In this document: positions 1 to 64,000 of the stretch, piece after piece
Layout: every line of letters starts with the position of its first letter
Numbering within the stretch: the stretch's first letter is position 1
Source of the DNA: Candidatus Nomurabacteria bacterium
GTDB taxonomy: Bacteria; Patescibacteriota; Minisyncoccia; Phycocordibacterales; UBA9973
Assembly (NCBI GenBank): GCA_963832025.1
Contig: CAWHSF010000003.1
Coordinates: 15,665 to 79,664, forward strand
Direction of reading: 5' to 3'
Length of the DNA: 64,000 bases
Made by a program: the position numbers and the translations under genes
The notes under the pieces: generated by a model
What the model saw: only the letters and a program-made list of their open reading frames with translations
Databases searched by the model: none
Told to the model about the DNA's origin: nothing

Positions 1-523
1 TCTGTCAGCTCCTCTAGTTTTTCTTCCATGAGTTTTTTTATATTTGGACAATTTTTACCGTTTTGATTATTTTTTGCATTTTTCTTTTGAACATTAAAAC
101 CTAAGAAGGCAAGGATTGCTGCACCAGCTATTAAAAGTGTAGTAATTATTATATTGTGACCAGCTTCATTGTTTGTATCTGCTGGTGGAACAATAGGATT
201 TGCATCGTTAGTTGTTGGTGTTGGCTTAGATACGAGAGAAGATATCGCTTTGGGCTCTGTTTTTATAGCAGAAACAGGCTTGGCTGCTGGGATTGGCTGG
301 CTGGAAACAGGAACAGGTGTAGTACTACTGCTTGAAGAAATGGTGGTGCCAGCAGGATTAGTACTAGATGAATTAGAAGCAGTTGACGGAGAAGAATCAG
401 CCGTAGCGGAAGCTGGTGCGACACCGGTAGATGACGATGCTGGGTCAGTAGCTACTCCTTGCGCAAAAGCTAAAAGTGGAAGAAAGGTTACAAAGAAAAG
501 TATGTAAAAAATAATTTTTCCCA
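1..523 (-). CDS. secreted Ser/Thr/Pro-rich protein with a TM helix (3' end beyond window edge)
   Basis: Hand translation of the minus strand from ATG 521-523 gives MGKIIFYILFFVTFLPLLAFAQG (signal-like), a long S/T/P tract, and a TM helix IIITTLLIAGAAILAFLGF. The frame is still open at position 1. The + ORF 169..507 is its antisense shadow. Confidence 0.5.
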
Positions 524-536
524 TGAAATCAAAAAG

Positions 537-1166
537 TTATTTTAATTCATTAATGTTGTTTTTTATCATTTTCACAATTTCTGGAAACTTGGAGATTTTA
601 AAATGTCCGTTTTTACTTTTGTAAATAATAATTTTTGCTGTCGGTAATTTTTGGCGATATTTTTCAGCATGGGAAACGGGAACCACGTCGTCATCTTTGG
701 AAAACATCAGTGTTAATTTGTTAGAATTTTTTTCAAGCAAAGACAGATTAGATTTAAGTTTAAAACCGCCAACTAATTCTTCTTCTGTGTGCATTGTGTT
801 GTCAAAAGGTGGGCAAGTTAAATACGTTGATAGTATCTTTTTTGGAAACTTGTTTTCAGATAAATATTTTGCGAGAAAAATTCCACCCAATGAATTACCA
901 ATTAAAATAATATTATTTTTCAAATAAGGGAAATATCTTTCAAAGCAGATTTTCCACTCATTATATTTAGCATTGTCCTGTAAAGGCATACGAGGTCTAA
1001 TAATTTCAAATTTTTCCCCTAGCTCTTTGTCTAAATAATTCTGAGCCCATCCTAGATTTTTACTTAGGAGAGAAATCTTACGAGTTTTGAGATAATGCAA
1101 ATAATCCTTTTGGTTTCTAAAAGTGTTTCCACCATGTATTAAAAATATTTGTGGTTTGTTTTTCAT
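537..1166 (-). CDS. alpha/beta-fold serine hydrolase (YdeN/RBBP9-like)
   Basis: Has LIHGGN near the N-terminus, a GNSLGG nucleophile elbow (GxSxG), and late D...H residues (SKDDDVVP, NGHF). Size is about 200 aa. Confidence 0.6.
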   Translation of the reverse strand: MKNKPQIFLIHGGNTFRNQKDYLHYLKTRKISLLSKNLGWAQNYLDKELGEKFEIIRPRMPLQDNAKYNEWKICFERYFPYLKNNIILIGNSLGGIFLAKYLSENKFPKKILSTYLTCPPFDNTMHTEEELVGGFKLKSNLSLLEKNSNKLTLMFSKDDDVVPVSHAEKYRQKLPTAKIIIYKSKNGHFKISKFPEIVKMIKNNINELK

Positions 1167-1174
1167 AACTATTT

Positions 1175-1708
1175 TTATTTATACCTTGCTAACTCCTTTG
1201 ACCACTTTTCATAATTTTCTCTCGCAAATTTTTTATGTTCTTCTGAGCTAATGCGGTTAAACATCCAATCAAATTTTCCCTTTATCTTTTCATATCCTTG
1301 AGTTTTTGCTCTGGCTTCGACAAAATGTTGTGCGTTGGTTTCAAAATAACTTACTGAATCCGCATCCATAATAGCATTTTGCTCAGCATCTCCACCAAAT
1401 TCATGTTTACTGATTAAATGTTTTACTTTATCTATGAGTTCTTGGCTAGCGCCATTTTTTGTCAAAAATTCTCCGATGATTTCTGCCCCACCCTCTGAGT
1501 GACGTTTTAACGTTTCTCTATCTAAATAATCATGATCTTTTTCTCCTTTTACTCCTCGTTCAATGTCGTGAGCGTAAGCAGCAATTTTATGCGCCTCTGT
1601 AAAATTAGGGATGAATTTCTCAATCCAATAAACCGCTCTTTCAAAATGAGGCTTCTTCGCTCCAAAAGAGTCATCAACATATTTCACAACTTTATCGTAT
1701 AAATCCAT
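1175..1708 (-). CDS. HD-domain phosphohydrolase
   Basis: H...HD signature (HKIAAYAHDIERG) and a later KHEFGGD motif. Compact 177-aa ORF. Confidence 0.6.
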   Translation of the reverse strand: MDLYDKVVKYVDDSFGAKKPHFERAVYWIEKFIPNFTEAHKIAAYAHDIERGVKGEKDHDYLDRETLKRHSEGGAEIIGEFLTKNGASQELIDKVKHLISKHEFGGDAEQNAIMDADSVSYFETNAQHFVEARAKTQGYEKIKGKFDWMFNRISSEEHKKFARENYEKWSKELARYK

Positions 1709-1761
1709 TCTCTTATTATATCAAATTTTTAATAATCAAAGAAAAATGATAATCTTTAGGG

Positions 1762-2394
1762 ATGAGCGAGCTCACCATCGGAATAGTTATCATTATAATC
1801 AGCGCACTCGGATATTTTAGCAACTGGCTGAATTGGCGGTTTTTGAATTACAAAATAAATCATCTATTTTATTATTTCGGGGCTTTCATTCACGAAAGTT
1901 CACACGCGCTCATCGCTCTCGCCACCGGCGCAAAAGTTCATAAATACAAAGTCTTTGCAATGCAACCGCAAGTCACCTATTCAAATTCTAAAATACCAAT
2001 ATTGGGAAATTTATTTATTTCGATTGCGCCGATATTGGGTGGATTAACTTTTTTATTTTTTCTAAATAAATACTTTCTTGCCAATCAGTTTATTATGCCT
2101 CATTTTTCAAATTGGAAATTTTTCTTCACTGATTTTCTTAAATTCTTTAAACAAATCAACATCACGAAATGGAAAGATTGGGTGGCGATTTTTCTATTCT
2201 TAAATATGGGCGCCATGATTGGCCCTTCCCCACAGGATTTGAAAAATGTCTGGATTTTAATATTTATTTTGGCCTTTATCCCTTCAGAATTGATTAATCA
2301 TTTAGGAATTTTAGCTGTCACATTTATTCTAATCAATATTATTTTGCAGATTATCTTGATGGCTATTGTTTATGTTGCAAAATTAATTTGGTAG
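1762..2394 (+). CDS. polytopic membrane protein with HExxH motif (putative zinc metalloprotease)
   Basis: Several hydrophobic helices and an HESSH motif located at a helix end. Confidence 0.4.
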   Translation: MSELTIGIVIIIISALGYFSNWLNWRFLNYKINHLFYYFGAFIHESSHALIALATGAKVHKYKVFAMQPQVTYSNSKIPILGNLFISIAPILGGLTFLFFLNKYFLANQFIMPHFSNWKFFFTDFLKFFKQINITKWKDWVAIFLFLNMGAMIGPSPQDLKNVWILIFILAFIPSELINHLGILAVTFILINIILQIILMAIVYVAKLIW

Positions 2395-3492
2395 ATTTTT
2401 TGCAAAATGAAAAATCACAATTTCACTGTCACTCCCTACTCGGAGTGGCGGACCCCAGGTTCCCACTCCGCTCGAAGTATAGACAATCATTTTGTCCCAC
2501 ATTTTGAGGCCATAATCATAGCCCTTGAAAATTAGTTTAGTGAAAACATTTAGCGGAAAAACTTGAGCCTTGTGCGTATGCCCTGAAATTTGCAAAGAAA
2601 TACCGGCTCTCCACGCATCCGCCAATTGAGCCGGCTGATGCTTTAAAAGAATTGAAGGTTTATTTTTATCTATATTAAATTTTTCTAAAATAGTCTTGAA
2701 TTTATCGGCATTAGTAGAGTCACGGTCATCCACTCCAATCAACTGCAACCCGTCTATCATCACCATTTCGTTGTAGAGAATATGAATTCCTGTTTTTTTG
2801 ATTGCATCTAAAAAAATTTTGTCCTTTCTATATTCTTCATGATTCCCTGTTACAAAATAAACGCCGAGTACCGGATGTAAATTTGCAAAAGGTTTAATAA
2901 TTTCAAATTCATCAACTTTTACTGTATCATAAAGATCTCCTCCGATAAAAATTATGTCCGGATTGATTTTATTTATTTTATCGGCAATTTTTTTGGCAAA
3001 GTTTTCGCCGTTCACGGCACCTAGGTGTACATCGCTAATAAATACCGCCCTCTTAGTAAACCACTCTGTCGGTAAATTTGGCAATATTACAGTAATATTT
3101 TTTATTAAAATTTTACGTGCATGAAATATGCCATAAAAGCTGGCGATAATGGCTAAAATTATAAATAAAATACCTAAATCTTTTATGAAGATATAATAAG
3201 TAATTGGTAAAATTGAAACTGCTAAAATATAAAAACAGGAAACCAAAAATAAATAGAAAGCTATGCCTAGCCACACAGCTGATATTCTGTAATAAATCCT
3301 GGTAAATAAATTATTAAACTTGAAAGACATAGTTACGGCTGCCACAAAACTGAAACAAAGAACGATTAGAATGATTCCCGAAACCAACTGTGCAGTTGTA
3401 GAGAAAGAAAAAAGAGAAATAATTGCTTGGTAAATAACAAAATGCATCAAAGCGAGAAAAATTGAAATTATTGCAATGAAAATTATTATCAT
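2383..3492 (-). CDS. membrane-anchored metallophosphoesterase
   Basis: N-terminal TM helices followed by the calcineurin-like motifs ISDVHLG, GGDLYD, GNHE and GHTH. Confidence 0.75.
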   Translation of the reverse strand: MIIIFIAIISIFLALMHFVIYQAIISLFSFSTTAQLVSGIILIVLCFSFVAAVTMSFKFNNLFTRIYYRISAVWLGIAFYLFLVSCFYILAVSILPITYYIFIKDLGILFIILAIIASFYGIFHARKILIKNITVILPNLPTEWFTKRAVFISDVHLGAVNGENFAKKIADKINKINPDIIFIGGDLYDTVKVDEFEIIKPFANLHPVLGVYFVTGNHEEYRKDKIFLDAIKKTGIHILYNEMVMIDGLQLIGVDDRDSTNADKFKTILEKFNIDKNKPSILLKHQPAQLADAWRAGISLQISGHTHKAQVFPLNVFTKLIFKGYDYGLKMWDKMIVYTSSGVGTWGPPLRVGSDSEIVIFHFAKNLPN

Positions 3493-3494
3493 AT

Positions 3495-4631
3495 TTAGTT
3501 TGATAAATACGTGGCGATATTCGCTTCTTGCTCTGCATAAGTAACCGCGCAGTGAATAATGTGATTCTTGTCATGTAAATAATACAAACAATCAGTCGTA
3601 GTCGGATTAAGCACCGCTTCAATCGCATCGATACTCGGCTCACAGATTGGATGTGGCGGTAAACCGGTATGTTCATATGTATTAAACGGAGAATCAATGC
3701 TTTTATCTGCCACCGTAATTGGCGCCCACCATCCACTACCGGTATTACCACGAGCATATTGAAGTGTGGAATCGGCATCGAGCTCCATTCCTTGGTCCAA
3801 ACGATTCCAAAGAATTCCGGCAACCAGTGGCATGTCGGTAGAATTCGCAGCTTCACGTTGCACGATAGATGCTAGGGTCAAAGCCGAGGTCCACTTAATA
3901 TCTTTGGCTGTAAATTGTGGTAAATATGGTGCAAAATTTTCATTAAATTGATCGATCAACCTCGTGGTGACATCCACTGGTGTTTCCCCCACCGGAATCA
4001 GATAAGTATCCGGAGCATAGACACCTTCAATATTTTCCGGTTTAGTGGTTGTGTCTTTGGTGATCCACTCGGTCGTTTGTTTTTTTGTCCAACCCAGCGC
4101 CGGTGCAAGTAAGGCAGCAATTTCTTCCTTGCGAAGTCCGGGAGGAATCACCACCCATTTCATATATGGCTTAGCAGACAAAACTTGTAATAATTGTGAA
4201 GGAGTCCAACCAGTGGAAATTTTATATGCGCCCGGAGCAATTGTTGCTTGCCCTGAGTGCGTCGAAGGGTTTGTGCCGATTAAATTTGTAAATGCTGTGG
4301 CATCAGTGATATATCCCCCGCTCAACAAATTATTTGCAATATCAGTCGAGGCATCGGTGAGCGAAACGACAAATTGATCGGTGCCTACCGGCGGAGGTGG
4401 AGGAGGCAGAGCTGTCTTTGTTGCAGAATTACCACCCCCTTCCCCTCCTTGATTAAGGAGGGATGCCGGAGGCGGGGTGGTTGAGCTAATTGGAATAACC
4501 AGCTTTGTCACCACGGGTGCTTGTGTTTCTGTAACTTTTGGTTTATTAAAATGAGCAACCAGAAAATATAATGCAGAAATAATAATGATGGCTGAAACAA
4601 TTATGATTTTGTGTTGTTTAAAATAATCCAT
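3495..4631 (-). CDS. mltG: endolytic murein transglycosylase MltG (YceG-like)
   Basis: N-terminal TM helix, a linker, then YceG-type motifs (ASIVQREA, GILWNRL, NTYEHTGLPPHPICEPS). Confidence 0.8.
   Translation of the reverse strand: MDYFKQHKIIIVSAIIIISALYFLVAHFNKPKVTETQAPVVTKLVIPISSTTPPPASLLNQGGEGGGNSATKTALPPPPPPVGTDQFVVSLTDASTDIANNLLSGGYITDATAFTNLIGTNPSTHSGQATIAPGAYKISTGWTPSQLLQVLSAKPYMKWVVIPPGLRKEEIAALLAPALGWTKKQTTEWITKDTTTKPENIEGVYAPDTYLIPVGETPVDVTTRLIDQFNENFAPYLPQFTAKDIKWTSALTLASIVQREAANSTDMPLVAGILWNRLDQGMELDADSTLQYARGNTGSGWWAPITVADKSIDSPFNTYEHTGLPPHPICEPSIDAIEAVLNPTTTDCLYYLHDKNHIIHCAVTYAEQEANIATYLSN
4431..4475. repeat. GC-rich palindromic mini-element inside the mltG coding sequence
   Basis: A C-run followed by the perfect 8-bp stem CCCTCCTT/AAGGAGGG (4443..4462). 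It is translated as ASLLNQGGEGGGN. The architecture matches the element at 22700..22750. Confidence 0.55.
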
Positions 4632-4633
4632 GA

Positions 4634-5659
4634 TTACATATTTATCAATTCATTAATATCAATTCCTTTTTTATAAATTATCAAATTATCTTTGGAATTT
4701 TTCCAAGTCTGCTGAACCGCATCCAAGATTCTCCAAGTTTCTAAAATCTCGCCGCTACCAATGAATAAATCATGATTCCCTTCGAGCACAGCTCGAATAA
4801 CTCGCCCGTAGGCATCGGGTTCGTGCTCAATACTGAAAACTTTTTTACTGCCATCTTTATATTTAATTCTTATCTCCGTAAATTTTTCGGAAAAAGCTTT
4901 GCCGGTAGAAAGAACCATCGGTACTCCACGCCAGAGCGGATCTCCTGAAGTTATATTAACCGACACGAAAGTTTCTGTCATGCTTTCCTCATTCCCCACT
5001 TCCTTGCGATATCCTTCATACTGACCTCTTTTTACACATTCGTGTTTTTCTATATTGCAAACTATTTGGAGATTCTTTAAAGCATCATAGCGACGAACCT
5101 CGTCAAATGACTTGGAAAGCACCACAGAAAGCATTTCTAGAAGATGGCTTTGAAGAAAATCTTTTAAGGCTCCGGTCTGTTCGTAAAAATTAACCCGGCC
5201 TTCTATGTCTATTTTTTCGCTGGCAATAATTTCTATCTTCGCAATTCCTTTTTGTTCCCAATCTTCGGTGACCACTCTCTGCATAGATTGTTTTACCAGA
5301 TAATGGTCAATGCGATAAATTTGGTCTTCGGAAAAATATTTATCAATATACTCAATCAAACTTCCGGCGGATTCTAGATCTTTTCCAAAAGGTTTTTCCA
5401 GCATTATTTTTACTTTTTCCCTGCCAAAATTATCACTAATTATTTTGACAACGTCCGACACAGCATCTGAAGGAATCGCCAAATGGAAAATTTTCTCTGC
5501 GTCTTTATCAATCAAATTCTTTAAATTTCCATAATCTTTTCGGGAAAGAGGCACCACCATGCCCGGAAAATACATTTTTTCGAGTGCAGGAAATAAATAG
5601 CGTTTTGCTAAATCGCCCGAAGCACCAAAAATTGCAAAGGTTGTGGTATTATTTTTCAT
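4634..5659 (-). CDS. zwf: glucose-6-phosphate dehydrogenase family protein (short form)
   Basis: Motifs FGASGDLAKRYLFPAL, EKPFG and YRIDHYLVKQ. It lies upstream of gnd and pgl. Confidence 0.7.
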   Translation of the reverse strand: MKNNTTTFAIFGASGDLAKRYLFPALEKMYFPGMVVPLSRKDYGNLKNLIDKDAEKIFHLAIPSDAVSDVVKIISDNFGREKVKIMLEKPFGKDLESAGSLIEYIDKYFSEDQIYRIDHYLVKQSMQRVVTEDWEQKGIAKIEIIASEKIDIEGRVNFYEQTGALKDFLQSHLLEMLSVVLSKSFDEVRRYDALKNLQIVCNIEKHECVKRGQYEGYRKEVGNEESMTETFVSVNITSGDPLWRGVPMVLSTGKAFSEKFTEIRIKYKDGSKKVFSIEHEPDAYGRVIRAVLEGNHDLFIGSGEILETWRILDAVQQTWKNSKDNLIIYKKGIDINELINM

Positions 5660-6563
5660 TTATTTTATGTCCGCCAAATTGATTACGCATCAGAGCGAGT
5701 AATTTGGTAGCAAAATTGACCTTTCCTTTTTGTGAAGCAATTCGAACATCAAAAGCACTCTGAATGGAAGGCATTTCTATTTTTAAATCTTTAGCAGTTT
5801 CTAAAGCAAAACGCGCTTCGCCTAATTCTGGAACAACTCCTTCAATATCTTTCAATTCTGGATCTTCTTTTTGTAACTGTAAGGCATTTGTCGTAAGTTC
5901 ATTCAACCACGAAACGATAACGCTCCCATGTTGCCAAACTTCACCCGCAGAAATTAAATCAAGATTTTTATATGGGCCTTCTTTGAGTAGACGATATCCC
6001 TCCGCCAAACTTTCCATCATGCCATACTCGATGGCGTTGTGCACCATTTTCACATAATGGCCAGAACCAGATTCGCTGAAATAACGATAGGCTCCGCTAG
6101 GTTGCGCAAGTGTTTTTATTACCGGTTCGACAATTTTAAACACTTCTCTGTCTCCGCCAACCATCATACAAAAACCATTTTTATAACCCCAAACTCCACC
6201 ACTTGTTCCGACATCCATCAAAATAGAGCCATGTTGTAAGACTTTTTCCGCTCTTTTTTTTGTCAGTCGAAAATCAGAATTTCCACCGTCTATCAAGATG
6301 CTGCCTTTGGGGACTAATTTCAGCCATTCATCCAATTCTTCGTCCACGGAATCAGATGGAATCATAATCCAAAGCACCAACGGCTCTCCATTAAAAAAAT
6401 TTACAACTTCTTCCCTAGAATATGCACCTCTCATGCCAAGCTCAACCATCTCATCAACAGAATTTTTACTGCGATTATGAACAATCAAATCATGTCTGTC
6501 CTCGTGCAGTTTTCTAGCGATTTGTTTGCCCATTCTTCCTAGACCTGTAATTGCTATTTTCAT
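5649..6563 (-). CDS. gnd: 6-phosphogluconate dehydrogenase, decarboxylating (short YqeC-type)
   Basis: N-terminal Rossmann motif (IAITGLGRMGKQIA), then GGNS and VHNAIEYGMM motifs. Confidence 0.8.
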   Translation of the reverse strand: MKIAITGLGRMGKQIARKLHEDRHDLIVHNRSKNSVDEMVELGMRGAYSREEVVNFFNGEPLVLWIMIPSDSVDEELDEWLKLVPKGSILIDGGNSDFRLTKKRAEKVLQHGSILMDVGTSGGVWGYKNGFCMMVGGDREVFKIVEPVIKTLAQPSGAYRYFSESGSGHYVKMVHNAIEYGMMESLAEGYRLLKEGPYKNLDLISAGEVWQHGSVIVSWLNELTTNALQLQKEDPELKDIEGVVPELGEARFALETAKDLKIEMPSIQSAFDVRIASQKGKVNFATKLLALMRNQFGGHKINEK

Positions 6564-7234
6564 AATTTCATATCGCTAAAAATTGTTAATAATGAAACTT
6601 TTTTCAAAATCTGCGCCGGTTGTTTTTCAATAGCTATGTCTGTTTGCAATTCTTCCAAAATTTTCCATTTATCTTTTCCTTGCGCCCAGACTATTACCTC
6701 GTCCAATTTTTTTATAGCATTGAACGTCATGGTGATGCGGGAAAATGTTGCCGTATCATAACCAAAAGCCAAATCTTTTGCATCTACCGCACTAGTTTCT
6801 GGTAAAATCCCAGCAGTATGTCCATCAACGCCTATCCCAAACAGACCTATTTTATACTCTGCCCTAATGAATTCTTCATTAAGAGCCATGTTAAATTTTT
6901 CTGTCGTAATGTTACGATCGTCATCAATCAAAATGGGGATAATTTTTGCTTGGGGTAAACTGAAACCCTGCTCAGTGAGTTGGAAAAAATTTGAATTAAA
7001 ATGATCTGTCGGACCATATCTTTCGTCGGTCAAAGTCACGATTAGATTTTGCAATAAATCTTTGTCTGCTTTATCTCTCAAGATATCGGAGATTTTCACA
7101 CCGACAGCTACTGATGAACCGCCAGTCAAAAACAGCAAGACTTTTTTGCCTGCCTCCAAGTGACTGAAAACCGACGAAGCGACAAAGTCTGCCGCATTTT
7201 CAATGTCTGTGGTTGTTCTTATATTTAAGTTCAT
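6560..7234 (-). CDS. pgl: 6-phosphogluconolactonase
   Basis: Motifs LTGGSS and GIGVDGHTAG. I prefer the internal ATG at 7234 (MNLNIR...), which overlaps the MFS stop as ATGA. The track ORF extends to 7342. Confidence 0.7.
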   Translation of the reverse strand: MNLNIRTTTDIENAADFVASSVFSHLEAGKKVLLFLTGGSSVAVGVKISDILRDKADKDLLQNLIVTLTDERYGPTDHFNSNFFQLTEQGFSLPQAKIIPILIDDDRNITTEKFNMALNEEFIRAEYKIGLFGIGVDGHTAGILPETSAVDAKDLAFGYDTATFSRITMTFNAIKKLDEVIVWAQGKDKWKILEELQTDIAIEKQPAQILKKVSLLTIFSDMKL

Positions 7235-8418
7235 ATTGACATAACTGGTTTTCTCCAAGATTTGAGAAAAATAAATACACACATCGCGACAAACGTCACC
7301 GTCGCGGCAAAAACAAATGCATAAGAAGGATTTAAAATCCAAAGCAAGCCCGCAATCGCCGAAGCCGGAAGATAAATCAAACCGGTGACAAAATTATACA
7401 TTCCGATGGCGGTCGCCCGCCTGTCTTTTTCCAAATCGGTAATAAATACTTTGCTTTGGGCTTCATCAATACTATAAAAAATACCGAACATTAAAAATAA
7501 TATTATTACCTCCCACTTGGCTTGAACAAAAACAAATCCCAGACACATCACGATATAAATAATGTATTCCAAGACGATAACATACTTGCGTCCGATGAAA
7601 TCACCTAACTTTCCTATAGGCACCGACAAAACCACAAAAGAAGTATTGAAAAGCGCATAAAGTAAAACGACATCCTTGATGGAAAAACCTATTTTGTAAG
7701 CTTTTAAAAGCAGAAAACCAAAACTGAAATATGCCAAAGAAAAAATTCCGGCGGAAACTAAATATTTTTTGAAACCCGTGCTCAAAGTTTTCCAAGCTTT
7801 AAAAATATTTTCTTTGGTGTGCGTTGCTCCGGGCCGGTCTTTCATTAAAAATAAAACTAACACGGCCCCAATCGCTCCGCACATTGAGATGATAAAAATT
7901 AATTTAAAAGTGCCGATACCCTGCCCAAACCATAAAAGCAAGAAGTATGCGACCAATGGGCCCAAAATTGCTCCGGCTTTATCCATGGCATTATGCAAGC
8001 CGAAAGCATAACCTTTATTTGATTCATCTGCCACGGATGCGAGCCAAGCATCTCTCGGCGGACCACGAAAACTTTTTCCAAGTCGCTCAATTATGCGGAA
8101 AGATGCAAGCGCTGTTACGGAATTAGCCACTAAAAGTATTCCCTTGGCTAAAGTGGAAAAACCATAACCAATCAATGCAAGTGGCCTTCTTTTACCAGAT
8201 TTGTCCGAAAGCCAGCCGGAAAAATAATCCAGAGATGACGACGAGAAATCTGCCAAGCCTTCCACTATTCCAAGCAACGCCGCCGAGGCGCCTAAAATTA
8301 CGGTGAAAAATATAGAGAAAACAGAAAAAATCGCCTCCGAGCTGATATCCGTCAGAAAGCTAACCCACCCCAATCTTATAACATCCGGGTCAACATTTAG
8401 AAATCTTTTCTTTGCCAT
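7231..8418 (-). CDS. MFS transporter
   Basis: About 12 predicted TM helices and an MFS-like loop (GWLSDKSGKRRP). Confidence 0.7.
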   Translation of the reverse strand: MAKKRFLNVDPDVIRLGWVSFLTDISSEAIFSVFSIFFTVILGASAALLGIVEGLADFSSSSLDYFSGWLSDKSGKRRPLALIGYGFSTLAKGILLVANSVTALASFRIIERLGKSFRGPPRDAWLASVADESNKGYAFGLHNAMDKAGAILGPLVAYFLLLWFGQGIGTFKLIFIISMCGAIGAVLVLFLMKDRPGATHTKENIFKAWKTLSTGFKKYLVSAGIFSLAYFSFGFLLLKAYKIGFSIKDVVLLYALFNTSFVVLSVPIGKLGDFIGRKYVIVLEYIIYIVMCLGFVFVQAKWEVIILFLMFGIFYSIDEAQSKVFITDLEKDRRATAIGMYNFVTGLIYLPASAIAGLLWILNPSYAFVFAATVTFVAMCVFIFLKSWRKPVMSI

Positions 8419-8441
8419 CCACCTATTATAACATTTTAAAT

Positions 8442-9581
8442 TTAGTTTAAATATTTCTTCTTTTTGAGTTTGTCCGGCAGGAGACTTTCTTTGGTATATT
8501 TTTCGTAACCTTTTCCATAATCGAGTTCTTTCATCAGTTTGGTGACTGGATTGCGTATCCGAAGCGGAATTGGCAAATTACCGAATTTTTTTACATCTGC
8601 CATCGCTGCCAAGTAGGCATTGTAAGCCCGGCGGTCTTTTTTGGCTTGCGATAAATAAACCACACCGTGCGCCAAATTCTCGGCGCATTCCGGCAGACCA
8701 ATCGTTTCCACTGCGCGAAAAACAGCGTTGGCAACGACAAGCGCCGTCGGCACCGCAAGCCCGATATCTTCGCTCGCAAAAACGACCATCCTTCTCGCAA
8801 TAAATTTCGGGTCCTCTCCGGCTTCAATCATCCGACACATATAATAGAGCGCGGCATCCGGCTGGCTGGCACGCATGCTTTTTATAAAAGCGCTGATAGT
8901 GTTGTAATGTTCTTCGCCTTTTTTGTCGTAACGCAAAAATTTTGACTGCAAGGCTTGCGTTAAATTTTCCACGTTTATTTTTCCGTAAAGATGAAGTGTG
9001 GCATCAAGCATGGCGATGGCTTGTCTTGCGTCACCGTTTGCCATTGCGATGAGCCAATCTTTTGCGACCGTATCCATTTTTATTTTTTCACTTTTTAAAA
9101 CACGCTCAATAATAAGGAGCATCTCTTCGTTTGAAAGCTCGTTCAAAACAAAAACCCGACAACGCGATAAGAGCGGCGAGATAACTTCAAAACTTGGATT
9201 TTCGGTCGTCGCTCCGATTAAAGTGAGTTCCCCTGACTCGACAAAAGGTAAAAGAAAATCTTGTTGGCTTTTGTTGAAGCGATGAATTTCATCCAGAAAA
9301 AGAATTTTTGATTTTTTATTTCTTTTGTCATCGATAATCTTTCGAATGTCATCTTTACCGGCTGAAACTGCAGATAAATCATGAAAATCCGCATCCAGAG
9401 CTTCCGCATAAATTCGCGCCAGAGTGGTTTTTCCTACGCCGGGCGGACCCCAAAGAATAAAAGAAAACAAATGTTTCTTTTCGATTGCCACACGTAAGGG
9501 CTTTCCTTCGGACACCAAATGTTCCTGACCGATAAAATCCTTTAAATTTTTAGGGCGTATTTTTGAAGCCAAGGGTTCCAT
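8442..9581 (-). CDS. rarA: replication-associated recombination protein A (AAA ATPase)
   Basis: Walker [12 protein letters not shown], Walker [12 protein letters not shown], and an MgsA C-terminal region ([15 protein letters not shown]). Confidence 0.85.
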
Positions 9582-9640
9582 AATTTGTATTTTATCACAA
9601 TATAGTATAATAGAGGTTGGTTAATTAAATAAATAAAAAC

Positions 9641-10354
9641 ATGTCAAGAAGTTATAAAATTTTATGGGTTACAATTATTGTCGTTGTCTTCGTGGGCTTG
9701 GGATTTTGGTATTTGAGCAAAGGAAATGACGCAACAACCAACGAGCCAAGCACTACAACTGCGATAGCAAGTTCGGCTAAATTAATCAATTCATTTTCAT
9801 TTTTAGGATTAAGTCCGGAAGTAGATGGAGCCGTAGATAATACAAATTATGATATAAATCTTTTAGTACCGAGTGGAACAGATGTGACAAAATTAGTTCC
9901 GACAATTTCAGTCTCGGACGGGGCAACTATTTCTCCAAATGCTGGTGTCGTGCAAGATTTTACAAATCCAGTGACATATATAGTCACCGCGCAAGATGGC
10001 TCCACTCAAAGCTATACGGTGACTGTATCAACCAGCGCAAATCAAGCAAGCAACACGGGTACACAAAACTCTGACAACACAATTGGCTCATTTATTTTTT
10101 CTAGTTTGACTCCGGCAGTAGATGGAGTGATTGATAATAATGGACACAACGTAAATCTGACTGTTCCTCTCGGTACAGATGTTACAAATTTAGTTCCAAC
10201 GATTACTATTGCTCCCGGTGCTACAATTTATCCATATTCTGGTATCGCGCAAGATTTTACCAATCCGGTTATTTATACAGTCACGGCACAAAATGGTTCA
10301 ATTGAGGATTACACGGTAACAGTAACGACCGCACAGAGTCCTTCTGCTCAATAA
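9641..10354 (+). CDS. anchored or secreted protein with two tandem ~95-aa beta-sandwich-like repeats
   Basis: N-terminal TM/signal segment. An internal repeat occurs twice (VDG.VDN....NL.VP.GTDVT.LVPTI....GATI.P..G..QDFTNPV.Y.VTAQ.GS...YTVTV). Confidence 0.6.
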   Translation: MSRSYKILWVTIIVVVFVGLGFWYLSKGNDATTNEPSTTTAIASSAKLINSFSFLGLSPEVDGAVDNTNYDINLLVPSGTDVTKLVPTISVSDGATISPNAGVVQDFTNPVTYIVTAQDGSTQSYTVTVSTSANQASNTGTQNSDNTIGSFIFSSLTPAVDGVIDNNGHNVNLTVPLGTDVTNLVPTITIAPGATIYPYSGIAQDFTNPVIYTVTAQNGSIEDYTVTVTTAQSPSAQ

Positions 10355-10378
10355 TTTTTAAAATAAGAGTTCAATATT

Positions 10379-11086
10379 TTATTCGTTGGGAACGTAAGCA
10401 GTAGCTTCCGCTTGCAGAGCAGTAGCTTCTACCGCCGGAACAACGTTTACACCATTTTGAGCAATTGTTTGCGCAAGCTCGGAAGTAAAGGAACTTCCTC
10501 CCCCGTCGCTCACGACCAAAAATCTGGTTGTGGACAATGGAATGATTGTGGTATCAAAACGTTTTCCGGCCGGCAACATTAGCAAACCTCCCATGGTTGT
10601 TTTAGAAGTTTGAACCGGAGTCGGTGTGGCTGAGCCTTGGCCTGTAGGAGTACCTTCCGGAAAAGATATCATCCATTGATTGGAAGTACTGTCGTATGAG
10701 TATTTCGTTTGGGCAATCGGACTAGCGTGACCGTTTGGCTCGTCGGTTATCATACTCGTCGGAGAATTTACCACGACAACCGAAGTGCTACCCATATCAC
10801 CAACTAGCAGAGTTTCCACCGCTACGCCTCCCGGAAAAGAATTAGTATCGTTTGTAATCGTGGATGATACTTGAAGTGCGCTCGGATACCAAAAAGAAAA
10901 ACCATAAGTCGCATCGGTATATTGACTCATGCCGTAAGTATCTGCCGGCGATGTATTGGTGGTGACATTTTGTGGTGGCGGAGTTAGATTGCTTGATTGA
11001 TTTTTAGAAGAAACATAAAGCCATGCTCCAACCACAATAACAACAACGATAATTATAGCTATTAAAATTTTAGAAGTTTTTGACAT
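10379..11086 (-). CDS. N-terminally anchored hypothetical protein
   Basis: N-terminal TM helix (ILIAIIIVVVIVVGAWLYV) and a long ORF. No motif recognised. Confidence 0.45.
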   Translation of the reverse strand: MSKTSKILIAIIIVVVIVVGAWLYVSSKNQSSNLTPPPQNVTTNTSPADTYGMSQYTDATYGFSFWYPSALQVSSTITNDTNSFPGGVAVETLLVGDMGSTSVVVVNSPTSMITDEPNGHASPIAQTKYSYDSTSNQWMISFPEGTPTGQGSATPTPVQTSKTTMGGLLMLPAGKRFDTTIIPLSTTRFLVVSDGGGSSFTSELAQTIAQNGVNVVPAVEATALQAEATAYVPNE

Positions 11087-11211
11087 ATATTTTTTGTTAA
11101 TTATAACTTTCTAATTAATAATATAGACGCAACAAGTCATGAATGATTACTGCCTACGTCTTTGTTTATTATAACATTTTTTATGAAAAATGTTTATGAT
11201 ATAATAAAAAT

Positions 11212-11787
11212 ATGAATAAACCATTAAATATTGATAAAACAAAAACGGCCATTGTCGTCATCGACTTACAAAAAGGAATTACTTCCAGAGAAACACAGCC
11301 TCATCCTGCAAAAACAGTAATAGAAAACACTGCTCAATTACTGGAAGTTTTTCGTAAAAATAGTATGCCGGTGTTTTTAGTCAGAGTCGTTTCCTCTCCG
11401 GATCAAAAAGACAGATTAAATGTTGTAGCAGATGTCACTTGGAGTGGCGGACAAATGCCCGCAGATTGGAGTGAAATAGTTCCGGAATTATCACCGGAAA
11501 AAGATGCCGTAATTATTACCAAAAAACAATGGGGAGCATTTTATGGAACAGACCTTGAACTTCAATTGCACAGACGCAAAATAGATACTATTGTTTTGTG
11601 TGGAATTTCCACCAACATTGGTGTAGAAAGTACCGCTAGGTTTGCATATGAATATGGCTACAATCAAATTTTTGCCGAAGATGCGATGTCTGCCATGTCC
11701 AAAGAAGAACACGAAAATTCCATTCAGAAAATCTTTCCGAGAATTGGTTTGGTGCGTACAACAAAAGAAATTTTAGAGGCTTTGTAG
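11212..11787 (+). CDS. isochorismatase-family cysteine hydrolase
   Basis: Motifs AIVVIDLQKG and VLCGISTNIGVESTAR (catalytic Cys context). Confidence 0.8.
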   Translation: MNKPLNIDKTKTAIVVIDLQKGITSRETQPHPAKTVIENTAQLLEVFRKNSMPVFLVRVVSSPDQKDRLNVVADVTWSGGQMPADWSEIVPELSPEKDAVIITKKQWGAFYGTDLELQLHRRKIDTIVLCGISTNIGVESTARFAYEYGYNQIFAEDAMSAMSKEEHENSIQKIFPRIGLVRTTKEILEAL

Positions 11788-11792
11788 AAAAA

Positions 11793-13019
11793 ATGAACGC
11801 GCTACGGAAAACTTTTATCTCTTTACGTAATCGCAATTTTCGTCTTTTCTTTATTGGGCAAACAATTTCAAACGTCGGCAACTGGTTGACAAACATTGCC
11901 CTCACTTTGTTGGTACTCAAACTGACAAAAAGTGGACTTGCGGTTGGGCTTTTGGCTGCCTGCCAGTATGGACCTATACTTTTTTTGTCGGCTTGGGCAG
12001 GTTCTATCGCTGACCGAGGAAATAAATGGCGAATGCTTTTAATAACTCAGAGTCTAGAAATGGGGCAATCCATAGGTTTGGCCATCTTAGCTTTTATGCC
12101 CCATCCAGCTCTTGGGGGATTTTATGCGCTAGCGATTATCGGAGGTATCGTTTTAGCATTTGATAATCCTTTACGACGTTCTTTTGTAACTGAAATGGTT
12201 CGCGAAGAAGATGTTCCAAATGCTGTAGTACTTTATAGTAATACTGTAAACGTAGCGCGCATATTCGGACCAGCATTGGCTGGTCTATTGGTTGTAACTT
12301 TGGGCTACGGTTGGTGTTTTGCAATTGATGCTAGTACATATATAGTAGTCATCTTTTGTATTTATATAATGCGAACCGAAGAATTGCGACGTTTACCGAT
12401 TAAACCACGCACAAAAAACGAAGTGCGAGACGGAATACGTTATATATTATCGATGCCAGTCTTATGGATAAGTTTTGCAATGCTCGCAGCGATAGGAATG
12501 CTCGCTTATAATTTCAGCGTGACACTTCCTCTTTTTGTTATTAAAACTCTTCACGGCAGTGTCGGAACATTTACGATTTTATACTCTATCTTTAGTTGTG
12601 GGGCAGTCATTAGTGCTTTTATTGTTGCTCACCAAAATTTGGTGAAAATACGCAATATTATTATTGGTGCTACCTTGCTCGGTACAACCATGCTTGTCCT
12701 CTCTGGTATATGGAATACTGCAATTGGAATACCGGTAATATTTCTCCTTGGTATGGCAAGCATTTTATATACCACAGCGACCACTGCAATTATTCAAGTA
12801 GAAGCCAGACGCGAAATGCACGGAAGGTTGCTAGCAATACAAAGTGTATTTATGATTGGCACCGGTGTCGTGGGTGGTCCCCTTTGCGGATGGCTAGCCG
12901 ATATTGCAAACGCAAGAGCGCCGATGATACTTGGCGGAATTGTATGTTTATTGTCGGCAATTTTTGGTTACTTTGCCACAAAACATTACGCGCCGGAAAA
13001 ATTATTCGAAGTAATATAA
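11793..13019 (+). CDS. MFS transporter
   Basis: Polytopic 408-aa ORF with an MFS-like loop (GSIADRGNKWRM). Confidence 0.7.
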   Translation: MNALRKTFISLRNRNFRLFFIGQTISNVGNWLTNIALTLLVLKLTKSGLAVGLLAACQYGPILFLSAWAGSIADRGNKWRMLLITQSLEMGQSIGLAILAFMPHPALGGFYALAIIGGIVLAFDNPLRRSFVTEMVREEDVPNAVVLYSNTVNVARIFGPALAGLLVVTLGYGWCFAIDASTYIVVIFCIYIMRTEELRRLPIKPRTKNEVRDGIRYILSMPVLWISFAMLAAIGMLAYNFSVTLPLFVIKTLHGSVGTFTILYSIFSCGAVISAFIVAHQNLVKIRNIIIGATLLGTTMLVLSGIWNTAIGIPVIFLLGMASILYTTATTAIIQVEARREMHGRLLAIQSVFMIGTGVVGGPLCGWLADIANARAPMILGGIVCLLSAIFGYFATKHYAPEKLFEVI

Positions 13020-13062
13020 AAACTCAAATAGCCAGTTTTAGTAAGAAAGCTTTTTTTGAATC

Positions 13063-14016
13063 CTAAAAATTATTTCTTCTTAAAGAATTTTTAGTACGTT
13101 GTAACCTATATCCGAAAATATTTTTCTTGTTGTTTTTTCTGAAATTTCCATAGAAGTTTCTAATACCTACACCTGTCCTATGCCAACCAGTATGTGTATT
13201 TGAAAATGTACTTGGAGTATTTGTGCTAATACTTGTCGCAACATTGGTTCGTGAGACAGAAAAATCTGAGCCACTTGAATCAAGAGAGCTTGGAATCGCC
13301 AAAGCTTGATTACTTGAATTTACCATGGTGAGTGACTCTGCTCCACTTTGTGAAATGTTTAAGGTGCTATTGTTTTGTGTTACATATCCACCAGTAAATT
13401 GAATTGTCCCAAAATTATCCAGCGGAATAAGTGAATTATTACTCTCTAGGGTAGGCATCTCTTCTATCCACTCGGCAGAAGAATTGGAAGAAACATAACT
13501 CACTGTAGTGCTATAACTCTGGTTTGTAGTGTTGTTGTGAAAATTAATTGTCCAAAGATTACTGGAATTTTCTGACAGAGATACTGTAATGGAATTACCT
13601 GATGAGACAGCTAGGGGAACTTGTACCATATCTGATGGGAGCAACTCATACCAAGCAGTGTAACTTATCGAACCATTGCCTTCATTCATCGCTTGTGTGC
13701 CTGCTTGGATAAGGTCTTGAGAAATCACTCCTCCGATTCCAACCCAAGTATCATCCGCTGAAAGATTGGTACCAGTAGTACCGGATATTGTCGGTATTGT
13801 CCAGCTAGCGCCGATACCACTGTATGGACCATTGCTGGCAAGATATCCTGACCAATTTATAGAAGTATTTTTACTTAGACCAATATTTACAGCCGGAGCT
13901 GTGTTTGCCAAGGCAACATTACTAAATATAGTTAGATTCACAACAAAAACAAGTGGCACAATTAAGACCATCAATATTGCCTTATATTTCAATTTAATTT
14001 TTTTATATAACATCAT
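13063..14016 (-). CDS. secreted glutamic peptidase, G1 (eqolisin/peptidase A4)-like
   Basis: Signal/TM segment followed by NWSGY, WVGIGG, LIQAG (catalytic Gln context), AWYELLP and AEWIEE (catalytic Glu context). The ATG at 14016 is preferred over the track start at 14097. Confidence 0.6.
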   Translation of the reverse strand: MMLYKKIKLKYKAILMVLIVPLVFVVNLTIFSNVALANTAPAVNIGLSKNTSINWSGYLASNGPYSGIGASWTIPTISGTTGTNLSADDTWVGIGGVISQDLIQAGTQAMNEGNGSISYTAWYELLPSDMVQVPLAVSSGNSITVSLSENSSNLWTINFHNNTTNQSYSTTVSYVSSNSSAEWIEEMPTLESNNSLIPLDNFGTIQFTGGYVTQNNSTLNISQSGAESLTMVNSSNQALAIPSSLDSSGSDFSVSRTNVATSISTNTPSTFSNTHTGWHRTGVGIRNFYGNFRKNNKKNIFGYRLQRTKNSLRRNNF

Positions 14017-14101
14017 AATCTGCACATATTGTATACGTCGAAAGAAATATTTTGGGTGCATTGACACACCAAAAAGGTGAAAAACTGTTTCATTCATTTA
14101 A

Positions 14102-14347
14102 TTAATTGCTATCAATTGGATTTCCATCTTCATTCTTTTCGGTTTCCATCTGAATCATGTCAACCAATTCTTCGGCAGTTGCTGTTGTATTAAAATCTAC
14201 ATCCAAATCTGTAGCAATTGATTTTAATTTTTCCAATGCTTCAACACTGCCAGCCATTCTCAAAGATTCTAGATAAGAAAAATCGGGTTCTCCGTGTTCG
14301 TTGCGCCAACTATTTATGTCTTCTTTCTCATTATTTTTCATATTCAT
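14102..14347 (-). CDS. small acidic hypothetical protein
   Basis: 81-aa ORF in the track. No motif recognised. Confidence 0.35.
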   Translation of the reverse strand: MNMKNNEKEDINSWRNEHGEPDFSYLESLRMAGSVEALEKLKSIATDLDVDFNTTATAEELVDMIQMETEKNEDGNPIDSN

Positions 14348-14459
14348 AGAGCCGTTTTGTAAATAAGATTATTACATAATTTTGTAATCATTTTTATCCT
14401 GTAACGACATCATAAAAGCATGGTCGAGAAGATTACAATATAACTATGAAAATATTATT

Positions 14460-14627
14460 ATGCACGATGAAAATAATGAAGGAAAAGAGGGATGCACTAG
14501 TTGCCATATGGCTGGTCCTATGAAAAAAGAATTCAAATTGGCCATGTTGGAAAAAAAAGAAAAAATTCTTAAAATAAAACTCGATTTTCTTGGAAAAATG
14601 AAAGATATGGTAGAAAAAATGCCATAA
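14460..14627 (+). CDS. 55-aa hypothetical peptide with a CxxCH motif
   Basis: Hand translation gives MHDENNEGKEGCTSCHMAGPMKKEFKLAMLEKKEKILKIKLDFLGKMKDMVEKMP. It falls below the track length cutoff and is followed by a hairpin terminator. Confidence 0.3.
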   Translation: MHDENNEGKEGCTSCHMAGPMKKEFKLAMLEKKEKILKIKLDFLGKMKDMVEKMP

Positions 14628-14670
14628 TCCAAAAAAAATCACTAAAATATAATAATTCGGATACCGAAAT

Positions 14671-14703
14671 AAAACACTTCACCTAGGAGTGTTTTATTTT
14701 TTG
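14671..14703. terminator. hairpin terminator between convergent genes
   Basis: AAAACACT-N9-AGTGTTTT followed by ATTTTTTG. It lies between the + small ORF and the stop of the minus gene at 14705. Confidence 0.5.
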
Positions 14704-14704
14704 T

Positions 14705-15073
14705 TTATAAATTAGCCTCTATTTTTAATATTTCATCCTTTTCTTTTTTTATATCAATCCTAATCTTGCCAAAAAGGCTCATATATACGTTTGCAATAAA
14801 GACAATTGAGAAAAAAGAAATACTATAACCTCTCCAATCACCGAAGAAAATTGTGTATCTAGTAATAAGTAATACACCTATCGTCACATAATGACTAAAA
14901 CAATATTCACAAGTAAGCATATAGAAAAACTTGCGACCGATAAATGTTTTATCTTTCTTACTACGACGGACACAATATTCATGCAACTCTCTAAAAAGCT
15001 CTTCGTGGGTGAATGTCCAAGAAACACATGCTACAGGGATGGAAAGTATAAACAGTGATAAAATAATACTCAT
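14705..15073 (-). CDS. small membrane protein
   Basis: 122-aa ORF with 3 hydrophobic helices. Confidence 0.5.
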   Translation of the reverse strand: MSIILSLFILSIPVACVSWTFTHEELFRELHEYCVRRSKKDKTFIGRKFFYMLTCEYCFSHYVTIGVLLITRYTIFFGDWRGYSISFFSIVFIANVYMSLFGKIRIDIKKEKDEILKIEANL

Positions 15074-15090
15074 TTTTATATGGTTAGAAT

Positions 15091-15462
15091 TTATTTTTTT
15101 CTTCTCTTGAAGTCAACTATTCCCCAAGTCATCATTATTAGCGCTAAGAGTGCGATGCTTGTTGGAATATACCAGTACATTATTCCATGCCAAGCAAACA
15201 CATAAAGTTGAGCAATGAAAAAACCAATATAATCTACAATCACATCACTAATATGATTAGTGCTCTGTTCGTGAATCTTAATCAATGGTTCAAAAAGCTC
15301 CCAGCCAGTAAATAAACCCACCGCAACAGCTGAAGCAATATATGGATTAATATTTAAAAAAATAAAAGCTCCACCAACAGCAAAGCCCGTAAGAAAATGG
15401 ACGAGAGACCATAAATCTATTAATTTTCCTTCCCTCCAGGCATTTGTTTTAGTTGATGACAT
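15091..15462 (-). CDS. small membrane protein
   Basis: 123-aa ORF with 4 hydrophobic helices. Confidence 0.5.
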   Translation of the reverse strand: MSSTKTNAWREGKLIDLWSLVHFLTGFAVGGAFIFLNINPYIASAVAVGLFTGWELFEPLIKIHEQSTNHISDVIVDYIGFFIAQLYVFAWHGIMYWYIPTSIALLALIMMTWGIVDFKRRKK

Positions 15463-15509
15463 AATTAAACAAAAGCTCTAGAAGAGACATTTTGTTCTTT
15501 GTGAGATTA

Positions 15510-15599
15510 TTAACTTGTGGTGCAGTCACAAGAAGCACATTTAGCCCCTTTGTGCATATCGTGATGGCAGTTTAGACATTCTTCTTTTTCTTCTTCCAT
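15510..15599 (-). CDS. 29-aa Cys/His-rich peptide
   Basis: Hand translation gives MEEEKEECLNCHHDMHKGAKCASCDCTTS. It lies upstream of, and co-oriented with, the two membrane-protein genes. No clear RBS. Confidence 0.25.
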   Translation of the reverse strand: MEEEKEECLNCHHDMHKGAKCASCDCTTS

Positions 15600-15719
15600 A
15601 TTTTTATACTCTAGTTATTTTTTATAAAGCGACCCATGATTATGCCGAATTTACACCTTATTTATTACAACTTTAGTTTGGGCTAATATGTAAATTAAGA
15701 CTTGTTTCCTAAAATTATT

Positions 15720-16039
15720 TTAGTTAAATTCAAATAAAATATCTCTAAAATCTATAATTTTATTATTTTTGTCCAACTTAATCCCCTCTTTTTTATATAA
15801 AGTAAGACGTTTCTTTTTATGTTTATCGTTGAGCCAAACCCTTCCATCAGAATATACAATGCGATGAAAGGAATATCCTTTACTCCGCTCATGTAAGCCT
15901 TACCTAATATATTCGTTATGCTTTGCGCAGCCATTGGTCCCGCACCGGCAGCGCGAGCAATCCTGCCATAAGTGGTGACTCTGCCTTTCGGAATTTCTAA
16001 TGCAATTTTAATTACTCGTTCAGTAAAATTTTGTAACAT
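15720..16039 (-). pseudogene. MGMT-family / Atl-like DNA-binding protein, frame broken
   Basis: The N-terminal part (TTYGRIARAAGAGPMAAQSITNILGKAY) is in one frame. The expected continuation ...FHRIVYSDGRVWLNDKHKKKRLTLYKKEGIKL... is in another frame and ends at 15720. The shift lies within 15870..15897. Confidence 0.55.
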
Positions 16040-16080
16040 AACCTAAGAAGATAAGATTGTGCGTTTACTTTTAATTAATT

Positions 16081-16305
16081 CTAGCTTTTTTCTCTCGTCA
16101 ATTTTTTAATTTTCGCCTCAACTTTGGATGCCAAAGACCTGTTTTTGAATTTCTTAGAATAAACAACTTTCACTGGCCAACGCGAAGAAGTGTATCTAGC
16201 GCCCAATTTACCACCATTGTGCTCCTTCACCCTACGTTTTAAATCAGTAGTAATGCCAGTATATAAGGTTTTATCAGCACATCGGAGAATGTAAACACAA
16301 TACAT
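16081..16305 (-). CDS. GIY-YIG nuclease-family protein (UPF0213-like)
   Basis: Motifs YCVYILRC...LYTGITTDLKRRVKEHN. Size 74 aa. Confidence 0.75.
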   Translation of the reverse strand: MYCVYILRCADKTLYTGITTDLKRRVKEHNGGKLGARYTSSRWPVKVVYSKKFKNRSLASKVEAKIKKLTREKS

Positions 16306-16371
16306 ATTCTGATTATATCACTTCTAATTATGAATAAAATGTGTTAAGTTTAGTGGGTTAGAATACCATTT

Positions 16372-16442
16372 TGGGAGATCGTCTAATGGTAGGACATATC
16401 CCTCTGGAGGATATTATCTTGGTTCGAGTCCAAGTCTCCCAG
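16372..16442 (+). tRNA. tRNA-Gln (anticodon CTG)
   Basis: Hand-folded cloverleaf: acceptor TGGGAGA/TCTCCCA (U1:A72), D arm GTCT/GGAC, anticodon stem TATCC/GGATA with loop CTCTGGA, T arm CTTGG-TTCGAGT-CCAAG, discriminator G. No CCA is encoded. Confidence 0.85.
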
Positions 16443-16465
16443 CAGATTCGTGTTACACTAATACA

Positions 16466-17029
16466 ATGAAATACTTCGGTATGATTGTTGGGTTGGCCTG
16501 GATTGTCTTCGCCCTCGTATGGCTCATAAACGCTTTTAGCGCGAAGCGTAATGTCTCGAACTCGTGGCGGCGAAACTCATGGTTGCGCATAATTATTGCC
16601 CTTTGCGTCTATTTTTTATTTCGCGAGCAGCTTCAACGCTTAATCCTTGCTGGGCACATATCTTCTACAAATCTTTTTCTTGGCGCCATCGGAGCGCTTC
16701 TCACCGCCCTAGGCATCGGCATCGCTATCTGGGCACGCCTCTATCTCGGTACGAACTGGGGTATGCCGATGACTCTGAAAGAGAATCGTGAGCTTGTGAT
16801 GAGTGGGCCGTACAGCTATATACGTCATCCTATCTATGCAGGCGTTATGCTCGCCATGATCGGCACAGTATTTGTCGTAGGTCCATGGCTGTTGGTAGTG
16901 TTTGCCCTCTACTTCCTTTATTTTCTTTTCAGCGCCACGTCAGAAGAGAAGACTTTAATGAAAGAATTTCCGAATGTGTATCCGGCCTACAAAAAACGCA
17001 CGAAAATGCTCATCCCGTTTGTCTTGTAG
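16466..17029 (+). CDS. isoprenylcysteine carboxyl / phospholipid methyltransferase-family membrane protein
   Basis: Polytopic protein with GPYSYIRHPIYAGVML. Visibly higher G+C than neighbouring genes. Confidence 0.7.
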   Translation: MKYFGMIVGLAWIVFALVWLINAFSAKRNVSNSWRRNSWLRIIIALCVYFLFREQLQRLILAGHISSTNLFLGAIGALLTALGIGIAIWARLYLGTNWGMPMTLKENRELVMSGPYSYIRHPIYAGVMLAMIGTVFVVGPWLLVVFALYFLYFLFSATSEEKTLMKEFPNVYPAYKKRTKMLIPFVL

Positions 17030-17122
17030 TGAGTTTGTGGAAGGCCATACAAAGTTTCCAACTTCGCACCAGACACCCAGCAACTTAAGTAATAATTTTG
17101 CCTCAGAGCCGTCTATACACAT

Positions 17123-17359
17123 ATGATAATATTTTTTATTGCTGGGCTGTTGCTGGGTGTGGTTTCTGTCATCTTTGCATTACAAAATACAGTCGTTGTG
17201 ACAATTTCTCTTTTCTCTTGGCATCTGACAGGTCCACTCTCTATGATTTTATTATTAGCTATTACTTCTGGCATACTTATTACGATACTGCTTTTGCTTC
17301 CAGAATTTGTTGGCAATTCTTTTAGATATAAAAAAATTAAAAAGAAAATAAAGATCTAA
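17123..17359 (+). CDS. LapA-domain (DUF1049-like) small membrane protein
   Basis: Two TM helices followed by a basic tail. A plausible coiled-coil continuation (KDLTEELRKQKEL...) lies in another frame after an A-rich run. Confidence 0.5.
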   Translation: MIIFFIAGLLLGVVSVIFALQNTVVVTISLFSWHLTGPLSMILLLAITSGILITILLLLPEFVGNSFRYKKIKKKIKI

Positions 17360-17540
17360 CAGAGGAACTTCGAAAACAAAAAGAGTTGACTGTTTTTGCA
17401 AAAAAAACACCTCCAACCGAAGAAGAAATTGAAAGAATTGAGCGTGGTGAGGTTGAAGTTGCAGCTTATTGAGTATTTTTTATAATTCCCCTTTTGTGGT
17501 ATAAATATATTGAAGTTTAGTTTTTCACAAATCCTTACCC

Positions 17541-17879
17541 ATGGTAAGAAAGAGGCCATACATGCCACCAGCCAACCCTCCTTGGCATCGAGTTCATCCT
17601 CAGTGTCCAGACTGTAACGGCACCCCTAGTTTGATAGCTTTCAGTGTCAACTCAAAAGGTAGTATCCTTCTGGAGTTTCACTGCGAGTGCGGAGCTCAAC
17701 CCACAGCTACTTACGGAGCAGTGGCGTTAATCAGACACTTCACAGAACAAGAAGCAGTAATGCAAGGGTTACATCCAAAGAGAACTGTTTCAAAAGAGGA
17801 GGCCAAAGAAGTAGAAATGAGGGCTGGGGATGATAAGTTCCTTGAGAGCTTGAGGATTGCCCCTTTCTGGAGGAATTAG
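17541..17879 (+). CDS. hypothetical Cys-rich (zinc-ribbon-like) protein
   Basis: CPDC ... CEC spacing. Higher G+C than the surroundings. No family recognised. Confidence 0.4.
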   Translation: MVRKRPYMPPANPPWHRVHPQCPDCNGTPSLIAFSVNSKGSILLEFHCECGAQPTATYGAVALIRHFTEQEAVMQGLHPKRTVSKEEAKEVEMRAGDDKFLESLRIAPFWRN

Positions 17880-17910
17880 GAAGATAAGTTTTATGATTGC
17901 CGAAAGGCTT

Positions 17911-17940
17911 TGGAGGTGGTGAGTTTACTCGCCACCTCCA
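17911..17940 (+). terminator. stem-loop downstream of 17541..17879
   Basis: TGGAGGTGGTGAG-TTTA-CTCGCCACCTCCA (13-bp stem with one mismatch), followed by CTTTGCTTATATT. Confidence 0.45.
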
Positions 17941-18062
17941 CTTTGCTTATATTAAAGTAGGGTTTCGATATAATAAAAATATGCAAGATTTCAGAACCAA
18001 AAAAACATACGAGGTGTACATGAGAAAAATATCTGAGGGATTACTCAAATCATGGATGTCGT

Positions 18063-18359
18063 TTGTGCCAGATGAAACAAATCAAGGAATATAAATATTG
18101 GAAAATACTTAAAAATGAATATCCTTGGGACTTGATGGCAAAAACCCATGACATGATTGTTCCAAAAAGACATGTATCTTTTGAAAAATTAAATAGCGCG
18201 GAAAAAAAAGAATTTGATTTGATTAAGAAAAATTATTTGGAAAAAAAATACACGCATTTAATTGAAGTCTCAGACAAAGGAAAATCCATCCCAAGTCATT
18301 TTCATGTGCATTTAATAATCCTCCGAGATAGATGGCTTAAAAAATACAGTCCGAAATAG
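18063..18359 (+). CDS. HIT-like hydrolase (start uncertain)
   Basis: HFHVHLI histidine-triad motif. An in-frame CRLC lies just upstream of the listed TTG start, so the true start may be further 5' (the frame opens at 18024). Confidence 0.5.
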   Translation: MCQMKQIKEYKYWKILKNEYPWDLMAKTHDMIVPKRHVSFEKLNSAEKKEFDLIKKNYLEKKYTHLIEVSDKGKSIPSHFHVHLIILRDRWLKKYSPK

Positions 18360-18365
18360 GAAAAT

Positions 18366-18668
18366 TTATTTATTTTTCTTCCCAATCGCAGCTTTCACAA
18401 AAGCAGTAAAAAGTGGATGTGGAGCAAGTGGTCTGCCTAAAAATTCTGGATGAAACTGTGTACCTAGATAAAATGGATGCTCTTTTTTTGGAAGTTCAGC
18501 AATTTCCATTAATTTTCCATCTGGAGAAACACCCGAGAAAACCAATCCTTCTTTTTCTAATTGTTCAACGTAAGAATTATTCACTTCATATCGATGACGA
18601 TGTCTTTCGGAAATTTCTTTTTTGTCATAAGCATTAGCTGCAACTAGTGCCCCTCCTTCAAAACACAT
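18366..18668 (-). CDS. pyrG: CTP synthase, C-terminal fragment (glutaminase domain end)
   Basis: Contains [10 protein letters not shown] and GTQFHPEF. It continues 18644..20011 after a 1-nt shift in the C4 run at 18650..18653. Confidence 0.85.
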
Positions 18669-20011
18669 GGATAAGCCCCTAAACGCATCGTGGCTCCATA
18701 ATTTTTATTTTTAATTTTTTCTATTTGATCTTGCATCGTAGCAATGATTGGATCCGGAGTATTTGGATTGAATTCAGTGGAGTTTGCCTCTTTTAAACCA
18801 AGAACATTGCGTGCATAAGAAATGGTTAAAATCTGCATACCGAGACATAATCCAAAATATGGAATCTTGTTGCGACGTGCATAATCAGCCACGAGAATCA
18901 TCCCTTCGGCGCCACGCTTACCGAAACCTCCAGGAACGACGATACCGTCCATATCATCCAGCTCTTTTAATTTTTCTTTATTAGTCTCAAATTTTTCACT
19001 ATCAATCCAAACAATTTTCGGCTTGTAATTCAGATTCCAAGCAGCGTGATTGATGGATTCAATTACCGAAATATAAGTATCTTTGCAAGATTTCAAATTA
19101 AAATATTTTCCCACGATACCGATTTTTACTTCTTTTTTTATCTTTTTGATTTTATTTGCAAAGACTGTCCAGTCAGCCATGTCTTTGTGTCGCACCGGCA
19201 AACCGATGGTTTTCAGTAAAACAGAACCAAAATTTTCTTTTTCAAAATTTACCGGCACATCATAAATAGAATAAACGTCCGGCGCGGAAATTATCCTCTC
19301 AACCGGCAAACTACACACATTGCTGATGGTTCGTTTGATGTCTGGCGTAGCTGGTTGGTCTGCGCGACATAAGACAAAATCCGGATTGAGTCCCATTGAA
19401 TGTAAATCATTTACGGCGCGTTGGGTCGGTTTTGATTTTTGCTCACCGAGCAGACTCGGGGTCGGCAGATAACTGATTAAAACAATATAAACCCCAGAAG
19501 GATTTTTGGCTTTCATCATTCTGGCCGCTTCCAAAAAAGGCAAAAGTTGATATTCGCCGACGGTCCCCCCATATTCTATAATCATGATTTCCGATTTGTT
19601 TTTTTCTTGGCAAACTTCGATGCGTCGAATAATTTCTTTCGGTATGTCTGGGTAAACTTCCACATCTTCACCTTCATATTCCAAATTTCTTTCTCTTCTG
19701 ATAACTTCGGCATAGATTTGTCCGGTCGTTATATAATTTTCGCGTGTGCTAGTTTGGTTGGTAAAACGTTCATAGTTGCCAAGGTCCTGATCAGCTTCAA
19801 TACCATCTTCTCCGACAAAAACTTCTCCGTGTTCAGCCGGACGAATCGTGCCGGCATCAATATTGACATACATGTCGGCTTTCAAATTGGTGACATGATA
19901 CCCGCGCGACTGTAATATTTTTCCGATAGAAGAGGCGGCGATTCCTTTACCGACGGAAGACATGACGCCTCCCACCACGAAAATATATTTTGTTTCTTTT
20001 TTTGTCGCCAT
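18644..20011 (-). CDS. pyrG: CTP synthase, N-terminal fragment
   Basis: Contains [24 protein letters not shown] and [13 protein letters not shown]. One extra G in GAGGGGCAC would read [11 protein letters not shown] and restore a single ORF. Confidence 0.85.
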
Positions 20012-20013
20012 TA

Positions 20014-21012
20014 TTATTTATTTAAATATTTTCTCACCGCCAAGAAACTGGAAATAACTCCCAATAGTATACCCGATACCAAAAGAATTGCAAAAATTTG
20101 GAAAAAGCTCGAAAGGTAATAACTATACATATTGATTCCGAGAAAACTGGTCATGGTGCGTCCGAGCCAGACACTCGCCGGCCAAAAAAGAAGCATGGTT
20201 ATGAGAGTCGCCACCACGCCATAAATGGCCCCTTCAATCATAAACGGTCCACGAATGTGCATTTTGGAAGCGCCGACTAGACCCATCACGCCGATTTCTT
20301 CTTTGGAAATAAAAATAGTCAAACGAATCGTGTTAAAAGTGACAATAATAGAAATAATAACTAAAAGTAAAGTAAGCAGAAAGCCCAGCTTTTGTCCTCC
20401 ATCAATAATGGCGTTGAGTCTGTCTATCACTAATTTATTTTGATTGTAGTCCACTTTGTCTATGATGGATGTTGAACCCAAAGAAAGCGCATTATCGGAC
20501 TGCAAGAAATTCGCAATGTCTCCATACTGAGAAGTGTCTTTGGCTTTTACGTCTAAATAAGCGCCCAAAGGATTTGTCCCGATTTCATCTAAAGCTTGAA
20601 TCGTCGGATAGTCACTCTGATGACGGTCGCGGAAAAGTTGAAGTGCGTCGTCTGCACTGGTATAAGAGACAGAAGCCACTTCAGGTAATTGTTCCAAGGA
20701 AGATTTTAAAGATAGAATCTGATCTTCCGGCGCGCCCACTGTGAAATATATCGTCACATCCACTTTGTTTTCAATTTGAGCGAGAGAAAAATGTAAAACT
20801 GCTTGAAAAAAAATAATAAGAGTGATGACCACGAGGGTAATGGTCATCACCAAAATTGCCGCCCAAGAAACAACCCCACCTCTTTTAAAGTTTATAAATC
20901 CGCCCTTTATAATTCTTCTTAATCTCGTCATTGCCATGGGTTTTATTATATCACCCCGTAGTAGATTTTGGCGAAGCCTTTTGGGCGCACTTTGCGCATC
21001 GCCAAAATTCAC
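20014..21012 (-). CDS. ftsX: cell-division permease-like protein FtsX
   Basis: Lies downstream of ftsE. It has an N-terminal TM helix, an extracellular domain and 3 C-terminal TM helices. The start may instead be the internal MAMTRLRR. Confidence 0.8.
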   Translation of the reverse strand: MNFGDAQSAPKRLRQNLLRGDIIKPMAMTRLRRIIKGGFINFKRGGVVSWAAILVMTITLVVITLIIFFQAVLHFSLAQIENKVDVTIYFTVGAPEDQILSLKSSLEQLPEVASVSYTSADDALQLFRDRHQSDYPTIQALDEIGTNPLGAYLDVKAKDTSQYGDIANFLQSDNALSLGSTSIIDKVDYNQNKLVIDRLNAIIDGGQKLGFLLTLLLVIISIIVTFNTIRLTIFISKEEIGVMGLVGASKMHIRGPFMIEGAIYGVVATLITMLLFWPASVWLGRTMTSFLGINMYSYYLSSFFQIFAILLVSGILLGVISSFLAVRKYLNK

Positions 21013-21021
21013 TACGGGGTA

Positions 21022-21696
21022 TCATGCTTGTTTTTTATTTTTTGTGTCGCGAATAATCCTCCCATTTTCCATCGTAATAACTCTTTTATTTATAGATTCA
21101 ATTACTCCTCGATTATGTGTGGTTAAAATTACGGTCGTGCCCAGGTCATTTATTTTTTTTAAAATTTGCACTATTTCGTGCGTGTTTACCGGGTCTAAAT
21201 TTCCCGTCGGCTCATCGGCAATAATCAGTTCGGGTTGATTGATAATCGCGCGCGCGATAGCCAGACGTTGTTGCTCACCACCGGACATCTGGTCCGGAAA
21301 ATGCATGGTTCGGTGACTCAAATCCACTAATTCTAAAACGTGCGGAACATCGCTTTTTATTTCTTCTTCAGTTTTACCGACTGCTTCCATCGCAAAAGCG
21401 ATATTTTCGTAAGCAGTTTTACTGGAAAGTAATTTGTAATCTTGGAAAACAACGCCAATGCGACGGCGAAGTTTGGTCAAGTCTTTACTTTTTAATTCAT
21501 TTACGTTTATTGATTCAAAAAAGACTGTACCGTCCGTCGGACTCTCTTCGGCTAAAATCATTTTGGTGAGAGTGGTCTTGCCTGCACCGGAATGTCCGAC
21601 GATAGAAATAAATTCTCCCGCTTCAACCGTAAAAGTAATATCGGCAAGTGCGATTGCATCTTTGTAAATTTTTGAAACATTATTAAAATAAATCAT
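21022..21696 (-). CDS. ftsE: cell-division ABC ATPase FtsE
   Basis: Walker A GHSGAGKTTL, signature MSGGEQQR, Walker B IIADEPTGNLD. The ATG at 21696 is preferred; the track TTG extension (MRPRLFRNG) is encoded by the repeat arm. Confidence 0.85.
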   Translation of the reverse strand: MIYFNNVSKIYKDAIALADITFTVEAGEFISIVGHSGAGKTTLTKMILAEESPTDGTVFFESINVNELKSKDLTKLRRRIGVVFQDYKLLSSKTAYENIAFAMEAVGKTEEEIKSDVPHVLELVDLSHRTMHFPDQMSGGEQQRLAIARAIINQPELIIADEPTGNLDPVNTHEIVQILKKINDLGTTVILTTHNRGVIESINKRVITMENGRIIRDTKNKKQA

Positions 21697-21810
21697 CCCA
21701 TTACGAAATAAACGCGGACGCAAAATGTGACACGCTTATTTTCATTATTGATAAAATTTTTCATTGTCATAATCATTTTTATTTCATGCGTCCGCGATTT
21801 CGTACGGGAT
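21695..21810. repeat. IR cassette copy A (116 bp with ~25-33 nt imperfect terminal inverted repeats)
   Basis: The left arm ATCCCATTACGAAATAAACGCGGACGCA pairs with the right arm TGCGTCCGCGATTTCGTACGGGAT. The core is AT-rich. An extra ATCCCGTAC at 21812..21820 makes a GTACGGGAT-T-ATCCCGTAC palindrome. Confidence 0.65.
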
Positions 21811-22071
21811 TATCCCGTACAGAACAGGAAACGCTTCAATCTTTGCTTCAGATAAAGCTTACCTCTACCAGATTTTAAATATAACTCGCGGTTTCTTGCG
21901 TCATTTTCATCCAGACACGCTTCGTAATATATTATTTCGAATGGACCTCGTCCTTTAGTATATTTAGACTCTCCATTACAATGTTCCTTGAAGCGTTTCC
22001 TGTAAGTCATTAGTATACCCTGTGTACAAATTACCACTTGTCTTACTTTTTAATACGTAAGTGTAAAACAT
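21810..22071 (-). pseudogene. GIY-YIG nuclease-family gene with a 1-nt frame break
   Basis: MFYTYVLKSKTSGNLYTGYTNDL (ATG 22071) is in one frame. RKRFKEHCNG...RELYLKSGRGK is in the track ORF 21810..22037. The break lies near 22000..22006. Confidence 0.6.
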
Positions 22072-22155
22072 AGAAAGTTCTGTTCGGGAGCACTCATCCA
22101 TCTTATCATGGTTCGAAATTTCTCACCATGACCCTGAGTGTTATTTCTCGAAGGG

Positions 22156-23085
22156 TCACAGATTTTTCTCTGCTTCCACAAACAAATCCAAGTTGCCATC
22201 CAAAACTTCATCAACATTCGCAGTTTCGGCATCGGTGCGGTGGTCTTTGACCATTTTGTATGGATGCAATACATACGAACGAATCTGATTCCCCCATTCT
22301 ATCTCGGTGTTCTTGGTCAACTTCATACTTTCTTCCACAGATTTTTTTTCGGCTTCGGCTTTTTTGAAAATTTTAGCGCGCAGAATCGCGAGTGCTTGTT
22401 CTTTGTTTTGTTCTTGTGAACGTTCGGTGCGAACACTCACCGAAATATTGGTCGGAACATGCACAATCCGAACCGCCGTTTCTCTTTTGTTCACATTTTG
22501 TCCGCCTGGACCGCCGGAACGCGCAAATTCTATCTTTAAATCTTCCTGCGACAGAACAACATCGCGTTCTTCCAGTTTGGAAAATTTTGGCAAAACTTCT
22601 ACCAGGGAAAAAGAGGTGTGTCGCAACTTTTTTGCGTTAAATGGTGAAATGCGCACGAGTCGGTGTACGCCACCTTCATTCTTCAGAGTACCATAAGGAC
22701 CCGACCCCTCCCCAACCCTCCCCTTGCTAAGGGGAGGGTGAAGGGTAGGATTTTCGACTTCAAAAGAAACATTTTTGTATCCACCGTGTTCATTTTTATG
22801 TTCATCAATAAAATTAATTCCCCAACCTTTTTTGTTCGCATACTTCATATACATATTGAGCAACATCGCCGAAAAATCTTCCGCATCATCTCCCCCGGCA
22901 CCAGAAATGATAGTAACAATCGCATTGCCCTTGTCGTATTTATTCACTCCGGCTTTTTTTTCTTTCAAACTTGCAATTTCTTTCAAAATATTTTGCGCTT
23001 TATTTTTATCAGACCAAAAATCCGGATTTTGCATTTCCGTTTCCAAATTTTTTATTTGCTCATCTAAATTGTTTTCTTCTGTCAT
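22156..23085 (-). CDS. prfB: peptide chain release factor 2 (no programmed frameshift site seen)
   Basis: Contains the SPF tripeptide (RISPFNA), GGQ (SGGPGGQNVN) and GVHRLVR. Confidence 0.85.
   Translation of the reverse strand: MTEENNLDEQIKNLETEMQNPDFWSDKNKAQNILKEIASLKEKKAGVNKYDKGNAIVTIISGAGGDDAEDFSAMLLNMYMKYANKKGWGINFIDEHKNEHGGYKNVSFEVENPTLHPPLSKGRVGEGSGPYGTLKNEGGVHRLVRISPFNAKKLRHTSFSLVEVLPKFSKLEERDVVLSQEDLKIEFARSGGPGGQNVNKRETAVRIVHVPTNISVSVRTERSQEQNKEQALAILRAKIFKKAEAEKKSVEESMKLTKNTEIEWGNQIRSYVLHPYKMVKDHRTDAETANVDEVLDGNLDLFVEAEKNL
22700..22750. repeat. GC-rich palindromic mini-element inside the prfB coding sequence
   Basis: Perfect 25-nt palindrome ACCCTCCCCTT-GCT-AAGGGGAGGGT (22715..22739) flanked by C/G runs. 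It is translated as NPTLHPPLSKGRVGEGS between FEVE and GPYGTLKNEGGVHRLVR. Confidence 0.65.
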
Positions 23086-23086
23086 G

Positions 23087-23159
23087 AGCCACCCCCGAGG
23101 ATCGAACTCGGGACCCCGTCTTTACGAAAGACGTGCTCTACCAACTGAGCTAGGGTGGC
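23087..23159 (-). tRNA. tRNA-Thr (anticodon CGT)
   Basis: Hand fold: acceptor GCCACCC/GGGTGGC, anticodon stem CGTCT/AGACG with loop TTCGTAA, T arm CCGAG-TTCGATC-CTCGG. Its 3' end lies 2 nt from the prfB ATG. Confidence 0.85.
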
Positions 23160-23168
23160 AAGATTTTT

Positions 23169-23283
23169 CAAAAAGAGCAAAAGTAACTTTTAGAATGACT
23201 TGCGCAGCGCGACGGCGCGAGCAGGAACAAATTTTCAGCAGAAAATTATGTGTGCATTATAAAAGTTACTTTTGCTCTTTTTG
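23169..23283. repeat. 115-nt long-stem inverted repeat between the two tRNA-Thr genes
   Basis: Arms 23169..23197 and 23255..23283 are reverse complements (29 nt, 1 mismatch; CAAAAAGAGCAAAAGTAACTTTTA is perfect). The 57-nt core is more GC-rich. Confidence 0.7.
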
Positions 23284-23287
23284 CACA

Positions 23288-23363
23288 TGGAGCCGTTGAT
23301 CGGGATTGAACCGATGACCTCGATATTACCAATATCGTGCTCTACCAACTGAGCTACAACGGC
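23288..23363 (-). tRNA. tRNA-Thr (anticodon GGT), CCA encoded
   Basis: Hand fold: acceptor GCCGTTG/CAACGGC, anticodon stem CGATA/TATCG with loop TTGGTAA, T arm ATCGG-TTCAATC-CCGAT, followed by TCCA. Confidence 0.85.
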
Positions 23364-23380
23364 ATACTGAAAACTTTAAA

Positions 23381-23436
23381 ACCAACTGAGCCCCGCCCGA
23401 CTGAATGACTTCAGTCATTCGGGCAGGTACAACGGC
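23381..23436 (-). other. truncated 5' copy of tRNA-Thr(GGT) (nt 1-20) carrying a 36-nt GC-rich palindrome between nt 9 and 10
   Basis: tacaacggc (23428..23436) and accaactgagc (23381..23391) are identical to the adjacent tRNA. They are split by CCCGCCCGACTGAATGACTTCAGTCATTCGGGCAGG (23392..23427). Confidence 0.7.
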
Positions 23437-23509
23437 ATGCTGTTTATACTAGTGTATTTTTGTGTATTTTGCAAAAATATTTTATAATATATTTTACTAA
23501 GGAAAATAA

Positions 23510-23626
23510 ATCCCGTACGAAATCGCAAACGCAGAAAGTAAATAAAATTATGAAATCTATAAAAAATATTATAAATAATAAAAAGGAAAATTATGCATAA
23601 GCGTTCGCGTTTTATTTCGTACGGGA
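23510..23626. repeat. IR cassette copy B (117 bp)
   Basis: The left arm ATCCCGTACGAAATCGCAAACGCA pairs with the right arm GCGTTCGCGTTTTATTTCGTACGGGA. The AT-rich core is homologous to copy C. The right arm encodes MHKRSRFISYG of the next ORF. Confidence 0.65.
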
Positions 23627-25497
23627 CTCCAATCATAATTTTTGCTCTCATTTTCGCAATGGGATTCATCGGTGCGCCGAAGGCTTTTGCCGCGACTCAA
23701 GTAATCACCGCAACCGGCACGGGTTCATGGACAATCCCCGCAGGAGTGACTTCTGTTCAGGTAGAACTATGGGGTGGCGGAGGTGGAGCTGGAGAATATG
23801 GAGGCGGTTCAGGAGCGTATGTAAAAGAAACAGGACTATCTGTAACACCTGGGAATAGTATTACATACAATATAGCAACTGGTGGTGGACATGGGGCAGT
23901 AGGTTCTGCGGGTGCTGGCGGAACTGGCTATTATTCGGGCGGAACAGGAGGGGCTCATACTGGTTACGCTGGAGGAGGAGGTGGAGGAGGTTCTTCTTCC
24001 GTTGTTGTTAGCGGAACGACTTATATTGCATCTGGAGGAGGAGGTGGAGGACTAACTATTACTCTTGCTACCGCCGCTTCTGGTTCAAGTGGTGGTAATG
24101 GAGGTGGAGGAAATGGTATGGGTGTTGGTTGTGCTGGAGGTGGAGGAGGTTCGGGAACAGTAGGAGGAAATTCCGCTGGAGCTGCTGGCGGAACTGGCGG
24201 AACTGGCGGAACTAATCAAACAGGAACAAATGGATCCCCTACATCATATGGTGGTGGTTCATCGGCTGGAGGTAGTGGAAATGGAGCTGCTGGTGGTGCT
24301 AATAATGGAGGAAATGGGTCAGGCGGAGCGGCTGGAGGAACGAGTGGAACACCAAACGGCGCAAGTGGTTCTGGTTCCGATTCAGGCGGTGGAGGATATG
24401 GAGTCTCTTCAGGAACAGGAGGTAACGGAGGACAACCTGGAGCTGGGTCGGGAGGAGGTAGTATTGGTGGCACAGGTGGCGCAGGAGAACTTGTTATAAC
24501 TTATACTGCCAGTAGTAATGACACCGACAGCATGACCGGCACAACTTTTATTATCAAGGACCCAGTCATCGGCACGATGGGTGGCTATAATACTTCTACC
24601 AATTTTCAAATGGTTGATTCCGGTGACACTATTTTTACCAACGTAAATTCTTCCACAAATTTTATCGGGCATTTTGGATTTTTATATTACCCGCAAGTAA
24701 CGCTTGGCACTTTGACTGCCACTCCGGTAGGCATGCAGACAAATCTAAGTTGGCCAGCTTCCGTCGGATACGACGGATGGAATGTTTCGGGATATAACAC
24801 TGGTTGGTCTTCTACCTCCGGTGGTCCATACACATTTACTTCTGTTGGCAGTTCCACTAGTTATTCATATACCAGCCTAGCACCTGGGACATATTATTAT
24901 GTTGTACAAACTTTGGATGCTTTTGGTAATGTTATCGGCACATCCAACGAAGCTTCAGATACTATTTTACCAGTTATCACTTACAGTATTAATGCCAGCA
25001 CCAACAACTCTGGTTCTTCTTACACAGTTCCGCTTAACACCCTCACCACGGCTGCGGCATCGGGCTCGAACGAAAGCACAATTAATTCTATTTGGACAAA
25101 CATCAGCACAAATGCCGGAAGTGGAGTAGTTGTAACGGTGCAATCCGCAAATGGAGATTTAAAATCTACGTCTGTTCCGGGAAATACCATTCCGTCTGCT
25201 ACCGCAACCATGGCTGCCGGCACTGCCAATTACGGTATCTGTATTAAATCGGTCACGCAAACTAGTGGAGCAACTTTGACAAAAGGAGGTAGTTTCCCAA
25301 GTACCACTTGCACAACAACAGCAAATGGAAATACCGTTTCCGCGGTCACTACCAGCTCTCAAAGTCTCTTGACTGCAGGAGGATTAATTAATACTGGTGT
25401 CGGAGAAATTATGGTTGATGCGGAAAATAATAACGTCACTCCAGCACACACAGATTATTCGGATACTTTGACTTTCATTGCGACGAGTACATTTTAG
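23593..25497 (+). CDS. secreted surface protein: glycine-rich domain + FN3-like module + C-terminal WxL-like domain shared with the next two genes
   Basis: Signal peptide (..APKAFA/ATQ). Has TGSWTIPAGVTSVQVELWGGGGGAG ... GGAGELVITY, an FN3-like segment, and a last ~165 aa that closely match 25615.. and 26853.. (VTVQSANGDLKS, IPSATATMA, DTLTFIATSTF). Confidence 0.75.
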   Translation: MHKRSRFISYGTPIIIFALIFAMGFIGAPKAFAATQVITATGTGSWTIPAGVTSVQVELWGGGGGAGEYGGGSGAYVKETGLSVTPGNSITYNIATGGGHGAVGSAGAGGTGYYSGGTGGAHTGYAGGGGGGGSSSVVVSGTTYIASGGGGGGLTITLATAASGSSGGNGGGGNGMGVGCAGGGGGSGTVGGNSAGAAGGTGGTGGTNQTGTNGSPTSYGGGSSAGGSGNGAAGGANNGGNGSGGAAGGTSGTPNGASGSGSDSGGGGYGVSSGTGGNGGQPGAGSGGGSIGGTGGAGELVITYTASSNDTDSMTGTTFIIKDPVIGTMGGYNTSTNFQMVDSGDTIFTNVNSSTNFIGHFGFLYYPQVTLGTLTATPVGMQTNLSWPASVGYDGWNVSGYNTGWSSTSGGPYTFTSVGSSTSYSYTSLAPGTYYYVVQTLDAFGNVIGTSNEASDTILPVITYSINASTNNSGSSYTVPLNTLTTAAASGSNESTINSIWTNISTNAGSGVVVTVQSANGDLKSTSVPGNTIPSATATMAAGTANYGICIKSVTQTSGATLTKGGSFPSTTCTTTANGNTVSAVTTSSQSLLTAGGLINTGVGEIMVDAENNNVTPAHTDYSDTLTFIATSTF

Positions 25498-25520
25498 CTC
25501 CAGACGTTGGACGTCTGGAG
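25498..25520 (+). terminator. perfect 10-bp stem-loop directly after the stop codon
   Basis: CTCCAGACGT-TGG-ACGTCTGGAG. It is followed by AAAAAG rather than a T-run, so terminator function is uncertain. Confidence 0.35.
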
Positions 25521-25526
25521 AAAAAG

Positions 25527-25535
25527 TTATCCACA
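25527..25535 (+). promoter_or_regulatory. perfect DnaA-box-type 9-mer TTATCCACA, 39 nt upstream of a TATAAT
   Basis: Exact TTATCCACA, with TATAAT at 25566..25571. It lies upstream of 25615. Confidence 0.45.
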
Positions 25536-25614
25536 GATTTTCTATACGTCTTTATTTCTTTATATTATAATATGGGTAGCTATTAATTTATTATTGCTAA
25601 CTAGTTAATTACAT

Positions 25615-26757
25615 ATGAAGATAAAAAATGTTTTCTCTAAATTTGTAAGCGCTTTAAGCGTGATTGCGCTTCTCGTATTTTTGGTTGGTCCACAATTTGC
25701 CAACGCTGCATCTTTGACTGCAGTCTCAGACACAATGTCACGTGAAATGATTGGTGTGCAATCTACTCATAAAATAGTATTTAAGTCGACTTCAGCTATC
25801 GGCGTGGGTACGGCTGGTATTACATTAAGCATACCGTGGGGTACGGCAACTACATTCACAGGTGGTACTTTTGTATCCGGTGATATAGCGGGAATTTGTC
25901 ATGGTCCTAGTACTGGTCTCGAAAATGGCTATAGTGCAAATTGTACGGCAAACAATGAAACACTCTCTACTTCACCAGGCGCTAACCAGTGGGGATTTAC
26001 CACTTCCGGAGCAAATCCAGTGCTTATTGTTCTGGCTGCTCCCACTACAACTTTTACTCACACGATTGCCGCAAATGATATAGTAACTATTTTCCTTGCA
26101 TCTACTGCTCACATGGTCAACCCTGCCTCAGCCGCGACACCCACTATTTCAATAACTACCACTTCTGACACCGGAGCATTTACCGTCCCTATCATCGCTA
26201 GTGACCAGATTACAGTTTCGGCAAGCGTAAATGAAACTGTTTCATTCAGCGTTCTTGCTAACACAACAAACACTGGAACAAACTATACCCTTCCACTCGG
26301 AACTCTTTCTTCTGCTGCAGTGTCGGGTTCAGGTTCGGGAGGTGTGTATTCAATTTGGGCAAACTTGAGCACCAATGCGGGTGGTGGAGCAGTAGTCACA
26401 GTACAATCCGCAAATGGCGATCTAAAGTCAGCTTCAACTTCTGACAATATTCCGTCTGCTACCGCTACGATGGCGAACGGTACTGCAAACTATGGTGTCT
26501 GTATTGTATCCGTCACCCAAACCAGCGGAGCGACCTTAACTAAAGGTGGTAGTTTTCCAAGTACAACTTGTACACATACTCCAGCCGGTAACACTGTATC
26601 TGCAGTGACCACCAGCGCTCAAAGTCTCTTGACGGCTTCAGCTGGAATAAATACTGGTATTGCAGAAATAGCAGTTGATGCAGAGAATAGTGTAACGACT
26701 CCGGCACATAGTGACTATGGTGACACGCTGACGTTTATTGCGACAGGAACGTTTTAG
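25615..26757 (+). CDS. secreted surface protein, paralog 2 (WxL-like C-terminal domain)
   Basis: Signal peptide (..QFANA/ASL). The N-domain is paralogous to 26853... The C-terminal domain closely matches 23593.. and ends YGDTLTFIATGTF. Confidence 0.75.
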   Translation: MKIKNVFSKFVSALSVIALLVFLVGPQFANAASLTAVSDTMSREMIGVQSTHKIVFKSTSAIGVGTAGITLSIPWGTATTFTGGTFVSGDIAGICHGPSTGLENGYSANCTANNETLSTSPGANQWGFTTSGANPVLIVLAAPTTTFTHTIAANDIVTIFLASTAHMVNPASAATPTISITTTSDTGAFTVPIIASDQITVSASVNETVSFSVLANTTNTGTNYTLPLGTLSSAAVSGSGSGGVYSIWANLSTNAGGGAVVTVQSANGDLKSASTSDNIPSATATMANGTANYGVCIVSVTQTSGATLTKGGSFPSTTCTHTPAGNTVSAVTTSAQSLLTASAGINTGIAEIAVDAENSVTTPAHSDYGDTLTFIATGTF

Positions 26758-26758
26758 G

Positions 26759-26767
26759 TTATCCACA
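26759..26767 (+). promoter_or_regulatory. perfect DnaA-box-type 9-mer TTATCCACA, 40 nt upstream of a TATAAT
   Basis: Exact TTATCCACA, with TATAAT at 26799..26804. It lies upstream of 26853. Confidence 0.45.
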
Positions 26768-26852
26768 CAATTTTTATAAATCTTTACGCTTTTCGTATTA
26801 TAATTTATCACAAGATATTAATTATTAAATAATTACGTGAAAAAATAATAAA

Positions 26853-27983
26853 ATGAGTATTAAAAATATTTCTTCAAAATTCATAGGCGCTTTGACTATA
26901 GTCGCCTTGTTTGTGTTTCTATTCGGCCCACAATTTGCTAGCGCTTCATCTTTGACTGGAGTCTCAGATACAATGACTCGTGAACAGACATCGGCAAGTT
27001 CTGTACATGTCATTAAATTTACTGCCACTTCTGGAATTGCCGCAGGAAACACAATTATTATAGTATTTCCAAGTGGATTTACCACGACAGGCCTTGTAAT
27101 TACTGACTTGCAGATTTGTCACGGAACGACAGGCGTTGAAGACGGTACTGCAGTTGTCACAGGCGGTACTGCGTGCACAAGTACTGACGAAACAATAGCC
27201 GCCTCAAATGGTGCTTCTACTATATGGGGAGCAACTGTTGCAATTTCTGGTACTACCACAATAACTCTGACTCAAGCGTCTGGTACAGTTACTCATGCCA
27301 TTACCGCCGGTAAAATAGTTACCGTTACTATTACTGCGACTCACATGGTAAACCCTTCTGGAGCTTCCACTCCTAATGTCACAATCACTACTACTTCAGA
27401 CTCAGGAAGCTTTACCGTTCCAATTATTGCTAGTGATCAGATTACGGTTTCGGCAAGTGTAAACGAAAGTGTAACTTTCAGCATCAACGCCAGCAATAAC
27501 AACACTGGCTCAGCTACCACAGTTCCGCTCAGTACACTTTCAACAGCCGGCGCAACTTATTCCAATGGAGGTGGTGTGAATTCGATTTGGCTTAATATAG
27601 GTACAAACACGTCCGGTGGAGCAGTGGTGACAGTGCAATCCTTAAACGGAGACTTGAAATCATCTTCAACTAGTGATAATATCCCTTCAGCCACCGCTAC
27701 GATGGCGAACGGTACTGCAAACTATGGTTTATGCGTTAAAAGCCACACAGCAGGCACAGGTACCTTGAATGCGCTCTCCCCATTTGCTTCCAGTTGCGGT
27801 TACAGTAGTACAAACTCGGTTGGATCTGTCACAACTTCTCCTCAGTCAATCATAAATACCAACTCAACTTCAATCAGCACAGGAGTAGCAGAGGTAGTAG
27901 TAAACGCAGAGAATAGTGCGACGACTCCAGCTCATTCCGACTATGGTGACACGCTGACATTTATCGCAACCGGCACATTTTAA
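26853..27983 (+). CDS. secreted surface protein, paralog 3 (WxL-like C-terminal domain)
   Basis: Signal peptide (..QFASA/SSL). It has the same two-domain layout and ends YGDTLTFIATGTF. Confidence 0.75.
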   Translation: MSIKNISSKFIGALTIVALFVFLFGPQFASASSLTGVSDTMTREQTSASSVHVIKFTATSGIAAGNTIIIVFPSGFTTTGLVITDLQICHGTTGVEDGTAVVTGGTACTSTDETIAASNGASTIWGATVAISGTTTITLTQASGTVTHAITAGKIVTVTITATHMVNPSGASTPNVTITTTSDSGSFTVPIIASDQITVSASVNESVTFSINASNNNTGSATTVPLSTLSTAGATYSNGGGVNSIWLNIGTNTSGGAVVTVQSLNGDLKSSSTSDNIPSATATMANGTANYGLCVKSHTAGTGTLNALSPFASSCGYSSTNSVGSVTTSPQSIINTNSTSISTGVAEVVVNAENSATTPAHSDYGDTLTFIATGTF

Positions 27984-27990
27984 AAATATT

Positions 27991-28992
27991 ATGAAAAAAA
28001 GTTACGAACATAAAAATAAATCTTTTTTTCTATTTGTAGTTATTTTAATTGGACTGTTTTTCGCTTTTAATAAGGCTAATGCACTGACTATCTCCCCTTC
28101 CCGTTTGGAAATTTCCGGAAATCCGGGACAAACTCTTTCGGAAAATATGTTTCTCATTAATGAAAGAAGCGATACTGAAACTTTATATTCTTCCTATGCA
28201 AACTTTGAAGCGCAGGGTGAAAGCGGTGAACCCGCTTTCGTGACCGCGACTGATGACTTGGGCACTTGGATGTCCACGGAGCCGACTATCACTTTAAAAC
28301 CGGGAGAAAGTATTTCCGTTCCTTTTACTGTTACCATTCCTAAAAATGCGACTCCGGGAGGACACTTTGCTGTCATCTTTTGGGGTAACGGCGCCAGCCA
28401 GCCGGGCGGAGTCGGAGTCGGAGCAAAAACCGGCTTGCTTGTTCTTCTTTCGGTAAGTGGAAATGTCAAAGAAAATGCCGGATTTTTAAATTTCAATACT
28501 TTGAATAAACAATTCTGGTACAGCACCTTGCCTGTATCTTTTGAATATCGTTTTAGTAATAGCGGAGGTGACAGAATAGAACCTATCGGTCAAATAACCA
28601 TTAGAGACACTGTCTTTCTTCCGGCTCAGGTTCTGGATGCCAACCCGAGTGCTGGAAATATTCTCCCCAGTAGCACCAGAAGGTATCAAGTGGATTGGAT
28701 AAACTATGCCCGACCCAATAATTATGTGGCACCAACCAATGCCTGGAAGAAATTTTGGAGTAATGTTTCTTATCAATGGATGAACTTCGCTGTCGGACTT
28801 TATTCCGCGCACTTGAATGTCACATATGGCGCCAAAGGAGGACATGCCAGCAGTACTGTGTTTTTCTTTGTCTTTCCGTGGCAATTGGTGCTAGTTATGC
28901 TTATTGTTGCTATCATTATCGTCTGGGGTGGCGGAACAATCATTAAACGTTACAACAAGTTCATCGTTGAAAAAGCTCGTCAGAGTAGCTAA
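27991..28992 (+). CDS. DUF916-like cell-surface protein with a C-terminal TM anchor
   Basis: Signal peptide, then LTISPSRLEISGNPGQTLSENMFLINERS ... TIPKNATPGGHFAVIFWG (pattern typical of DUF916/CscA-type proteins). C-terminal TM helix plus a basic tail. Confidence 0.55.
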   Translation: MKKSYEHKNKSFFLFVVILIGLFFAFNKANALTISPSRLEISGNPGQTLSENMFLINERSDTETLYSSYANFEAQGESGEPAFVTATDDLGTWMSTEPTITLKPGESISVPFTVTIPKNATPGGHFAVIFWGNGASQPGGVGVGAKTGLLVLLSVSGNVKENAGFLNFNTLNKQFWYSTLPVSFEYRFSNSGGDRIEPIGQITIRDTVFLPAQVLDANPSAGNILPSSTRRYQVDWINYARPNNYVAPTNAWKKFWSNVSYQWMNFAVGLYSAHLNVTYGAKGGHASSTVFFFVFPWQLVLVMLIVAIIIVWGGGTIIKRYNKFIVEKARQSS

Positions 28993-29015
28993 CGGCAGGA
29001 AAAAAATATTGAACT

Positions 29016-29978
29016 ATGAAAAAAAAGAAAAAATTATTTTTTTATCTACTATCTTATGCTTTCTCTCCGGTTTTAATCTTTTCTTTTATCTTTTTACCTC
29101 TCTCTTATGTTTTATACACCAATCCTGTTTTCGCAGGCACGGTAACATCAGGTCCTGAGACAGTTTCTGTAACTGCTGTTGTTGGAGGAGGAACAGTAAC
29201 ACAAGAACCCTTGGGCAGTGGTGGTGGCGAACTAAACGGTCCAACCATAACTATCCCACAAACCAGCGTACATTTTTCGGGAGAAGCATATCCAAATGCT
29301 ACTGTTACTCTTTTAAAAGATGGGATAGATGTCACCTCTGTTACCGCGGACAGTGGCGGACTTTTTGATATAACTCTGGAAGAAAAATATGACGGCACGA
29401 TGCTTTATAGTCTGGAAGCTACGGACACCAACGGCCAAGTATCTATTTTAATAAATTATCCTTTAGTGGTAACCAGCGGATATGTTACCGATTTGTCGGG
29501 GATAATATTTCCTCCGACCATTAGTGTAGATAAAATACAAGCGACAGCAGGAAGCTATCTGACAATTTCCGGTTTTGCCTTTCCGAAAAAAAATATGCAA
29601 ATAGTTTTTACCAGTGCAGACAAGCAAACTACAAAAACTTTTAGCTTAGTCGCTCCCGATAATGGCAATTACGACATTACCTTGCCTTTGACAGATTTGC
29701 CGATGGGAAATTATACAGTTTTTATAAAATACCCTGACGATAATCGTCTCAGCGAACTTGTCAGATTTATTATCGGCGATTCAGATATTTCCAGTGTTAA
29801 TACAACTTTAAATTTACCCGGTGACTGTAATTTTGACGGACGAGTTGATTTGGTGGATTTTTCTATCATGGCTTTTTGGTATGAAAAACCCAATCCCCCA
29901 CCGTGTGTAGATTTAAATCATGATGGTATCGTCAACCTGACCGATTTTTCAATTTTAGCATTTTATTGGACAGATTAA
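29016..29978 (+). CDS. secreted Ig-like-repeat protein with a C-terminal dockerin module
   Basis: Signal/TM segment followed by two beta-rich modules. The C-terminus has duplicated Ca-binding segments DCNFDGRVDLVDF and DLNHDGIVNLTDF (DxNxDGxxxxxD twice). Confidence 0.65.
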   Translation: MKKKKKLFFYLLSYAFSPVLIFSFIFLPLSYVLYTNPVFAGTVTSGPETVSVTAVVGGGTVTQEPLGSGGGELNGPTITIPQTSVHFSGEAYPNATVTLLKDGIDVTSVTADSGGLFDITLEEKYDGTMLYSLEATDTNGQVSILINYPLVVTSGYVTDLSGIIFPPTISVDKIQATAGSYLTISGFAFPKKNMQIVFTSADKQTTKTFSLVAPDNGNYDITLPLTDLPMGNYTVFIKYPDDNRLSELVRFIIGDSDISSVNTTLNLPGDCNFDGRVDLVDFSIMAFWYEKPNPPPCVDLNHDGIVNLTDFSILAFYWTD

Positions 29979-30030
29979 ATATATGACCCATTCGATAAAA
30001 ACTCAGGGTCATGGTGATATAATTAAAACC

Positions 30031-30714
30031 ATGAAAAAAAATAAGAAACAAATTTTATTCACTTTGACAATTGTTATTTTAGCCTTTGTTTTCAAGGTAA
30101 ATAGCGCATCTGCCGCAAATTTTGCATTTACTGTTCCCTCTTCTCTTAAGGTCGGAGACAATTTAGATGTGGCAGTAACTGCGGACACCGGTGGAGTTTT
30201 CATAAACTCTGCCGAAGCCACCGTGAATTATGATACCACCTTACTTTCATTTAACGGATATTCTGACAGCAGTTCAGTTATAAAAATTTGGATTAATCCG
30301 CCAAGTGCAGAAAACGGACAAATAACTTTTAGCGGAATAATTCCTGGAGGTGTCGACGGACTTTATGATGCAAGCAAGACAGGATTGAGTCCATTCCCTT
30401 TGGTTCATTTAATCTTCACCGCAAAAAATACTGGAACTGCAAATTTTTCTTTTGCTAATTCACAAATTTTGGAAGATGATGGGGCCGGCACAGCACTTGT
30501 TCATGATAACATCCCTGCAAGTGTCACAATACAGACCAATCCAAATGGCACCAGTGTTCAAAATCCATCAAATAATAGTGCTGAAAACGTCACAAATAAC
30601 AATGCGAAAAATCCGGGAGCTATGCCAGACAGACCCGACCCACTTTTTTGGGTCGTGATATTCTTGTTGATTTCTAGCCTTTTGATATATAAATTGTTAA
30701 AATATAAGGTATGA
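30031..30714 (+). CDS. cohesin-domain protein with a C-terminal TM anchor
   Basis: Signal peptide (KVNSASA/ANF). Cohesin-like pattern: FAFTVPSSLKVGDNLDVAVTADTGGVFINSAEATVNYDTTLLSF. C-terminal TM helix. ATG 30031 is preferred over the track start at 29983. Confidence 0.6.
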   Translation: MKKNKKQILFTLTIVILAFVFKVNSASAANFAFTVPSSLKVGDNLDVAVTADTGGVFINSAEATVNYDTTLLSFNGYSDSSSVIKIWINPPSAENGQITFSGIIPGGVDGLYDASKTGLSPFPLVHLIFTAKNTGTANFSFANSQILEDDGAGTALVHDNIPASVTIQTNPNGTSVQNPSNNSAENVTNNNAKNPGAMPDRPDPLFWVVIFLLISSLLIYKLLKYKV

Positions 30715-31826
30715 AAGATTGGTTCGGTAGAAATACAGCCAAGGTTATTTTCGGTAAGATTTTTGTTTTCATATATTTTCTAAGTATAATTCTTGGCACT
30801 AATATCGCACGAGCGCAAAATACGACCACGCAAACTGCGACATTGTTTTTCAGCACTCCATCCGTGCAAGTAAAAGAGGGTGATAAAGTGACTATCAACG
30901 TAGAAGTAAATTCCGGTGGACAATCCATCAATGCAGTTTCCGGAACAGTGACTTTTCCGGGAAATTTAGTTCATGCCATTTCGCTCAACGATGACAACAG
31001 TATTATAAAACTTTGGACACAAGAACCGAAACTACGCGGAAACGATATTTTATTTGAGGGAGTGATTTTAAATCCCGGCTACGATGGCACAAACGGTCTG
31101 GTCTTCAGTATTACTTTTCAAGCCGAAGCGACTGGCACGGTAAATTTAAATTTTAACAATGGCTCTATCTTGGCAAACAATGGACTCGGCACAAATGTTT
31201 TAGCTACTTTGGGTTCGACTGATTTTAATATCATCCCTGCTCCTTCCTATAACTCCATCGCAACGACACCGACGCCGACACAGCAACTCACAATGATACC
31301 GGTCATCACAAAATATTTTCCAAACATAAACCCAGGTGAAGTTTTATATATCGGAGGCAAGGGTGAACCAAATGCTTTAACCAAAATCACTTTCCAAAAT
31401 ACAGCAGTTAAATCTCTCGGAGAAAAATTTGTTGAATTTTTCCAAAACAAAAAAGAAACACTCGGTGTGGTAACCGTGGAAAATAGCGTAAATGGAAATT
31501 TTAATTATGTCAGTGGAAAAAATTTAGAAGCGGGAGTTTATAACGCCACACCTGCTCTGGTAAATGCCGTCAAAAACACAGACTTGACAGGTGTGTCGGT
31601 GCAATTTTTGGTAAACGATAGTGTTCTGGTTAAAGACATGGTGGTGTTGTTAAATGTTTTAGGACTTCTCATCCCTATCGTATTTTTGATTGTGATTATC
31701 TATTTTATCCCTTGGTATTCGTGGAGAAGGATGCGCATAATGAAAGACAAAATGCTCTTGGAAGAAGAGAAAGTTAACCTCACTGCAGAAGAATTAAAGA
31801 AAAAACCCGAAAATCCTAAGTCTTAA
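30711..31826 (+). CDS. cohesin-domain protein with an extra module and a C-terminal TM anchor
   Basis: Cohesin-like pattern: ATLFFSTPSVQVKEGDKVTINVEVNSGGQSINAVSGTVTFPGNLV. TM helix near the C-terminus plus a charged tail. The start overlaps the previous stop (ATGA). Confidence 0.6.
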   Translation: MKDWFGRNTAKVIFGKIFVFIYFLSIILGTNIARAQNTTTQTATLFFSTPSVQVKEGDKVTINVEVNSGGQSINAVSGTVTFPGNLVHAISLNDDNSIIKLWTQEPKLRGNDILFEGVILNPGYDGTNGLVFSITFQAEATGTVNLNFNNGSILANNGLGTNVLATLGSTDFNIIPAPSYNSIATTPTPTQQLTMIPVITKYFPNINPGEVLYIGGKGEPNALTKITFQNTAVKSLGEKFVEFFQNKKETLGVVTVENSVNGNFNYVSGKNLEAGVYNATPALVNAVKNTDLTGVSVQFLVNDSVLVKDMVVLLNVLGLLIPIVFLIVIIYFIPWYSWRRMRIMKDKMLLEEEKVNLTAEELKKKPENPKS

Positions 31827-31877
31827 TACTATTTTCCATTTTACCCTTTTATTTATTGGGTTTTTTGACATAAAAAC

Positions 31878-31886
31878 TGTGGATAA
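31878..31886 (-). promoter_or_regulatory. perfect DnaA-box-type 9-mer (TGTGGATAA on +)
   Basis: Exact reverse complement of TTATCCACA. It lies in the 265-nt intergenic region upstream of 32091. Confidence 0.4.
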
Positions 31887-32013
31887 CTATTAGATATAAT
31901 ATCTACTCCATATTATAATAATATATAGATAAAAGAAGATATCGCCTACCTGAGATAGCATTTTTTGGTATCTTGTTTATCCGAGATGTTATTGTATTTC
32001 TTTGTCTAAATGG

Positions 32014-32092
32014 TCCCGTACGAAATTTTGCTAATAAAGTTTCGTTTATGGGATAAATCTGCTTGTTAAGTTAGTATAATTTTGTACGGGAT
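32014..32092. repeat. IR cassette-related short copy D
   Basis: TCCCGTACGAAAT (32014..32026) pairs with TTTCGTTTATGGGAT (32039..32053). A second arm, TTGTACGGGAT, ends flush with the ATG at 32091. Confidence 0.5.
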
Positions 32093-32465
32093 GGAAAATC
32101 TTAAAAAAGTAATTTCATTGCATCAAGCATCAAATATTTCTGGGTATCACCAGGACTATTTGAGCGCCCTAATACGTAAAAATGAAATAAAGGGGGTGAA
32201 GATGGGAGGCAATTGGTTCACCACCGAGGAGGCAATAAAAAACTATATTTTCAAGCAGCAAATCCGACATAAAAATTGGCTGATTAAATTTTTTCTCTAC
32301 TTTAAAAAGATAAATAAAAATTTTATTTACTCATTGCTTTTTTTGATACTTCTTGCGGTAGGTATATATTTTTACAATAAAAAATTCGGGGGCACGGAAG
32401 CAACGACACCAAACACACCAGCTCCGACTATTAATAATAGTGGCACAGAAGAATTAAAATTCTAA
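32091..32465 (+). CDS. HTH (excisionase/MerR-like) domain protein with one TM helix
   Basis: [46 protein letters not shown] followed by a TM helix ([18 protein letters not shown]). Its stop overlaps the next ATG (TAATG). Confidence 0.55.
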
Positions 32466-35400
32466 TGAAAACTTTTTTTAATTTCAAAAGAATAAATTCC
32501 CGTCATCATATATCTTCTGTTTTTTCTTTTTTATTTTTCGTTTTCTTTGTCCTATCTTCTTTTTTCTATCTTCTATCTCCTGCTTCCGCTATCGCTTACA
32601 CCACCGGTGTGCCATCGATAATAAATTTCCAAGGACGATTGATGGACACAAGTGGCAATCTTTTGGGTGGCTCGGGAACAAGTTATTGTTTTCGTTTTTC
32701 GATTTACGACAGCTTGGACAATACCGGAAGCAATGTAAAATTGTGGCCAGCCGGCACTCCGACAAATAACACTCTCACTGTGAGACAAGGTGTCTTTGAT
32801 GCACAAGTCGGAGTCGCAGATAGTTTAAGCGGATACAATTTCCAGAGCGATAACACCATCTACATGAATGTGGAAGTCGCGGCGCAGATTTCCGGTTCTT
32901 GCTCCGGTGTAACTTACGATACGCTTTATCCCCGCCCACAAATCCTGGCTGCTGCTTTCGCCATCACTGCCGGCACCGTAACTGGATTCGCTCCGGCAGC
33001 CGGAAAAACTTTGACCGTAAATAATTCAATCACTTTGACCGGCACCGATTCCACCACCATGACTTTGCCGACAACTTCCAAAACTCTCGCAGCCAACGAC
33101 GGCAGTAATTGGACTTTTGCTTCTCAAGCAATCGGTGACTTGGCTTACGCAACGAGTACTACTGCTTACGGTAGGTTAGCCGATGTAGCAGCCGGTCAAC
33201 CTTTACTCTCTGGTGGAACTTCTACCGCTCCCGCCTATGCTGGTTACACTTTCTCTGGAACTTCTGCGAAGACTTACACCTTCCCAACTACCACCGCAAC
33301 ATTAGCAAGAACTGACGCCGCGCAAACATTTACCGGAGTGCAAACATTTTCTTCCGCACCGACATTTAGCAGTATCACCGGCAGTACCCAATGCTTGCAA
33401 GTCAACAGCAGTGGTGTGGTCAGTGGCACAAGCGCAGCTTGCGGAGGAGGAGGTGGTTCAACTGCTTGGAGCAGTATCACCAACCCAAGCGGAAATCTTT
33501 CTTTGGCAATGGCTGGTGACACCAGCACTTTCACTTACGGAGCGACAACCGGTTCAGCAAACTTGTTCAACTTAACCGACACCTCTTCCAATACCGGCAC
33601 CGGAGTTTTGTTGAATGTCTCAACTGCCAGTGGTTCAACTTTAAATCCATTTTCCGTGACTACCGCCGGTGCAACAAATCCGAGCTTGTATGTCGGTTCT
33701 AATGGTAACGTCTCAATTGGAACCTCAATTACAAATACTGCAGTTCTGCAAGTACAAGCACCGGTTCCGGAAAGTAATCTTTTTGCTTTTGCGAACCATG
33801 ATTTTTCTCTGGGTAGCGTAGGAACTGCCATGACGATTGATACCGGAACTACCTCCGGAGATACCTATGTGGATATGCAAGCTTACAACGCTGGTGGAGT
33901 TAATGGCGGTCCTTTAGTTTTTAACGCTGCTGGTGGTAATGTCGGGATTGATACAAACGACCCAACTACCGCTCTCACCGTTAATGGGAGTATTTCCAAT
34001 CTCCTTAATCCCAGTTCAGCTTTTTTAAATGTTGTAGGTTCGACATCAATTACTTCTGCTTCCGTGGTCTACGTCTCCGGTAACTATGCCTATGTGGCAG
34101 ATTATACCGGTAATGAACTTGATATTGTTGACATTACCAATCCGAATGCTCCCTATGTGGCTGGCACATTAGGCGGAATTAATCATATCTCTTCCATCTA
34201 CGTTTCCGGTCGTTATGCCTATGTGACGGACAAAAGTATTGGTGACATGACTATCATTGATGTTTCCAATCCGATTTCACCGACTGTGGTCGGTACATTA
34301 ACCGGACTTAATACTCCTACCTCCATCTACGTTTCTGGTCGTTATGCCTATGTAGCGGATAGCGGTAGTGGTGATATGTATGTGATTGATGTTTCCACTC
34401 CGAGATTACCGATTGTGGTTGCCACCTTAACCGGGCTGAGTAGTCCTTCCTCCATCTATGTTTCCGGTCATTATGCCTATGTAGCAGATAGTGGTAGTGG
34501 TCACATGTCTATCATCGATATTTCCGATCCGGTTTCACCGAATGTGATAGGTACAGCAACCGGACTTGGTAGTCCCTCCTCTGTCTATGTCTCCGGTCGT
34601 TATGCCTATGTGACGGATACGGGTAGTGGTAACTTGTATTCCATTGACCTTTCCAACCAAGCTTCTCCGAGTGTGGTTGGTACGCTACCAGGATTTATTA
34701 CTCCAACTGATGTCTATGTTTCTGGTAATTTTGCATATGTAACAGACAGTGACGGTGAACTCGACGTCGTTGATATTTCCGACCCGACTACTCCGATTTA
34801 TGATACATATGCAGGACTTACTGCTCCCGACTCGGTCTATGTCTCCGGTCAGTATGCCTATGTCGCGGATAGTGGTGGCGGCGATATGGCTGTCATTGAC
34901 CTAACCGGAACACAAACAACTTCCTTGACCGCCGGGAGTGCGAACATCGGCAACTTGCAGATTGCTAATGATTCTTTGGTTGGTGGTCAACTGCAAGTAA
35001 ATGGTGCCCTGACAGCCAACGGTGGAAACTTTAACAGTGGAGTTGCAGTAAATGGAAATATTTCCAATACCATTTCATCTTCTTCTCCTCCGACTGTCGT
35101 TGCTACTGCCACCGGGCTGACTAATATCTTAACTGACTATGTCTCCGGTAACTATGCGTATGTAGGAACTGGTACCGGTGGTACTGGTTATATGTATATC
35201 GTTGATATTTCCAATCCGACTGCTCCGAGTGTTGTCGGTACATTATCAGGGGTTGGTAAGATTAATTCTATCTATGTTTCCGGTCAGTATGCCTATGTGT
35301 TAGATGATAGTAATGGCTACATGGATGTCGTTGATATTTCCAATCCGCATGCCCCAAGTGTTGTCGGTACAGTGGTAGGGTTTACTGGTCCTGTATCTAT

Positions 35401-37192
35401 CTATGTTTCCGGTCATTATGCCTATGTGACAGATGCCAATTCTCTGACTTTGTCTGTCATCGATGTTTCCAACCCGACTGCTCCGAATCTCATCGGAAGT
35501 CCATTGTCGCTGACTGCTCCTCTCTTCATCTATGTTTCCGGTCATTATGCCTATGTGACGGAAAGTGGTGGGAGCATGGATATCATTGATGTTTCCAATC
35601 CGTATTCTCTGAGTATTGTCGGTACAGCCACAGGACTTGGTTCTCTTGATGGCAATGTCTATGTCTCCGGTCGTTATGCGTATGTAACAAATACTGCTAG
35701 TAGTGGTGATATGTATGTCGTTGATGTTTCCAATCCAGTTTCTCCAAGTACTGTCGGTACATTAGGACTTTCTTGGCCTCTTGGTATCAATGTCTCCGGT
35801 CATTATGCCTATGTGACGAGTTATGCTGGTGGTGGCATGTATGTCCTTGATGTTTCCAATCCGACTGCTCCAAGTGCTGTTGCTCTTACACTCGGACTGA
35901 CTACTCCTTCTTTTATCAGGGTTTCCGGTCGTTATGCCTATGTGGTGGAATCTACTGCTAGTTCCATGGCTGTCATTGACCTCACTGGTACCCAAACAAC
36001 TTCTCTCACCTCCGGTAGTGCTAACATCGGTAACTTGCAAATTGCTAATGATGCTTTGATTGGTGGTCAACTGCAGGTGAATGGTGGTTTGACGGCAAGT
36101 GGTGGAAACTTTTCGGGGGATGTGGCGACTGAGGGAGCGTTAATTGCAAATTATCTTTCTGTTGGTCCTGGTTCTCCGTTTTCAGTAGATTCCTCCGGAG
36201 ATGTTTTAGCTTCCGGAGATGTTTCCGCTGGGTCATTGCAACTTTCTAATGTTACCGGATCCACGCAATGTCTGCAAGCAGATTCCTCAGGAAATATTAC
36301 TGGCACCAGTTCACCCTGTGGAAGCGGTGGTGGTCTCACTGTCGGTACCACCACTGTCAGCTCCGGAACATCGGGATATGTCTTATATGACAACGGAGGA
36401 ACTTTGGGTAACTTGAATGTCACCGCCACCCCAACCGCTTCCACCATCGCCGAATGGGATGCGAACAAGAATTTGTCGGGGAATGCTTTTATTCCATCTT
36501 TCACAACAACTGCAACTGCTGGAACTACAACTACCATGACAATTGCTTCAACTGAATATCAATTTTGGACTGGAGTAAACACAAATCAAACTGTAAAACT
36601 TCCTACAACTTCTGTTGCTGCTGGTGCAACTTATGTTATAGAAAATCAAAGTACTGGTACAGGCGCGGTAACAGTGCAATCTTCCGGAGCAAACCAGATT
36701 ACTATTTTAGCTCCGGGAACAAGTGGAACATTTACTTCAACAAAAGCTGCTCCGACTGCAGCTGCTGATTGGGGATATATTTATAATGGAGCAACTGCTG
36801 CTGCTGGTGGCTCCCTCACTACTTCCGGAGCTTACCCGATTACTTTGACAGGAACAGCTTCGACAACGGTTACGTTGCCTACTACGGGAACCTTGGTAAA
36901 CTCTACAGTAGCAACTCTTTCTTCTTTGACTTCTACCGGAACGATTACGACTGGTGGATTGGGAACGGGGGCAGTTATTGGAGGAGTGACTATGACTCTC
37001 GGCTCAGATGCTTCTTATGATATTTATTATCGAGGTTCCGGTGGAGTTCTGACCCGTCTCGCAAATGGTACTTCTGGTCAATATTTGGGCGCAAATACCG
37101 GCGCCGCTCCGAGCTGGCAGACGCCAGCGGGTGGTCTCACTGTCGGTACCACCACTGTCAGACTCCGGAACATCGGGATATGTCTTATATGA
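32465..37192 (+). CDS. giant surface protein with two blocks of LVIVD-type beta-propeller repeats and tail-fibre-like repeats
   Basis: N-terminal signal/TM segment. About 15 copies of YVSG.YAYV.D...G.M.V.DVSNP..P.VVGT. Each block is followed by [27 protein letters not shown]. The ORF ends at a frame break inside duplicated DNA. Confidence 0.75.
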
Positions 37193-37932
37193 CAACGGAG
37201 GAACTTTGGGTCACTTGAATGTCACCGCCACCCCAACCGCTTCCACCATTGCCGAATGGGATGCAAACAAAATTTGTCGGGGAATGCTTTTATTCCATCT
37301 TTCACAACAACTGCAACTGCTGGAACTACAACTACCATGACAATTGCTTCAACTGAATATCAATTTTGGACTGGAGTAAACACAAATCAAACTGTAAAAC
37401 TTCCTACAACTTCTGTTGCCACTGGTCAACTTATGCTATAGAAAATCAAAGTACTGGTCCAGGCGCGGTCAAGTGCAATCTTCCGGAGCAAACCAGATTA
37501 CTATTTTAGCTCCGGGACACAACTGGAACATTTACTTCGGCAAAAGCTGCTCCGACTGCAGCTGCTGATTGGGGATATATTTATAATGAGAGCAACTGCT
37601 GCTGCTGGTGCTACCCTCACTATTTCCAATACACCGCTTACTTTCACAGGCACAGCTTCGCACGGTTTACGTTGCCTACTACGGGAACCAGTTGCATACA
37701 CTCTACAATGTAGCAACTACTTTCTTCTTTAACCTTTGGAACAATTACGACTGGTGGATTGGGAACGGGGGCAGTTATTGGATGGAGTGACTATGACTCT
37801 CGGCTCAGATGCTTCTTATGATATTTATTATCGAGGTTCCGGTGGAGTTCTGACCCGTCTCGCAAATGGTACTTCTGGTCAATATTTGGGCGCAAATACC
37901 GGCGCCGCTCCGAGCTGGCAGACGCCAGCGGG
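36332..37932 (+). repeat. tandem duplication of an ~800-bp coding unit; the second copy is riddled with indels
   Basis: 36332..37132 recurs at 37133..37932. The first ~25 bp and last ~146 bp are identical, while the middle differs by many small indels and substitutions (for example cagctccgg versus cagactccgg). Confidence 0.8.
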
Positions 37933-40900
37933 AGGATCACAAACTCCATGGACTGGAAATATAAATGCTGCTGGATATACTCTCTTTGGTAACAACACCG
38001 CTGGAGGTGCACTAAACCTAGCAAGTACTAGTGGTACAGGTTCCAATGATGTGGTTAACATTAAAGGTGGTACGGCTGGAGGAACAACAATCGCTAGCTT
38101 CTTTGGGGCGGGAACGTATGCTGGAAGAGTTGGAATTGGAACGACGACACCGAGTCAATTATTTAGCGTAGGGAGTACCAGTCAATTTACAGTTGATTCT
38201 TCGGGTAATTTGAATTCCCAGACATTATCCATTGGGGCCGGACTAACGTCAGTTGTGGTCAGTGGAACTGGAACCGGTTCAGATGGTAGTCCAAATGGAA
38301 CTTATTATTTTAGAGGCGTTGAAAACGGGGCAAACTACTACCAGCTTGGTAGCAGTAGTTGGTATATAACTTATAACGGTTCCGGCACTTGGGGTATTTG
38401 TATTTATCTCAATTCCAGCACTTGCAGCACGTATGGCAAGTATTTTTCTCAATCCGGTACCGTTCCTACTCCGCCTAACAACAGTTCTTGGTCTGACACC
38501 GTTTACACAGGGTCAATTACGACTGCCGCAGGTACGTCAAGTAATCTGACTGTCGATAACGCAGGTGACATAACATCCTACGGAACTTTAACTGCAGTTT
38601 CTCTTGCCACGACTTCCGGCCAACCATTTGAATTGCCGACGAGCAATGCTACCGCCGGATGTCTGAAAACAAGCGCTACAGGACAAATGTCTGTCGCTAC
38701 TTGCGGAGATGTAGACAATCAATCATTCAATGCCAATGGTACTTATTCCATGCCTTCTGGTGCCTTGATGATAGTTGTCGAAACTTGGGGTGGTGGCGGC
38801 GGTGGTGGCGGCGGCGCAGGTGGCAACAACTTAAACAGTGCTCACGCTGGAGGAGGAGGTGGAGGAGGTGCATCTTATGTAAATAGTATTTTTTCAGCAA
38901 CAACACTAGGCACACCGGGAACAACCACGCTTCAAGCTATCGTGGGTGGAGGAGGTGCCGGAGGTGGAGGAGGAAATAATGTAAACGGCACTGCTGGAAA
39001 TTCTGGTGGTTCAAGTTGTTTATCTACCACAAATTGTACAAGTGGAACCATTTACGTGGAAGGATGGGGAGGTGGAGGTGGCGCTCAGGGTGCAATATCA
39101 AACACCCAAGGTGCCGGTGGTGGTGGAGGAGGAGGTGCTGAAGCAGTTGGAGGTAATGCAAGTACAACAACAGGTGGTACCGGAGGAGCGCCACAAGGTT
39201 CTACAGCCGGTACAGCAAACTCAGGATACGGAGGTGCCGGAGGTGCCACTTCAACAAATGCGGCGGTAAATGGAGCATCAGCACAGTATGGAGGCGCAGG
39301 CGGAGGCGCATCAACAACAACAGGAGCAAATGCATCAGGTAACGGAGGTGGCTCAGTAATCGGAGGCTCGGGTGGAGGTGGAGGAGGTTCGGTCGCTGTC
39401 ACAACTTATGCAAAAGAAAATGGAGGTGCCGGAGGTACTGGTCAAGCCATTGCAGGTGGAGGTGGAACCGCAGGAACAACCAATGGCGCTGGAGGAAGTA
39501 ATGGAAATCCCGGCGTTGGAGGAGGAGGAGATGGTGGAGGTGGAGGTGCAACGAACAGCACAGGTACGGGAGGTACGGGAGGTACGGGAGGAGCGAGAGG
39601 TGGCGGTGGCGGTGGCGGTGGCGCAACTGGTACAGGAGGTCATGGAGGTACAGGAGGCACAGGAGGTGCAGGTTTTGTGCGCGTCTGGTCATACATGGGA
39701 CAAGGTGCCGACTTGGCAGAAATATATGGCACGATGGATCCAACTTTGTCTCCGGGTGATATCGTCGCAGTTGACTCCGCCATGCAAGCCGGAGTAAAAA
39801 AGAGTAGTGTCGCTTATGATTCTACTGTGATCGGAGTCGTTTCCACTAACCCTGGCATCGTTATTGGTAATGTTTCAGACCCGGGAGCCACACCAGTGAT
39901 GGTAGCACTTGCCGGACGTGTACCGATGAAAGTAAATATGGAAAATGGTCCGATTAAGAGCGGAGATTATCTAACGGCATCTTCAACTCCGGGTGAAGCG
40001 ATGAAAGCCACCAAGGCAGGATTAGTAATCGGAGAAGCAATTACTCCGTACAACACCACTGACATGCCGGGCATCGTGATGGCATTTATTAAGGCCGGAC
40101 CTTCAAACGGTTCAAAACTTACCGACTTGATTCCCGGACTGACGACAGATGATGGAACAACTACAGACAGCTCAACAACGAATAGTAATTCAACAACATC
40201 TATTTCTCCACCGACCACGACTGATACGATTGGAACATCTTCTACTACAACTGCGACTACACCATCTGCTCCGACCCAAACGATAGAACAGCAAGCTCTC
40301 GCCTATTTCAACACCGGTCGCGCGGTACTTGCCACGCAAGTTGATTTATCGGAAGTAACCACCGACAGAGTCAGTGCCGGATTGGAAGTTATTACTCCGG
40401 ACTTATATGCCACAAACGTACACACCGACACAATTCAATCCGCAACCGGAGACAACATCGGTTTGATTTTGGATGATAGCGGAGAGTTTACAATCGGTAA
40501 ACAAACAATTAGCACAGTGGTAAATCCCGATGGCACCACCACACCTACGACAATATACACCCCGGAAATAACGATGGATAATCTGGGCAACGCTGTCTTT
40601 AGCGGCGGCTTGACCATCGGAACTCCGCAACAACCAAACGGAATTACGATGTATGACACTACGACTGGCAGCCCATATTGTTCTCGCATCACAAATGGAA
40701 CGATGGTCACCTCTCCGGGCAAGTGTAGTGACATCTTGGGATTACCAATACAAAATACCGCTTCGGTAATAAACAGTACGAATCCAAATTCAGGTAATAA
40801 TAATTCTTCAAACAATACGAACAACACTACAACAACCTCCACGGATAACACCACAGCACCTGCAGACACTTCGGACACTTCGGACACTTCGACAAGCACA

Positions 40901-41164
40901 GACAATCCTTCTTCTACAGATACAACTACTACCCCGGCAACGACCCCGAACCAATCCTCACAAAGTTCGGATGGTACGGGGCAGGCTTCCGATACTCCGG
41001 CAAGCACACCAGCAGCAACACCTGGCACCTCTACAACTACTCCGGCAGTTACTTCTCCGCCGGCAACAACAGACACGACTACGACACCCAGTCCGACAGC
41101 TGATACTTCGACTGCTCCAGCCTCGCCACCATCCACTGACACCACTGCCACGCCGGGTTCATAA
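37736..41164 (+). CDS. giant surface protein, probable continuation of 32465..37192: glycine-rich domain, beta-rich module, S/T/P-rich tail
   Basis: The N-terminus repeats the C-terminus of the previous ORF ([51 protein letters not shown]). It has YSMPSGALMIVVETWGGGGGGGG ... GAGFVRVWSY as in 23593... The tail is extremely Thr/Ser/Pro-rich. Confidence 0.75.
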   Translation: MEQLRLVDWERGQLLDGVTMTLGSDASYDIYYRGSGGVLTRLANGTSGQYLGANTGAAPSWQTPAGGSQTPWTGNINAAGYTLFGNNTAGGALNLASTSGTGSNDVVNIKGGTAGGTTIASFFGAGTYAGRVGIGTTTPSQLFSVGSTSQFTVDSSGNLNSQTLSIGAGLTSVVVSGTGTGSDGSPNGTYYFRGVENGANYYQLGSSSWYITYNGSGTWGICIYLNSSTCSTYGKYFSQSGTVPTPPNNSSWSDTVYTGSITTAAGTSSNLTVDNAGDITSYGTLTAVSLATTSGQPFELPTSNATAGCLKTSATGQMSVATCGDVDNQSFNANGTYSMPSGALMIVVETWGGGGGGGGGAGGNNLNSAHAGGGGGGGASYVNSIFSATTLGTPGTTTLQAIVGGGGAGGGGGNNVNGTAGNSGGSSCLSTTNCTSGTIYVEGWGGGGGAQGAISNTQGAGGGGGGGAEAVGGNASTTTGGTGGAPQGSTAGTANSGYGGAGGATSTNAAVNGASAQYGGAGGGASTTTGANASGNGGGSVIGGSGGGGGGSVAVTTYAKENGGAGGTGQAIAGGGGTAGTTNGAGGSNGNPGVGGGGDGGGGGATNSTGTGGTGGTGGARGGGGGGGGATGTGGHGGTGGTGGAGFVRVWSYMGQGADLAEIYGTMDPTLSPGDIVAVDSAMQAGVKKSSVAYDSTVIGVVSTNPGIVIGNVSDPGATPVMVALAGRVPMKVNMENGPIKSGDYLTASSTPGEAMKATKAGLVIGEAITPYNTTDMPGIVMAFIKAGPSNGSKLTDLIPGLTTDDGTTTDSSTTNSNSTTSISPPTTTDTIGTSSTTTATTPSAPTQTIEQQALAYFNTGRAVLATQVDLSEVTTDRVSAGLEVITPDLYATNVHTDTIQSATGDNIGLILDDSGEFTIGKQTISTVVNPDGTTTPTTIYTPEITMDNLGNAVFSGGLTIGTPQQPNGITMYDTTTGSPYCSRITNGTMVTSPGKCSDILGLPIQNTASVINSTNPNSGNNNSSNNTNNTTTTSTDNTTAPADTSDTSDTSTSTDNPSSTDTTTTPATTPNQSSQSSDGTGQASDTPASTPAATPGTSTTTPAVTSPPATTDTTTTPSPTADTSTAPASPPSTDTTATPGS

Positions 41165-41177
41165 ATAAAAAACCGAA

Positions 41178-41576
41178 ATGAAAAAAAATATTTTAAAAAT
41201 ATTAGTGTTTGCATCGCTTTTGATTTTTTTTGGTTCGTATCTGTTGTATAAGATTCCTTTGCCGGGAGCGGAAGATTTGCCCAGACAAATGATGAACGGC
41301 AAAAATATTCTGGCGGGACAATTCAATGTAATTACCCAGAATGTTTATTCTTATGTTGAACCCACTCAACCTTTTGCCAATCATCATTGGTTTTATGGAG
41401 TCATCGCATACTTGATGTATCTGGCAATCGGCTGGGACGGAATGGTTATTTTCAAAACCTTATTTTTTTTGTTGATTTTTGCTTTGTTGTTTAAAATTAC
41501 AATTAAAAAAGCCGATTTCTGGTTGGCTTCCTTTTTCTCTATACCGTTTATTCTGCTTCTTATAGGCCGGAAGTGA
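41178..41576 (+). CDS. GT-C-like polytopic membrane protein, N-terminal fragment
   Basis: TM-rich ORF. Deleting one C in GGCCGG (about 41566..41571) fuses it in-frame to 41590..43191 (…LLLIGGSDFRPEMFSYFF…). Confidence 0.5.
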   Translation: MKKNILKILVFASLLIFFGSYLLYKIPLPGAEDLPRQMMNGKNILAGQFNVITQNVYSYVEPTQPFANHHWFYGVIAYLMYLAIGWDGMVIFKTLFFLLIFALLFKITIKKADFWLASFFSIPFILLLIGRK

Positions 41577-41589
41577 TTTCCGTCCGGAA

Positions 41590-43191
41590 ATGTTTTCTTA
41601 TTTCTTTATTGTTTTATTTATTTACGCGCTGTTTAAATTCGAAGAAAATCCCAATTCCAATAAAGTTTTCTGGCTCATTCCGCTTGAATTGCTTTGGGTA
41701 AACACCCATTTATATTTCGGCATCGGTATCTTAATCGTTCTCGGATTTTTAATTGAACAACTTATTTTAAACCGTAAAAAATTAAAGGAAAATAAATTAA
41801 TAAAAAAATTTTCTTGGTTATTGATCGTTTTGATTCCGACTATTTTTATCAATCCGTATGGCTTGGGCGGGGCCATTCATTCTCTGATTGTAAACAAGGA
41901 TCCTAACTTCCCTATCAATAGTGCCGAACTCGGTTCAATATCCAGCATTTTGCAATCTTCACCCAAGATAGATAATTTGATCGCGGTCATTTTTGAATGG
42001 ATGCTTGTACCGCTCGCGATTAGTTTTATTGTAGCTTTAATTTTTAGGTGGAAAAAGAAACAACCTTTGTTTTCCAGACATTATATTTTTTATTTACTGG
42101 GAAGCGTTTCCACCGCGATCTTAAGCTTTGACATTATCAGAAGCATCCCGTTGTTTGCCCTAATCTTTTTGCCGGCAATCTGCAGTAATTTTCAAGATAT
42201 TTTTGTGGAATGTAAAATTTGGCTTAATAAAAAATCCGCAGAGCTGACAAAAGTCATCAGCATAGCGTCTCTCGTTTTGTTTGTTTTAATTCCTATATTT
42301 TATTTGACGTTTACGATACGGCCAATCATTTCTCCTTATAATTATTTTGGAGTGGGACTCGCTCCCAACTCAGAAAGTTCTGCGGACTTTTTTATAAATA
42401 ATAATCTGACAGGTCCGATTTTCAACGATACGGATGTGGGCAGTTATTTGATTTATTATTTATACCCAAAAGAACAGGTGTTTACCGACAACCGTTTTGG
42501 TGATGCATATTCCGCCGATTTTTTTGCTAATACTTATAACCCGATGATAAAAGACGATACGGTCTGGAATCAGGAATTGGCTAAATATAATTTTAATGTG
42601 ATTTTTTTCAACCAATATGACGGTGGCGATGATATCAGGAATTTTCTATACCGCAGATATTATGACCCGGCTTGGGTTTTAGTTTATGCCGATAATTACA
42701 ATGTCATCTTTGTCAGAAATATTCCGGCTAATCAAGCTGTCATTAATAAATATGGTATCAATAATAACAATATGACCGAAAGATTGAGTCCTCTTTTAAA
42801 TTCTAGCGACCCTGATACACAGCTGGCCGCAGCTGATATTTACAGTATGTTTGGCCAAGTCGATTTGGCGGTAAATGAATACTTGAAATTTGTTTCTGAA
42901 ATGCCAGCACGTGGAAAAGTGTGGATGGTTCTGGGTAGAATAGAGCTCACTCGTTCCGACCAACAAAATTCTAATCCGTATTTAGCGGCCACATATTTAG
43001 AACATGCAATTGCGGACGGATGGGTAACTCCGACTTCACTGAGCTACCTAGCTTTGGCCTATTATCGCACCAGTCAAATAGATAGAGCAAAAGCAATGGT
43101 TAAAAAAGAATTGCAAATAGACCCGAGTAGTACTGATGGAGCAGAATGGCTCAGTGTTTTCGCTAAACAAGCTACGCAGCAAAATCAATAA
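41590..43191 (+). CDS. GT-C-like (PMT/ArnT/DUF2723-type) membrane protein with a C-terminal TPR region
   Basis: About 8 TM helices, a soluble domain, then TPR-like repeats (AADIYSMFGQVDLAVNEYLKF..., LALAYYRTSQIDRAKAMVKKEL). The family assignment is tentative. Confidence 0.45.
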   Translation: MFSYFFIVLFIYALFKFEENPNSNKVFWLIPLELLWVNTHLYFGIGILIVLGFLIEQLILNRKKLKENKLIKKFSWLLIVLIPTIFINPYGLGGAIHSLIVNKDPNFPINSAELGSISSILQSSPKIDNLIAVIFEWMLVPLAISFIVALIFRWKKKQPLFSRHYIFYLLGSVSTAILSFDIIRSIPLFALIFLPAICSNFQDIFVECKIWLNKKSAELTKVISIASLVLFVLIPIFYLTFTIRPIISPYNYFGVGLAPNSESSADFFINNNLTGPIFNDTDVGSYLIYYLYPKEQVFTDNRFGDAYSADFFANTYNPMIKDDTVWNQELAKYNFNVIFFNQYDGGDDIRNFLYRRYYDPAWVLVYADNYNVIFVRNIPANQAVINKYGINNNNMTERLSPLLNSSDPDTQLAAADIYSMFGQVDLAVNEYLKFVSEMPARGKVWMVLGRIELTRSDQQNSNPYLAATYLEHAIADGWVTPTSLSYLALAYYRTSQIDRAKAMVKKELQIDPSSTDGAEWLSVFAKQATQQNQ

Positions 43192-44204
43192 TGGAAACAA
43201 AAACTAAAATTATCGGGATTCTTTTGACTTATAAACACGTAAATCTGGTGGAAGATATTTATCGTCGATTACCAAAAGGTGTTTTTGATGAAGTAATTAT
43301 TTTCGATGATGCATCAAGGGATGGAATAGAAAAAGTTGCAGAGAAACTAAACTTGCCGATTTTTATTCAAGAAAAAAATCTGGGTTATGGAGGCAATATA
43401 AAATACAGCCTAAAAAAATGCGTGGAAAGAGGCGCGGATTATATGGTGGAAATTCATGGTGATGGACAATATGGCGCGGATTCAATAATTCCCGGCTTGG
43501 AGAAAATAAAAAGCGGCTATGATTTCGTTTTGGGTTCCAGATTCACCAATATGGGGCAAGCGCTAAGAGACAAGATGCCCTTACTCACTTATCTCGCAAA
43601 TCGTGGACTTTCTTTTTTTGACCGTTTGGTTTTACAAATTCCTCTCACCGAATTTCACACTGGATTTAGAGTTTATAGTCGCAAGTTGGTAGAAATAGTT
43701 GATTTTAGTCCGACGGCCAACGATGATTTATTTAGTTTTCAAATTATCGCTATGGCTAAATATCACAATCTAAGAATTGCCGAAGTGCCGGTGCGTTGTG
43801 ATTATGGCAAAGACCACACCTCTATTACCTTCCGCCGCGCCGCAAAATATGCTTTTCAAACTTTTAGTGTGTTATCTCAATATATTTTGGCGAGATTGGA
43901 ATGGAGAATAAATTATTTCACCATTAAATCTATGAATCCGCGTTTTAAAAAATATTTTAAATTTATTATCTCCGGGGCATCTGTCCGCCTTGACCAGTCT
44001 GGTGTTTTTTTATATTTTTATCACTTTCTTCAATATCTGGTATCTGTTCGCTTCTGGAATGTCTTTTATACGTCTCAATCATGGTTGGTTTTTATCTGCA
44101 AAAATATATTACTTTCAAAGACTCATCCAAGGGAAATGGTAAAAACGAGAAGCTGGATTGTTTTTATTTCTTTTCTTCTTACTAAATCTTTTGATAAATA
44201 TTAG
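43191..44204 (+). CDS. family-2 glycosyltransferase (polyprenyl-phosphate sugar synthase-like)
   Basis: Motifs ILLTYKH, FDDASRDG and EIHGDGQY (DxD-type). The C-terminal ~90 aa of the track ORF read through a decayed GtrA-like region. Confidence 0.7.
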   Translation: METKTKIIGILLTYKHVNLVEDIYRRLPKGVFDEVIIFDDASRDGIEKVAEKLNLPIFIQEKNLGYGGNIKYSLKKCVERGADYMVEIHGDGQYGADSIIPGLEKIKSGYDFVLGSRFTNMGQALRDKMPLLTYLANRGLSFFDRLVLQIPLTEFHTGFRVYSRKLVEIVDFSPTANDDLFSFQIIAMAKYHNLRIAEVPVRCDYGKDHTSITFRRAAKYAFQTFSVLSQYILARLEWRINYFTIKSMNPRFKKYFKFIISGASVRLDQSGVFLYFYHFLQYLVSVRFWNVFYTSQSWLVFICKNILLSKTHPREMVKTRSWIVFISFLLTKSFDKY

Positions 44205-44353
44205 TGCTTATGTCCTTCTTTGTCGGAATATTAAATTTTGAAAAAATGCTGGCAAAAGTCTGCACACTCAGCATTCTCGCTTGTTGGAATTATTTTATCT
44301 ACGAAAAATTGGTCTTCGTGAAAAGAAATATAGAAAATCTGCCATTGGGGTAA
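43930..44353 (+). pseudogene. GtrA-like flippase-family region broken over several frames
   Basis: GtrA-like pieces occur in different frames: FKFIISGAS / ALTSLVFFYIFITFFNIWYLFASGMSFI / SIMVGFYLQKYITFKD / LAKVCTLSILACWNYFIYEKLVF. Confidence 0.55.
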
Positions 44354-44356
44354 AAG

Positions 44357-45601
44357 TTAAACAACCCTGACTTTCGGAATGGGAATGATAAATTTCACTC
44401 CTTTTTTCTGTAATTCTTTTTCGTTTTTCATTATTACATCGGCATAATTCCAGGCTAAAATCAAAATATAATCTGGCTTTTTTTTATTAATTTGTTTGCG
44501 TGAGAAAATGGGAATATGTGTTCCAGGCGTATATTTCCCCTGTTTGGCGGGAGTGGTGTCCACAATGTAATCAATCAATTCTGGCCCAATCTTGCAGTAT
44601 TGAAGCAAGGTATTCCCTTTTGCCGCCGCGCCATAGCCAATAATCGTTTTGTTCTGTTTTTTTAATTTGGTGAGTAACTGCACGAGTTGTTTTTTTACTT
44701 GATCTGGAACTTTTCCAAATTCTTTATAAGTTTTTATTTTTTGCAAACCTTGTTTTTTTTCTTGTGCTAAAAATTTATTCACTGAGTTGTTTATTTTAAA
44801 AGGATTATTTTTATGTCCAGCGTATACGCGCATCGAACCGCCCTGCGTGTTCACTTTTTTTACATCAAAAACCTGCAAATCCCATTTTTCCAGAATCTTG
44901 ATGATTGGAGCCAGGGAAAAATAAAAAATGTGTTCATGATAAGTATTATCAAACTCATTGTTTTTTATTAAATCACCGAGATATTGTACCTCAAAGATAA
45001 AAACTCCATCTTCCGCCAAAAGTTTTTTAACGCCGGCAAGGATGCCGTGAATATTGTCCGTATGAGCCAAGACATTATTCGCGGTAATGACACCCACTTG
45101 CCCATATTCCTTGAAAATTTTATCCGCCACCTCGCTGTCAAAAAATACTGGCCATGTATCTATGCCCATCTCGTTTGCAGTTTTTGCGATATTTTTTGCC
45201 GGATCGACACCAAGCACAACCCCTCCATATTCCTTGAAAAGCCCCAAAAGGAAACCGTCATTGCTGCCTATTTCCAAGATTAGATTTTTGATTTGCTTTG
45301 GAAATTTTTTATAAATGTCTTCCGCGTATTTTTTAAAATGTTCATGTAAAGGTTTTGACTTGCTGGTAAAGTAAGCGTAATGTTCAAATATTTTTTTTCT
45401 GTCCACCCAGTCAGTCAACTGCGCTAAATGACAATTTGCACAAACATAAACCCGCAAAGGGAATTTTTGTTCTTTTTTGGCCAAATTTGATTTATCAATA
45501 TAGGAATTTGCCAAAGCACTCTCCCCTAAATCAAGGTATTTGATTAAATTGTTATGACCGCAAGCGATGCATTTTCTGTTTTTTTTTACTTTTTCGCTCA
45601 T
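44357..45601 (-). CDS. SAM-dependent (NDP-sugar C-)methyltransferase with an N-terminal zinc ribbon
   Basis: CIACGHNNL...CANCHLAQL, then the methyltransferase motif ILEIGSNDG and a C-terminal C-methyltransferase-like domain. Confidence 0.6.
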   Translation of the reverse strand: MSEKVKKNRKCIACGHNNLIKYLDLGESALANSYIDKSNLAKKEQKFPLRVYVCANCHLAQLTDWVDRKKIFEHYAYFTSKSKPLHEHFKKYAEDIYKKFPKQIKNLILEIGSNDGFLLGLFKEYGGVVLGVDPAKNIAKTANEMGIDTWPVFFDSEVADKIFKEYGQVGVITANNVLAHTDNIHGILAGVKKLLAEDGVFIFEVQYLGDLIKNNEFDNTYHEHIFYFSLAPIIKILEKWDLQVFDVKKVNTQGGSMRVYAGHKNNPFKINNSVNKFLAQEKKQGLQKIKTYKEFGKVPDQVKKQLVQLLTKLKKQNKTIIGYGAAAKGNTLLQYCKIGPELIDYIVDTTPAKQGKYTPGTHIPIFSRKQINKKKPDYILILAWNYADVIMKNEKELQKKGVKFIIPIPKVRVV

Positions 45602-45695
45602 AATTTAATCTTTGTATACTACTCTAAATATGCTATAATTTCAATGTTTTTAAACAATCTCTATGAAAACAGGAAGGAAGGTAGCAGGCGCGAAA

Positions 45696-46430
45696 ATGAA
45701 AGGGGTGATATTGGCAGGAGGCCTCGCCACTCGCCTGCATCCAGTCACGCTTACCGTAAACAAGCATCTCTTGCCGGTTCACGACAAACCGGTTATTTAT
45801 TATGTAATTGAAAAAATGGTGGAAGTTGGTATTGAAAAAATAATGATAGTCACTTCGCCGGCTCATCTGCCGGATTTTGTAAAAATTCTTGGTTCAGGTA
45901 AACACTTTAAAATAAAAAACAGTAAAAAACAATTGCAAATTGTTTATGGCATCCAAAACAAGCCCGAAGGTATTGCGCAAGGGCTTTGGATTGCCAAAGA
46001 TTACATTGGTAAAGATAATTGCATGTTATGCTTGGGCGACAATATCGTCGAAGACAATTTAAATAAATATGTGAAGAATTTCAAAACCGGTTCATTCATC
46101 TTTTTGAAAAAAGTAAAGAACCCGAAATTTTTTGGAATTGCGGAAACCGATAAAAAAGGAAGAGTACTAAAGATTGAGGAAAAACCCAAAAACCCAAAAT
46201 CAAACTTGGCTGTAATCGGAGTTTATCTGTATGACAATACCGTCTTTGATAAATTTAAAGGCATAAAAAAATCGGCCCGAGGAGAATATGAAATTACTTA
46301 TATTAACAATAAATATATAAAACAGGGAAAAATGTCGGCGCACCTACTCACCTCCCCGTGGTTTGATACGGGAAGTTTTGAAGGTTTAAAAGCAGCCAAT
46401 AATTATATAAGCAAGAAAAATAACGGATAA
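45696..46430 (+). CDS. sugar-phosphate nucleotidyltransferase (glucose-1-phosphate thymidylyltransferase-like)
   Basis: MKGVILAGGLATRLHPVT signature. ATG 45696 is preferred over the track start at 45663. Confidence 0.75.
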   Translation: MKGVILAGGLATRLHPVTLTVNKHLLPVHDKPVIYYVIEKMVEVGIEKIMIVTSPAHLPDFVKILGSGKHFKIKNSKKQLQIVYGIQNKPEGIAQGLWIAKDYIGKDNCMLCLGDNIVEDNLNKYVKNFKTGSFIFLKKVKNPKFFGIAETDKKGRVLKIEEKPKNPKSNLAVIGVYLYDNTVFDKFKGIKKSARGEYEITYINNKYIKQGKMSAHLLTSPWFDTGSFEGLKAANNYISKKNNG

Positions 46431-46434
46431 TTTT

Positions 46435-47406
46435 ATGAAGTATAAAAAAACAATTTTAATTACCGGCGGAATGGGTTTTATCGGAAGCAATTTCTTAAAT
46501 ATTTGTGTACCAAAATATAAAAATTATCTTTTCGTTAATATAGATTCCCTGACTAGCGTAGCTGATGTACGTAATGTTTCGGTAAAAAATAAAAAAAATT
46601 ATCGTTTCAAAAAAGTTGATATTCGGAATATTCAAAAACTGGAAAAAATATTCAGGGAATTTAAGATAACGGACATCATCCATTTTGCGGCAGAAACTCA
46701 TGTAGACGTGAGCATACATAACCCAAAAATTTTTGTTGAGACAAACATAAACGGAACACATAATCTCTTAAATCTAGCCTTGAAATACAAAATAAAAAGA
46801 TTCCACCAAATATCGACCGATGAAGTGTACGGTTCATTAAAAAAAGGACAAAAGAGTTTTACCACCAATTCTAATTTAGCACCAAATAATCCTTATTCCG
46901 CCTCCAAGGCTTCCGCTGATTTACTCGTCCGCGCTTATCATAAAACTTTCGGCCTAAATACGATTATTTCCAGATGTACAAATAATTATGGTCCCAATCA
47001 AGACCATTCAAAACTCATACCTAAGTCTATTAAATATATTTTGGCAGGTAAAAAGGTTCCTTTATACGGAAAAGGAGAAAATATCCGTGACTGGATTTAT
47101 GTTGCTGACCACGTGGAAGCCATCGATCTTTTGTTCCACAAAGGTGTTTCCGGAAACGTTTACAACATAGGAGCGAACAATGAAATGACCAACCGAGCCA
47201 TCATAGAGAAATTACTAAAAATGACTAAATTAGATAAGAGCCATATTAAATATGTTCCGGATAGAGCCGGACACGATTTTAGATACGGTATTAATACTAC
47301 GGAATTATTTAAAATAATGAAATGGAAAGCAAGGATTTCCTTTATGGAAGGAATTGAAAAAACTCTTCTATTTTACGCCGAAAAATATAGGTTTTTTATG
47401 GATTAA
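46435..47406 (+). CDS. rfbB: dTDP-glucose 4,6-dehydratase
   Basis: Motifs ITGGMGFIGSNF, STDEVYG and YSASKASAD. Confidence 0.85.
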   Translation: MKYKKTILITGGMGFIGSNFLNICVPKYKNYLFVNIDSLTSVADVRNVSVKNKKNYRFKKVDIRNIQKLEKIFREFKITDIIHFAAETHVDVSIHNPKIFVETNINGTHNLLNLALKYKIKRFHQISTDEVYGSLKKGQKSFTTNSNLAPNNPYSASKASADLLVRAYHKTFGLNTIISRCTNNYGPNQDHSKLIPKSIKYILAGKKVPLYGKGENIRDWIYVADHVEAIDLLFHKGVSGNVYNIGANNEMTNRAIIEKLLKMTKLDKSHIKYVPDRAGHDFRYGINTTELFKIMKWKARISFMEGIEKTLLFYAEKYRFFMD

Positions 47407-47466
47407 AATATTTGTATACTAAAAATTATTATTATATAATGTTGTATACGATAAATCTGCGGAATA

Positions 47467-47946
47467 ATGGCTATGCAAGATATGACTATTAAACTTAAAT
47501 TAAGAAGAAATGTCTGGCCTATTATTACAGTAGTAGCTATTGTATTGGCTGTCTTCTTTTATTTACAAGTTAAAGAGTTAAAACAAAATCCACAAACTGT
47601 TACAGCTCAAGAAACGAGCGCCCTTGTAGCGAAAGTTTCCAAATTAGTATTACTACCGACGAACGAAACACCCACAATTGCAACTGTCTCCGATCCATCA
47701 GCATTAGTCGGTCAATCATTTTTTGATAATGCGCAAAAGGGCGATAAGGTTTTGATATATTCTCAGGCAAAGAAAGCCATATTATATAGTGTTTCGCTTA
47801 ATAAAATTATAAATATTGCTCCATTAAACATAGGAGCAGGGGGCACGACAGGTACAAATCCATTAAATTCCATTACAACACCGACAAGTACCCCAACCTC
47901 TACAACTACAAATAAAACAAAACCGGTTAATACCTCTACTTTCTAG
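47467..47946 (+). CDS. N-terminally anchored hypothetical protein
   Basis: One TM helix and a T/P-rich tail. No motif recognised. Confidence 0.45.
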   Translation: MAMQDMTIKLKLRRNVWPIITVVAIVLAVFFYLQVKELKQNPQTVTAQETSALVAKVSKLVLLPTNETPTIATVSDPSALVGQSFFDNAQKGDKVLIYSQAKKAILYSVSLNKIINIAPLNIGAGGTTGTNPLNSITTPTSTPTSTTTNKTKPVNTSTF

Positions 47947-47953
47947 TTCCGGA

Positions 47954-48394
47954 TTATTGATTTACTGTCGTTGAAGTTGATGACGAGGTACTTACATTTA
48001 ATGTATCAAGGTTCTGAATAATTACCCTAGCATCTTGTCTTGCTGCTTGAAGGTCTTCTGTTGCAATTTTAACTTTGGCACGAGCAGCCTTAAGAGCGGC
48101 AGTGTTTGAAGCAAGCACGGTTTTATTACCTTGGTCCGGAGTTAAAGACAAAATACCATTTACAGCTATGCCAGCTTGGACATTTGCATCGGCAATTTTT
48201 GCATTGAGGTCAGCCAAGGAAGCTTGAAGAGTTGTGGTGTTTTTCCCAGCTGATTGGTCGGCATTTATACGTGTTTGAAGTTTTGCGCTGATAGTTGTAA
48301 ACATACTTACAATAGTATTAACTCTATTTGAAGAAGCCTCTAGGTAGCCTTGTGGAACAACAAGAGCATAAATTCTAAAAGAACCAAAAATCAA
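47954..48394 (-). CDS. hypothetical coiled-coil protein, possibly 5'-truncated
   Basis: The frame is open upstream to a TAG near 48462 with no ATG, and the track start is TTG. No signal peptide. Confidence 0.35.
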   Translation of the reverse strand: MIFGSFRIYALVVPQGYLEASSNRVNTIVSMFTTISAKLQTRINADQSAGKNTTTLQASLADLNAKIADANVQAGIAVNGILSLTPDQGNKTVLASNTAALKAARAKVKIATEDLQAARQDARVIIQNLDTLNVSTSSSTSTTVNQ

Positions 48395-48451
48395 ATTGTC
48401 ATCGCTTTTAGCAATTGTGGTATTTGTATCAGCGTCCTCAGTATTAACAGT

Positions 48452-48658
48452 ATGAAATGGCTAAAACCGATAGAAGAAAAGAAAAAAGTCATTGAGGCCG
48501 CTATCGCAGGGTGGGAACTGGAAAAAGCTAATGGCAGTAAAGCTCAAAAGTCATTTGAGAGAATTAATCTCATGATGCGCGGACTAGTGAACGAAGTGGG
48601 AACTGCTATTAGACAGCATAAGGGTTATATTTATATACCAGATTTAAGAAAAAATTAA
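48452..48658 (+). CDS. small hypothetical protein (68 aa)
   Basis: MKWLKPIEEKKKVIEAAIAGWELEKANG.... The internal ATG of track ORF 48350..48658 is preferred. Confidence 0.35.
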   Translation: MKWLKPIEEKKKVIEAAIAGWELEKANGSKAQKSFERINLMMRGLVNEVGTAIRQHKGYIYIPDLRKN

Positions 48659-48671
48659 CAACTAAAAATAA

Positions 48672-49580
48672 TTAAATCGCATTAACTGCTATACTTGAAT
48701 TATTTTTAAAATCTACATTTTTGGCATTGTGATTATTATAAAAACGCTTAGCTAATTCACTCACTTGCATCCATAGAAATGACCAGATCCAAACTAGAAT
48801 AATGTATTTAAAAGAAATTGCTGTAGTAAATATACCAAAAAATGCAATAAGGCTGGCAATAATTTGAGTTATGATAGTTGCCCAAATAACTTGTTTTGAT
48901 GGTAAGAATTTATACCAAGGTTTTTCAGTATGTGCAACATAAACCAGCATGTGTCCTGATACTGTAAGTTTTAAGAAAAATAATGTTTGGATAATAATCC
49001 ATGGTGCGTGAAAAACGGTAATAGCAATCCAAAGTAAAATCATACTATTACAAATACCAGTGAATCCAAAAAGCAGACTAAGGGCAAAACGCTTTCTTGG
49101 ATTCACACTAGCTGGAGCTTTGGCTAAAGTAACTCGGTCAAAAGCGAGAGAAATAATGGGAATATCATTCAAAAGAGCAATCAAAATAATTTGCACTGGC
49201 GTCAGAGGATAAGTGCCAAAAATCACACCAATAATAGCAATTGTCACAATTAATCTGAAACTTTCCGAGATTCGATAAAGCGAATAATTATACAACCGAG
49301 TAAAAACATTTCTTGCTTCTATAATTGCATCTTTGATCACAGCGATACCTGGCAGAGTTAAAACTATATCTGCTGTGCCCTTGAGCGCATCAACTGCATT
49401 TGCCACAGCGAAACCCACATTCGCTGCTTTGATTGGTGGCACATCATTTACACCGTCACCCGTAACCGCCACGACATATTTTTCTGGCAAAGATTGTGCC
49501 ATTTTCACTAAATCATATTTATCTTTCGGAAGAACTTCAGCAAAGCCAGCAAGTGAATTGAATTTTTCTTTTACTCCATC
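48672..49580 (-). pseudogene. P-type ATPase, C-terminal third only (5'-truncated)
   Basis: Contains GFAEVLPKDKYDLV, TGDGVNDVPPIKAANVGFAV and C-terminal TM helices. The frame runs without a start into the 3' end of the tRNA-Asp-like gene. Confidence 0.7.
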
Positions 49581-49653
49581 AACACCGACCGGATTTGAAC
49601 CGGCAACCTCCCGCGTGACAGGCGGGTGCTCTAACCAGTTGAGCTACGATCGC
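49581..49653 (-). tRNA. tRNA-Asp (anticodon GTC)-like with a non-complementary acceptor 3' strand
   Basis: The D, anticodon (CCCGC-CTGTCAC-GCGGG) and T arms fold normally. The 5' strand GCGATCG faces CGGTGTT instead of CGATCGC, and homology is lost at about nt 68 (49585). Confidence 0.55.
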
Positions 49654-49704
49654 ATATATTTGATTTACAAACCGACACCTTCTTATTGCTTTCGTTTCCG
49701 CCTT

Positions 49705-49773
49705 GGCGGGTGCTCTAACCAGTTGAGCCCGCCCGAGCGACTGAAGCCGTTCAGTCGGGCGGGCTACGATCGC
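49705..49773 (-). other. truncated 5' copy of tRNA-Asp (nt 1-31) carrying a 36-nt GC-rich palindrome at the nt 9/10 junction
   Basis: ggcgggtgctctaaccagttgag...ctacgatcgc is identical to the adjacent tRNA. It is interrupted by CCCGCCCGAGCGACTGAAGCCGTTCAGTCGGGCGGG (49728..49763). Confidence 0.7.
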
Positions 49774-49801
49774 ATTTTCGGAACTTTATTTGCTCCGACT
49801 G

Positions 49802-49874
49802 TGTCGGCGGGAAGACTTGCACTTCCGACATTGGGCTTATGAGTCCCATGCTCTACTACCTGAGCTACGCCGAC
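49802..49874 (-). tRNA. tRNA with CAT anticodon (Met or Ile2), atypical T-loop
   Basis: Acceptor GTCGGCG/CGCCGAC, anticodon loop CTCATAA, A31/G39 mismatch, T arm GGAAG-TGCAAGT-CTTCC (G at position 55). Confidence 0.6.
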
Positions 49875-49930
49875 ATTTATATTTTATCGGTAATAGACAT
49901 GAGTTATATGGCATGTCACGTGCCGACTTG

Positions 49931-50001
49931 TTGCGGGAGGCCGAATCGAACGGCCGTCTCAAGGTTATGAGCCTTGCGAGATGCCTCTTCTCTATCCCGC
50001 T
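49931..50001 (-). tRNA. tRNA with CAT anticodon, A1/A72 mismatch
   Basis: Acceptor AGCGGGA/TCCCGCA, D stem GAGA/TCTC, anticodon stem CAAGG/CCTTG with loop CTCATAA, T arm GGCCG-TTCGATT-CGGCC. Confidence 0.6.
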
Positions 50002-50040
50002 ATATGTTAAAACTTATTTTATTATAGAAAACTACTTTTA

Positions 50041-50106
50041 GGCTCATAACCTTGGGTTATTCGCGCTATTAGTCTTTCTGGAGATGCCTCTTCTCTATCC
50101 CGCTAT
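50041..50106 (-). other. leader containing a 24-nt 5' copy of the CAT tRNA plus a 14-nt antisense match to its anticodon arm
   Basis: 50081..50104 repeats 49978..50001. The plus strand at 50041..50054 (ggctcataaccttg) is the reverse complement of 49960..49973. Confidence 0.65.
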
Positions 50107-50186
50107 GTAAAAAATCACAAAACTACACTTTAAAAGGATGTTTTTTGAGACTACTTTATTTTACCTTAAATTTTCTAAAAAGCAAC

Positions 50187-50828
50187 CTAGATATATCCAT
50201 AGGTATGAAACATTTCTTCGTATAAAGCGATAATCCTTTTTGCTTCATGTTGAGAAAGTTCAAAAGACAATCCTTCGTGAGCTATTCTATTTCTGACAGT
50301 ATGCACTTCCCAAGCGATGGTGAGTTGCGGGAAAGTTTCTTGATTGGCCATTTTTAATTTATCACCCAAGCTTTCACCTTTAAAACCAAGCTGGTCCAAT
50401 AAATTATCGAGAATTGAGTCGGCTTCAATAATTGCCAGTTTCCAATCACTTGCATGTTGGGAAAATAGATAGCCCAAAACCTTGCCCCAATGTTCATTTT
50501 TTGAACCTCCGACTTCTTCGTGTAAATGTTTTTCATATTCTGCTTTATTGTGCGCATATTCTTCTATTTCATGATGTAGATATTCATGTTCTTTTTTTCT
50601 AATTTCAAATAAACGAACTATCGTGTAACAAATTATCGCTACAAAAAATATTGCCAAGAAAAAAAGTAAGGTTCTGGCTAAAGCCAAGAATTGAGGGCTA
50701 AAAAGAAAATTCCAAAGTTGCACCACGGCGGGAAATAAATGATTAAACAAGTATCCTGGGTCGAGATATCTAGAATCAAGGAACGTTCCAGTGTTGGGAT
50801 TATTTAGAGGCGCGGTGGCTGGTTGCAT
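50187..50828 (-). CDS. membrane-anchored hypothetical protein
   Basis: One or two TM helices followed by a helical His/Glu-rich domain. No family recognised. Confidence 0.45.
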   Translation of the reverse strand: MQPATAPLNNPNTGTFLDSRYLDPGYLFNHLFPAVVQLWNFLFSPQFLALARTLLFFLAIFFVAIICYTIVRLFEIRKKEHEYLHHEIEEYAHNKAEYEKHLHEEVGGSKNEHWGKVLGYLFSQHASDWKLAIIEADSILDNLLDQLGFKGESLGDKLKMANQETFPQLTIAWEVHTVRNRIAHEGLSFELSQHEAKRIIALYEEMFHTYGYI

Positions 50829-50854
50829 ATATAAAATTATACCATAACTTTATT

Positions 50855-52276
50855 TTATCTGATTGTTTCAAAATCTTTACCTACTTGAAAAAGTAAATCT
50901 TCCCTGCCATGTGGTGCCATAAATTGAACACCTAGAGGTAATTTTTTTCCTTCTTCCTCCACAAAACCAGCAGGGATAGAGACAGCTGGCATGCCTGTCA
51001 TATTGGCAGGAGCAGTAAAGATATCTTCCAAATACATTTTTACCGGATCATTTACTTTTTCGCCAATCTTGAACGCCGGACCCGTAGTGGTCGGAGTTAG
51101 TATCAGGTCAACTTTTTCAAATGCATTATTATAATCTTTTATGATCAATTTTCGGACAGCTGTCGCTTTATTATAGAATGCATCATAATACCCGGCAGAC
51201 AATACATATGTACCTAATAAGATTCTTCGTTTAACTTCCTTACCATATCCGGCACCCTTTGTCTTGAAATAATCATCTGTAAGATTTATGCCATCTTTAT
51301 GTAAACCATATCGCACGCCATCATAGCGAGCCAAGTTAGTTGAAGCTTCGGCTGGAACAATAATATAATAACTCGGTACTGTATATTTTACATACGGTAA
51401 TTCTATATCTTTTACTTGGTATCCTAGAGATTTTACTTTTTCAGTTACTTTTTCAAAATTAGCCAACACTCGCGGATCGACGCCTTCTCCAATCAGATGT
51501 CGGGGGATTCCAATCACCGGTTTTTTAATATCTTTTTTCTGATAAAAATCTAAGGGTATTGAAGTGCTATCTAGTTCATCTTTTCCTTCTATCGCATGGA
51601 AAATAATTTCGGCATCAGAAATATTTCTTGTTATAGGTCCTATAACATCCAGCGAAGAAGCCATGGCAATGAGACCGTTTCGAGATACTGATCCGTATGT
51701 CGGCTTGAATCCAACCACTCCACAAAAAGCTGCTGGTTGCCTACACGAACCTCCAGTGTCAGATCCAAGAGCTACGAGTGCCATAAGAGCTGCAATAGCT
51801 ACCACAGAACCTCCCGAAGAACCTCCAGGAACTCGAGATGTATCGAAAGGATTTTTGGTGACACCATATGGCGAAGTTTCAGTGGAAACCCCCATAGCAC
51901 TATCGTCCATATTTGTTCGCCCAATAATTACGGCTCCGAAACTTCTTAATTTTTTGATTACAGTTGAGTCATATGCAGCAGTATAATTTCTCAAAATGTT
52001 TGAACCTGAAGAAGCAATGTGTCCAGTGAATAAAATATTATCTTTGATAGCAAAAGGAATACCAGTGAGCATGGAAGCTGTGTTATTTTTGAATTTCTGG
52101 TCAGCTTCATCTGCTTGCAGTAACACATCTCCATACACTTCAATGAAAACATTGAGTTCATCATTTTTTTCTTTAATATTTTTTAAATATGCTTCCACGA
52201 GATTACGACAAGTGTACTCTCCTGCTAATAAACTCTCGTGCGCTTTTGCTATTGTTAGATTTTTAAGATCAATCAT
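50855..52276 (-). CDS. gatA: Asp/Glu-tRNA amidotransferase subunit A
   Basis: Amidase signature (GGSSGGSVVAIAA, GSDTGGSCRQPAAFCG). Lies downstream of gatC. Confidence 0.9.
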   Translation of the reverse strand: MIDLKNLTIAKAHESLLAGEYTCRNLVEAYLKNIKEKNDELNVFIEVYGDVLLQADEADQKFKNNTASMLTGIPFAIKDNILFTGHIASSGSNILRNYTAAYDSTVIKKLRSFGAVIIGRTNMDDSAMGVSTETSPYGVTKNPFDTSRVPGGSSGGSVVAIAALMALVALGSDTGGSCRQPAAFCGVVGFKPTYGSVSRNGLIAMASSLDVIGPITRNISDAEIIFHAIEGKDELDSTSIPLDFYQKKDIKKPVIGIPRHLIGEGVDPRVLANFEKVTEKVKSLGYQVKDIELPYVKYTVPSYYIIVPAEASTNLARYDGVRYGLHKDGINLTDDYFKTKGAGYGKEVKRRILLGTYVLSAGYYDAFYNKATAVRKLIIKDYNNAFEKVDLILTPTTTGPAFKIGEKVNDPVKMYLEDIFTAPANMTGMPAVSIPAGFVEEEGKKLPLGVQFMAPHGREDLLFQVGKDFETIR

Positions 52277-52304
52277 AAATTTTATTTATAGTGAGCTTGC
52301 CGAA

Positions 52305-52577
52305 CTAGAGGATTTTTTTTACTTTTACAAACCCATCTTGAGAGGCTGGAAACTGGTTTTTGATAAGTTTTTCTGAAAATTCTCTCGGTTCCAGTATATC
52401 CTCGCGCCAGATATTATATAAATCATAGACTGATTTACTGTCCTCCATGTGAACGGCCTCCACTTGTTTTACATAATCCAAAATACCGTCCATGTCTTTC
52501 AGGATTTGAATTTTTTCTTCTTCGGATAGTTCAATTCTAGAGAGCTCTGCCAATTTTTCTACGTCTTTAATTTCCAT
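52305..52577 (-). CDS. gatC: Asp/Glu-tRNA amidotransferase subunit C
   Basis: MEIKDVEKLAELSRIELSEEEK...WREDILEP. ATG 52577 is preferred over the track start at 52613. Confidence 0.8.
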   Translation of the reverse strand: MEIKDVEKLAELSRIELSEEEKIQILKDMDGILDYVKQVEAVHMEDSKSVYDLYNIWREDILEPREFSEKLIKNQFPASQDGFVKVKKIL

Positions 52578-52602
52578 AATATAAAGAGAGTATACCCCAA
52601 AA

Positions 52603-53508
52603 TTAATTACCAATCAAAGCTTTAATTCTCTCTTCGATTGGCGGATGAGTGGAAAACAGGTTCAAAAAGACATTAGCTTTTTTTACCGAATTTGAACCAC
52701 CTCGGGGGTCGGCAATATACAAATGCGCAATCGCACTTGATTGATGAACCATCGGTCGGCTATATTGCGAAATTTTTTGAAGGGCGCTGGCTAATCCTTC
52801 CGGATAGCGAGTAAGCAATGCGCCGGATGCATCGGCCAAGAATTCCCTTTTTCTGGAAATGGCAAGTTGTATTAAGACAGCCACAATTGGCGCCAAAATT
52901 GATAAAATAATTCCAATTACCATAATAATTGCGCCTTCTTCCCCTTCGTTGTTATTTCTGCGTCCTCCGCCGAAAAACAAACTGTTCCGGAAGACACTTG
53001 CCAGAATGGAAATAAAACCAACCAAGACCACCACCACAGTGGAAAGCAACATGTCGCGGTTTCCAACATGCGAGAGTTCATGCGCTATTACTCCTTCCAA
53101 TTCTGTCTTGTTTAAAATAGCGAGAAGACCGGTCGTAGCGCAAACCACGGCATGTTCTTTATTTCTACCTGTTGCAAAAGCATTCGGTGCGGGGTCATTG
53201 ACGATGTAAACTTTTGGCATCGGCAAACCAGCAGTAATAGAAAGATTTTCAATAATTGTATATAAATCAAAATTTTCTTCCTTACTAGCTTCTTTCGCAC
53301 CCGCCAGTTTAAGAACAATTTTGTCCGAATACCAGTAAGAAAAAATATTCATTAATATGCTAAAAGCGACAAAAATATACAGGATGTCCGGGTTGCCGTA
53401 GTAATAACTAAAAGCCCAGCCGATGGCCACAACCACGACAAAAAATACGGTCATCAGAAACCACGTTTTTTCAACATTTTTTGTTTGCTCAGTGTATAAA
53501 GTGGCCAT
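52603..53508 (-). CDS. htpX: M48 zinc metalloprotease HtpX
   Basis: TM helices, HELSHV (HExxH) and a C-terminal STHPPIEERI. Confidence 0.85.
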   Translation of the reverse strand: MATLYTEQTKNVEKTWFLMTVFFVVVVAIGWAFSYYYGNPDILYIFVAFSILMNIFSYWYSDKIVLKLAGAKEASKEENFDLYTIIENLSITAGLPMPKVYIVNDPAPNAFATGRNKEHAVVCATTGLLAILNKTELEGVIAHELSHVGNRDMLLSTVVVVLVGFISILASVFRNSLFFGGGRRNNNEGEEGAIIMVIGIILSILAPIVAVLIQLAISRKREFLADASGALLTRYPEGLASALQKISQYSRPMVHQSSAIAHLYIADPRGGSNSVKKANVFLNLFSTHPPIEERIKALIGN

Positions 53509-53514
53509 TTGAAA

Positions 53515-54066
53515 TTAAAATTTCACTTCCACCGGATTTTGCGCAGCGTCGTTTTCTGCAAGATCAAATAATTGCATTGGTAAAAAGTGAAAAACTGTTG
53601 CAAAAATGTTTGAAGGAAAAGATTGAATTTTTATGTTCAAGTCGCGAACATTTGCATTGTAAAATCTGCGGGCGGCTTGAATTTTATTTTCCGTATCGGA
53701 AAGTTCGTTTTGCAATGCCAAGAAATTTTGGTTGGCCTTTAAATCTGGATATGCCTCCGCTATGGCAAAAACAGATTTGAGGGCACCGGAGAGCGTGTTT
53801 TCTGCGCCCGCTTTATCCGCCAAATTCCCTCCTACTCCCATCGCTGCGCTGCGAGCTTTGGTCACATTTTCAAAAGCAGAGCTTTCATGTGTCGCATAGC
53901 CTTTGACGGTATTTACTAAATTTGGAATCAAATCGTATCGGCGTTTGAGTTGAACTTCAATGTCCGCCCAAGCTTCTTTAGCGCGATTGGTCAAAGAAAC
54001 CAAGCCGTTAAAGGCAAAAATAGCCCATAAAACCAAAACTGCTAAAATTATATATAAGTAAATCAT
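53515..54066 (-). CDS. lemA: LemA family protein
   Basis: N-terminal TM helix plus LemA motifs (RRYDLIPNLV, ARRFYNANVRD). Confidence 0.85.
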   Translation of the reverse strand: MIYLYIILAVLVLWAIFAFNGLVSLTNRAKEAWADIEVQLKRRYDLIPNLVNTVKGYATHESSAFENVTKARSAAMGVGGNLADKAGAENTLSGALKSVFAIAEAYPDLKANQNFLALQNELSDTENKIQAARRFYNANVRDLNIKIQSFPSNIFATVFHFLPMQLFDLAENDAAQNPVEVKF

Positions 54067-54160
54067 AATATTTTTATTTTCAGCCTCAGGCTGGTCCGCC
54101 TCGGGCGGAAGTTATTTATAATTAAGCTAATTATAGCACAAAACACAACAATAGAATTTT

Positions 54161-55069
54161 CTACTTGGCTTTCTTTTTCTGCCATTCTTCCACAAAAACC
54201 AAGAGTGGTGAAGCTAGGAAAATTGAAGAATAGGTTCCGAAGAACATGCCCGCGATAAGCATCAATGCAAAATATTGGGTAGAAACAGGACCAAAGAAAT
54301 ACAAGGCAAGCAAAACAAGAATGACGGTAAGTGATGTGCAAATAGAACGAACATATGATTGTTCCAAACTTTTACCGACAATTTGTCCAAAATTCATTTT
54401 TGCAACTTCGCTTTGATGTCTCAAATTTTCTCTGATTCTGTCAAAAATAACGATTGTGTCGGAAACAGAAAGACCCAGAATTGTCAGAATCGCCACCACA
54501 AAAAGTGTATCCACTTCCGCGCCATAAAAATGAGACAGCACCACAAATATCCCTACGGGAATAGCTACGTCATGCAAGAGTGTAATGATAGCAATCAAAC
54601 CATACTTCCAAGAAGAAATCGGTTTGGAAACTTTTCTGAAAGCAAAAGCAATAAAACAGATAATCGCAAGAGAAATTAAAATAACGGCTAAAATTGCTTT
54701 TCTGGTAAGCTCTGCGCCGACGGATGGACCGATAGAATCAAAACTTAATTCAGTTAGAGAACTTGCATTCCCTCCCGAAAGCGTTTGTAAAAGTAAAGTA
54801 TGTTCAGCGTCGGTTAAATCTCGAGACTTTACAATGTAACCCAAATCTCCGGTCGGCTGTAAGGAAATATCACCAAAACCAAGTGCAGCCAGAGGTTTTG
54901 TTAAATCAGCTTGAGAAGGACGTACCGTGGTATATGCAACTTCCGTTAAAGCGCCACCCTTAAAATCAATACCGATTTTTAATCCAAAAACACCAAGTGC
55001 GATAAGAGACAACACGACCAATGTTATAGATATACCGACGAATATTTTTTTATGATTGATTATAAACAT
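54161..55069 (-). CDS. secF: protein translocase subunit SecF
   Basis: IDFKGG and six TM helices. Follows secD. Confidence 0.85.
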   Translation of the reverse strand: MFIINHKKIFVGISITLVVLSLIALGVFGLKIGIDFKGGALTEVAYTTVRPSQADLTKPLAALGFGDISLQPTGDLGYIVKSRDLTDAEHTLLLQTLSGGNASSLTELSFDSIGPSVGAELTRKAILAVILISLAIICFIAFAFRKVSKPISSWKYGLIAIITLLHDVAIPVGIFVVLSHFYGAEVDTLFVVAILTILGLSVSDTIVIFDRIRENLRHQSEVAKMNFGQIVGKSLEQSYVRSICTSLTVILVLLALYFFGPVSTQYFALMLIAGMFFGTYSSIFLASPLLVFVEEWQKKKAK

Positions 55070-55107
55070 ATTTTTTATTTAGAATTATTTATAGTGAGCT
55101 TGCCGAA

Positions 55108-56481
55108 CTATTTTTTTTCGGATGTTAAGCTAAAACCGCTGGAAAACAAAAATCTTGCAAACTTCCCTTCTCCAATAAAACTCAGTGCTCCCAGGAAAAT
55201 ACGGGTCGTCACGATTGCGCTAAACATAGAGACGATAACCCCCATGCCGAGCGTCAAGGCAAAACCTTGAATCAGAGATGTGCCAAACCAAAAGAGAATA
55301 ACCGCAGTAATAAAGTTGGAAATATTTGAGTCTCTGATAGAAAACCACGCTCTGGAAAAACCGGCAGCGACAGAATCTTTGATAGTTTTACCGGAACGCA
55401 TTTCTTCTTTGACACGTTCAAAAATAAGCACGTTGGCATCCACAGCAATACCGATGGAGATTATAAATCCGGCAATCCCGGCGGCCGTCAGAGTCACCGG
55501 CATCAATTTAAAGAGCGCCAAAATTATCGAAATAAAAATGCAAAGAGAAACAGTCGCGACCAATCCCGGCAGACGATACAAGAGAATTAAAAATAGAACA
55601 ATCAATAAAAATCCAATAACAGCGGCTTTGACTCCAGCGTTGACTGCATTGTCTCCTAAGGAAGCACCGATAGTTTGAGTGGAAAGAAGAGTTATCGGAA
55701 CCGGCAGAGCTCCGGAATTAAGCCGACCAACAAGCTGTTTGGCTTCAGTTGGAGTAAATGTTCCAGAAATTACCGCCTGACCATTTGGAATTTCTTCTTT
55801 CACCACAGGAGTAGAGATTGGAGCACCATCCAAGAAAATTGCCACAGTTTTCCCAATGTTGTCCTTGGTAATCTGATCAAAAAGTTGCGTGCCGGCAGAA
55901 TTGAATTGCAAAGAAACGGTTGGTTCGTTGTTGGTATCAAAAGTTAGAGTCGCTTGTTGCAAGTATCGTCCGGTTAGTTGAGTGGGAACATATCCCGAGC
56001 CAGGATTTAAGACTACCTTGCCATCTGGACCGACAGTTGCCTGTTCCGGTGTGCCGGCCGGAGCTTCAGTTTCAAAAACCAAAAGCGGAGTCTGCCCAAT
56101 CATGGCGATGGCCTGCTTTACATCAGTCACTCCGGGAAGGTCAACTATCAATTCTTCGCCAGCCCCGGAAACAAAACTGCTATTTTGTACTTGCACGACT
56201 GGTTCAGAAATTCCGAAAAGATTTATACGTCTTTCGATAACATCACGCAAGGCATCCATAGAGTCCCCCACTTGTCCTGCCGGCACAGCCGAAGTGTCGG
56301 CCTTGTATATCAAATGGCTACCACCAGATAAATCAAGACCCAAGCGAAAAGGGTGGTCTTTTAAAAATGAGAATGCTTTGGCAAAATTCTTGTTTAATTT
56401 AGGTTCGGATTTGATAACAAAAAGAGCTACCCCTGAGCCCAAAATAAGTATGACAATAGCTAGAATTATTTTTTTAATCAT
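55108..56481 (-). CDS. secD: protein translocase subunit SecD
   Basis: LGLDLSGG, a periplasmic domain and C-terminal TM helices. ATG 56481 is preferred; the track extension (MWNPEGKQSSYG) is encoded by a GC-rich hairpin. Confidence 0.85.
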   Translation of the reverse strand: MIKKIILAIVILILGSGVALFVIKSEPKLNKNFAKAFSFLKDHPFRLGLDLSGGSHLIYKADTSAVPAGQVGDSMDALRDVIERRINLFGISEPVVQVQNSSFVSGAGEELIVDLPGVTDVKQAIAMIGQTPLLVFETEAPAGTPEQATVGPDGKVVLNPGSGYVPTQLTGRYLQQATLTFDTNNEPTVSLQFNSAGTQLFDQITKDNIGKTVAIFLDGAPISTPVVKEEIPNGQAVISGTFTPTEAKQLVGRLNSGALPVPITLLSTQTIGASLGDNAVNAGVKAAVIGFLLIVLFLILLYRLPGLVATVSLCIFISIILALFKLMPVTLTAAGIAGFIISIGIAVDANVLIFERVKEEMRSGKTIKDSVAAGFSRAWFSIRDSNISNFITAVILFWFGTSLIQGFALTLGMGVIVSMFSAIVTTRIFLGALSFIGEGKFARFLFSSGFSLTSEKK

Positions 56482-56598
56482 GACTATTTTACTTGCCCCG
56501 TAGGAAGATTGCTTCCCTTCGGGGTTCCACATATAAATATAACGATATATTACACATTTTTCACAAAAAATGCAACTAAGTATGTTTTTGTATTATGA

Positions 56599-57391
56599 TT
56601 AAAAGACAATAGCCAGAATTACGACAAGACCTAGAATAACCCGATACCAACCGAATGCGGAAAAGTTATGTTTCTTAATATAAGCAAGCAACCACTTCAC
56701 GACAAATAAGGCGACCACAAAAGAAACGATAAAACCAAGGAATATACTCCCCCATTCCGAGGAAGAAAAAGAAAAACCGGATTTTAATAAATCATACGCC
56801 GTGGCAGCAAGCATGGTTGGAATGGCCAATAAAAAAGAAAATTCAGTAATCAAAACTTTTGGCAAACCGAGCATGCGACCAGAGACAATAACCGCACCGG
56901 AACGCGACACCCCGGGCACAACAGCCAGAGATTGCGCAAATCCGAGAATCAACAATTCTTTGGATGAAAGTGTTTCGATTGTTCTGTTTGAAATGTCTTC
57001 AATCTTATTTTCTTGACGACGCTCGAAAAGAATTATAACAATTCCTCCGATTAACAACATAGAACCAGCGATCAACAAACTGCCAAGTAAGAAAGATTTA
57101 ATTATTTTATATAAAATGAGTCCAATGATCCCTGTGGGAATAAACGCAATTAAAACATTCTTGAAATACAACCAAGAAGAGTGTCCTGAAAGAAATATTT
57201 TTTTCCAGTATAAAACAACGACTGCCAAAATGGCACCGAGTTGAATAGCAATTTCAAAGCTTTTTATAAAATCACTAGTCGGGATGGACAGTATATCTCT
57301 GTGTAATCTCAAGGTGTGCAGTAGAAGAAATCGGCAAAAATTCAGTTATACCTTCAACGATACCCATAATAATGGTATGAAAAATAGTCAT
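56599..57391 (-). CDS. uppP: undecaprenyl-diphosphatase UppP/BacA, 1-nt frame break near 57313
   Basis: [27 protein letters not shown] (ATG 57391) is in one frame. The rest (…[14 protein letters not shown]…PGVSRSG…) is in track ORF 56599..57312. Confidence 0.75.
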
Positions 57392-57397
57392 GTTTGT

Positions 57398-57938
57398 TTA
57401 TATATTTTTATATTCAATTTTTTTAAAAAGAAAGGCAACCAGAAAACCGATGCAAAAACCGCCCAAAATATCAATGGGAAAATGTACTCCAGCGATAATT
57501 CGCGCGATACCTATGAGTAAAGCGAAAAACATAAATACGTAACCTGCTTTTTTGTGCAGAAAAAAAAGAGAAAAAGCTAAAGCCATAAAAAAAGTTGCGT
57601 GTCCGGACGGAAAAGAATACCAACTTTCGGCAAACAAAGGATGGACTTGAGAAAAAACATCAAATGGACGTGGAGTGTGAATAATGTATTTTAAAATTAT
57701 ATCGAAAAGATAAGCGATAATGCCGATAAAAAATACCATGAGAATCTCTTTCTTCTTTTGCATCAAAACCAGAAAAGGTTCTTCTGCTTGAAAGACTTCG
57801 TGATGGAAAAGCAAAAAAAGTCCAGCTAGAATAATCACAATATAGGGAAAATAAACGGCAAAGAAAACCACAATCGTCATCAAAAATTTTTGACTGATGA
57901 GCTAAACCATAAAAAAAGAAAAATATTGCGTCGTTCAT
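57398..57938 (-). CDS. PAP2-family phosphatase, 1-nt frame break in an A5T5 run (57882..57891)
   Basis: MNDAIFFFFYGLAHQSKIF (ATG 57938) is followed, in the other frame, by TIVVFFAV... with PSGH and ARIIAGVHFPIDILGG. Confidence 0.7.
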
Positions 57939-57941
57939 AAA

Positions 57942-58813
57942 TTATTTTTTGCCACGGTTAATACATTCTTGAGAAGCATCGCTACAGTCACGGGACCAAC
58001 TCCCCGGGACCGGCGAAACATAGCTTGCAACATCTTTGACACTTTCCAAATCAACATCACCGACGATTCCGCCTTCGGATTCAGAAGTACCGGCATCCAC
58101 CAGCACCGCTCCTTCTTTTATCATATCACCTCTAATATATTTTCCCTTCCCTATCCCAGAAATTATAACATCTGCTTCTTTGAGAAGCTTCTCCTTGTTT
58201 TCCCCGCCTGCCAAGCTTCGCCGTAGGCGTTGCGGGCAGGGGTTTTACTGGTAATTATTGTCGGATTTAGATTCCGAAATTTCAGCAACGCGACAACTGG
58301 TTGACCGACCAGAGCTCCTTGCCCCAAAACAACTATCTTTTTTTCTTTCAAATTTAAATTAATAGAGTCCAACAACGCCATACAAGAAACCGCGGTCGGA
58401 AAACCCAAATCCTGCTCTCCGCCATAACTACTATAAAATTTTTCACTTCTCTCTTTTCCTAAGCAATCAACGTCTAAGTTCCGTATCAATGCTATCCAAT
58501 ATTGCTTGCTTGTCTAAATGAACCGGAAGCGGAAGTTGAACAATAATTCCGCACATATTTTTTATTTTATTCAAAATTTTTATTTCTTCTATCAACTCGG
58601 GGGTACTGATAGATGCCGAAAAATTTGCATTGTGGAATTTCATGCCGACTGACTTCAGCATTTTTTGCTTTCATCTGCACATATTGACCGACTCGCAGGA
58701 TCATCCCCAACCAACACATCACAAAAAATAGGCGTAAAAGGCAAAGTTTCTACTTCCTTTTTTACTTTTTCCAAAATTTCGTTTTTTAGTTTTTTCCCAT
58801 CTATGATTTGCAT
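57942..58813 (-). pseudogene. folD: methylenetetrahydrofolate dehydrogenase/cyclohydrolase FolD, broken into at least 5 frame segments
   Basis: Recognisable pieces lie in different frames: MQIIDGKKL..GDDPASR / QYVQMKAKNAE / SVGMKFH..GIIVQLPLPVHLD / LDVDCLG..VVLGQGALVGQP / EADVIISGIGKG..VLVDAGT / PVTVAMLLKNV. There is also a 41-nt palindromic insert. Confidence 0.75.
58202..58242. repeat. GC-rich palindromic insert inside folD
   Basis: CCCCGCCTGCCAAGCTTCGCCGTAGGCGTTGCGGGCAGGGG flanked by T-runs. Its termini (CCCGCC...GGGCAGG) match the inserts in the tRNA 5' copies. It is translated as PARNAYGEAWQAG. Confidence 0.6.
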
Positions 58814-58929
58814 CCCGTACGAAATAGGACGCGTACGCTTACGCTTCGTTGTCCTTTTTGTTATTTATAATATATTTTACCATTTTCATATTTTTGTTTA
58901 TTTTATGCGTCCGCGATTTCGTACGGGAT
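58812..58929. repeat. IR cassette copy C (118 bp)
   Basis: The left arm ATCCCGTACGAAATAGGACGCGTACGC pairs with the right arm ATGCGTCCGCGATTTCGTACGGGAT. It spans exactly from the SEDS gene stop to the folD start codon. Confidence 0.7.
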
Positions 58930-60058
58930 CATGCGCCTAAAAATTCATGTTTCATGTCATCTTTATGTGCACTCCTTCCATATTTACGCATACTCATTAA
59001 AATTCCCAACCCAGCAAACTCGGTCAATAAGTGTGAGCCACCATAACTCATAAAAGGCAGCGGAATCCCTGTCACCGGCATGATTCCGATATTCATGCCG
59101 ATATTTACGAGTATATGACCCATAAAAAAAATAGCAATTCCTATACCGTAAAGTATTTCAAAATTTGATGCTCCTAAAGATGCATTACGTAGAATTCTCC
59201 AAATGACCAAACAATAAAGAATGAGAATTAATGCGCAACCGACCAAACCCCATTCTTCGGCAAAAGCAGCAAAAATAAAATCAGACTGAGGCACCGGTAA
59301 AAATTTTAATCTTGATTGAGTGCCAAAGCCCAGACCCTTGCCAAAAAGTTCCCCCGAACCCACTGCAATCGTGGACTGAAATACATTGTAACCGGTTTTA
59401 TGAATATCAGTCAACGGATTTATAAAATTATAAATGCGAGCTTTTTGATATGGCTTAAAAGCGACAAACCATAAAGATGCAAAAATAACCAGACCAATCA
59501 CAAAAACTATGAATAAATGGGTTTTGGAAATTCCGGAAACTAGAACCATTCCAAGCCAAATAAAAAGAATAATCATAGCGGAACCAAAATCCGGCTGAAG
59601 CAAAACTAAAATGAGAGGAATAAATGCATAAAGTCCGGAAATGAAAAGATGTTTAATATCTCTGATTTCCACATGGCGACGAGAAAAATATTTTGCCAAA
59701 ACCAAAACCAAAACCAACTTCATCACATCAACCGGTTGAAAAAAGAAAAAACCGAAATTAAACCAACTTTTGTGACCATGCGAAATATGTCCCAAAATAA
59801 TCAGCACAAGCAACGCAAAACACATAGCTAAAAACAAAGTAACTAAAACTTTTGTTTGTTTCAAAAAACGAAAATCGATAAAAGAAAAAATAAAAAAAAC
59901 TGCAAAAGATAGTATTACCCAAATGATTTGTTTGCCAAAAAAATTCCGGTGTCTTCAAGCGAAGAAAAAGATTTCATCGTCACCAGTCCGGCAGCGATAA
60001 TAGGAATTATAAAAAAAACCAGCATCCAGTCTATTCTTTTCAAAGCTTTCTCTGCCAT
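58929..60058 (-). CDS. SEDS-family peptidoglycan polymerase (RodA/FtsW), 1-nt frame break in an A7 run (59937..59943)
   Basis: MAEKALKRIDWMLVFFIIPIIAAGL (ATG 60058) is followed, after the T/A-run slip, by FFGKQIIWVILSF...QPDFGSAMI...PLPFMSYGGS. Confidence 0.8.
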
Positions 60059-60065
60059 CTTTTTT

Positions 60066-60848
60066 TTACTGCAACTCTACAGCAGAAATGTCATACATAG
60101 GAATAAATTCTTTGGCAACCACGGGTTCGGAAAATGGTTCTGGCCAAGTAAAATTCAAATTGGAAGTTTGCAACGGACTGAGTTGGCTTAAATAAGTACT
60201 GCTGACCGAGACCGCATTACCGGAAGCGCCATAGAGAATGGCAACCACATTTAAATTTGGAATCGTAAATAAGGAACTATTTTTTATAGTTGCAGAGAGC
60301 TGTGGCGCAGTCGTTGCATTTAAGAGAGAGATGTTGGAAACTAACAATTTTAACTGATCGATTTTTTCTTGCGGAACCTGAATCCAGTTGGGTGTGCTGG
60401 TGAATTGAAATGTTGTATAGACCGGCACGGAATTTCCCACGGCTATCGCTGGCGCAAAAATCGCAAAATTGCTACCCGGTGGAATAAAAGTTGTGCCATC
60501 GCGACTACCGATATAGATATTGTTTGCATCGGCAAAACGAAATCTATAACTCACCTCTTCCGCTGAATAAGTTTTGTTGTAATTCACGACATAAGCGACG
60601 GCATTGTAACGTCCCGGTAAAACTTCAAAGGCTCTCTCCCAAAGAACTGCCGGCGGGATAGCTTGACTGAGGCAAGCATTGGGGCACGAACCTCCGCAAT
60701 CTATGCCTGTTTCATTTCCGTTTTTTATTCCATCGTAGCAAGTCGGCGGTTTGTTAAATTGTGGAAGAATTATCAAAAATGCCAGTAATGCAAAAAATAA
60801 AATTATAACAATAATATAAAAAATCTGTCTCCTTAAGGCCCAATTCAT
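60066..60848 (-). CDS. membrane-anchored extracytoplasmic hypothetical protein
   Basis: N-terminal TM helix and a Cys-rich motif (CYDGIKNGNETGIDCGGSCPNAC). ATG 60848 is preferred over the track start. Confidence 0.5.
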   Translation of the reverse strand: MNWALRRQIFYIIVIILFFALLAFLIILPQFNKPPTCYDGIKNGNETGIDCGGSCPNACLSQAIPPAVLWERAFEVLPGRYNAVAYVVNYNKTYSAEEVSYRFRFADANNIYIGSRDGTTFIPPGSNFAIFAPAIAVGNSVPVYTTFQFTSTPNWIQVPQEKIDQLKLLVSNISLLNATTAPQLSATIKNSSLFTIPNLNVVAILYGASGNAVSVSSTYLSQLSPLQTSNLNFTWPEPFSEPVVAKEFIPMYDISAVELQ

Positions 60849-60951
60849 AGAGATATAATAACACCCGGTAGTGAGTTTTGGCAACGCACAACGTGCGTAA
60901 ATTTTTTAAAATTTACATTGCCAAAATCTACTACCGGGAACATTAAAAATT

Positions 60952-61009
60952 GAAAAATAAAACGCCAATAAACAGAAGAGTCGCCGACAAGAGCGAGCTC
61001 TTCGGCGAC
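60952..61009 (-). terminator. strong GC hairpin plus U-rich tail ending the GC-rich two-gene cassette
   Basis: GTCGCCGAAGAGC-TC-GCTCTTGTCGGCGAC on the minus strand, followed by TCTTCTGTTTATTGGCGTTTTATTTTT. Confidence 0.6.
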
Positions 61010-61031
61010 ACATGAGATTCTTTAAGGGGTC

Positions 61032-61347
61032 TCAACCCTTGGTGGCGGTATGGATTCCGCCGAAATGCTGACGCACGATAGCAGAAAGCGCTGGTGCAGG
61101 CACAAAGGGCAGGTTTGGATCCTCGTGACCATAAGTCCAAGTCGTTGAAAGCGACCGATCCCCCCAGAACCCTCAGGATTGACGCAGGATCGATGTGACC
61201 TGCCAGCACGACCTGGCCGTCCTTATCGCTTTTGTAGACCCAGCTAAGCTCTGAAAGAGCAAGGAGGTCTGGTCGGTGAAAGCGGCCTTGAATGGTGACA
61301 ACGGTGAATTGCTCGTCCCTCTCTGTGGGCAGCGGATTGTGACACAT
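61032..61347 (-). CDS. hypothetical protein of the GC-rich cassette (likely frame slip in the C6 run 61160..61165)
   Basis: AAAGGAG lies 7 nt before the ATG. The track ORF (60943..61347) reads through the terminator. After a 1-nt slip the frame reads ...GDRSLSTTWTYGHEDPNLPFVPAPALSAIVRQHFGGIHTATKG and stops at 61032. Confidence 0.45.
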
Positions 61348-61362
61348 AAAAGTTGCTCCTTT

Positions 61363-61554
61363 TTAACCTTTGTGCTTTTGTTGGGTTACCGGCACCGAGG
61401 GTGCCAGATCAGACGGCGGAATTGACTCAGTCATGCTGGGCCTCCTCCGAAGCTCTTTTTCAAAGACTGTTGTTGGGACTTCCCCCCTTGGCAAATCACG
61501 ATCGTCATCCTCAGTCGATCGTGATAAACCGCCTCCATAACCGCTCATTGCCAT
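61363..61554 (-). CDS. small hypothetical acidic/Pro-rich protein of the GC-rich cassette
   Basis: 63-aa ORF with GGAGAAG upstream. Its stop lies 15 nt before the next ATG. No family recognised. Confidence 0.45.
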   Translation of the reverse strand: MAMSGYGGGLSRSTEDDDRDLPRGEVPTTVFEKELRRRPSMTESIPPSDLAPSVPVTQQKHKG

Positions 61555-61605
61555 AGAACTTCTTCTCCCTTGTTCCCGGTTATTCTACAACAAAACATGC
61601 AAAAA

Positions 61606-62013
61606 TCAAGCAAGGAATTCCATAAGCACACGCTTTTGATTTTCGTGCATTTCGTGTTGTTTTAAATCTTCTTTTTTGGAAACATAAGCAATATTTACAA
61701 TTTCATTTCTTATGAAAATTTTTTGCTTCGGCAAAACTTTTGCATGATAAAAAACAAAAAGTTTTGGTGTTTTACTTATCTTCCCACTGTGATATACATC
61801 AACAGAAATAATATTTCCGATTTTCGCATTTACATTTAGCTCTTCTTTTATTTCTCGAAGTAGTCCCGCATCTGTTGTCTCCCCCACATTCAATCTGCCT
61901 CCCGGCAAAATCCATTTCTTTCCACCTTCCTGTTTCAAAATTACAAAAGAATTTTTGTATTTCAAAATGGCTTTTTGTGTAATCTGCCCGACAAATATTT
62001 TTTCTTTTTCCAT
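61606..62013 (-). CDS. NUDIX hydrolase
   Basis: Nudix box GGRLNVGETTDAGLLREIKEELNV. Confidence 0.85.
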   Translation of the reverse strand: MEKEKIFVGQITQKAILKYKNSFVILKQEGGKKWILPGGRLNVGETTDAGLLREIKEELNVNAKIGNIISVDVYHSGKISKTPKLFVFYHAKVLPKQKIFIRNEIVNIAYVSKKEDLKQHEMHENQKRVLMEFLA

Positions 62014-62674
62014 TTATTTATTAAAAACTACATATTCCCCTTCGCCCATAACTTCCACTTTTCCATCGACAATTTCGAGAGCCATTTGATCATCTAGACC
62101 ATAAACAATTTGTGGAGTAGTTTTTGCAAATTCGCTAAAGTTTCTTTTCTTAATGTGCGGAAGAATTGGAATTTAGATGTGGACGAAAATAAAAATCTAT
62201 AAAATTTAAAGCCTTTGTTAGTTTCATATCCAAATTTTTCTTATAAACATTGCTTTCTCTTATTACTCAAGGCAATGGTGGACAGCGTCACAATACTCCC
62301 CGCACTAACTCCAACCCATACTTTATTTTTTAAAAGTTCTGGTAGTAATTCTTTTAATCCAGATTCATTAATCCATCGCATTAAATGTGTAGAATCTCCA
62401 CCAGAAAAAAACAGAACATCGGCATATTTCAAGTCTCTCGTTGCCAATTCCATTTTGGTAGAGCAGAAATATCTACAATATCAATCGATTTTATATTTTT
62501 GTTGTTTAAATTGATAAAGATTGTCTAATAAGCCAGATTTTATTATGTGCTTCACATTTGAGCAGTCGGAATAAAAGCAATATTTATTTCTTCTGCCTTT
62601 TTGCCCACCAATTCCAAAAGCGCATCGGCAATTTTTTTATTTGTTATTCCACCTGAAGTTAAAAGTAGTTTCAT
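62014..62674 (-). pseudogene. peptidase S51 (PepE-like) gene broken by at least three frame shifts
   Basis: Pieces in different frames: MKLLLTSGGITNKKIADALLELVGKKAEEINIAFIPTA / ADVLFFSGGDSTHLMRWINESGL..VWVGVSAGSIV / FIDFYFRPHLNS / QIVYGLDDQMALEIVDGKVEVMGEGEYVVFNK. Confidence 0.6.
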
Positions 62675-62733
62675 AAACCTAGCATAACAAAAAACTACAT
62701 TTTTGTGTAGTTTTTTAGACCTTAAATACATTG

Positions 62734-62841
<108 letters not shown>

Positions 62842-62911
62842 CATTATATTCAAAGTTTTTACTTACCACGTGATTCGCAAAGCGAATTTTACGTGGTTGT
62901 GATTTCCAAAT

Positions 62912-64000
62912 TTCTTAACAGGAATCGAAACATTAGTACTTCTCAGCTTAACGCATTACTGCGCTTACACCTAAAGCCTATCAACGTGATCATCTCTCAC
63001 GGTTCTTAACGATTCCTAATCTTGGAGCTGGCTTCCCTCTTAGATGCTTTCAGAGGTTATCCATTCCCGACATAGCTACCGAGCATTCCACTTGGCAGTA
63101 GAGCTCGTACACCAGAGGTCAGTTCACTTCGGTCCTCTCGTACTAGAAGCAAATCTCCTCAAGAATCAACGCCTGCAGTAGATAGGAGACCAACCTGTCT
63201 CACGCATCTACAATTTTACTCGACATAATTCGAATAAAACTTTTCCAATTACTTGGGGATTGGACTATACATTCTATCGATTTTTCAGTAAGGTCAACAT
63301 TTAGTCTCTACAGAGTAATCAAATATAATTTCTCCTCGGTGTTGTCCTCTCGTATCGCCATGGTCGGATTTCTCCGATATAAGCTCGACTTCTTCACATC
63401 ATAAATTTCTACGTGACCGCCGTGATACAATTTAATGTACTTGGTTGTACCTGCATTCAATTGCATCATATAATCTTCGATTAAAACAGTTCAAATTTTT
63501 AAGTTCAAATTTCCTCTGAGGGTTCAAACTGTTCAATACTACTCGATCTCATTGACAGAATCTGATAAGTCCTGAACGGTCTGAACCCAGCTCGCGTACC
63601 TTTTTAATTGGCGAACAGCCAAACGCTTGGGAGCTTCTCCACCCCGCGCTAAGGTGAGCCGACATCGAGGTGCCGAACTCCGCCGTCGCTATGGACTCTT
63701 GGGCGGAACTAGCCTGTTATCCCTAGAGTAGCTTTTATCCGTTAATCTTCCACCGCATCTAATGCGAACGGTCGGTTCACTATGTTCTGCTTTCGCATCT
63801 GCTTGAGATGTACCTCTTGCAGTCAAGCTAGCTTGTGCCATTACACTATCGGCACGGTTTCCATTCGCGCCTAGCTAACCTTAATAAACTCCTCCGTTAC
63901 TTTTTAGGAGGATAGCGCCCCACTAAAACTACCCACCAGATACTGTCTCAATACGTTTTTGCCGTCTTGGTTAGAACATGCCTTCGGTAAGAATGGTATT
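62912..64000 (-). rRNA. rrl: 23S ribosomal RNA, 3' portion (continues beyond window), interrupted by an insert
   Basis: Minus-strand landmarks: GGGATAACAGGC, GCACCTCGATGTCGGCTC, GGTACGCGAGCTGGGTTCAGA, CGTGAGACAGGTTGGTC, AGTACGAGAGGACC and CTGAAAGCATCTAAG. The 3' end position is approximate. Confidence 0.9.
63205..63575 (-). other. 371-nt intervening sequence in 23S domain V (group-I-like boundaries)
   Basis: Removing 63205..63575 restores GGGTTCAGACCGT|CGTGAGACAGGTTGG, collinear with the E. coli GGGTTTAGAACGTCGTGAGACAG. The 5' exon ends in U and the insert ends in G. It holds only a 53-codon ORF (63308..63469). Confidence 0.7.

Follow-up and report, generated by a model that had tools for sequence, protein, structure and literature searches.

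tRNA-Thr, tRNA-Asp and tRNA-Met loci of the window

The window (the whole 64,000-nt stretch of DNA analysed here, from a Nomurabacteria/Paceibacterota-like genome of the CPR/Patescibacteria) carries, on its minus strand, an intact tRNA-Thr(GGT) gene that is preceded by a truncated 5' copy of itself, split by a 36-nt palindrome (designated E hereafter). A comparable arrangement, with a related palindrome, precedes tRNA-Asp. The features of these loci, together with those of a third remnant and of two genes for predicted stand-alone GIY-YIG nucleases in the same window, are as follows.

23437-23474, minus strand: conserved upstream block (ttgcaaaata..caaaaatacactagtataaacagcat), putative tRNA-Thr promoter and leader, which now abuts the remnant instead of the gene
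23428-23436, minus strand: tRNA-Thr(GGT) 5' remnant, nt 1-9 (GCCGTTGTA)
23392-23427, no strand assigned: 36-bp GC-clamp palindrome E (plus strand CCCGCCCGACTGAATGACTTCAGTCATTCGGGCAGG; in tRNA sense CCTGCCCGAATGACTGAAGTCATTCAGTCGGGCGGG), inserted at tRNA position 9/10
23381-23391, minus strand: tRNA-Thr(GGT) remnant, nt 10-20 (GCTCAGTTGGT)
23364-23380, minus strand: 17-nt spacer TTTAAAGTTTTCAGTAT, the last 6 nt of which copy the leader (cagtat versus cagcat)
23288-23363, minus strand: intact tRNA-Thr(GGT), called by ARAGORN and by Rfam (69.9 bits)
49764-49773, minus strand: tRNA-Asp 5' remnant, nt 1-10 (GCGATCGTAG)
49728-49763, no strand assigned: second copy of E (in tRNA sense CCCGCCCGACTGAACGGCTTCAGTCGCTCGGGCGGG), in the opposite orientation to the Thr copy
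49698-49727, minus strand: tRNA-Asp remnant nt 11-33 (CTCAACTGGTTAGAGCACCCGCC, 49727-49705), then a degenerate anticodon arm (CCCGCC-AAG-GCGG) that has lost its anticodon loop
49654-49697, minus strand: spacer of about 44 nt between the remnant and tRNA-Asp
49580-49653, minus strand: tRNA-Asp(GTC) with an aberrant 3' acceptor strand (nt 70-72 GTT instead of CGC)
50081-50104, minus strand: third 5' remnant, an exact copy of nt 1-24 of the tRNA-Met gene at 50001-49930, without E
50040-50054, plus strand: inverted copy of the anticodon arm (nt 28-42) of the same tRNA-Met, between the remnant and the gene
16081-16305, minus strand: stand-alone GIY-YIG minigene (74 aa; Pfam PF01541, E=6.6e-17), divergently adjacent to tRNA-Gln (16372-16443)
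21810-22071, minus strand: frameshifted GIY-YIG minigene between prfB and ftsE, downstream in the same orientation as the two tRNA-Thr genes

The initial annotation had described nt 1-9 and 10-20 of tRNA-Thr(GGT) recurring 17 nt upstream of the gene around a 36-nt palindrome, with an equivalent structure at tRNA-Asp, and this observation is confirmed. The GC-clamp pattern occurs only at these two places in the window, against 0 expected in 100 shuffles, and both palindromes fold as strong hairpins with two alternative inner helices (-16 to -23 kcal/mol, z-scores of -3.5 to -5.3). An independent Logan assembly of a public run (L114; loci retrieved for comparison are designated L with a number) is base-for-base identical through the Thr structure. 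Three points nevertheless need correction. First, the plus-strand Thr copy aligns with the minus-strand Asp copy, so that the two palindromes lie in opposite orientation relative to their tRNAs. Second, the Asp junction is at 10/11, or at 9/10 given a 1-nt G ambiguity. Third, the ‘intact’ tRNA-Asp is not fully intact: its 3' acceptor strand reads CGGTGTT, whereas 35 metagenomic relatives with an identical core have CGGTCGC or CGATCGC and a matching acceptor stem, ARAGORN rejects it, and Rfam (54.9 bits) shows two mismatched acceptor pairs. The tRNA-Met remnant had gone unnoticed, and with it three of the six tRNA genes in the window carry an upstream 5' remnant.

Empty sites in relatives

The loci of prfB, which abuts the tRNA-Thr pair and is itself of CPR affiliation, were retrieved from relatives with 83-87% protein identity. 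In three of them (L115, L118 and L119), the same upstream block is joined directly to an intact tRNA-Thr(GGT), with neither remnant nor hairpin, and the window thus carries a derived 73-nt insertion, with the original upstream block now preceding the remnant. Similarly, a further locus (L121) shows tRNA-Met followed by tRNA-Asp without a remnant. At its tRNA-Thr(CGT), by contrast, L115 has an analogous structure, in which an old-type 5' remnant interrupted by a different GC hairpin (CCCCGCCATGGCGGGG) is followed by a different, complete tRNA-Thr(CGT). Two other relatives, L116 and L117, illustrate what a classical integrase event looks like at this very tRNA-Thr locus, namely a tyrosine integrase plus the 3' half of the tRNA, and the window structure is not of that kind. 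At the Asp locus, orthologous remnants with a shortened anticodon arm (CCCGCC-TAG-GCGG) but no E occur in L138 and L143, and remnants with unrelated hairpins or none are also seen in L115, in L132, L133, L148 and L149, and at the window's own tRNA-Met; remnant formation therefore does not require E. The frameshifted GIY-YIG minigene between prfB and ftsE is likewise polymorphic, being present in the window and in L115 and absent in L116, L117 and L119.

A widespread hairpin in tRNA remnants and protein genes

A scan of one genome per species with the E core (CCCGCCCGACTGAANNNNTTCAGT) returned 113 loci, where about one would be expected by chance (our estimate). They come from many CPR lineages and from Bacteroidota, Ignavibacteria and Chlorobi, including one cultured isolate (L093, Aestuariivivens), whereas only one viral contig carries E, which speaks against a phage origin. 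Variants show compensatory changes in both inner helices (C/T15 with G/A26; ACTGAA/TTCAGT changing to ACCGAA/TTCGGT). No Rfam family fits E, whether the whole window was searched at the gathering threshold or the element at E<=10. In some Bacteroidota MAGs, E is the core of multi-copy repeats with genome-specific flanks, whereas CPR genomes hold just 1-2 copies among the loci retrieved. The idea of CRISPR repeats was rejected: there are no arrays, and the only periodic case (L032, Bacteroidales) is a tandem of at least ten 327-nt units of E plus a GIY-YIG ORF.

About 26 of the genome loci, roughly half of the CPR ones, have E inside tRNA-like sequence at the boundaries of the D-stem strands, at positions 7/8, 9/10, 13/14 and, most often, 21/22, with one further copy in a T-loop. 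The E-bearing copies are truncated, often lack the anticodon loop, and sometimes carry two or three different GC hairpins (L031, L050, L075 and L109). Two arrangements recur: either a 5' remnant with E precedes an intact tRNA, as in the window, or an intact tRNA is followed by a 5'-truncated, often divergent copy carrying E. In at least 12 loci, E lies inside long ORFs and keeps the frame as a 12-codon insertion, mostly read as PARTTExVQSGG, and Pfam confirms that the hosts include conserved genes, namely MutM, RecG, HsdM, class II aminoacyl-tRNA synthetases, trigger factor, UbiD and a DAO oxidoreductase; this applies to the E family and not to the two window copies. No case was found in which E breaks a long ORF, and no target-site duplication (TSD) exceeds chance, except for genome-specific flanking repeats. 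In 21 of about 26 tRNA sites, the left flank in E orientation is GCTC or GAGC, which is, however, confounded by the target being the D-stem itself, and the flanks in protein genes are only weakly YTC.

The associated GIY-YIG minigene

All-against-all clustering of 1573 ORFs within 1.5 kb of E revealed a single recurrent family, an ~80-aa protein present in 13 loci, which is a stand-alone GIY-YIG catalytic domain (PF01541; E=1e-13 to 1e-17 for the cassette ORFs and for both window ORFs). The arrangement is stereotyped: a tRNA 5' remnant with a hairpin, a short linker, ATG, the ORF, and then the intact tRNA, into which the ORF runs so that tRNA nt 2-7 encode its last two residues and U8-A9-G10 is its stop codon. 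This holds in L099, L072, L060, L022, L013, L059, L122 and L144. To remove the bias of having selected these loci by E, homologues of the L122 protein were searched, which gave 109 hits, with every hit named by a source to phylum level coming from Patescibacteria lineages, and four loci were then retrieved by this homology and the length of available sequence alone. All four (L157-L160) show the same architecture, for tRNA-Asp (twice), tRNA-Phe and tRNA-Ala, with a hairpin interior of 36, 36, 39 or 33 nt, but always with the CCCGCCCG...CGGGCGGG clamp.

Several individual loci link this architecture to the window. L157 is syntenic with the window's Asp locus (gatA, a 200-aa ORF, tRNA-Met twice, the cassette, then tRNA-Asp) and carries a complete GIY-YIG ORF where the window has only the spacer between remnant and tRNA-Asp. 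L122 has the very 36-mer of the window's Thr locus at position 9/10 of a tRNA-Asp remnant. L123 has a complete cassette followed directly by a second remnant, E, 16 nt and tRNA, which is exactly the ‘solo’ layout of the window. On the other hand, no GIY-YIG ORF lies between remnant and tRNA at either window locus, and the evidence for a deleted one is a single weak reading-frame resemblance: the 17-nt Thr spacer, read in frame with the tRNA's TAG(8-10), gives F-K-V-F-S-M-P-L-stop, whereas canonical cassette ORFs end ..RRF(L)K....stop on the same TAG. The spacer may thus be a relic of the 3' end of a lost ORF, but a direct ORF-less event cannot be excluded. Moreover, many E copies in Bacteroidota have no GIY-YIG gene within the 8 kb examined.

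A candidate selfish cassette of tRNA genes

These features find their best explanation, somewhat more likely than not, in a selfish cassette family that colonises the 5' part of tRNA genes in CPR/Patescibacteria, of which the window's Thr and Asp loci look like derivatives. The complete cassette would read: tRNA upstream block and leader; a tRNA 5' remnant (nt 1 to about 20-43) whose D-arm is split by a GC-clamp hairpin, here of the 36-bp E type; a short linker; the ORF for the predicted nuclease; and an intact copy of the same tRNA. The window loci have the remnant, the hairpin and the downstream tRNA, but no ORF, either because the ORF was deleted or because hairpin-plus-duplication events also occur without it. 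E is also an insertion module in its own right, which inserts precisely, without target duplication, next to the GCTC/GAGC D-stem strands of tRNA-like DNA. What the analysis demonstrates is the anatomy of these loci, its recurrence, the empty sites, the association of E with GIY-YIG minigenes and tRNAs, and the in-frame insertions in protein genes; it shows the window structures to be recent insertions of a recurrent type, the hairpin to be an insertion module, and the hairpin, the tRNA remnant and the GIY-YIG minigene to form one conserved architecture. What remains inference from sequence is that the minigene product has nuclease activity at all and breaks tRNA-gene DNA, that recombinational repair against a cassette-bearing copy then copies the cassette or creates the partial 5' duplication, and that the remnant plus hairpin is transcribed from the tRNA promoter as a long 5' leader removed by RNase P. 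The leader is likewise inferred, since the conserved upstream block precedes the remnant, and the promoter role of that block is inferred too; the consensus scan did not call it. E itself is not followed by a U-tract and is not called as a terminator. MFE folding of the whole leader plus tRNA was ambiguous, because the remnant's acceptor strand competes with the gene's own, and was not relied upon.

Why should the hairpin reside in the remnant at all? Perhaps it destroys a nuclease target, or interrupts the direct repeat that would otherwise delete the cassette, or perhaps it is itself the recognition structure of the nuclease. The first of these possibilities is complicated by the fact that the intact downstream tRNA keeps the same D-arm, so that simple target-disruption immunity does not explain self-protection. 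The putative nuclease, moreover, is only 74-82 aa long and consists of the catalytic domain alone, with no separate DNA-binding domain that could confer long-site specificity. It is conceivable, though on present evidence doubtful, that E and its GC-clamp relatives together with the ~80-aa protein form a new class of mobile DNA, a GIY-YIG counterpart of REP/RAYT, in which a nuclease with no DNA-binding domain would use a 33-39-bp cruciform or hairpin as its address, home into the D-arm of tRNA genes by break-induced duplication, borrow the tRNA's promoter and its U8-A9-G10 as a stop codon, and scatter the hairpin as 12-codon insertions into essential genes across CPR bacteria and the Bacteroidota/Chlorobi/Ignavibacteria group.

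The interpretation offered in the initial annotation is partly supported. Its core inference, a site-specific process involving a palindromic element at the D-arm and accompanied by duplication, is strongly supported, even though neither the GIY-YIG cassette, nor the occurrence of the hairpin in frame in protein genes, nor the damage to the downstream tRNA-Asp was visible to it. Its alternative of a deliberate tRNA-like leader is not supported as a designed function. The absence of further cases together with absence in relatives had been set beforehand as grounds for random debris, and only half of this was found: the structure is absent in relatives, but other cases are abundant, which indicates a recent insertion rather than debris.

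Should the cassette model be correct, the tRNA loci of CPR bacteria, whose streamlined genomes usually hold one gene per tRNA, are being remodelled by a very small selfish cassette that leaves 5' remnants, replaces tRNA genes with foreign copies (as in L115) and may damage them (as in the window's tRNA-Asp). Such structures will confuse tRNA annotation and completeness estimates in metagenome-assembled genomes. The 36-bp hairpin would be among the smallest insertion modules known to persist inside essential proteins, and the ORF-tRNA fusion, with its stop codon inside the mature tRNA, couples translation of the predicted nuclease to pre-tRNA processing. Literature searches for GIY-YIG genes in connection with tRNA, palindromes, REP elements, CPR bacteria or Patescibacteria found no description of minigenes fused to tRNA genes with remnant and hairpin, nor of this 36-bp element. 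One study notes GIY-YIG domain genes among predicted transfers from Patescibacteria to other bacteria (PMC12455944), which is compatible with the cross-phylum spread of E.

Alternative explanations

The most serious alternative, less likely than the cassette model but possible, is that E is a non-autonomous REP/MITE/PATE-like palindromic element moved in trans by some other enzyme, for example an IS200/IS605-type or RAYT-type Y1 transposase acting on single-stranded DNA next to GCTC/GAGC. The tRNA remnants would then arise independently, by tandem duplication or tRNA gene replacement, and merely serve as safe havens where D-arm-seeking hairpins survive, whereas the GIY-YIG genes would be co-residents of the same tRNA hot spots and not the motor. 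This view would fit the precise insertion without TSD, as seen with IS200/IS605-type elements, the GCTC/GAGC flanks, the multi-copy Bacteroidota families without nearby GIY-YIG genes, the remnants without E or with other hairpins, and the remnants with two or three different hairpins, as expected for safe havens. However, no transposase-like family recurs within 1.5 kb of E, although a trans-acting enzyme elsewhere in the genome cannot be excluded, and the presence of a GC-clamp hairpin just upstream of the ORF in 4 of 4 loci sampled by GIY-YIG homology alone is too tight a coupling for co-residence. In addition, E and the ORF are amplified together in L032. A MITE in the strict sense is not indicated either, as the whole element is one palindrome, without terminal inverted repeats plus TSD.

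It is unlikely that the remnant plus hairpin is a selected tRNA-like 5' leader that would, for example, stabilise or regulate the pre-tRNA transcript or act as a decoy for a tRNA-binding factor. Its position between the upstream block and the tRNA makes transcription very probable (by inference), E is not terminator-like, and the Asp remnant with a shortened anticodon arm is shared with L138 and L143. On the other hand, the structure is absent from the closest relatives at the Thr locus and from most tRNA-Asp loci; the extent of the remnant and the type, position and orientation of the hairpin all vary between loci; the remnant is truncated with a destroyed anticodon loop; the same hairpin occurs inside protein genes; and no Rfam family matches.

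Random debris or an assembly or sequencing-adapter artefact, suggested only by the truncation of the remnants and the mere two E copies in 64 kb, is effectively refuted by the identical independent assembly, the absence of chance matches, the compensatory variation in the inner stems, the in-frame copies in conserved genes, the occurrence in a cultured isolate and the recurrence of the same architecture in dozens of genomes from many studies, including the identical 36-mer at the same tRNA position. An intron-like intervening sequence, which the precise and structured insertion and the rRNA gene insertions for which CPR bacteria are known (PMC11270868) might suggest, is refuted for these loci, because no intact tRNA was found by ARAGORN across any of about 120 E sites after exact in silico excision, the E-bearing copies are truncated or lack an anticodon loop, no group I or BHB signature was found in Rfam, and E inside ORFs is always in an open frame with a strong bias to one reading, so it is translated rather than spliced.

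Comparison with known systems

The best experimental precedent is the free-standing GIY-YIG homing endonuclease SegB of T4/T6-like phages, which is encoded among tRNA genes, cleaves inside tRNA genes, shows a statistically significant association with tRNAs, and drives recombination-dependent segmental duplication of tRNA-containing segments, an amplification that collapses again without selection (PMC13096335). The tandem amplification of the E+ORF unit in L032 is comparable, and the presence/absence polymorphism at otherwise conserved loci (L115, L118, L119 and L121, and the prfB-ftsE minigene) is as expected of a homing cassette. SegB, however, resides in phage genomes and has a C-terminal part whose truncation abolishes toxicity, whereas the proteins described here comprise only the catalytic domain and lie on CPR chromosomes. 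Their fusion to the tRNA so that its TAG(8-10) is the stop codon, and the accompanying 5' remnant and GC-clamp hairpin, are not reported for SegB in the parts of that study consulted.

Rickettsia palindromic elements (RPEs) are likewise reported to be short palindromic selfish DNA that survives as in-frame insertions in conserved protein-coding genes and in RNA genes (Ogata et al. 2000), but they are about 100-150 bp long and confined to Rickettsia, whereas E is 36 bp, spans CPR and the FCB group, and is coupled to a GIY-YIG gene and to tRNA D-arms, so that the resemblance is an analogy only. REP elements with RAYT transposases (REPtrons) and IS200/IS605-derived palindrome-associated elements also involve a short imperfect palindrome with a bulge that inserts without target duplication, multi-copy families in some genomes, and a small dedicated gene next to copies of the palindrome. 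Yet their defining Y1/HUH transposase is not found within 1.5 kb of E, where the neighbour is instead a predicted GIY-YIG hydrolytic nuclease, and E is not extragenic only.

Integrase-mediated islands in tRNA genes similarly leave a partial tRNA duplication next to an intact tRNA gene at a recombination hot spot, as seen in L116 and L117. Classical att duplications, however, involve the 3' part, lie kilobases apart and come with a tyrosine integrase, whereas here it is the 5' part that is duplicated, at a distance of 17-80 nt or one minigene (17-50 nt at the window loci), with no recombinase among the neighbouring ORFs, and a search of the window for a displaced 3' end of tRNA-Asp (a putative attR) found none. 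The closest solved relatives of the cassette protein by sequence are the UPF0213 stand-alone GIY-YIG proteins of the same single-domain size (PDB 1YWL EF2693, E=3e-5; 1ZG2 BH0048, E=3e-4), structural-genomics entries with no assigned function in their names, for which no link to tRNA genes or hairpins was found in our searches and for which a hairpin or tRNA-gene substrate gives a concrete hypothesis. Taken together, the structure combines a free-standing GIY-YIG homing cassette with an RPE/REP-like palindromic insertion element; it has a real chance of being a class of its own if the nuclease proves to mobilise the hairpin.

Additional tRNA remnants and associated structures

Further features of the window are:

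50040-50104, minus strand: third 5' tRNA remnant, upstream of tRNA-Met (50001-49930)
49580-49653, minus strand: tRNA-Asp(GTC) with an altered 3' acceptor strand
23160-23290, minus strand: structured spacer between tRNA-Thr(GGT) and tRNA-Thr(CGT)
21810-22071, minus strand: frameshifted GIY-YIG minigene between prfB and ftsE
21712-21815 and 23514-23627: two copies, in opposite orientation, of an inverted-repeat element
20953-21020 and 60864-60938: copies of another palindrome family

The remnant associated with tRNA-Met is an exact copy of nt 1-24 of that gene, and it is followed by 24 nt, an inverted copy of the anticodon arm (nt 28-42) and about 38 nt before the gene itself begins; by contrast with the remnants split by the 36-nt hairpin E, it contains no GC hairpin. 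Among metagenome relatives, tRNA-Asp in L132, L133, L148 and L149, and in L133 and L148 also tRNA-Thr, possess 5' remnants (nt 1-12) that are interrupted by an AT-rich hairpin (GTTTTGG..CCAAAAC) instead of E, and unrelated hairpin families therefore occupy the same niche. The tRNA-Asp(GTC) gene of the window carries GTT instead of CGC at nt 70-72, giving G1-U72, C2xU71 and G3xG70; it is not called by ARAGORN, whereas 35 relatives have a perfect stem. The spacer of roughly 115 nt that separates the two tRNA-Thr genes folds into a long stem (about 29 bp) enclosing two hairpins, is conserved in the relatives L115 and L116, and shows compensatory changes in 11 of 47 predicted pairs. It has no Rfam match and is a candidate structured RNA or palindromic element co-transcribed with the tRNAs.

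Two other families of inverted repeats were found in the window. The first, an element of roughly 100 nt (cccgtacgaaatcgc..gcg..tttatttcgtacggg), has one copy upstream of ftsE, which is also present in L115, and another that spans the start of the 634-aa ORF. The second (ACCCCGTAGTAGATTTTGGCGAAGC ... GCATCGCCAAAATTCACTACGGGGT) has arms of 21-25 nt, with its first copy placed at the ftsX/ftsE junction, and a similar motif (aaaatttactacgggg) flanks E in the locus L069.

GIY-YIG minigenes and related loci

The GIY-YIG minigene inserted between prfB and ftsE carries a 1-nt frameshift near codon 24; the insertion is shared with L115 but is absent in the relatives L116, L117 and L119, where prfB and ftsE lie about 15 nt apart. 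In related loci in which a GIY-YIG ORF of ~80 aa precedes a tRNA gene (L122, L157-L160, L060, L072, L022, L013, L059, L099 and L144), this ORF has no stop codon of its own, but reads through tRNA nt 1-7 and stops at the near-universal U8-A9-G10. RNase P cleavage at +1 would therefore leave a non-stop mRNA.

In L116 (1604-2551) and L117 (683-1630), a tyrosine integrase lies next to the 3' half of tRNA-Thr(GGT), which represents a classical integrative element at the same tRNA locus in a relative, so that the locus is a general hot spot. A different arrangement is seen in L032, a locus from a Bacteroidales MAG, where positions 2000-5000 hold a tandem array of at least ten 327-nt units, each made of E plus a 108-aa GIY-YIG ORF that terminates at the TGA inside the next E, an organization that is reminiscent of nuclease-driven segmental amplification.

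Follow-up and report, generated by a model that had tools for sequence, protein, structure and literature searches.

It is well supported by the sequence that the two open reading frames ORF1 and ORF2, which follow one another in the window (the whole 64-kb stretch of DNA analysed here), derive from one ancestral gene. The reading that we favour, with modest confidence, combines two propositions: this gene encoded a secreted CPR surface fibre made from tail-fibre parts, and it was recently broken by a degenerate extra unit. Its product is best read as a Sec-exported, probably trimeric surface fibre of the tail-fibre type, belonging to a conserved CPR surface-protein cluster. The features of the locus are listed below; the coordinates of both ORFs are those of the earlier note, and the duplicate that it had placed between them was recovered by blastn.

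32082..32465, + strand: small upstream partner gene, 127 aa, with a weakly HTH-like N-terminus and one TM segment
32465..37192, + strand: ORF1, 1575 aa, ATG start, the N-terminal 60% of the fibre gene
32465..32590, + strand: predicted signal peptide, aa 1-42, hydrophobic core aa 15-37, ASA|IA site
32591..32974, + strand: conserved N-terminal domain, ORF1 aa 43-170
32975..34051, + strand: N-proximal fibre region, ORF1 aa 171-529, with tail-fibre-type 'LTLTGTD.TTMT.P' motifs
34052..35074, + strand: LVIVD beta-propeller 1, seven blades of 43 aa and a closing motif (…QLQVNG)
35117..36139, + strand: LVIVD beta-propeller 2, seven blades and a closing motif as in propeller 1
36335..37135, + strand: unit A, in-frame 267-aa tail-fibre-type module, ORF1 aa 1291-1557
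37136..37936, no strand assigned: copy B, degenerate tandem copy of the 801-nt unit
37736..41164, + strand: ORF2, 1142 aa, TTG start within copy B, the C-terminal 40% of the fibre gene
37937..38716, + strand: post-unit fibre segment, ORF2 aa 68-327
38717..39703, + strand: glycine-rich domain, ORF2 aa 328-656, 43% Gly, with conserved Cys and aromatic landmarks
39704..40135, + strand: putative gp12-D4-like autochaperone module (the beta module), ORF2 aa 657-800, predicted cleavage motif GA|DLAE
40136..40282, + strand: Thr/Ser-rich linker, ORF2 aa 801-849, 42% T and 18% S
40283..40747, + strand: conserved C-terminal module, ORF2 aa 850-1004, 'TDRVSAGLEVITP'
40748..41164, + strand: Thr/Ser/Pro-rich tail, 138 aa and stop codon

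The break lies in a direct repeat of the 801-nt unit A, whose second copy, copy B, is 94-96% identical to the first (blastn, E=0) and shares 149-nt identical tracts with it at its ends. Copy B carries about seven, and at least seven, single-base frameshifts, an in-frame TAG and a divergent patch at 37610-37740; ORF1 reaches its stop after 18 out-of-frame codons of copy B, and the last ~200 nt of the copy form the opening of ORF2. The exact removal of one 801-nt unit yields an uninterrupted ORF of 2,632 codons, and the product predicted with copy B repaired has 2,899 aa, so that the intact protein would have had 2,632 aa with one unit and 2,899 aa with two. As assembled, ORF1 and ORF2 are identical to the database proteins P0002 and P0001, respectively.

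The proposal of the earlier note that the two ORFs are one protein split by a decayed duplicate is borne out by this restored frame and by homologues that are single ORFs. Related CPR loci carry such ORFs of 1,590, 1,862 and 3,120 aa. The intact 3,120-aa ORF of locus L001, from a Candidatus Saccharibacteria MAG, matches both ORF1 and ORF2 and shares with the split gene its first eight residues (MKTFFNFK), the N-terminal domain, the beta module and the C-terminal module. At L085, an intact 1,862-aa ORF matches ORF1 (42%) and ORF2 (59%), and its neighbours are homologues of the window genes at 23593, 26853, 27991, 29016, 29983, 30711 and 47467; L083 is arranged in the same way, its giant ORF having matched only ORF2 in that comparison. 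Two of the related loci come from Candidatus Saccharibacteria MAGs. It is because the single-ORF relatives at L001 and L085 match both halves, and because all three loci are syntenic with the window, that we derive ORF1 and ORF2 from one gene. The modules of the two halves are also joined elsewhere: eight homologues are single chains that include the N-terminal, Gly-rich and beta modules, and in four, such as P0240 (2,644 aa), LVIVD blocks and their closing motif stand in one chain with the beta module.

The locus has the marks of a pseudogene, with intact single-ORF relatives, many frame-breaking lesions, and a second half that possesses neither its own signal peptide nor promoter enrichment upstream. 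The distribution of the lesions complicates the matter, since copy B has about 10 frame-breaking lesions in its 800 nt and none is found in ORF1 (4.7 kb) or in the 3.2 kb of ORF2 downstream, which points to a very recent event, to an assembly artefact, or to an ORF2 that is still under selection. In-situ neutral decay at the rate of copy B predicts tens of lesions in ORF2, where there are none, and this counts against our reading in its simplest form. With the 3.2 kb downstream still intact, copy B was probably damaged before its arrival, or else the break itself is young. ORF1 alone would give an exported stalk deprived of its tip and autochaperone, and ORF2 alone would have no export signal, so that the gene, as assembled, would have been inactivated very recently; one crossover in which the identical 149-nt tracts recombined would bring back the full-length gene.

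That the gene is intact in the organism, with one unit or with two in-frame units, and that its split is an artefact of assembly or consensus, is a serious possibility, to which we give less credence than to a genuine break. On this view, the lesions of copy B would stem either from insufficient polishing or from an assembly path, chimeric or of low coverage, across a tandem repeat of 801 bp whose copies are nearly identical. Their confinement to the repeat copy, with 7.9 kb of clean flanking ORF, agrees with this, as does the presence of the perfect tract nearest the unique downstream sequence, where junction-spanning reads could anchor. When one copy of a repeat is cleaner, reads tend to map to it and the other copy stays unpolished, as is known to happen in hybrid polishing. 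Copy B differs from unit A by 24 substitutions (13 transitions and 11 transversions) and 13-20 small indel events, a ratio far above that expected of ordinary pseudogene decay; the high indel ratio and the right part of the patch (37660-37730), which reads as unit A with scattered 1-2 nt insertions, both fit a poorly polished repeat copy. However, none of the indels falls in a homopolymer, and the other 63 kb of the window are densely coding, with long intact ORFs and no scattered frameshifts, which argues against a generally noisy long-read assembly. Moreover, one substitution in two is synonymous, and the motif encoded in the left part of the patch (~37607-37657), ATLTISNTPLTFTGTAS, is a natural alternative of a type known from homologues; this points to a real, distinct sequence. 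The junction between the end of unit A and the start of copy B is itself a novel sequence that must have had read support; its string was not found in JGI metagenomes or IMG/VR.

A diversity-generating retroelement, with unit A and copy B as template and variable repeat, was also considered and rejected, the substitutions being of all types, rather than adenine-only, and accompanied by the 13-20 indels.

ORF2 could also be a gene in its own right, ORF1 encoding an exported, propeller-bearing stalk, ORF2 being translated separately under purifying selection, and copy B remaining as a neutral spacer. Selection on both halves would explain the restriction of the lesions to copy B, and it suits both the 3.4 kb over which ORF2 stays open despite heavy decay just upstream and an in-frame ATG at 37793 with GGAG before it. 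We nevertheless hold two separately functional genes to be improbable, and the least likely account of the split, because ORF2 has neither a signal peptide nor a convincing independent start. No hydrophobic segment, and neither a TM segment nor a signal peptide, is present in ORF2, although its domains are without exception of extracellular type; no promoter enrichment was found upstream of it, the gene is a single ORF at each of the three related loci examined, and the autochaperone would be parted from most of the fibre that it has to fold.

The N-terminal part of the fibre gene would provide for export. The signal or TM segment announced by the earlier note is a single N-terminal hydrophobic segment with an ASA|IA site, and it is the sole hydrophobic window across ORF1 and ORF2. 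A Gram-positive wall-anchored or otherwise C-terminally anchored adhesin was rejected, ORF2 ending in its Thr/Ser/Pro tail with no hydrophobic window. The domain that follows the signal peptide is also N-terminal in P0111 (80% identity), P0091, P0118, P0131, P0132 and others, as well as in the 3,120-aa protein of L001. The N-proximal fibre region after it (aa 171-529) gave no match to a Pfam family, and the secondary BLAST matches of proteins bearing the unit fall on ORF1 aa 170-330.

The two blocks of some seven to eight LVIVD repeats that had been described, each with its closer, proved to be blocks of exactly seven. The assignment to LVIVD propellers of 7+7 blades is strong on sequence grounds: the Pfam HMM (PF08309) gives E=8.5e-96 and 313.5 bits against a cut-off of 20.2 over 13 stretches, a motif count gives 14 blades with a 43-aa period that matches the 129-nt period of the DNA repeat, and Beta_propel (PF09826) scores 33.6 bits, over its cut-off of 22.4. 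The closing motifs stand at ORF1 aa 809 and 1169, and the DNA that encodes them (34886-35032 and 35966-36112) is 84% identical. With other LVIVD surface proteins the product shares these blades of 43 aa in two blocks of seven; it differs from them in that the propellers sit in the middle of a tail-fibre-type chain and in that each is closed by a specific motif common to the homologues P0240 and P0256. We know of no function established for LVIVD propellers.

The tail-fibre-like character noted earlier is upheld by the relatives of the 267-aa unit among BFVD phage proteins (E down to 3e-13, with names that include tail fiber, Gly-rich domain and IMC-domain) and in 201 IMG/VR contigs, where identity reaches 64%. 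Unit A has about 110 matching proteins in the database; the search of cultured-phage genomes gave no match. Homologues of the unit sit at the tail-fibre position in phage genomes: P0006, with 65% identity over 230 aa, precedes an M15 endolysin on a phage-like contig of 35.5 kb that also carries Phage_rep_O, NinG and Dam. In the monomer model of the unit, a core beta-domain (residues 55-150) reaches a pLDDT of 82-94 and the flanks remain below 50, as expected for interdigitated segments.

These relationships, since the best characterised relatives of the unit, the Gly-rich domain and the beta module are phage tail fibres and tailspikes, raise the question of a prophage tail-fibre gene, the ORFs then being part of an integrated phage or its remnant rather than of a cellular surface structure; tRNA genes at 23.1-23.4 kb and 49.6-50.0 kb could be added in its favour. 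We regard this as very improbable. The protein has a Sec signal peptide, no capsid, terminase, portal, integrase or lysis family was matched by Pfam among the window ORFs scanned, and the gene is flanked by housekeeping genes (CTP synthase, FtsEX, release factor, GatA-type amidase), with no phage-family match among the flanking ORFs scanned, all of which argues for a cellular gene. The gene lies, furthermore, within a surface-protein cluster whose conservation extends to three further bacterial loci, where it stands beside single-ORF homologues; one of these loci adjoins gyrB.

In the C-terminal half of the cellular fibre gene, the post-unit fibre segment had no family match and, in the collected set, matched only itself. 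The Gly-rich domain, reported earlier and present at its 43% Gly, has homologues with E down to 1e-83 and resembles phage tail fibres weakly in sequence: Gly_rich_2 (PF21722) gives E=0.0056 and 17.2 bits, under its cut-off of 24.3, over profile positions 4-222 of 226, and the profile of the family finds the tail-fibre proteins of cyanophage Pam3, its best solved relatives, at E=0.0014-0.0018 with high compositional bias. Among known systems, the unit and the Gly-rich domain come nearest to Gly-rich-tipped phage tail fibres (PF21722; Pam3 7YPX/7YFW) and to tail-fibre proteins of uncultured Caudovirales. Compared with those fibres, the protein is 2-3 times longer, adds a signal peptide, a conserved cellular N-terminal domain, two LVIVD propellers and S/T/P tails, lies in a cellular genomic context, and scores under the Gly_rich_2 cut-off.

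The beta-rich module was correctly seen in the earlier note, which called it unassignable; according to profile and Foldseek searches, it is homologous to the C-terminal autochaperone of phi29 gp12 and would be a putative trimerisation and self-cleavage domain. The module profile matches phi29 gp12 at E=0.0028, placing 'GaDlAE' on the 'SDFAE' of gp12 and D-x-A-E on D692-E695, and D, A and E are each conserved in at least 90% of 33 family members. The AF2 model (pLDDT 90) has the fold of gp12 D4, tandem beta-tulips: Foldseek places 3suc first (E=8.1e-5, TMq 0.60), then 3gqh_A (E=7.1e-4, TMq 0.55), and beta-tulip capsid decoration proteins after them. Against Peptidase_G2 (PF11962), the module scores 16.4 bits, under the cut-off of 25, with E=0.0063. 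An endosialidase-type intramolecular chaperone was rejected, Peptidase_S74 (PF13884) having no match in ORF2, whole or in pieces, with the E threshold raised to 10.

In gp12, the C-terminal domain acts as an autochaperone and is removed by cleavage once it has folded (PMC3357383; bioRxiv 10.1101/216911). The module resembles D4 of this pre-neck appendage, or tailspike (PF11962; 3SUC, 3GQH), in fold and profile, in a nearly invariant D-x-A-E that aligns with D692-F-A-E, with which the released fragment begins (boundary S691|D692), and in its place C-terminal to a fibre or spike that presumably needs trimerisation. It differs in scoring under the Pfam cut-off, in being followed by 342 aa (median 365 aa in relatives), in occurring in two or more copies in 73 collected relatives, some with 2-3, and in its passenger, which consists of Gly-rich and fibre modules with LVIVD propellers and not of a pectin-lyase-like beta-helix; gp12 is a virion component, whereas the protein here is Sec-exported and cellular, and its self-cleavage is only predicted. 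Its position and multiple copies suit a module that serves trimerisation only no less well than they suit a chaperone that is cleaved. The beta-module family is very large, and Pfam covers it poorly.

The end of ORF2 has two features that the earlier note did not describe, the Thr/Ser-rich linker (ORF2 aa 801-849) and the C-terminal module (aa 850-1004, 'TDRVSAGLEVITP'). This module gave no family match; it follows the beta module in 39 collected homologues, P0091 and L001. The Thr/Ser/Pro tail is present as had been described, its length being 138 aa and not the ~150 aa announced.

The intact chain that we propose would begin with the Sec signal peptide, the N-terminal domain, a fibre shaft and two seven-bladed LVIVD propellers, and would continue with one or two 267-aa modules, a further shaft segment, a Gly-rich tip-type domain, the gp12-type autochaperone, and the C-terminal module with Thr/Ser/Pro-rich tails. 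The fibre chain would be exported, and the gp12-like tandem beta-tulip domain would nucleate the trimerisation of the fibre upstream of it; self-cleavage of this domain at GA|DLAE may follow, so that the Gly-rich domain would become the distal tip. Anchoring of the fibre on the cell would fall to the N-terminal domain, along with the products of the neighbouring conserved surface-protein cluster. The relatives suggest a large, uncharacterised family of giant secreted fibres of Saccharibacteria and other CPR, built from phage tail-fibre blocks.

A possible role of the fibre as an adhesin, or as the host-contact organelle of an episymbiont, as the earlier note had suggested, may be inferred from the two Candidatus Saccharibacteria MAG loci and from the analogy with phage receptor-binding proteins. 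The essential surface proteins or 'adhesins' identified by Tn-seq in the cultivated saccharibacterium Southlakia epibionticum are extracytoplasmic and belong to a Saccharibacteria-type genome, as the fibre would, a likeness by description only, drawn from part of the published account (PMC10633639). The essential set given there includes a dockerin-domain protein, and the cluster in the window has one too (29016-29978); the same part of that account names VCBS, dockerin and Fn3 proteins, type IV pili and a T4SS, with no mention in it of a tail-fibre-like giant (PMC10633639).

The small gene upstream of the fibre gene, whose stop overlaps the ORF1 start, matches HTH_17 at only E=0.05. It is 58% identical to the 132-aa gene directly adjoining the intact 3,120-aa ORF of L001, which that gene precedes, and a promoter-like site lies near it at 31891-31919.

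The two neighbouring ORFs lie on the forward strand, at exactly the positions that the earlier note had assigned to them. Between them stands the frameshifted second copy (copy B) of a 267-aa module, hereafter the unit, whose first copy (copy A) is in frame inside ORF1:

32465..37192, forward strand: ORF1, 1575 aa, ATG start
36335-37135, forward strand: unit, copy A, 801 nt, corresponding to ORF1 aa 1291-1557
37136-37936: unit, copy B, degenerate, directly abutting copy A
37736..41164, forward strand: ORF2, 1142 aa, TTG start

The two copies are 94-96% identical in the DNA comparison, and no third copy of the 801-nt unit is found within the 64-kb window. ORF1 stops 18 codons inside copy B, and ORF2 opens about 200 nt upstream of the end of this copy. 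The exact deletion of one unit yields an uninterrupted ORF of 2,632 codons, while the repair of copy B gives a predicted product of 2,899 aa, in agreement with the joint product of about 2,900 aa put forward previously.

On the basis of sequence comparison, ORF1 and ORF2 can be considered with high confidence as one gene in the ancestral state. Among the homologous proteins pooled from two large searches, eight carry the beta module in one chain with the N-terminal module and the Gly-rich domain (e.g. P0118, 1,862 aa), and four carry it in one chain with LVIVD blocks ending in the same closing motif (e.g. P0240, 2,644 aa). The scan of species-representative genomes led to two related loci, both in Candidatus Saccharibacteria MAGs. 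At the related locus L001, one intact ORF of 3,120 aa begins with MKTFFNFK, as does ORF1, and shares the N-domain, the beta module, the C-terminal module and the low-complexity tail with the window protein; the 132-aa gene directly 5' of it is 58% identical to the window gene 32082-32465, which abuts ORF1 in the same arrangement. At another locus, L085, one ORF of 1,862 aa matches both ORF1 (42%) and ORF2 (59%) and adjoins homologues of the window genes 47467, 23593, 26853, 27991 (47%), 29016 (45%), 29983 and 30711. The linkage is the same at L083, whose giant ORF matched ORF2 only in that comparison. The single-chain homologues and the single ORF at these loci bear out the earlier claim of one split gene, and the shared neighbours make the giant gene a component of a conserved surface-protein cluster. 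That the window would instead hold two genes, with ORF2 separately under selection, is improbable: ORF2 has no signal peptide, no promoter enrichment is seen upstream of it, and the giant gene is a single ORF in all three related loci examined.

The distribution of the lesions bears on the origin of the split. About 10 frame-breaking lesions are present in the 800 nt of copy B, against none in ORF2 (3.2 kb) and none in ORF1 (4.7 kb), whereas neutral decay in place at the rate of copy B would predict tens of lesions in ORF2. We lean slightly towards a real and very recent event, copy B having either been degenerate when it was imported or come in as a minor-population allele. The remainder of the window is cleanly coding, the 13-20 small indel events that separate copy B from copy A all lie outside homopolymers, and half of the 24 substitutions are synonymous (12 synonymous and 12 non-synonymous in the frame of A). 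Furthermore, copy B contains a divergent patch whose left part (~37607-37657) codes for a plausible alternative motif (ATLTISNTPLTFTGTAS); compared with copy A, this motif lies closer to the family consensus 'K.LT.SN.LTL.GTD'. Copy B is therefore a real, distinct sequence. The very high indel-to-substitution ratio of copy B, and the resemblance of 37660-37730 to unit A with sprinkled insertions, point to a repeat copy poorly resolved in the assembly, an explanation that we regard as rather unlikely. The exact 23-nt string at the unit end is absent in the JGI metagenomes and IMG/VR, so that neither offers a second, independently assembled junction. In its assembled state, the ORF1 product would be exported but would lack the tip and the autochaperone, ORF2 would be non-exportable, and the locus would be a pseudogene. 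Whether young pseudogene or repeat-assembly problem, such a split is ordinary and matters mainly as an annotation warning.

Several other readings of the broken frame were rejected. Programmed frameshifting or read-through is incompatible with some 10 independent lesions between the frames. Copy B also contains an in-frame TAG. An alternative genetic code with UGA as a sense codon was discarded, as long ORFs end at all three stop codons and a release-factor gene is present. Hypermutation by a diversity-generating retroelement was rejected on account of the indels and of a substitution spectrum that is not A-specific. Silent-cassette antigenic variation was set aside, since a frameshifted donor would be harmful and the window holds only one extra copy.

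Outside the unit and the Gly-rich domain, the following parts of the chain can be delineated:

ORF1 aa 15-37: hydrophobic segment, predicted signal peptide with an ASA|IA site
ORF1 aa 43-170: conserved N-terminal domain, shared with P0111 (80%), P0091 and L001
ORF1: two LVIVD propellers (PF08309, E=8.5e-96), fourteen 43-aa blades, 7+7
ORF2 aa 657-800: beta module
ORF2, after the beta module: T/S linker
ORF2, after the T/S linker: conserved C-terminal module ('TDRVSAGLEVITP'), found in 39 collected relatives
C-terminal: T/S/P tail, 138 aa

The signal or transmembrane segment announced by the earlier note corresponds to the one hydrophobic segment of ORF1, and ORF2 contains none; the two blocks of about 7-8 LVIVD repeats correspond to the 7+7 blades, each block ending in a shared closing motif that finishes ...GQLQVNG. 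Searches of Pfam and PHROGs left the N-terminal domain, the N-fibre, the unit, the post-unit segment and the C-module without a family. The closest relative of the ORF1 N-terminus, P0111 (813 aa, on a 3,161-bp ENA contig), is 80% identical over 312 aa and becomes Arg/Pro-rich and out-of-frame-looking after about residue 690, which suggests a frameshift or a chimera there too.

The unit and the Gly-rich domain both have relatives among phage tail fibres. In the structure model, residues 55-150 of the unit form a confidently predicted beta domain. The tail-fibre likeness proposed for these repeats is supported by matches to BFVD phage proteins named as tail fibre, Gly-rich-domain or IMC-domain (E down to 3e-13); the cultured-phage genomes of INPHARED contain no match. 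Relatives of the unit occur in about 110 database proteins. One relative lies in tail-fibre position on a 35.5-kb phage-like contig, upstream of an M15 endolysin, and IMG/VR holds relatives on 201 contigs, whose G+C varies widely. In many relatives, identity over the last 54 aa of the unit amounts to 80-93%. The Gly-rich domain is, by its sequence homologues (E down to 1e-83), a real conserved domain; Gly_rich_2 scores under the Pfam cut-off, and among solved structures the best matches are to tail-fibre proteins of cyanophage Pam3 (E ~0.0015, with high compositional bias). A motif 'C-G-S-G-G-G / LTVGTTT(V/I)(S/T)SG' is repeated at module boundaries, namely at ORF1 aa 1286-1300 (~36320-36365), at the start of copy B (37136) and at P0111 aa ~315-330, where it joins a different downstream module than in ORF1. 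This motif looks like a conserved linker for module exchange.

The beta module had been described as beta-rich and left without assignment. Profile and fold lead to the autochaperone of phi29 gp12. A profile built from 33 members matches gp12 (6qz9_A, E=0.0028) and, at E=0.012, the C-terminal fragment released from it (3gqh_A); D-x-A-E, nearly invariant in the module, aligns on gp12 D692-F-A-E. The sequence itself gave no match when compared directly with the PDB, gp12 being reached only by the family profile. The AF2 model (pLDDT 90) has pre-mature gp12 as its best PDB match (3suc, E=8e-5, TM 0.60), followed by 3gqh and then by beta-tulip capsid decoration proteins. In gp12, the domain acts as an autochaperone of tandem beta-tulips: it drives the assembly of the trimer and is afterwards cleaved off (bioRxiv 10.1101/216911; PMC3357383), the last residue of mature gp12* being 691 (PMC6542822). 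For the cleavage details, the PDB chain boundaries were used in addition. As quoted in bioRxiv 10.1101/216911, the structure paper reports sequence homology of the gp12 D4 region to 'some bacterial adhesion proteins'. The beta module thus shares with gp12 the predicted fold and the D-x-A-E at the cleavage boundary; in contrast to gp12, it is not C-terminal in the window protein and is present in 2-3 copies in some relatives, which weakens its description as a cleaved chaperone and leaves that of a trimerisation module unaffected. Among cultured-phage genomes (INPHARED), only PA5oct-type jumbo-phage virion proteins match it (36%). An exhaustive HMMER search at E up to 1e-3 returned 20,337 clusters; the proteins reach 5,766 aa, and the module usually lies 300-450 aa from the C-terminus. 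The window protein belongs to a very large family, of which this module alone shows over 20,000 clusters, and assigning the module improves the annotation of thousands of giant proteins so far labelled 'hypothetical'.

If phage fibres are taken as the model, the N-terminus would be the proximal end of the fibre and the C-terminal part the distal one. Once exported by Sec, the chain upstream of the gp12-like domain would assemble into a parallel trimer nucleated by that domain, with the two propellers and the globular domains of the unit decorating the shaft. If the D-x-A-E is active, a cut at GA|DLAE (ORF2 A658|D659) would free the C-terminal ~480 aa and leave the Gly-rich domain exposed as a tip. 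Candidates for the anchoring and modification of such a fibre are found among the neighbouring genes:

23593-31826, forward strand: upstream run of seven secreted or membrane proteins
41178-41576, forward strand: 132-aa ORF with multiple hydrophobic segments, directly downstream of the fibre gene
41590-43191, forward strand: 533-aa ORF with multiple hydrophobic segments and a TPR-like C-terminus
43191-47406: four sugar-related genes

The upstream run opens with a 634-aa protein carrying a Gly-rich domain of the same type, 41% identical to that of ORF2, whose C-terminal domain is shared by two paralogous secreted proteins (380 and 376 aa). It also includes a TM protein of 333 aa that faintly matches WxLIP_PGBD, one Big_6 + dockerin protein and two cohesin-like proteins. 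In L085 and L083, homologues of most of the proteins of this run adjoin the unbroken giant gene. The paralogues, the TM protein, the Big_6 + dockerin protein and the cohesin-like proteins are anchoring candidates, only on matches at sub-threshold or domain level. Downstream, the ORFs 41178-41576 and 41590-43191, 13 nt apart in different frames, look like one polytopic GT-C-like membrane protein frameshifted near 41566-41590; if so, a second broken gene would directly follow the fibre gene. The sugar-related genes encode a GT2 resembling polyprenyl-phosphate sugar synthases (PpgS/AglJ type), a methyltransferase (reverse strand), an RmlA-like nucleotidyltransferase and RmlB (377 bits, over the cut-off). 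Together with the TPR protein, they could plausibly constitute a glycosylation module for the T/S-rich parts.

The LVIVD propellers, phage tail-fibre modules, Gly-rich tail-fibre domains and gp12 autochaperone are all known kinds of parts. Our searches of the literature on CPR and Saccharibacteria brought up no account of the fibre family, its conserved cluster or its combination with propellers. The surface proteins named in the accessible part of a Saccharibacteria Tn-seq study (PMC10633639) are others (VCBS, dockerin, Fn3, type IV pili, T4SS), and the host-contact components named for CPR episymbionts in the portions of the literature at hand are only type IV pili and a few 'adhesins'. A prophage origin was rejected, given the housekeeping flanks, the conserved cellular synteny and no phage-family match among the scanned ORFs. 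The window protein is best classed as a putative cellular, Sec-exported giant fibre of the phage receptor-binding-protein type, disrupted here; the roles of 'adhesin' and 'host-contact organelle' are hypotheses. The family puts the receptor-binding toolkit of phages to use in a cellular protein that is secreted, and belongs to a conserved surface-protein cluster. Should host contact be mediated by these fibres, module swapping with phages could change the host range directly, and the family would supply candidates, open to testing, for how ultrasmall CPR episymbionts recognise and hold their host cells.

A more speculative reading, which we consider a long shot, goes further. Saccharibacteria and other CPR episymbionts would assemble their host-contact fibre out of pieces of phage receptor-binding proteins, namely tail-fibre modules, a Gly-rich tip and a self-cleaving autochaperone of the gp12 type. 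These pieces would be exchanged with phages through conserved linkers, for which the unit start motif and the 90%-conserved unit end motif are candidates. The split would then be a revertible OFF allele: both copies of the unit hold two identical 149-nt tracts (36470/37271 and 36983/37784), and one crossover between such tracts would delete the dead copy and restore the 2,632-aa gene, so that populations could lose and then regain the fibre.

Two further features of the window concern its housekeeping genes. The 23S rRNA match at 62912-64000 (reverse strand) takes up 1,089 nt of DNA for 730 model positions (2196-2925), which implies an insertion of ~360 nt in the 3' part of the 23S gene; insertions in CPR rRNA genes have often been reported. 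The release factor gene (22156-23085, reverse strand), which directly abuts a tRNA-Thr (23086-23159, reverse strand), is short (308 aa), and its PCRF match begins at profile position 95; its N-terminal part may lie in another frame, as in the RF2-type programmed frameshift, or be missing.

Follow-up and report, generated by a model that had tools for sequence, protein, structure and literature searches.

In the window (the whole stretch of DNA that we analyzed, 64,000 nucleotides long), we found that nucleotides (nt) 1–33 of the neighboring tRNA-Asp gene are repeated at 49705..49773 on the minus strand and that this copy is split by a 36-nt palindrome (49728..49763). The window is AT-rich (~39% GC), and its GatA places it in the Paceibacteria/Nomurabacteria part of Patescibacteria. 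When the insert is deleted, the joined flanks of the tRNA-Asp relic match the 5' part of tRNA-Asp at 33/33 positions with a junction after nt 10. The initial annotation had described a 36-nt palindrome inside a 5' copy of tRNA-Asp, which the sequence confirms; the copy is indeed of the neighboring gene, and it extends over nt 1–33, not nt 1–31. The 9/10 junction that had been given for it is 10/11 by the family consensus, and a single G leaves 9/10 equally readable. The first bases of the spacer, AAGGCGG, form a short snap-back palindrome with the last relic bases (CCGCCAAGGCGG), and no similarity was detected between the spacer (49654..49704) and the sequence upstream of the relic. The full-length tRNA-Asp at 49580..49653 is overlooked by ARAGORN and found by Rfam. 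Coordinates of all features are collected in Table 1.

Table 1. Features of the window and of the syntenic cluster in three relatives; positions of window features count from the first letter of the window.
Feature	Position	Strand	Details
tRNA-Asp relic, nt 1–10	49764..49773	-	GCGATCGTAG
36-nt GC-rich palindromic element	49728..49763	-	CCCGCCCGACTGAACGGCTTCAGTCGCTCGGGCGGG; canonical 'top' strand on minus, tRNA-sense
tRNA-Asp relic, nt 11–33	49705..49727	-	CTCAACTGGTTAGAGCACCCGCC; ends in anticodon stem/loop
Spacer, relic to functional tRNA-Asp	49654..49704	-	51 nt; starts AAGGCGG
Full tRNA-Asp(GTC), cognate of the relic	49580..49653	-	Rfam 54.9 bits; two non-standard acceptor pairs
Second copy of the 36-nt element	23392..23427	+	CCCGCCCGACTGAATGACTTCAGTCATTCGGGCAGG; top strand on plus, antisense to tRNA
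tRNA-Thr(GGT) relic, interrupted by the element	23381..23436	-	nt 1–9 at 23428..23436, nt 10–20 at 23381..23391
38-nt GC palindrome in probable folD pseudogene	58203..58240	.	Frame-breaking; covariance model R1 11.2 bits, E ~2
Intron/LAGLIDADG cluster, relatives	L122 7112..7435 (-), 8291..8575 (+); L124 8355..8645; L126 8018..8310		

The Asp relic and its hairpin are reproduced exactly in an independent Logan assembly (contig L001, 99.96% identical), indicating that the structure is not an assembly artefact. The functional tRNA-Asp of the window has its last 3–4 acceptor bases replaced, and in L001 this end is intact (CGGTCGCG). The window reads CGGT followed by GTTG where the intact gene reads CGGTCGCG (49560..49600), and from there the tRNA continues in frame into a 5'-truncated P-type ATPase ORF with a GDGVND motif (48672..49590, minus strand); the L001 contig terminates at the intact tRNA-Asp end. 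Either the 3' end of this tRNA was really rearranged, or the tRNA-Asp/ATPase join is an assembly chimera. A metagenome scan for the relic-specific junction gave no empty allele of the Asp relic site, and relatives fetched through GatA have a different arrangement there.

A second copy of the palindrome interrupts a relic of tRNA-Thr(GGT). This relic reads GCCGTTGTA, 36 nt and GCTCAGTTGGT, and the real tRNA-Thr(GGT) (23288..23363) follows 17 nt downstream; the joined flanks of the relic are identical to the tRNA at 20/20 positions and its junction falls unambiguously after nt 9, as had been claimed. When the Asp insert is taken from the minus strand and the Thr insert from the plus strand, the two agree at 31/36 positions with no gaps, and the orientation of the element relative to the tRNA is opposite in the two relics. 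We built a covariance model (R1) solely from copies in other genomes and ran it on the 64-kb window, where it scored the Asp copy at 58.5 bits (E ~4e-12) and the Thr copy at 63.8 bits (E ~2e-13), with no further match above ~11 bits. As had been proposed, the two inserts are the same element, related by alignment statistics with model E-values of ~1e-12 to 1e-13. The Thr 36-mer recurs identically in other CPR and FCB genomes, and a variant present in both groups is one substitution (T27C) away from the Asp copy. It is possible in principle that GC-rich low-complexity hairpins merely resemble each other by chance, or that the structure arose in assembly; there are just two copies in 64 kb, and the 9-mer CCCGCCCGA, at up to one mismatch, occurs at merely ~2x its shuffle frequency. 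We consider this explanation extremely improbable given the gapless identity and model E-values, the same structure in an independent assembly and a family of more than 100 loci that come from many studies and assemblers.

Both strands of the element fold as single-stranded DNA into a stable hairpin (–14 to –15 kcal/mol, z –4 to –6; for the Asp element, –14.4 kcal/mol, z –4.3). There are two near-isoenergetic registers, one with GACTGAA/TTCAGTC pairing and an RTTC bulge and the other with a 9-bp stem, AYGAC/GTCRT pairing and a CTGA bulge. Neither position 15 nor position 26 was fixed by the search pattern described below, and the two co-vary among the matches listed (C-G 44, T-A 25, T.G 17, C.A 0), which supports the second register. 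The presence of T.G without C.A at this pair favors the top strand, pair 3:34 is symmetric (14 vs 14) and all other pairs are fixed by the search pattern, so that the evidence for one functional strand is mixed. An intrinsic-terminator T-run is absent after the window copies, which are followed by CTCAACTGG or CTACGATCGC; it is present after some Bacteroidota copies.

To describe the family, we scanned one genome per GTDB species with the pattern GCCCGACTGAANNNNTTCAGTC, the core of the unit (22 nt with 18 specified bases and four Ns), and found at least 118 loci, where the rough chance expectation is ~17. The pattern is thus not unique to the window, and the GC-rich palindromic family, which had been described as small, is far larger: the consensus unit (CCCGCCCGACTGAAYGACTTCAGTCRTTCGGGCGGG) recurs with hardly any change at more than 100 loci, which belong to Patescibacteria or to the Bacteroidota/Ignavibacteria group. 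Of the matches listed, 105/130 have the unit in full, CCC GCC CGA CTG AAY GAC TTC AGT CRT TCG GGC GGG. Among these matches, the 14 positions outside the search pattern are ~82–100% conserved (mostly >93%), figures that come from matches chosen by the exact 18-specified-base core and under-sample diverged copies. By label, the full unit is present at 47/47 CPR loci, 42/54 FCB loci (Bacteroidota, Ignavibacteria, Chlorobi) and 2/12 loci of other phyla among the matches listed. The CPR carriers are Yanofsky-, Kaiser-, Taylor-, Nomura-, Lipton-, Zambryski-, Azam-, Magasanik- and Howlettbacteria and 'Saccharibacteria', and some MAGs have several copies per genome. At least six identical 36-mers, including the window Thr variant, are common to CPR and FCB. 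The FCB contigs with the element encode T9SS sorting domains and SprB repeats, indicating that they are genuine Bacteroidota and that the cross-phylum signal is not a binning artefact. In the syntenic ~50 kb of the closest sampled relatives (GatA 79–87% identical), there is no canonical copy.

No Rfam family matches the element, and we found no description of it when the literature was searched by DNA string, encoded peptide and concept; this widespread palindromic mobile element of 36 bp is apparently undescribed. Phage or plasmid vectors were considered and rejected, with 1 match in IMG/VR and none in INPHARED or PLSDB. No family recurs among the proteins encoded within 2 kb of the copies (at least 118 loci), which are of housekeeping families only. 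A linked transposase was also rejected: all-against-all clustering of the 1239 ORFs within 2 kb gave just ABC-transporter/FtsX paralogues and artefacts. TIGR arrays are tandem and lie beside a Tas gene (PMC12045711). We rejected a CRISPR or TIGR repeat since copies of the element are solitary, Rfam gives only sub-threshold matches (CRISPR-DR28, 15.8 bits vs a 35-bit cut-off) and there is no shared neighbor gene; the 36-nt length is a coincidence.

Copies with known targets allow the insertion to be read at nucleotide resolution. RecG orthologues of three CPR genomes have clean 12-codon presence/absence at three different independent sites, with a 12-residue insert in one or two proteins per site (PARTTESVQSGR; PARLNDFSRSGG/PARPNDFGRSGG; RPTERARSFGRG) and a clean gap in the rest. 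The joined flanks of relics are 100% identical to the cognate tRNAs over 33–44 nt across the junction (the window Asp relic, L027, L071, L116 and L023). Taken together, these data indicate that insertion adds exactly 36 bp and neither duplicates nor removes target bases. Among the matches listed, 13 copies lie inside long ORFs and 12/13 are in phase 0, in which both strands are stop-free and encode the peptides PARTTExVQSGG or PARLNDFSRSGG.

The position of the insert within tRNA sequence, together with the real group I introns that relatives hold in tRNA-Asp and tRNA-Met, could suggest that an intron-like or split-tRNA sequence intervenes at D-arm position 9/10 and is cut out of a functional transcript. 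We tried this reading by in-silico removal and rejected it. Across ~130 copies, ARAGORN calls no tRNA after the unit is removed, even when the excision is shifted by up to 1 nt in either direction, and no full-length tRNA carrying the insert as a removable unit emerged from this check, which the initial annotation had proposed. The Asp host ends at nt 33 without a 3' half, Rfam gives no intron match and the copies in ORFs appear, from their reading frames, to be translated in frame and not spliced, so that an intron is scarcely credible here. One full-length tRNA-like host is present (L050, tRNA-Ile-like); it has lost its anticodon loop and holds three different palindromes. On its minus strand (~430..580), an 18-nt palindrome follows nt 13, the 36-nt unit lies in the D loop and ~14 nt replace the anticodon loop.

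The joined flanks are tRNA-like for 37/108 full copies among the matches listed and 71/108 are not in tRNA-like DNA. Again among the matches listed, tRNA-like context is seen at 20/47 CPR loci vs 4/42 FCB loci. Junctions within tRNA-like DNA fall after nt 7, 9–10, 12–14, 20–22, 26, 54–55 and 65, in both orientations. The commonest is after nt 20–22 (GGTTA^GAGC); the junction after nt 9–10 is shared by the two window copies, L035 and L114, and those after nt 54–55 and nt 65 lie in the T arm. The preference for one precise tRNA position proposed by the initial annotation does not survive this spread, nor does the same position for the window pair, whose copies have opposite orientations and lie one nt apart by consensus. 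Many insertion sites read TA^G or A^GA. These data point to a real D-arm enrichment within tRNA-like DNA, often at TA^G (GGTTA^GAGC, GTA^GCTC), that is not tied to one nucleotide position. Insertion at the stem boundaries of any local hairpin fitted the tRNA D and T arms, but it was rejected because junctions at such boundaries were not significantly enriched when all sites were counted (0.21 vs 0.18 in controls). In a Bacteroidales MAG (L051, 2335..4972), at least eight tandem 327-bp units each combine a tRNA-Arg 3' fragment (nt 45–73) with the 36-nt element in the T loop.

A third palindrome in the window interrupts folD, and with it all three (the Asp copy, the Thr copy and the folD cousin) lie within relics or a pseudogene. 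The folD gene (57935..58813, minus strand) falls into at least five reading-frame fragments, with the palindrome at one of the breaks, and the neighboring genes are intact; in L122 and L126, an intact folD is present at the syntenic place. The window folD is probably a pseudogene. The folD insert matches the 36-nt model through its 8-bp termini only, and it is identical at 27/38 positions to a 38-mer at L122:3136, with identical ends of 11 and 9 nt. The link to folD that had been drawn from the insert termini is therefore retained for the terminal inverted repeats (CCYGCCYG/CRGGCRGG) and not for the core, that is, at the superfamily level only, and the insert is 38 nt long. Palindromes of 20–41 nt with the ends CCYGCCYG...CRGGCRGG are common in the fetched loci, and a 20-mer (CCTGCCTGCCGGCAGGCAGG) is a cousin palindrome in several CPR genomes. 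From sequence comparison, the folD insert may be a superfamily cousin that belongs to a separate 38-nt subfamily. The window also has repeats of other kinds. A second, unrelated inverted-repeat family of ~70 nt is present at 20953..21020 and 60864..60938, with arms CCCCGTAGTAGATTTTGGC that include GTAG and have three matches vs 0.08 expected by chance. Two copies of a GC-rich ~50-nt stretch (TATTTGGGCGCAAATACCGGCGCCGCTCCGAGCTGGCAGACGCCAGCGGG) lie 800 nt apart at 37087..37140 and 37888..37940, in the most GC-rich part of the window (~36–40 kb, up to 51% GC).

Three relatives (L122, L124 and L126) with GatA 79–81% identical to that of the window have the same tRNA cluster. In these relatives, the cluster includes a tRNA-Met with a group I intron after U33 (Rfam 61 bits), GIY-YIG and LAGLIDADG genes and, in L124, a large serine recombinase. 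Their tRNA-Asp has an intervening sequence of ~205 nt after CCTGT at 35/36 (Intron_gpI 34.7 bits, E 2e-7), and a group I intron at 35/36 of Patescibacteria tRNA-Asp/Asn has been described (PMC13011429). The 3' end of the window Asp relic is 2–3 nt short of this site. Just after tRNA-Met2, which is the place of the Asp relic in the window, the relatives have a decayed intronless tRNA-Asp fragment and then a LAGLIDADG gene; this ORF abuts the 5' end of tRNA-Asp, and the decayed fragment is upstream of it. In the window, two small stand-alone GIY-YIG ORFs are found on the minus strand (16087..16317 and 21837..22019), one adjoining tRNA-Gln and the other ~1 kb from the tRNA-Thr pair, and similar genes lie between the tRNA genes of the relatives.

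The window also has a third 5' relic (50040..50107, minus strand), in which tRNA-Met nt 1–24 is followed by 25 unrelated nt and an inverted copy of the anticodon arm (CCAAGGTTATGAGCC). The GC palindrome is absent from this Met relic. The inverted arm of the Met relic and the snap-back at the end of the Asp relic suggest that breaks in the anticodon loop were repaired by fold-back. In L122, an identical module composed of tRNA-Thr nt 1–21, CCTGCCTGCCGGCAGGCAGG and GAGCAC, with the 20-nt palindrome at the D-loop site, is present at 8905..8955 and 9312..9360; one module ends 16 nt before tRNA-Thr(GGT) and the other 9 nt before tRNA-Thr(CGT), and together they bracket a GIY-YIG gene. The D arm of the functional L122 tRNA-Thr(GGT) differs from that of the module.

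These clusters bear on two further explanations. The first takes relic and hairpin as the scar of site-specific recombination or homing: the relic would be the attL-like remainder of an element that entered the tRNA gene and supplied a new 5' part, and the palindrome would be a recombinase or endonuclease site spread by break repair or gene conversion and not by transposition. Such a scar is favored by the extent of relics in other genomes, which begin at tRNA nt 1 and in many cases stop at nt 33–37 in the anticodon loop, and by one relic (L071) that duplicates –18 to +35 cleanly in tandem. The large serine recombinase adjoining the L124 cluster, the breakpoint at the 3' end of the window tRNA-Asp and one Magasanikbacteria genome, in which an identical variant occupies the same D-loop site in the same orientation at 5 loci, also fit. 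However, the homology-free insertions at unrelated sites (the three RecG sites, other ORFs and intergenic DNA) require true transposition, the copies have no recombinase linked to them within 2 kb, the spacers are too short for elements and most show no sign of duplication. We regard this explanation as unlikely. Tandem duplication as a general origin of relics was rejected, being clear in L071 only, weak in three loci and absent for the window relics.

The second explanation would give the hairpin a function. By analogy with the GC-rich PstI palindromes beside tRNA genes in Neurospora mitochondria, relic and hairpin could be a selected cis-acting module of the tRNA operon, serving in processing, termination or insulation or as a decoy that shields the tRNA from homing endonucleases or integrases. 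In many CPR genomes and lineages, the cognate tRNA is preceded, at a distance of 20–130 nt, by a 5' tRNA copy with a hairpin, and homing-endonuclease genes and introns crowd these tRNA clusters. In L122, two tRNA-Thr genes are each preceded by the Thr module, which lies on both sides of a GIY-YIG gene, and the D arm of the functional tRNA-Thr is changed. Nevertheless, the element occurs in both orientations at tRNA sites and is also present in pseudogenes, in unrelated contexts in Bacteroidota and, in frame, in proteins; the window copies have no T-run after them, the window Met relic has no hairpin and relics vary in extent and position. A selected module is, in our judgment, improbable, slightly more so than a recombination scar.

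We conclude that the Asp insert belongs to a non-autonomous mobile DNA element, a GC-rich imperfect palindrome of 36 bp, and that this copy sits in a non-functional 5' tRNA-Asp relic and has no role there, a reading to which we give a probability of about 0.72. In the best reading, the element is a selfish mini-element, REP-like or GC-cluster-like, that survives only in dead DNA or in frame; its targets are tRNA relics, pseudogenes, intergenic DNA and long ORFs. Insertion, which is seen in either orientation, would occur at the DNA level, because there is no orientation bias relative to transcription. The element would probably be recognized through its 8–9-bp terminal inverted repeats (CCYGCCYG...CRGGCRGG), and its hairpin or cruciform form may also be recognized, by an enzyme that would act in trans and not be encoded beside the copies. 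Purifying selection would then remove copies that land in functional tRNAs or out of frame, and copies in dead DNA or in frame would persist. The relic itself would be a scar of the turnover of selfish elements at the tRNA clusters of this clade, whether by introns, endonucleases or integration at tRNA genes, and the hairpin may have come later. At the Asp locus, the hairpin would then be inert DNA in a dead tRNA fragment.

Two observations sit uneasily with this conclusion. The excess of tRNA relics (20/47 of the listed CPR loci, relics being a tiny part of the genome) is unexplained by a weak TA^G preference and selection, and the L122 Thr 5' copy, with a 20-nt palindrome 9–16 nt upstream of two tRNA-Thr genes, could hint at a function. 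The association of relics with hairpins is strong enough that the two may be mechanistically linked. To our knowledge, a unit of 36 bp (or 20 bp) is smaller than any element with a demonstrated mechanism, and we know of no transposition intermediate for it.

A more far-reaching proposal, which we hold only tentatively, is that the 36-bp unit and its 20–41-bp cousins are an undescribed class of ultra-small bacterial mobile DNA that inserts exactly and in either orientation, duplicates no target bases and moves in a way that matches none of the known transposase families, and that the near-identity of CPR and FCB copies reflects ongoing DNA exchange. In DNA that readily forms hairpins, such as the D and T arms of tRNAs, the mover could be a structure-specific nuclease/ligase, or insertion could occur by template switching. 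In a stronger variant, insertion of the hairpin and formation of the 5' relic would be two outcomes of one event of break and repair at a tRNA gene. If this proposal is true, the element would be a tracer of gene flow between CPR bacteria and hosts or at the community level.

If our preferred reading of a mobile element in a dead relic holds, the element is among the smallest bacterial mobile units known and, unlike REPs, is nearly unchanged across distant phyla. The mechanistic question is then which enzyme moves an exact 36-bp hairpin without target duplication. It would also account for the recurrent 12-residue inserts (PARTTExVQSGG, PARLNDFSRSGG) in CPR and Bacteroidota proteins and for odd tRNA-like fragments that confuse annotation, and the element may mark DNA traffic between CPR bacteria and their neighbors or hosts. 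The 5' tRNA copies of the window would be dead relics, and the tRNA cluster a hotspot for introns, homing-endonuclease genes and rearrangements.

Among known systems, REPs and REPINs are repetitive extragenic palindromes that are moved by RAYT tyrosine transposases and fall into GTAG- and CGTC-tagged super-families (PMC3733652). Like them, the element is a 20–40-bp imperfect GC-rich palindrome that is dispersed, non-autonomous and present in many copies (a 36-nt hairpin at more than 100 loci), its hairpin has unpaired bases and there are occasional copies in ORFs, notably of replication and repair genes (here, RecG). In contrast to REPs, the element has no GTAG or CGTC tag, and its ends are CCC.../...GGG with no conserved flanking tetranucleotide; the GTAG beside the Asp copy belongs to the tRNA. 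Within 2 kb of the at least 118 element loci there is no recurrent RAYT or other transposase, copies are often in frame in ORFs and in tRNA relics, and the 36-mer is common to phyla whereas REP families are species-specific.

Mitochondrial GC clusters include GC42 of yeast (PMC4478555) and, as cited in that source, the double-hairpin elements of Allomyces and the RHEs of sponges. The element shares with these clusters a GC-rich hairpin of ~30–45 nt in an AT-rich compact genome, several families with common ends, palindromes nested in palindromes and loop-biased variation. As for GC42-type clusters, there is presence/absence polymorphism, in RecG for the element, whose host window has ~39% GC. 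However, GC42 has an AG target duplication and no dinucleotide is duplicated at element junctions with known targets, and GC clusters are organellar whereas the element is found across bacterial phyla.

Rickettsia palindromic elements (RPEs) are palindromic selfish DNA that persists in frame in protein genes as a tolerated peptide; they are ~100–150 bp long and restricted to the genus. The element resembles RPEs in its in-frame survival and differs in its size (36 bp, 12 codons) and its unrelated sequence. It is also like MITEs in being non-autonomous and in having 8–9-bp terminal inverted repeats (CCYGCCYG/CRGGCRGG) around differing interiors in elements of 20–41 nt, but exactly 36 bp is added with no target-site duplication, and MITEs are usually 50–500 bp. 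In Neurospora mitochondria, GC-rich PstI palindromes flank tRNA genes. These are likewise conserved GC-rich palindromes beside tRNA genes in an AT-rich genome; they flank intact genes, whereas the element interrupts dead tRNA fragments and is also present in ORFs. The group I intron at 35/36 (PMC13011429) occurs in the same gene family and clade, and relatives have it in tRNA-Asp 2–3 nt from where the window relic ends; in contrast to this intron, the hairpin has no ribozyme, lies in the D arm and not in the anticodon loop and has a truncated relic as its host. The nearest analogues of the element are REPs, mitochondrial GC clusters and RPEs.

Follow-up and report, generated by a model that had tools for sequence, protein, structure and literature searches.

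A GC-rich candidate transcription unit in a probable hypervariable expression slot upstream of p272-rodA in a Nomurabacteria genome

The DNA analysed here, referred to as the window, is a stretch of 64,000 nucleotides from a Candidatus Nomurabacteria bacterium. At 60952-61560 it contains a short GC-rich island, which is bordered on one side by a NUDIX gene (assigned by Pfam) and on the other by a gene for a protein of 260-272 aa, hereafter p272, that precedes rodA. The wider neighbourhood is made up of 5S/23S rRNA, NUDIX, p272, and RodA genes, and within about 3-5 kb of the island the genes are those for SecD, BacA, PAP2, RodA, p272, and NUDIX, together with a PepE-like pseudogene and rRNA. 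A peptidase S51-like gene at 62020-62690, 1 kb away, is clearly decayed, its frame being broken several times and interrupted by stops. The island carries two small co-oriented open reading frames, ORF1 and ORF2, separated by 15 nt, as a first-pass annotation of this DNA had described; both are on the minus strand and share the same reading frame. Table 1 presents the features of the island and of its immediate borders.

The same annotation had seen the composition rise to more than half G+C between the NUDIX gene and a gene that it called SEDS-associated, and this impression is borne out by calculation. G+C amounts to 52.5% in the island but averages 39.9% over the window (z = 2.4), and only 1.9% of 609-nt segments are as rich; the trinucleotide profile of the island is also anomalous (z = 2.4, top 2.4%). 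A 50-nt GC profile places its edges at about 60975 and 61560. The island is not unique in the window in this respect, since equal or higher GC is also found at 23.6-24.7 kb, 32.7-33.7 kb, and 38.5-41.2 kb. However, these other stretches encode large Gly-rich or repeat proteins whose GC3 is only 0.30-0.37, whereas GC3 reaches 0.57-0.62 in the island, compared with 0.27-0.39 in the neighbouring genes. No further copy of the island sequence is present elsewhere in the window, and no match to its DNA was found among phage and plasmid records. A perfect 10-nt inverted repeat surrounds the unit (61571-61580 and 60933-60942); it is treated as a coincidence because about 0.3 such pairs are expected by chance.

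Table 1. Features of the GC-rich island and its borders, in window coordinates
Feature	Positions	Strand	Basis
Separate p272 promoter region, predicted, with conserved GGCGTTTTATTTTTCAATTTTTAATGTT ... TGTTATTAT	60849..60966	-	L075 alignment, block shared by relatives, scan
Intrinsic terminator, predicted (hairpin GTCGCCGAAGAGCTCGCTCTTGTCGGCGAC, 61009-60980; T-rich tail, 60979-60967)	60967..61009	-	Sequence, fold
Stop codon and conserved 3'UTR motif TGAGACCCCTTAAAGAATCTCA	61013..61034	-	L075 alignment
ORF2, corrected, about 104 aa	61032..61347	-	Homology to P0005, tblastx, codon periodicity
G6 run (plus strand: C6) at which the ORF2 frame is disrupted by 1 nt	61160..61165	-	Homology, tblastx, periodicity
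207-nt segment, starting with the ORF1 ATG and ending immediately before the ORF2 ATG	61348..61554	-	L075 pairwise and multi-locus alignment
SD AGGAG, predicted, 8 nt before the ORF2 ATG	61356..61360	-	Sequence
ORF1, 63 codons, hydrophilic	61363..61554	-	ORF calling
Perfect 10-bp palindrome ATCACGATCG..CGATCGTGAT within the 207-nt segment	61495..61525	-	Inverted-repeat search, fold
SD-like GGGAG, predicted, 10 nt before the ORF1 ATG	61565..61569	-	Sequence
Sigma-70-type promoter, predicted (-35 TTGATT, 16-nt spacer, -10 TAGAAT)	61582..61609	-	Consensus scan

The promoter, the Shine-Dalgarno (SD) sites, and the terminator are consensus predictions. The predicted promoter aligns with a promoter at the same site in a syntenic locus from an independent assembly (L075) and in nine other relatives, with the consensus GCTTGAC(T/A)TTT..TGTGATATAAT, and the ORF1 initiation region aligns in the multi-locus alignment with the SD and ATG found at this position in the relatives. 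A search of viral contigs with the conserved promoter pattern also returned one phage contig, in which a generic consensus promoter and SD precede an unrelated ORF, a match that is uninformative. The rarity of GGAG-type ribosome-binding sites elsewhere, claimed in the first-pass annotation, holds: an SD core precedes 3 of the 52 long ORFs of the window, ORF2 being one of the three, and the remaining pairs of SD and start codon all fall within genes. The anti-SD motif is missing from about half of Parcubacteria (PMC9297842), and the 3' end of 16S rRNA, sought for its anti-SD, was not found in the fetched loci; the SD motifs might not serve as ribosome-binding sites in this lineage. The closing GC hairpin with a U-tail was likewise correctly read, the hairpin at 61009-60980 being followed by TCTTCTGTTTATT, and terminators occur at the matching position in L075 and other relatives. 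The p272 ATG lies at 60848 and is of the leaderless type; in this genome, a 75-nt palindromic insertion identified by an inverted-repeat search (60864-60938) splits the p272 promoter region. A promoter scan detected no promoter-like site on the plus strand in 60700-61800. Promoter, 5'UTR, SD, terminator, and p272 promoter all have aligned counterparts in the relatives, so that the expression signals would be native to the lineage rather than brought in with the genes.

As called, ORF2 encodes 134 aa (61347-60943, minus strand) and reads through the terminator. That its frame might slip in the C6 run was suggested earlier, and homology, a tblastx frame change, and a switch in codon periodicity now agree on this. 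An exhaustive phmmer search yielded a single homologue with full-length similarity, P0005 (109 aa), which is encoded in L075. The two proteins are 41% identical over their full length (104 and 109 aa), but only when a 1-nt shift is introduced (pairwise BLASTP E-value 1e-15). The tblastx frame switch is located between 61165 and 61157, and the GC3-GC2 periodicity changes phase at the G6 run and persists afterwards. In the corrected gene, the ATG at 61347 sets the frame for codons 1-62, the codons downstream of the G6 run follow the +1 frame, and a TGA (61034-61032) ends the gene 22 nt before the terminator. Residues after the shift that match P0005 include W70, T71, G73, D76, L79, F81, V82, P83, H94, and F95, and the stop codon with the adjoining 3'UTR motif is the same as the sequence directly after the P0005 stop at 20 of 22 positions. 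These observations show that ORF2 is a real gene and that the 134-aa model is wrong.

ORF2 and P0005 appear to constitute an unnamed protein family, which shares the motifs FHRPDL, LSELS, GH, WTxG, and FVP and comprises two members in searches of 5.8 and 1.84 billion sequences. A profile built from the two sequences retrieved no additional members, a word-indexed protein search with ORF2 matched only ORF2 itself, and no relative was found in viral contigs. Three other phmmer hits (P0003, P0004, and P0006) were rejected as spurious: all are long and repetitive, and their similarity to the query is limited to short repeats. ORF1, ORF2, P0005, and ten small proteins from the relatives had no match in Pfam, NCBIfam, PHROGs, PADLOC, or PDB sequences. 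The AlphaFold model of ORF2 has a beta-alpha-beta-beta-alpha-beta-alpha topology and a mediocre pLDDT of 64.6, attributed to the family having two members only. With this model, Foldseek returned generic ferredoxin-like neighbours from PDB and BFVD, at E-values of 0.015 or higher (none at or below 0.001); they were set aside as a functional clue. The one hydrophobic stretch of ORF2 belongs to the out-of-frame tail, which extends across the terminator, and the model suggests that the product is a soluble alpha/beta protein of about 104 aa.

What the G6 run means for ORF2 can be read in several ways. The frameshift may be nothing but a homopolymer assembly error, in which case the gene would be undamaged, its expressed product would have 104 aa, and the rest of the account developed below would be unchanged. 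A single base in a homopolymer is the commonest assembly error, the downstream frame is open and conserved to the orthologous stop, and the periodicity continues beyond the shift; by contrast, the decayed peptidase S51-like gene indicates that real pseudogenes occur nearby, and the public record likewise has the 134-aa reading. We regard assembly error alone as possible but somewhat doubtful. A phase-variable contingency gene, in which slipped-strand changes in the G-run would switch ORF2, with the assembly representing the off state and G-runs in other modules acting likewise, seems improbable to us. ORF2 does contain a homopolymer tract whose length sets its reading frame, and the frame break falls exactly in the G6 run. 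The island holds two of the three G/C runs of at least 6 nt in the 64-kb window (0.29 expected from the composition of the island, P of about 0.03), such runs occur at 1.1 per kb in the cassettes of the relatives versus 0.11 in the flanks (5 observed against 1.9 expected in the cassettes, all G on the sense strand), and the locus is as hypervariable as contingency loci are. However, this enrichment is statistically modest, and tracts of about 8 nt or more mediate phase variation in known cases, whereas those found here are G6-G7. Furthermore, the G6 run of two relatives (L037 and L038) is conserved and in frame, and L075 has no run at the ORF2 site. Finally, programmed +1 ribosomal frameshifting at the G-run could yield the full ORF2 protein, since the P-site tRNA-Gly could re-pair in the +1 frame within CUG GGG GGA, and an SD-like GAGGG lies 4 nt upstream, reminiscent of prfB. 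Yet the site has neither a 0-frame stop nor an obviously slow codon, the 0 frame remaining open for 72 more codons; the orthologue lacks the run and needs no shift, and the genome scarcely uses SD sites. This mechanism is extremely unlikely.

Whereas ORF2 has a homologue, ORF1 has none in a word-indexed protein search and is missing as a called gene from the protein collection. It is acidic and disordered-looking, with a maximum Kyte-Doolittle hydropathy of 0.19 (17-residue window), and its GC by codon position (0.58/0.52/0.47) reveals no periodicity in its frame. On these grounds ORF1 appears unsupported as a conserved gene, although it is probably translated as an upstream ORF. Comparison with L075 is consistent with this reading. 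There the order is promoter, SD, P0005 gene, conserved 3'UTR, terminator, and p272 promoter, followed by p272 and rodA, and the P0005 gene stands alone, with neither ORF1 nor any other partner ORF upstream or downstream. The 207-nt segment that contains ORF1 has no counterpart in L075 (its exact edges being ambiguous within about 25 nt) and resembles no relative by blastn or tblastx; it is best described as an insertion specific to this lineage that affects the leader or the start region. Over the first 96 codons of p272, this genome and L075 differ by a dN of 0.119 (Nei-Gojobori estimate). The shared arrangement in this independent assembly makes a chimeric contig join, one of the conditions considered earlier, unlikely for the part from ORF2 to p272.

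These data bear directly on the suggestion of the first-pass annotation that the island is a toxin-antitoxin-like or other selfish two-gene module, possibly from a high-GC host. In its explicit form, a type II toxin-antitoxin or similar module would have been acquired horizontally, with ORF1 as the antitoxin and ORF2 as a toxin inactivated by the frameshift. The two cistrons are indeed small and co-oriented (about 60 then about 100 aa), are 15 nt apart, have SD sites, and are framed by their own predicted promoter and terminator, as in type II operons. The atypical composition, the acidic and disordered-looking ORF1, the small ferredoxin-like alpha/beta model of ORF2, whose weak Foldseek neighbours include Cas2 (E 0.1), and a frameshift that would suit module decay all fit this scheme. 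Unlike type II operons, however, the pair is not conserved, the ORF2 homologue of L075 standing alone behind the same promoter; ORF1 lacks coding signatures, no toxin, antitoxin, defence, or phage family is matched and no structure match is significant, and the expression signals are native to the lineage. We consider this origin very unlikely. A type I system is not indicated either, as ORF1 is not hydrophobic and the plus strand has no promoter-like site in the interval scanned. Import from a high-GC host is also disfavoured. The P0005 gene has an ordinary composition in L075 (GC 0.44, GC3 0.37), which implies that GC enrichment is not a property of the ORF2 family and argues against recent import.

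Alternatively, the ORFs might be incidental, and the island might be a structured non-coding RNA or a cis-regulatory leader, for example an attenuator of p272-rodA. It is a GC-rich segment with its own predicted promoter and terminator beside an rRNA operon in an AT-rich genome, its ORF1 segment has no coding signal and holds a perfect palindrome, and the terminator is directly upstream of p272. Nevertheless, Rfam 15, run on the whole window and, with relaxed thresholds up to E 10, on the island, gave no family in the island at the gathering threshold and only chance-level relaxed matches (E of 2.2 or more), and ARAGORN found no tmRNA. The sense-strand folding energy is unexceptional (z = -1.4 for both the whole unit and the leader), ORF2 shows codon periodicity and is matched by a homologous protein, p272 starts leaderless behind a conserved promoter of its own, and the unit is missing altogether in some relatives. 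An RNA element of this kind is highly improbable.

A survey of relatives points to a different origin. At least nine of them (L003, L004, L005, L006, L037, L038, L040, L042, and L050) have the same architecture: a conserved promoter, 5'UTR, and SD, then one to three small ORFs, a terminator, and a conserved p272 leader. The ORFs in this slot are unrelated, small, and GC3-rich. Four further relatives (L007, L035, L036, and L041) have small SD-led ORFs and a terminator at the same site behind a less conserved promoter, and in two others (L008 and L010) the 5S rRNA gene adjoins p272 directly and the unit is missing. The modules of the relatives are coding: they have a GC2 of 0.34-0.52 and a GC3 mostly of 0.57-0.78, roughly twice that of the flanking genes (means of 0.24-0.43), and all of them encode a hydrophobic helix; compared between L037 and L038 they give a dN of 0.136 and a dS of 0.566. 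An SD precedes 3 of the 70 long ORFs that flank the slot in these genomes. Replacement proceeds by module. Between L037 and L050, p272 differs by a dN of 0.010 and a dS of 0.176 as opposed to 0.63 and 0.88 for ORF-A, and sliding identity is 88-100% in the flanks and drops to 50-58% exactly over ORF-A; in the comparison of L037 with L038 the drop, to 8-56%, affects the 3' module instead. Because the promoter, 5'UTR, and terminator stay while the ORF content changes, the slot would be resident and only its cargo would turn over. Genome and metagenome scans with p272 found no relative above 71% identity, and island DNA in none. The first-pass reading is retained in part. The segment, a predicted self-contained unit of transcription, is accessory and atypical in composition; it is present, absent, or different across relatives, and the homopolymer slip stands, whereas the two-gene toxin-antitoxin-like pair and the high-GC import are not supported.

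Taken together, we think it probable that the island is one autonomous transcription unit in a lineage-conserved hypervariable expression slot upstream of p272-rodA. A strong native promoter, as judged from its sequence, would start an mRNA of about 600 nt. The SD-led start region, at the position shared across the slot, would here open ORF1, itself created by the 207-nt insertion, and the second SD would drive ORF2, the real resident gene. The extra G in the G6 run would make ORF2 an inactivated or phase-off copy, or else an assembly error. An intrinsic terminator would close the unit just past the true ORF2 stop, and p272 would be transcribed from its own promoter. Whole modules, each an SD with its ORF, would be replaced, gained, or lost between conserved flanks, with the promoter and 5'UTR upstream and the terminator and p272 promoter downstream. 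Their high GC3 would mark them as products of recombination rather than long residents, and either imported alleles or a hot spot of GC-biased gene conversion could account for it. Predicted strong expression, rapid turnover, a majority of small membrane proteins, and cell-envelope gene neighbours suggest an accessory role for the slot products, envelope-related or conflict-related. As the ORF2 module would encode a soluble protein, unlike the membrane proteins of most relatives, the occupants of the slot may not all share a single function.

Several known systems share features with this slot. Phage morons are autonomous units of promoter, ORF, and terminator (Cumby et al. 2012, PMC3594210), and the unit resembles them in its own predicted sigma-70 promoter and intrinsic terminator, in a GC content that departs from that of its neighbours, and in small accessory genes that are present, absent, or different between otherwise collinear relatives. 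Unlike morons, it lies outside any phage or prophage, with no phage DNA, viral-contig, PHROG, or BFVD match, and the promoter, 5'UTR, and terminator remain in place while the ORF content changes. The unit appears to occupy a resident slot with a moron-like architecture rather than to be a recent import with foreign signals. As in integron cassette platforms, one to three unrelated ORF modules, whose boundaries are ORF boundaries, are exchanged at a fixed site behind a resident promoter. Integron cassettes go with an adjacent tyrosine-recombinase integrase and attI/attC sites; the ORFs that were called or Pfam-scanned within about 3-5 kb of the island include no integrase gene, and a non-systematic inspection recognised no attI or attC site. 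By contrast with integrons, each module has its own SD, and the modules seem to be exchanged by homologous replacement between the conserved flanks. Homopolymeric tracts are also a feature of contingency loci in Neisseria, Haemophilus, and Campylobacter. The slot resembles such loci in the frame-breaking G tract of ORF2, the enrichment of tracts in its modules, and its hypervariability, but its tracts are short (6-7 nt). Finally, recombining bacterial genes tend towards higher GC3 (Lassalle et al. 2015, PMC4450053). The mosaic replacement and raised GC3 of the slot are reminiscent of hot spots of GC-biased gene conversion, although the effect in the slot would be far stronger and more localised than the trends reported there across genomes.

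For the window itself the outcome is corrective, since a supposed toxin-antitoxin pair would become one frameshifted orphan gene and an unsupported upstream ORF. A broader proposition, to which we give a rather low probability, is that an SD-poor clade of Parcubacteria (Nomurabacteria/Paceibacteria-like) keeps a dedicated expression slot between the rRNA operon and p272-rodA in which unrelated, SD-dependent, GC3-rich modules for small proteins, maybe toggled by poly-G slippage, are swapped through recombination between the conserved flanks. If true, the slot would supply small envelope or conflict proteins as an integrase-free cassette or contingency system, and it would also be a strong local example of GC enrichment linked to recombination in a reduced, AT-rich genome. 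Should the pattern hold, it would offer a natural test of SD-led initiation in Parcubacteria, a sharp local example for the debate on whether GC heterogeneity stems from import or from GC-biased gene conversion, and an insight into the diversification of small proteins, most of them membrane proteins, in ultra-small symbiotic bacteria.

The segment between the NUDIX gene and p272, which encodes a membrane-anchored Cys-motif protein before rodA, forms a GC-rich island in a part of the window where all genes lie on the minus strand. Its GC content is 52.5% versus 39.9% for the window (z = 2.4), 1.9% of equal-size windows are this GC-rich, and its trinucleotide profile is as deviant as its GC. 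GC at third codon positions (GC3) reaches 0.57–0.62, versus 0.30–0.37 in other equally GC-rich stretches, which encode large Gly-rich or repeat proteins. The first-pass annotation had described the GC jump, two co-oriented ORFs 15 nt apart, rare Shine-Dalgarno (SD) sites and a terminator correctly on every point, and had read them as a horizontally acquired two-gene cassette, toxin-antitoxin-like or selfish in some other way. The two ORFs, ORF1 and ORF2, share the same frame and are preceded by GGGAG and AGGAG, respectively. The coordinates of these and other features are collected in the table.

Features of the island, its neighbourhood and other parts of the window
Feature	Position	Strand	Remark
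23S rRNA, 3' part	64000 down to 62912	minus	
Insertion in 23S rRNA	~63200-63574	minus	about 375 nt, near model position 2620
5S rRNA	62840-62734	minus	
Peptidase S51 (PepE)-like gene	about 62690-62020	minus	decayed; between 5S rRNA and NUDIX genes
NUDIX gene	62013-61606	minus	
Promoter-like site	61609-61582	minus	predicted; TTGATT, 16 nt, TAGAAT; precedes unit
GC-rich island	60952-61560	minus	
ORF1	61554-61363	minus	63 aa
ORF2 as it stands	61347-60943	minus	134 aa
Terminator	61009-60967	minus	predicted; 30-nt hairpin and T-rich tail
MITE-like element	60864-60938	minus	75 nt, palindromic; region 60860-60942
p272	true start ATG at 60848	minus	
RodA/FtsW	59864-58929	minus	
tRNA	49580-49653	minus	Rfam, 54.9 bits
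Gly-rich ORF	37793-41164	plus	1123 aa
LVIVD-repeat protein	32465-37192		1575 aa
Gly-rich ORF	23593-25497	plus	634 aa
ICMT/PEMT-family methyltransferase	16466-17029	plus	
tRNA-Gln	16372-16443		

Several other features of the window can be noted. The two Gly-rich ORFs, which have no Pfam match and enclose the LVIVD-repeat protein, are its most compositionally deviant stretches (GC 0.48–0.50, GC3 0.30–0.35). The sole other long ORF with a cassette-like GC3 (0.57 versus about 0.33) is the methyltransferase gene adjoining tRNA-Gln, which may be another recently exchanged gene. The 23S rRNA insertion, which may be an intervening sequence or an intron, matches no Rfam intron family, and the tRNA reported by Rfam is not listed by ARAGORN. 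The peptidase S51-like gene, with at least four frameshifts or stops, reads as a real pseudogene.

A word-indexed protein search with ORF2 matched only itself; an exhaustive phmmer search over 1.84 billion representatives recovered one homologue, P0005 (109 aa), so that the family has two known members. ORF2 residues 2–76 are 41% identical to P0005, the remainder of which matches the +1 frame past the G6 run of ORF2, with W70, T71, G73, D76, L79, F81, V82, P83, H94 and F95 conserved beyond the shift. Two independent checks agree with a frame break at this run: the tblastx frame switches between 61165 and 61157, and the GC3–GC2 periodicity (GC2, second codon positions) changes phase there. The homopolymer slip proposed at first pass is thereby backed by alignment, frame and periodicity alike. 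Frame-corrected ORF2 has 104 aa and a TGA stop at 61034-61032, with the hairpin 22 nt further on; the tail of the 134-aa version is an artefact, since the called product crosses the terminator into the conserved p272 promoter. By its sequence, then, ORF2 is a real gene, frameshifted in this assembly. An assembly error, a true inactivating mutation or a phase-off state could each account for the break, and the heavily decayed gene 1 kb away indicates that real pseudogenes are present in this neighbourhood. Expression through programmed frameshifting is barely credible, as the site lacks a 0-frame stop and no shift is needed in the orthologue. It is also most unlikely that the island is a structured RNA or attenuator, given that ORF2 has a protein homologue and codon periodicity, that folding energies are unexceptional, that Rfam gives no match and that p272 has a predicted promoter of its own. 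An AlphaFold model of corrected ORF2 (pLDDT 64.6) has the topology beta-alpha-beta-beta-alpha-beta-alpha; Foldseek returned generic ferredoxin-like neighbours, none significant, and ORF2 had no match in profile libraries or PDB sequences.

The P0005 gene sits on an 823-nt metagenome contig (L075) in the order promoter TTGATTTTTATTAATTTTGTTGTAGTATAA, SD GGGGAGG, P0005 gene, TGAGATCCCTTAAAAAATCTCA, terminator, GGCGTTTTATTTTTCAAATTTTCGTGTTACTATATCTCT and p272 ATG, and the window aligns with it in promoter, 3'UTR motif, terminator position and p272 promoter. A chimeric join in the ORF2-to-p272 part is unlikely, because this independent assembly has the same arrangement. The P0005 gene stands alone at the locus occupied by ORF2, and the 207 nt from the ORF1 ATG to the ORF2 ATG have no counterpart there, which places ORF1 in a lineage-specific insertion. 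No homologue of ORF1 was found, it is not a called gene in the public record and its frame lacks coding periodicity. It may well be translated, since its start codon and SD fall within the aligned ancestral initiation region of the slot, but as a conserved protein it has no support. A toxin-antitoxin module, as suggested at first pass, is therefore very unlikely: the ORF2 homologue is solitary, neither protein matches a family, and ORF1 carries no coding signal. The composition of the P0005 gene is ordinary (GC 0.44, GC3 0.37), so the high GC belongs to the window's copy and not to the ORF2 family. L075 also lacks the MITE-like element, which is present as a single copy in the window, carries terminal inverted repeats of 21 nt (CCCGGTAGTAGATTTTGGCAA / TTGCCAAAACTCACTACCGGG) and a TGTT duplication on its flanks, splits the predicted p272 promoter between -35 and -10, and brings a new predicted -35 box (TTGCCA) 18 nt before TATTAT.

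A p272 search of genomes and metagenomes yielded 31 related, Nomurabacteria/Paceibacteria-like loci (53–71% identity), none with DNA or protein similarity to the island. Nine of them (L003, L004, L005, L006, L037, L038, L040, L042 and L050) nevertheless share an architecture at this slot: a common promoter and 5'UTR (GCTTGAC(T/A)TTT..TGTGATATAAT, about 12 nt, GGAGG, 4–8 nt, ATG), after which come one to three small ORFs, a terminator rich in GC and a conserved p272 promoter block. Small SD-led ORFs and a terminator also occur in L007, L035, L036 and L041, behind a promoter that is less conserved. The small ORF of L014 has a weak AGGA core only, and in L008 and L010 the unit is missing and the 5S gene directly adjoins p272. 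The slot ORFs of relatives have GC2 of 0.34–0.52, GC3 mostly of 0.57–0.78, a hydrophobic helix in every case and usually a basic tail; together with dN 0.136 and dS 0.566 between those of L037 and L038, these values mark them as coding. Most are unrelated to one another or to any known family. Some relatives (L005 and, at cassette positions 0–1008, L040) have two or three tandem SD-led modules. The second module of L040 seems to come with a separate terminator and promoter, and its initiation region (ACAAGGAGGAAGTTCTTTATGG) is closely like that of window ORF1 (ACAAGGGAGAAGAAGTTCTATGG). Upstream of p272, many contigs of the relatives L001–L014 and L035–L051 run for no more than a few hundred bases, likely owing to breaks in short-read assemblies at the adjacent rRNA operon, so the slot is visible less often in metagenome-assembled genomes.

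Modules differ from their surroundings in composition and in initiation signals. GC3 in the modules is roughly double that in the genes on either side (means 0.24–0.43), and nearly all module ORFs have an SD, versus 3 of 70 flanking long ORFs. An SD core precedes only 3 of the 52 long ORFs of the window, whose genome is thus almost SD-less, and every other pair of SD and start codon there lies inside a gene; many ORFs begin 6–8 nt past a TGnTATAAT box, a pattern suggestive of widespread leaderless mRNAs. Such scarcity of SD sites agrees with a report that about half of Parcubacteria lack the anti-SD motif, which makes the exclusive SD use of the slot notable (PMC9297842).

Comparison of relatives shows that replacement within the slot is modular. 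L037 and L050 are 88–100% identical in their flanks (p272 dN 0.010, dS 0.176), but identity falls to 50–58% exactly over the first ORF (dN 0.63, dS 0.88), whereas L037 and L038 have the first ORF in common but unrelated 3' modules (8–56% identity). The window differs from L075 in a way that fits this pattern, with one extra module-like segment and ORF2 at 41% identity against a p272 dN of only 0.119 (first 96 codons). Phase variation of slot genes is unlikely, although runs of at least six G are enriched in the slot: the island holds two of the three in the window (61160-61165 and 61482-61487), and cassettes of relatives carry 1.1 per kb, all on the sense strand, versus 0.11 in flanks. In slot modules, with runs in the island and in the cassettes of L003, L006, L037, L038 and L040, sense-strand G6–G7 runs are about ten times as dense as in flanking DNA and about 2.7 times the composition-matched expectation.

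By its predicted signals, the island is probably a single autonomous transcription unit, set in an expression slot that is resident and prone to recombination, and not a foreign two-gene element inserted recently. What stands of the first-pass interpretation is an autonomous unit of deviant GC that varies among relatives. The GC3 excess could stem from alleles imported from a GC-richer pool or, alternatively, from a hot spot of GC-biased gene conversion (cf. PMC4450053). In architecture the island resembles a phage moron, with a promoter and a terminator of its own, a deviant GC content and an occurrence that varies among relatives, but it is chromosomal and its signals are kept while the cargo changes (PMC3594210). 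No phage signal was found in the island. Context and evolutionary behaviour hint at a possible accessory, envelope-related or conflict-related role for the product. In the window itself, what was found comes down to an orphan gene, frameshifted and mis-modelled, preceded by an ORF that lacks support. Across the clade, the slot is an unusual pattern, undescribed to our knowledge, that deserves a systematic survey.
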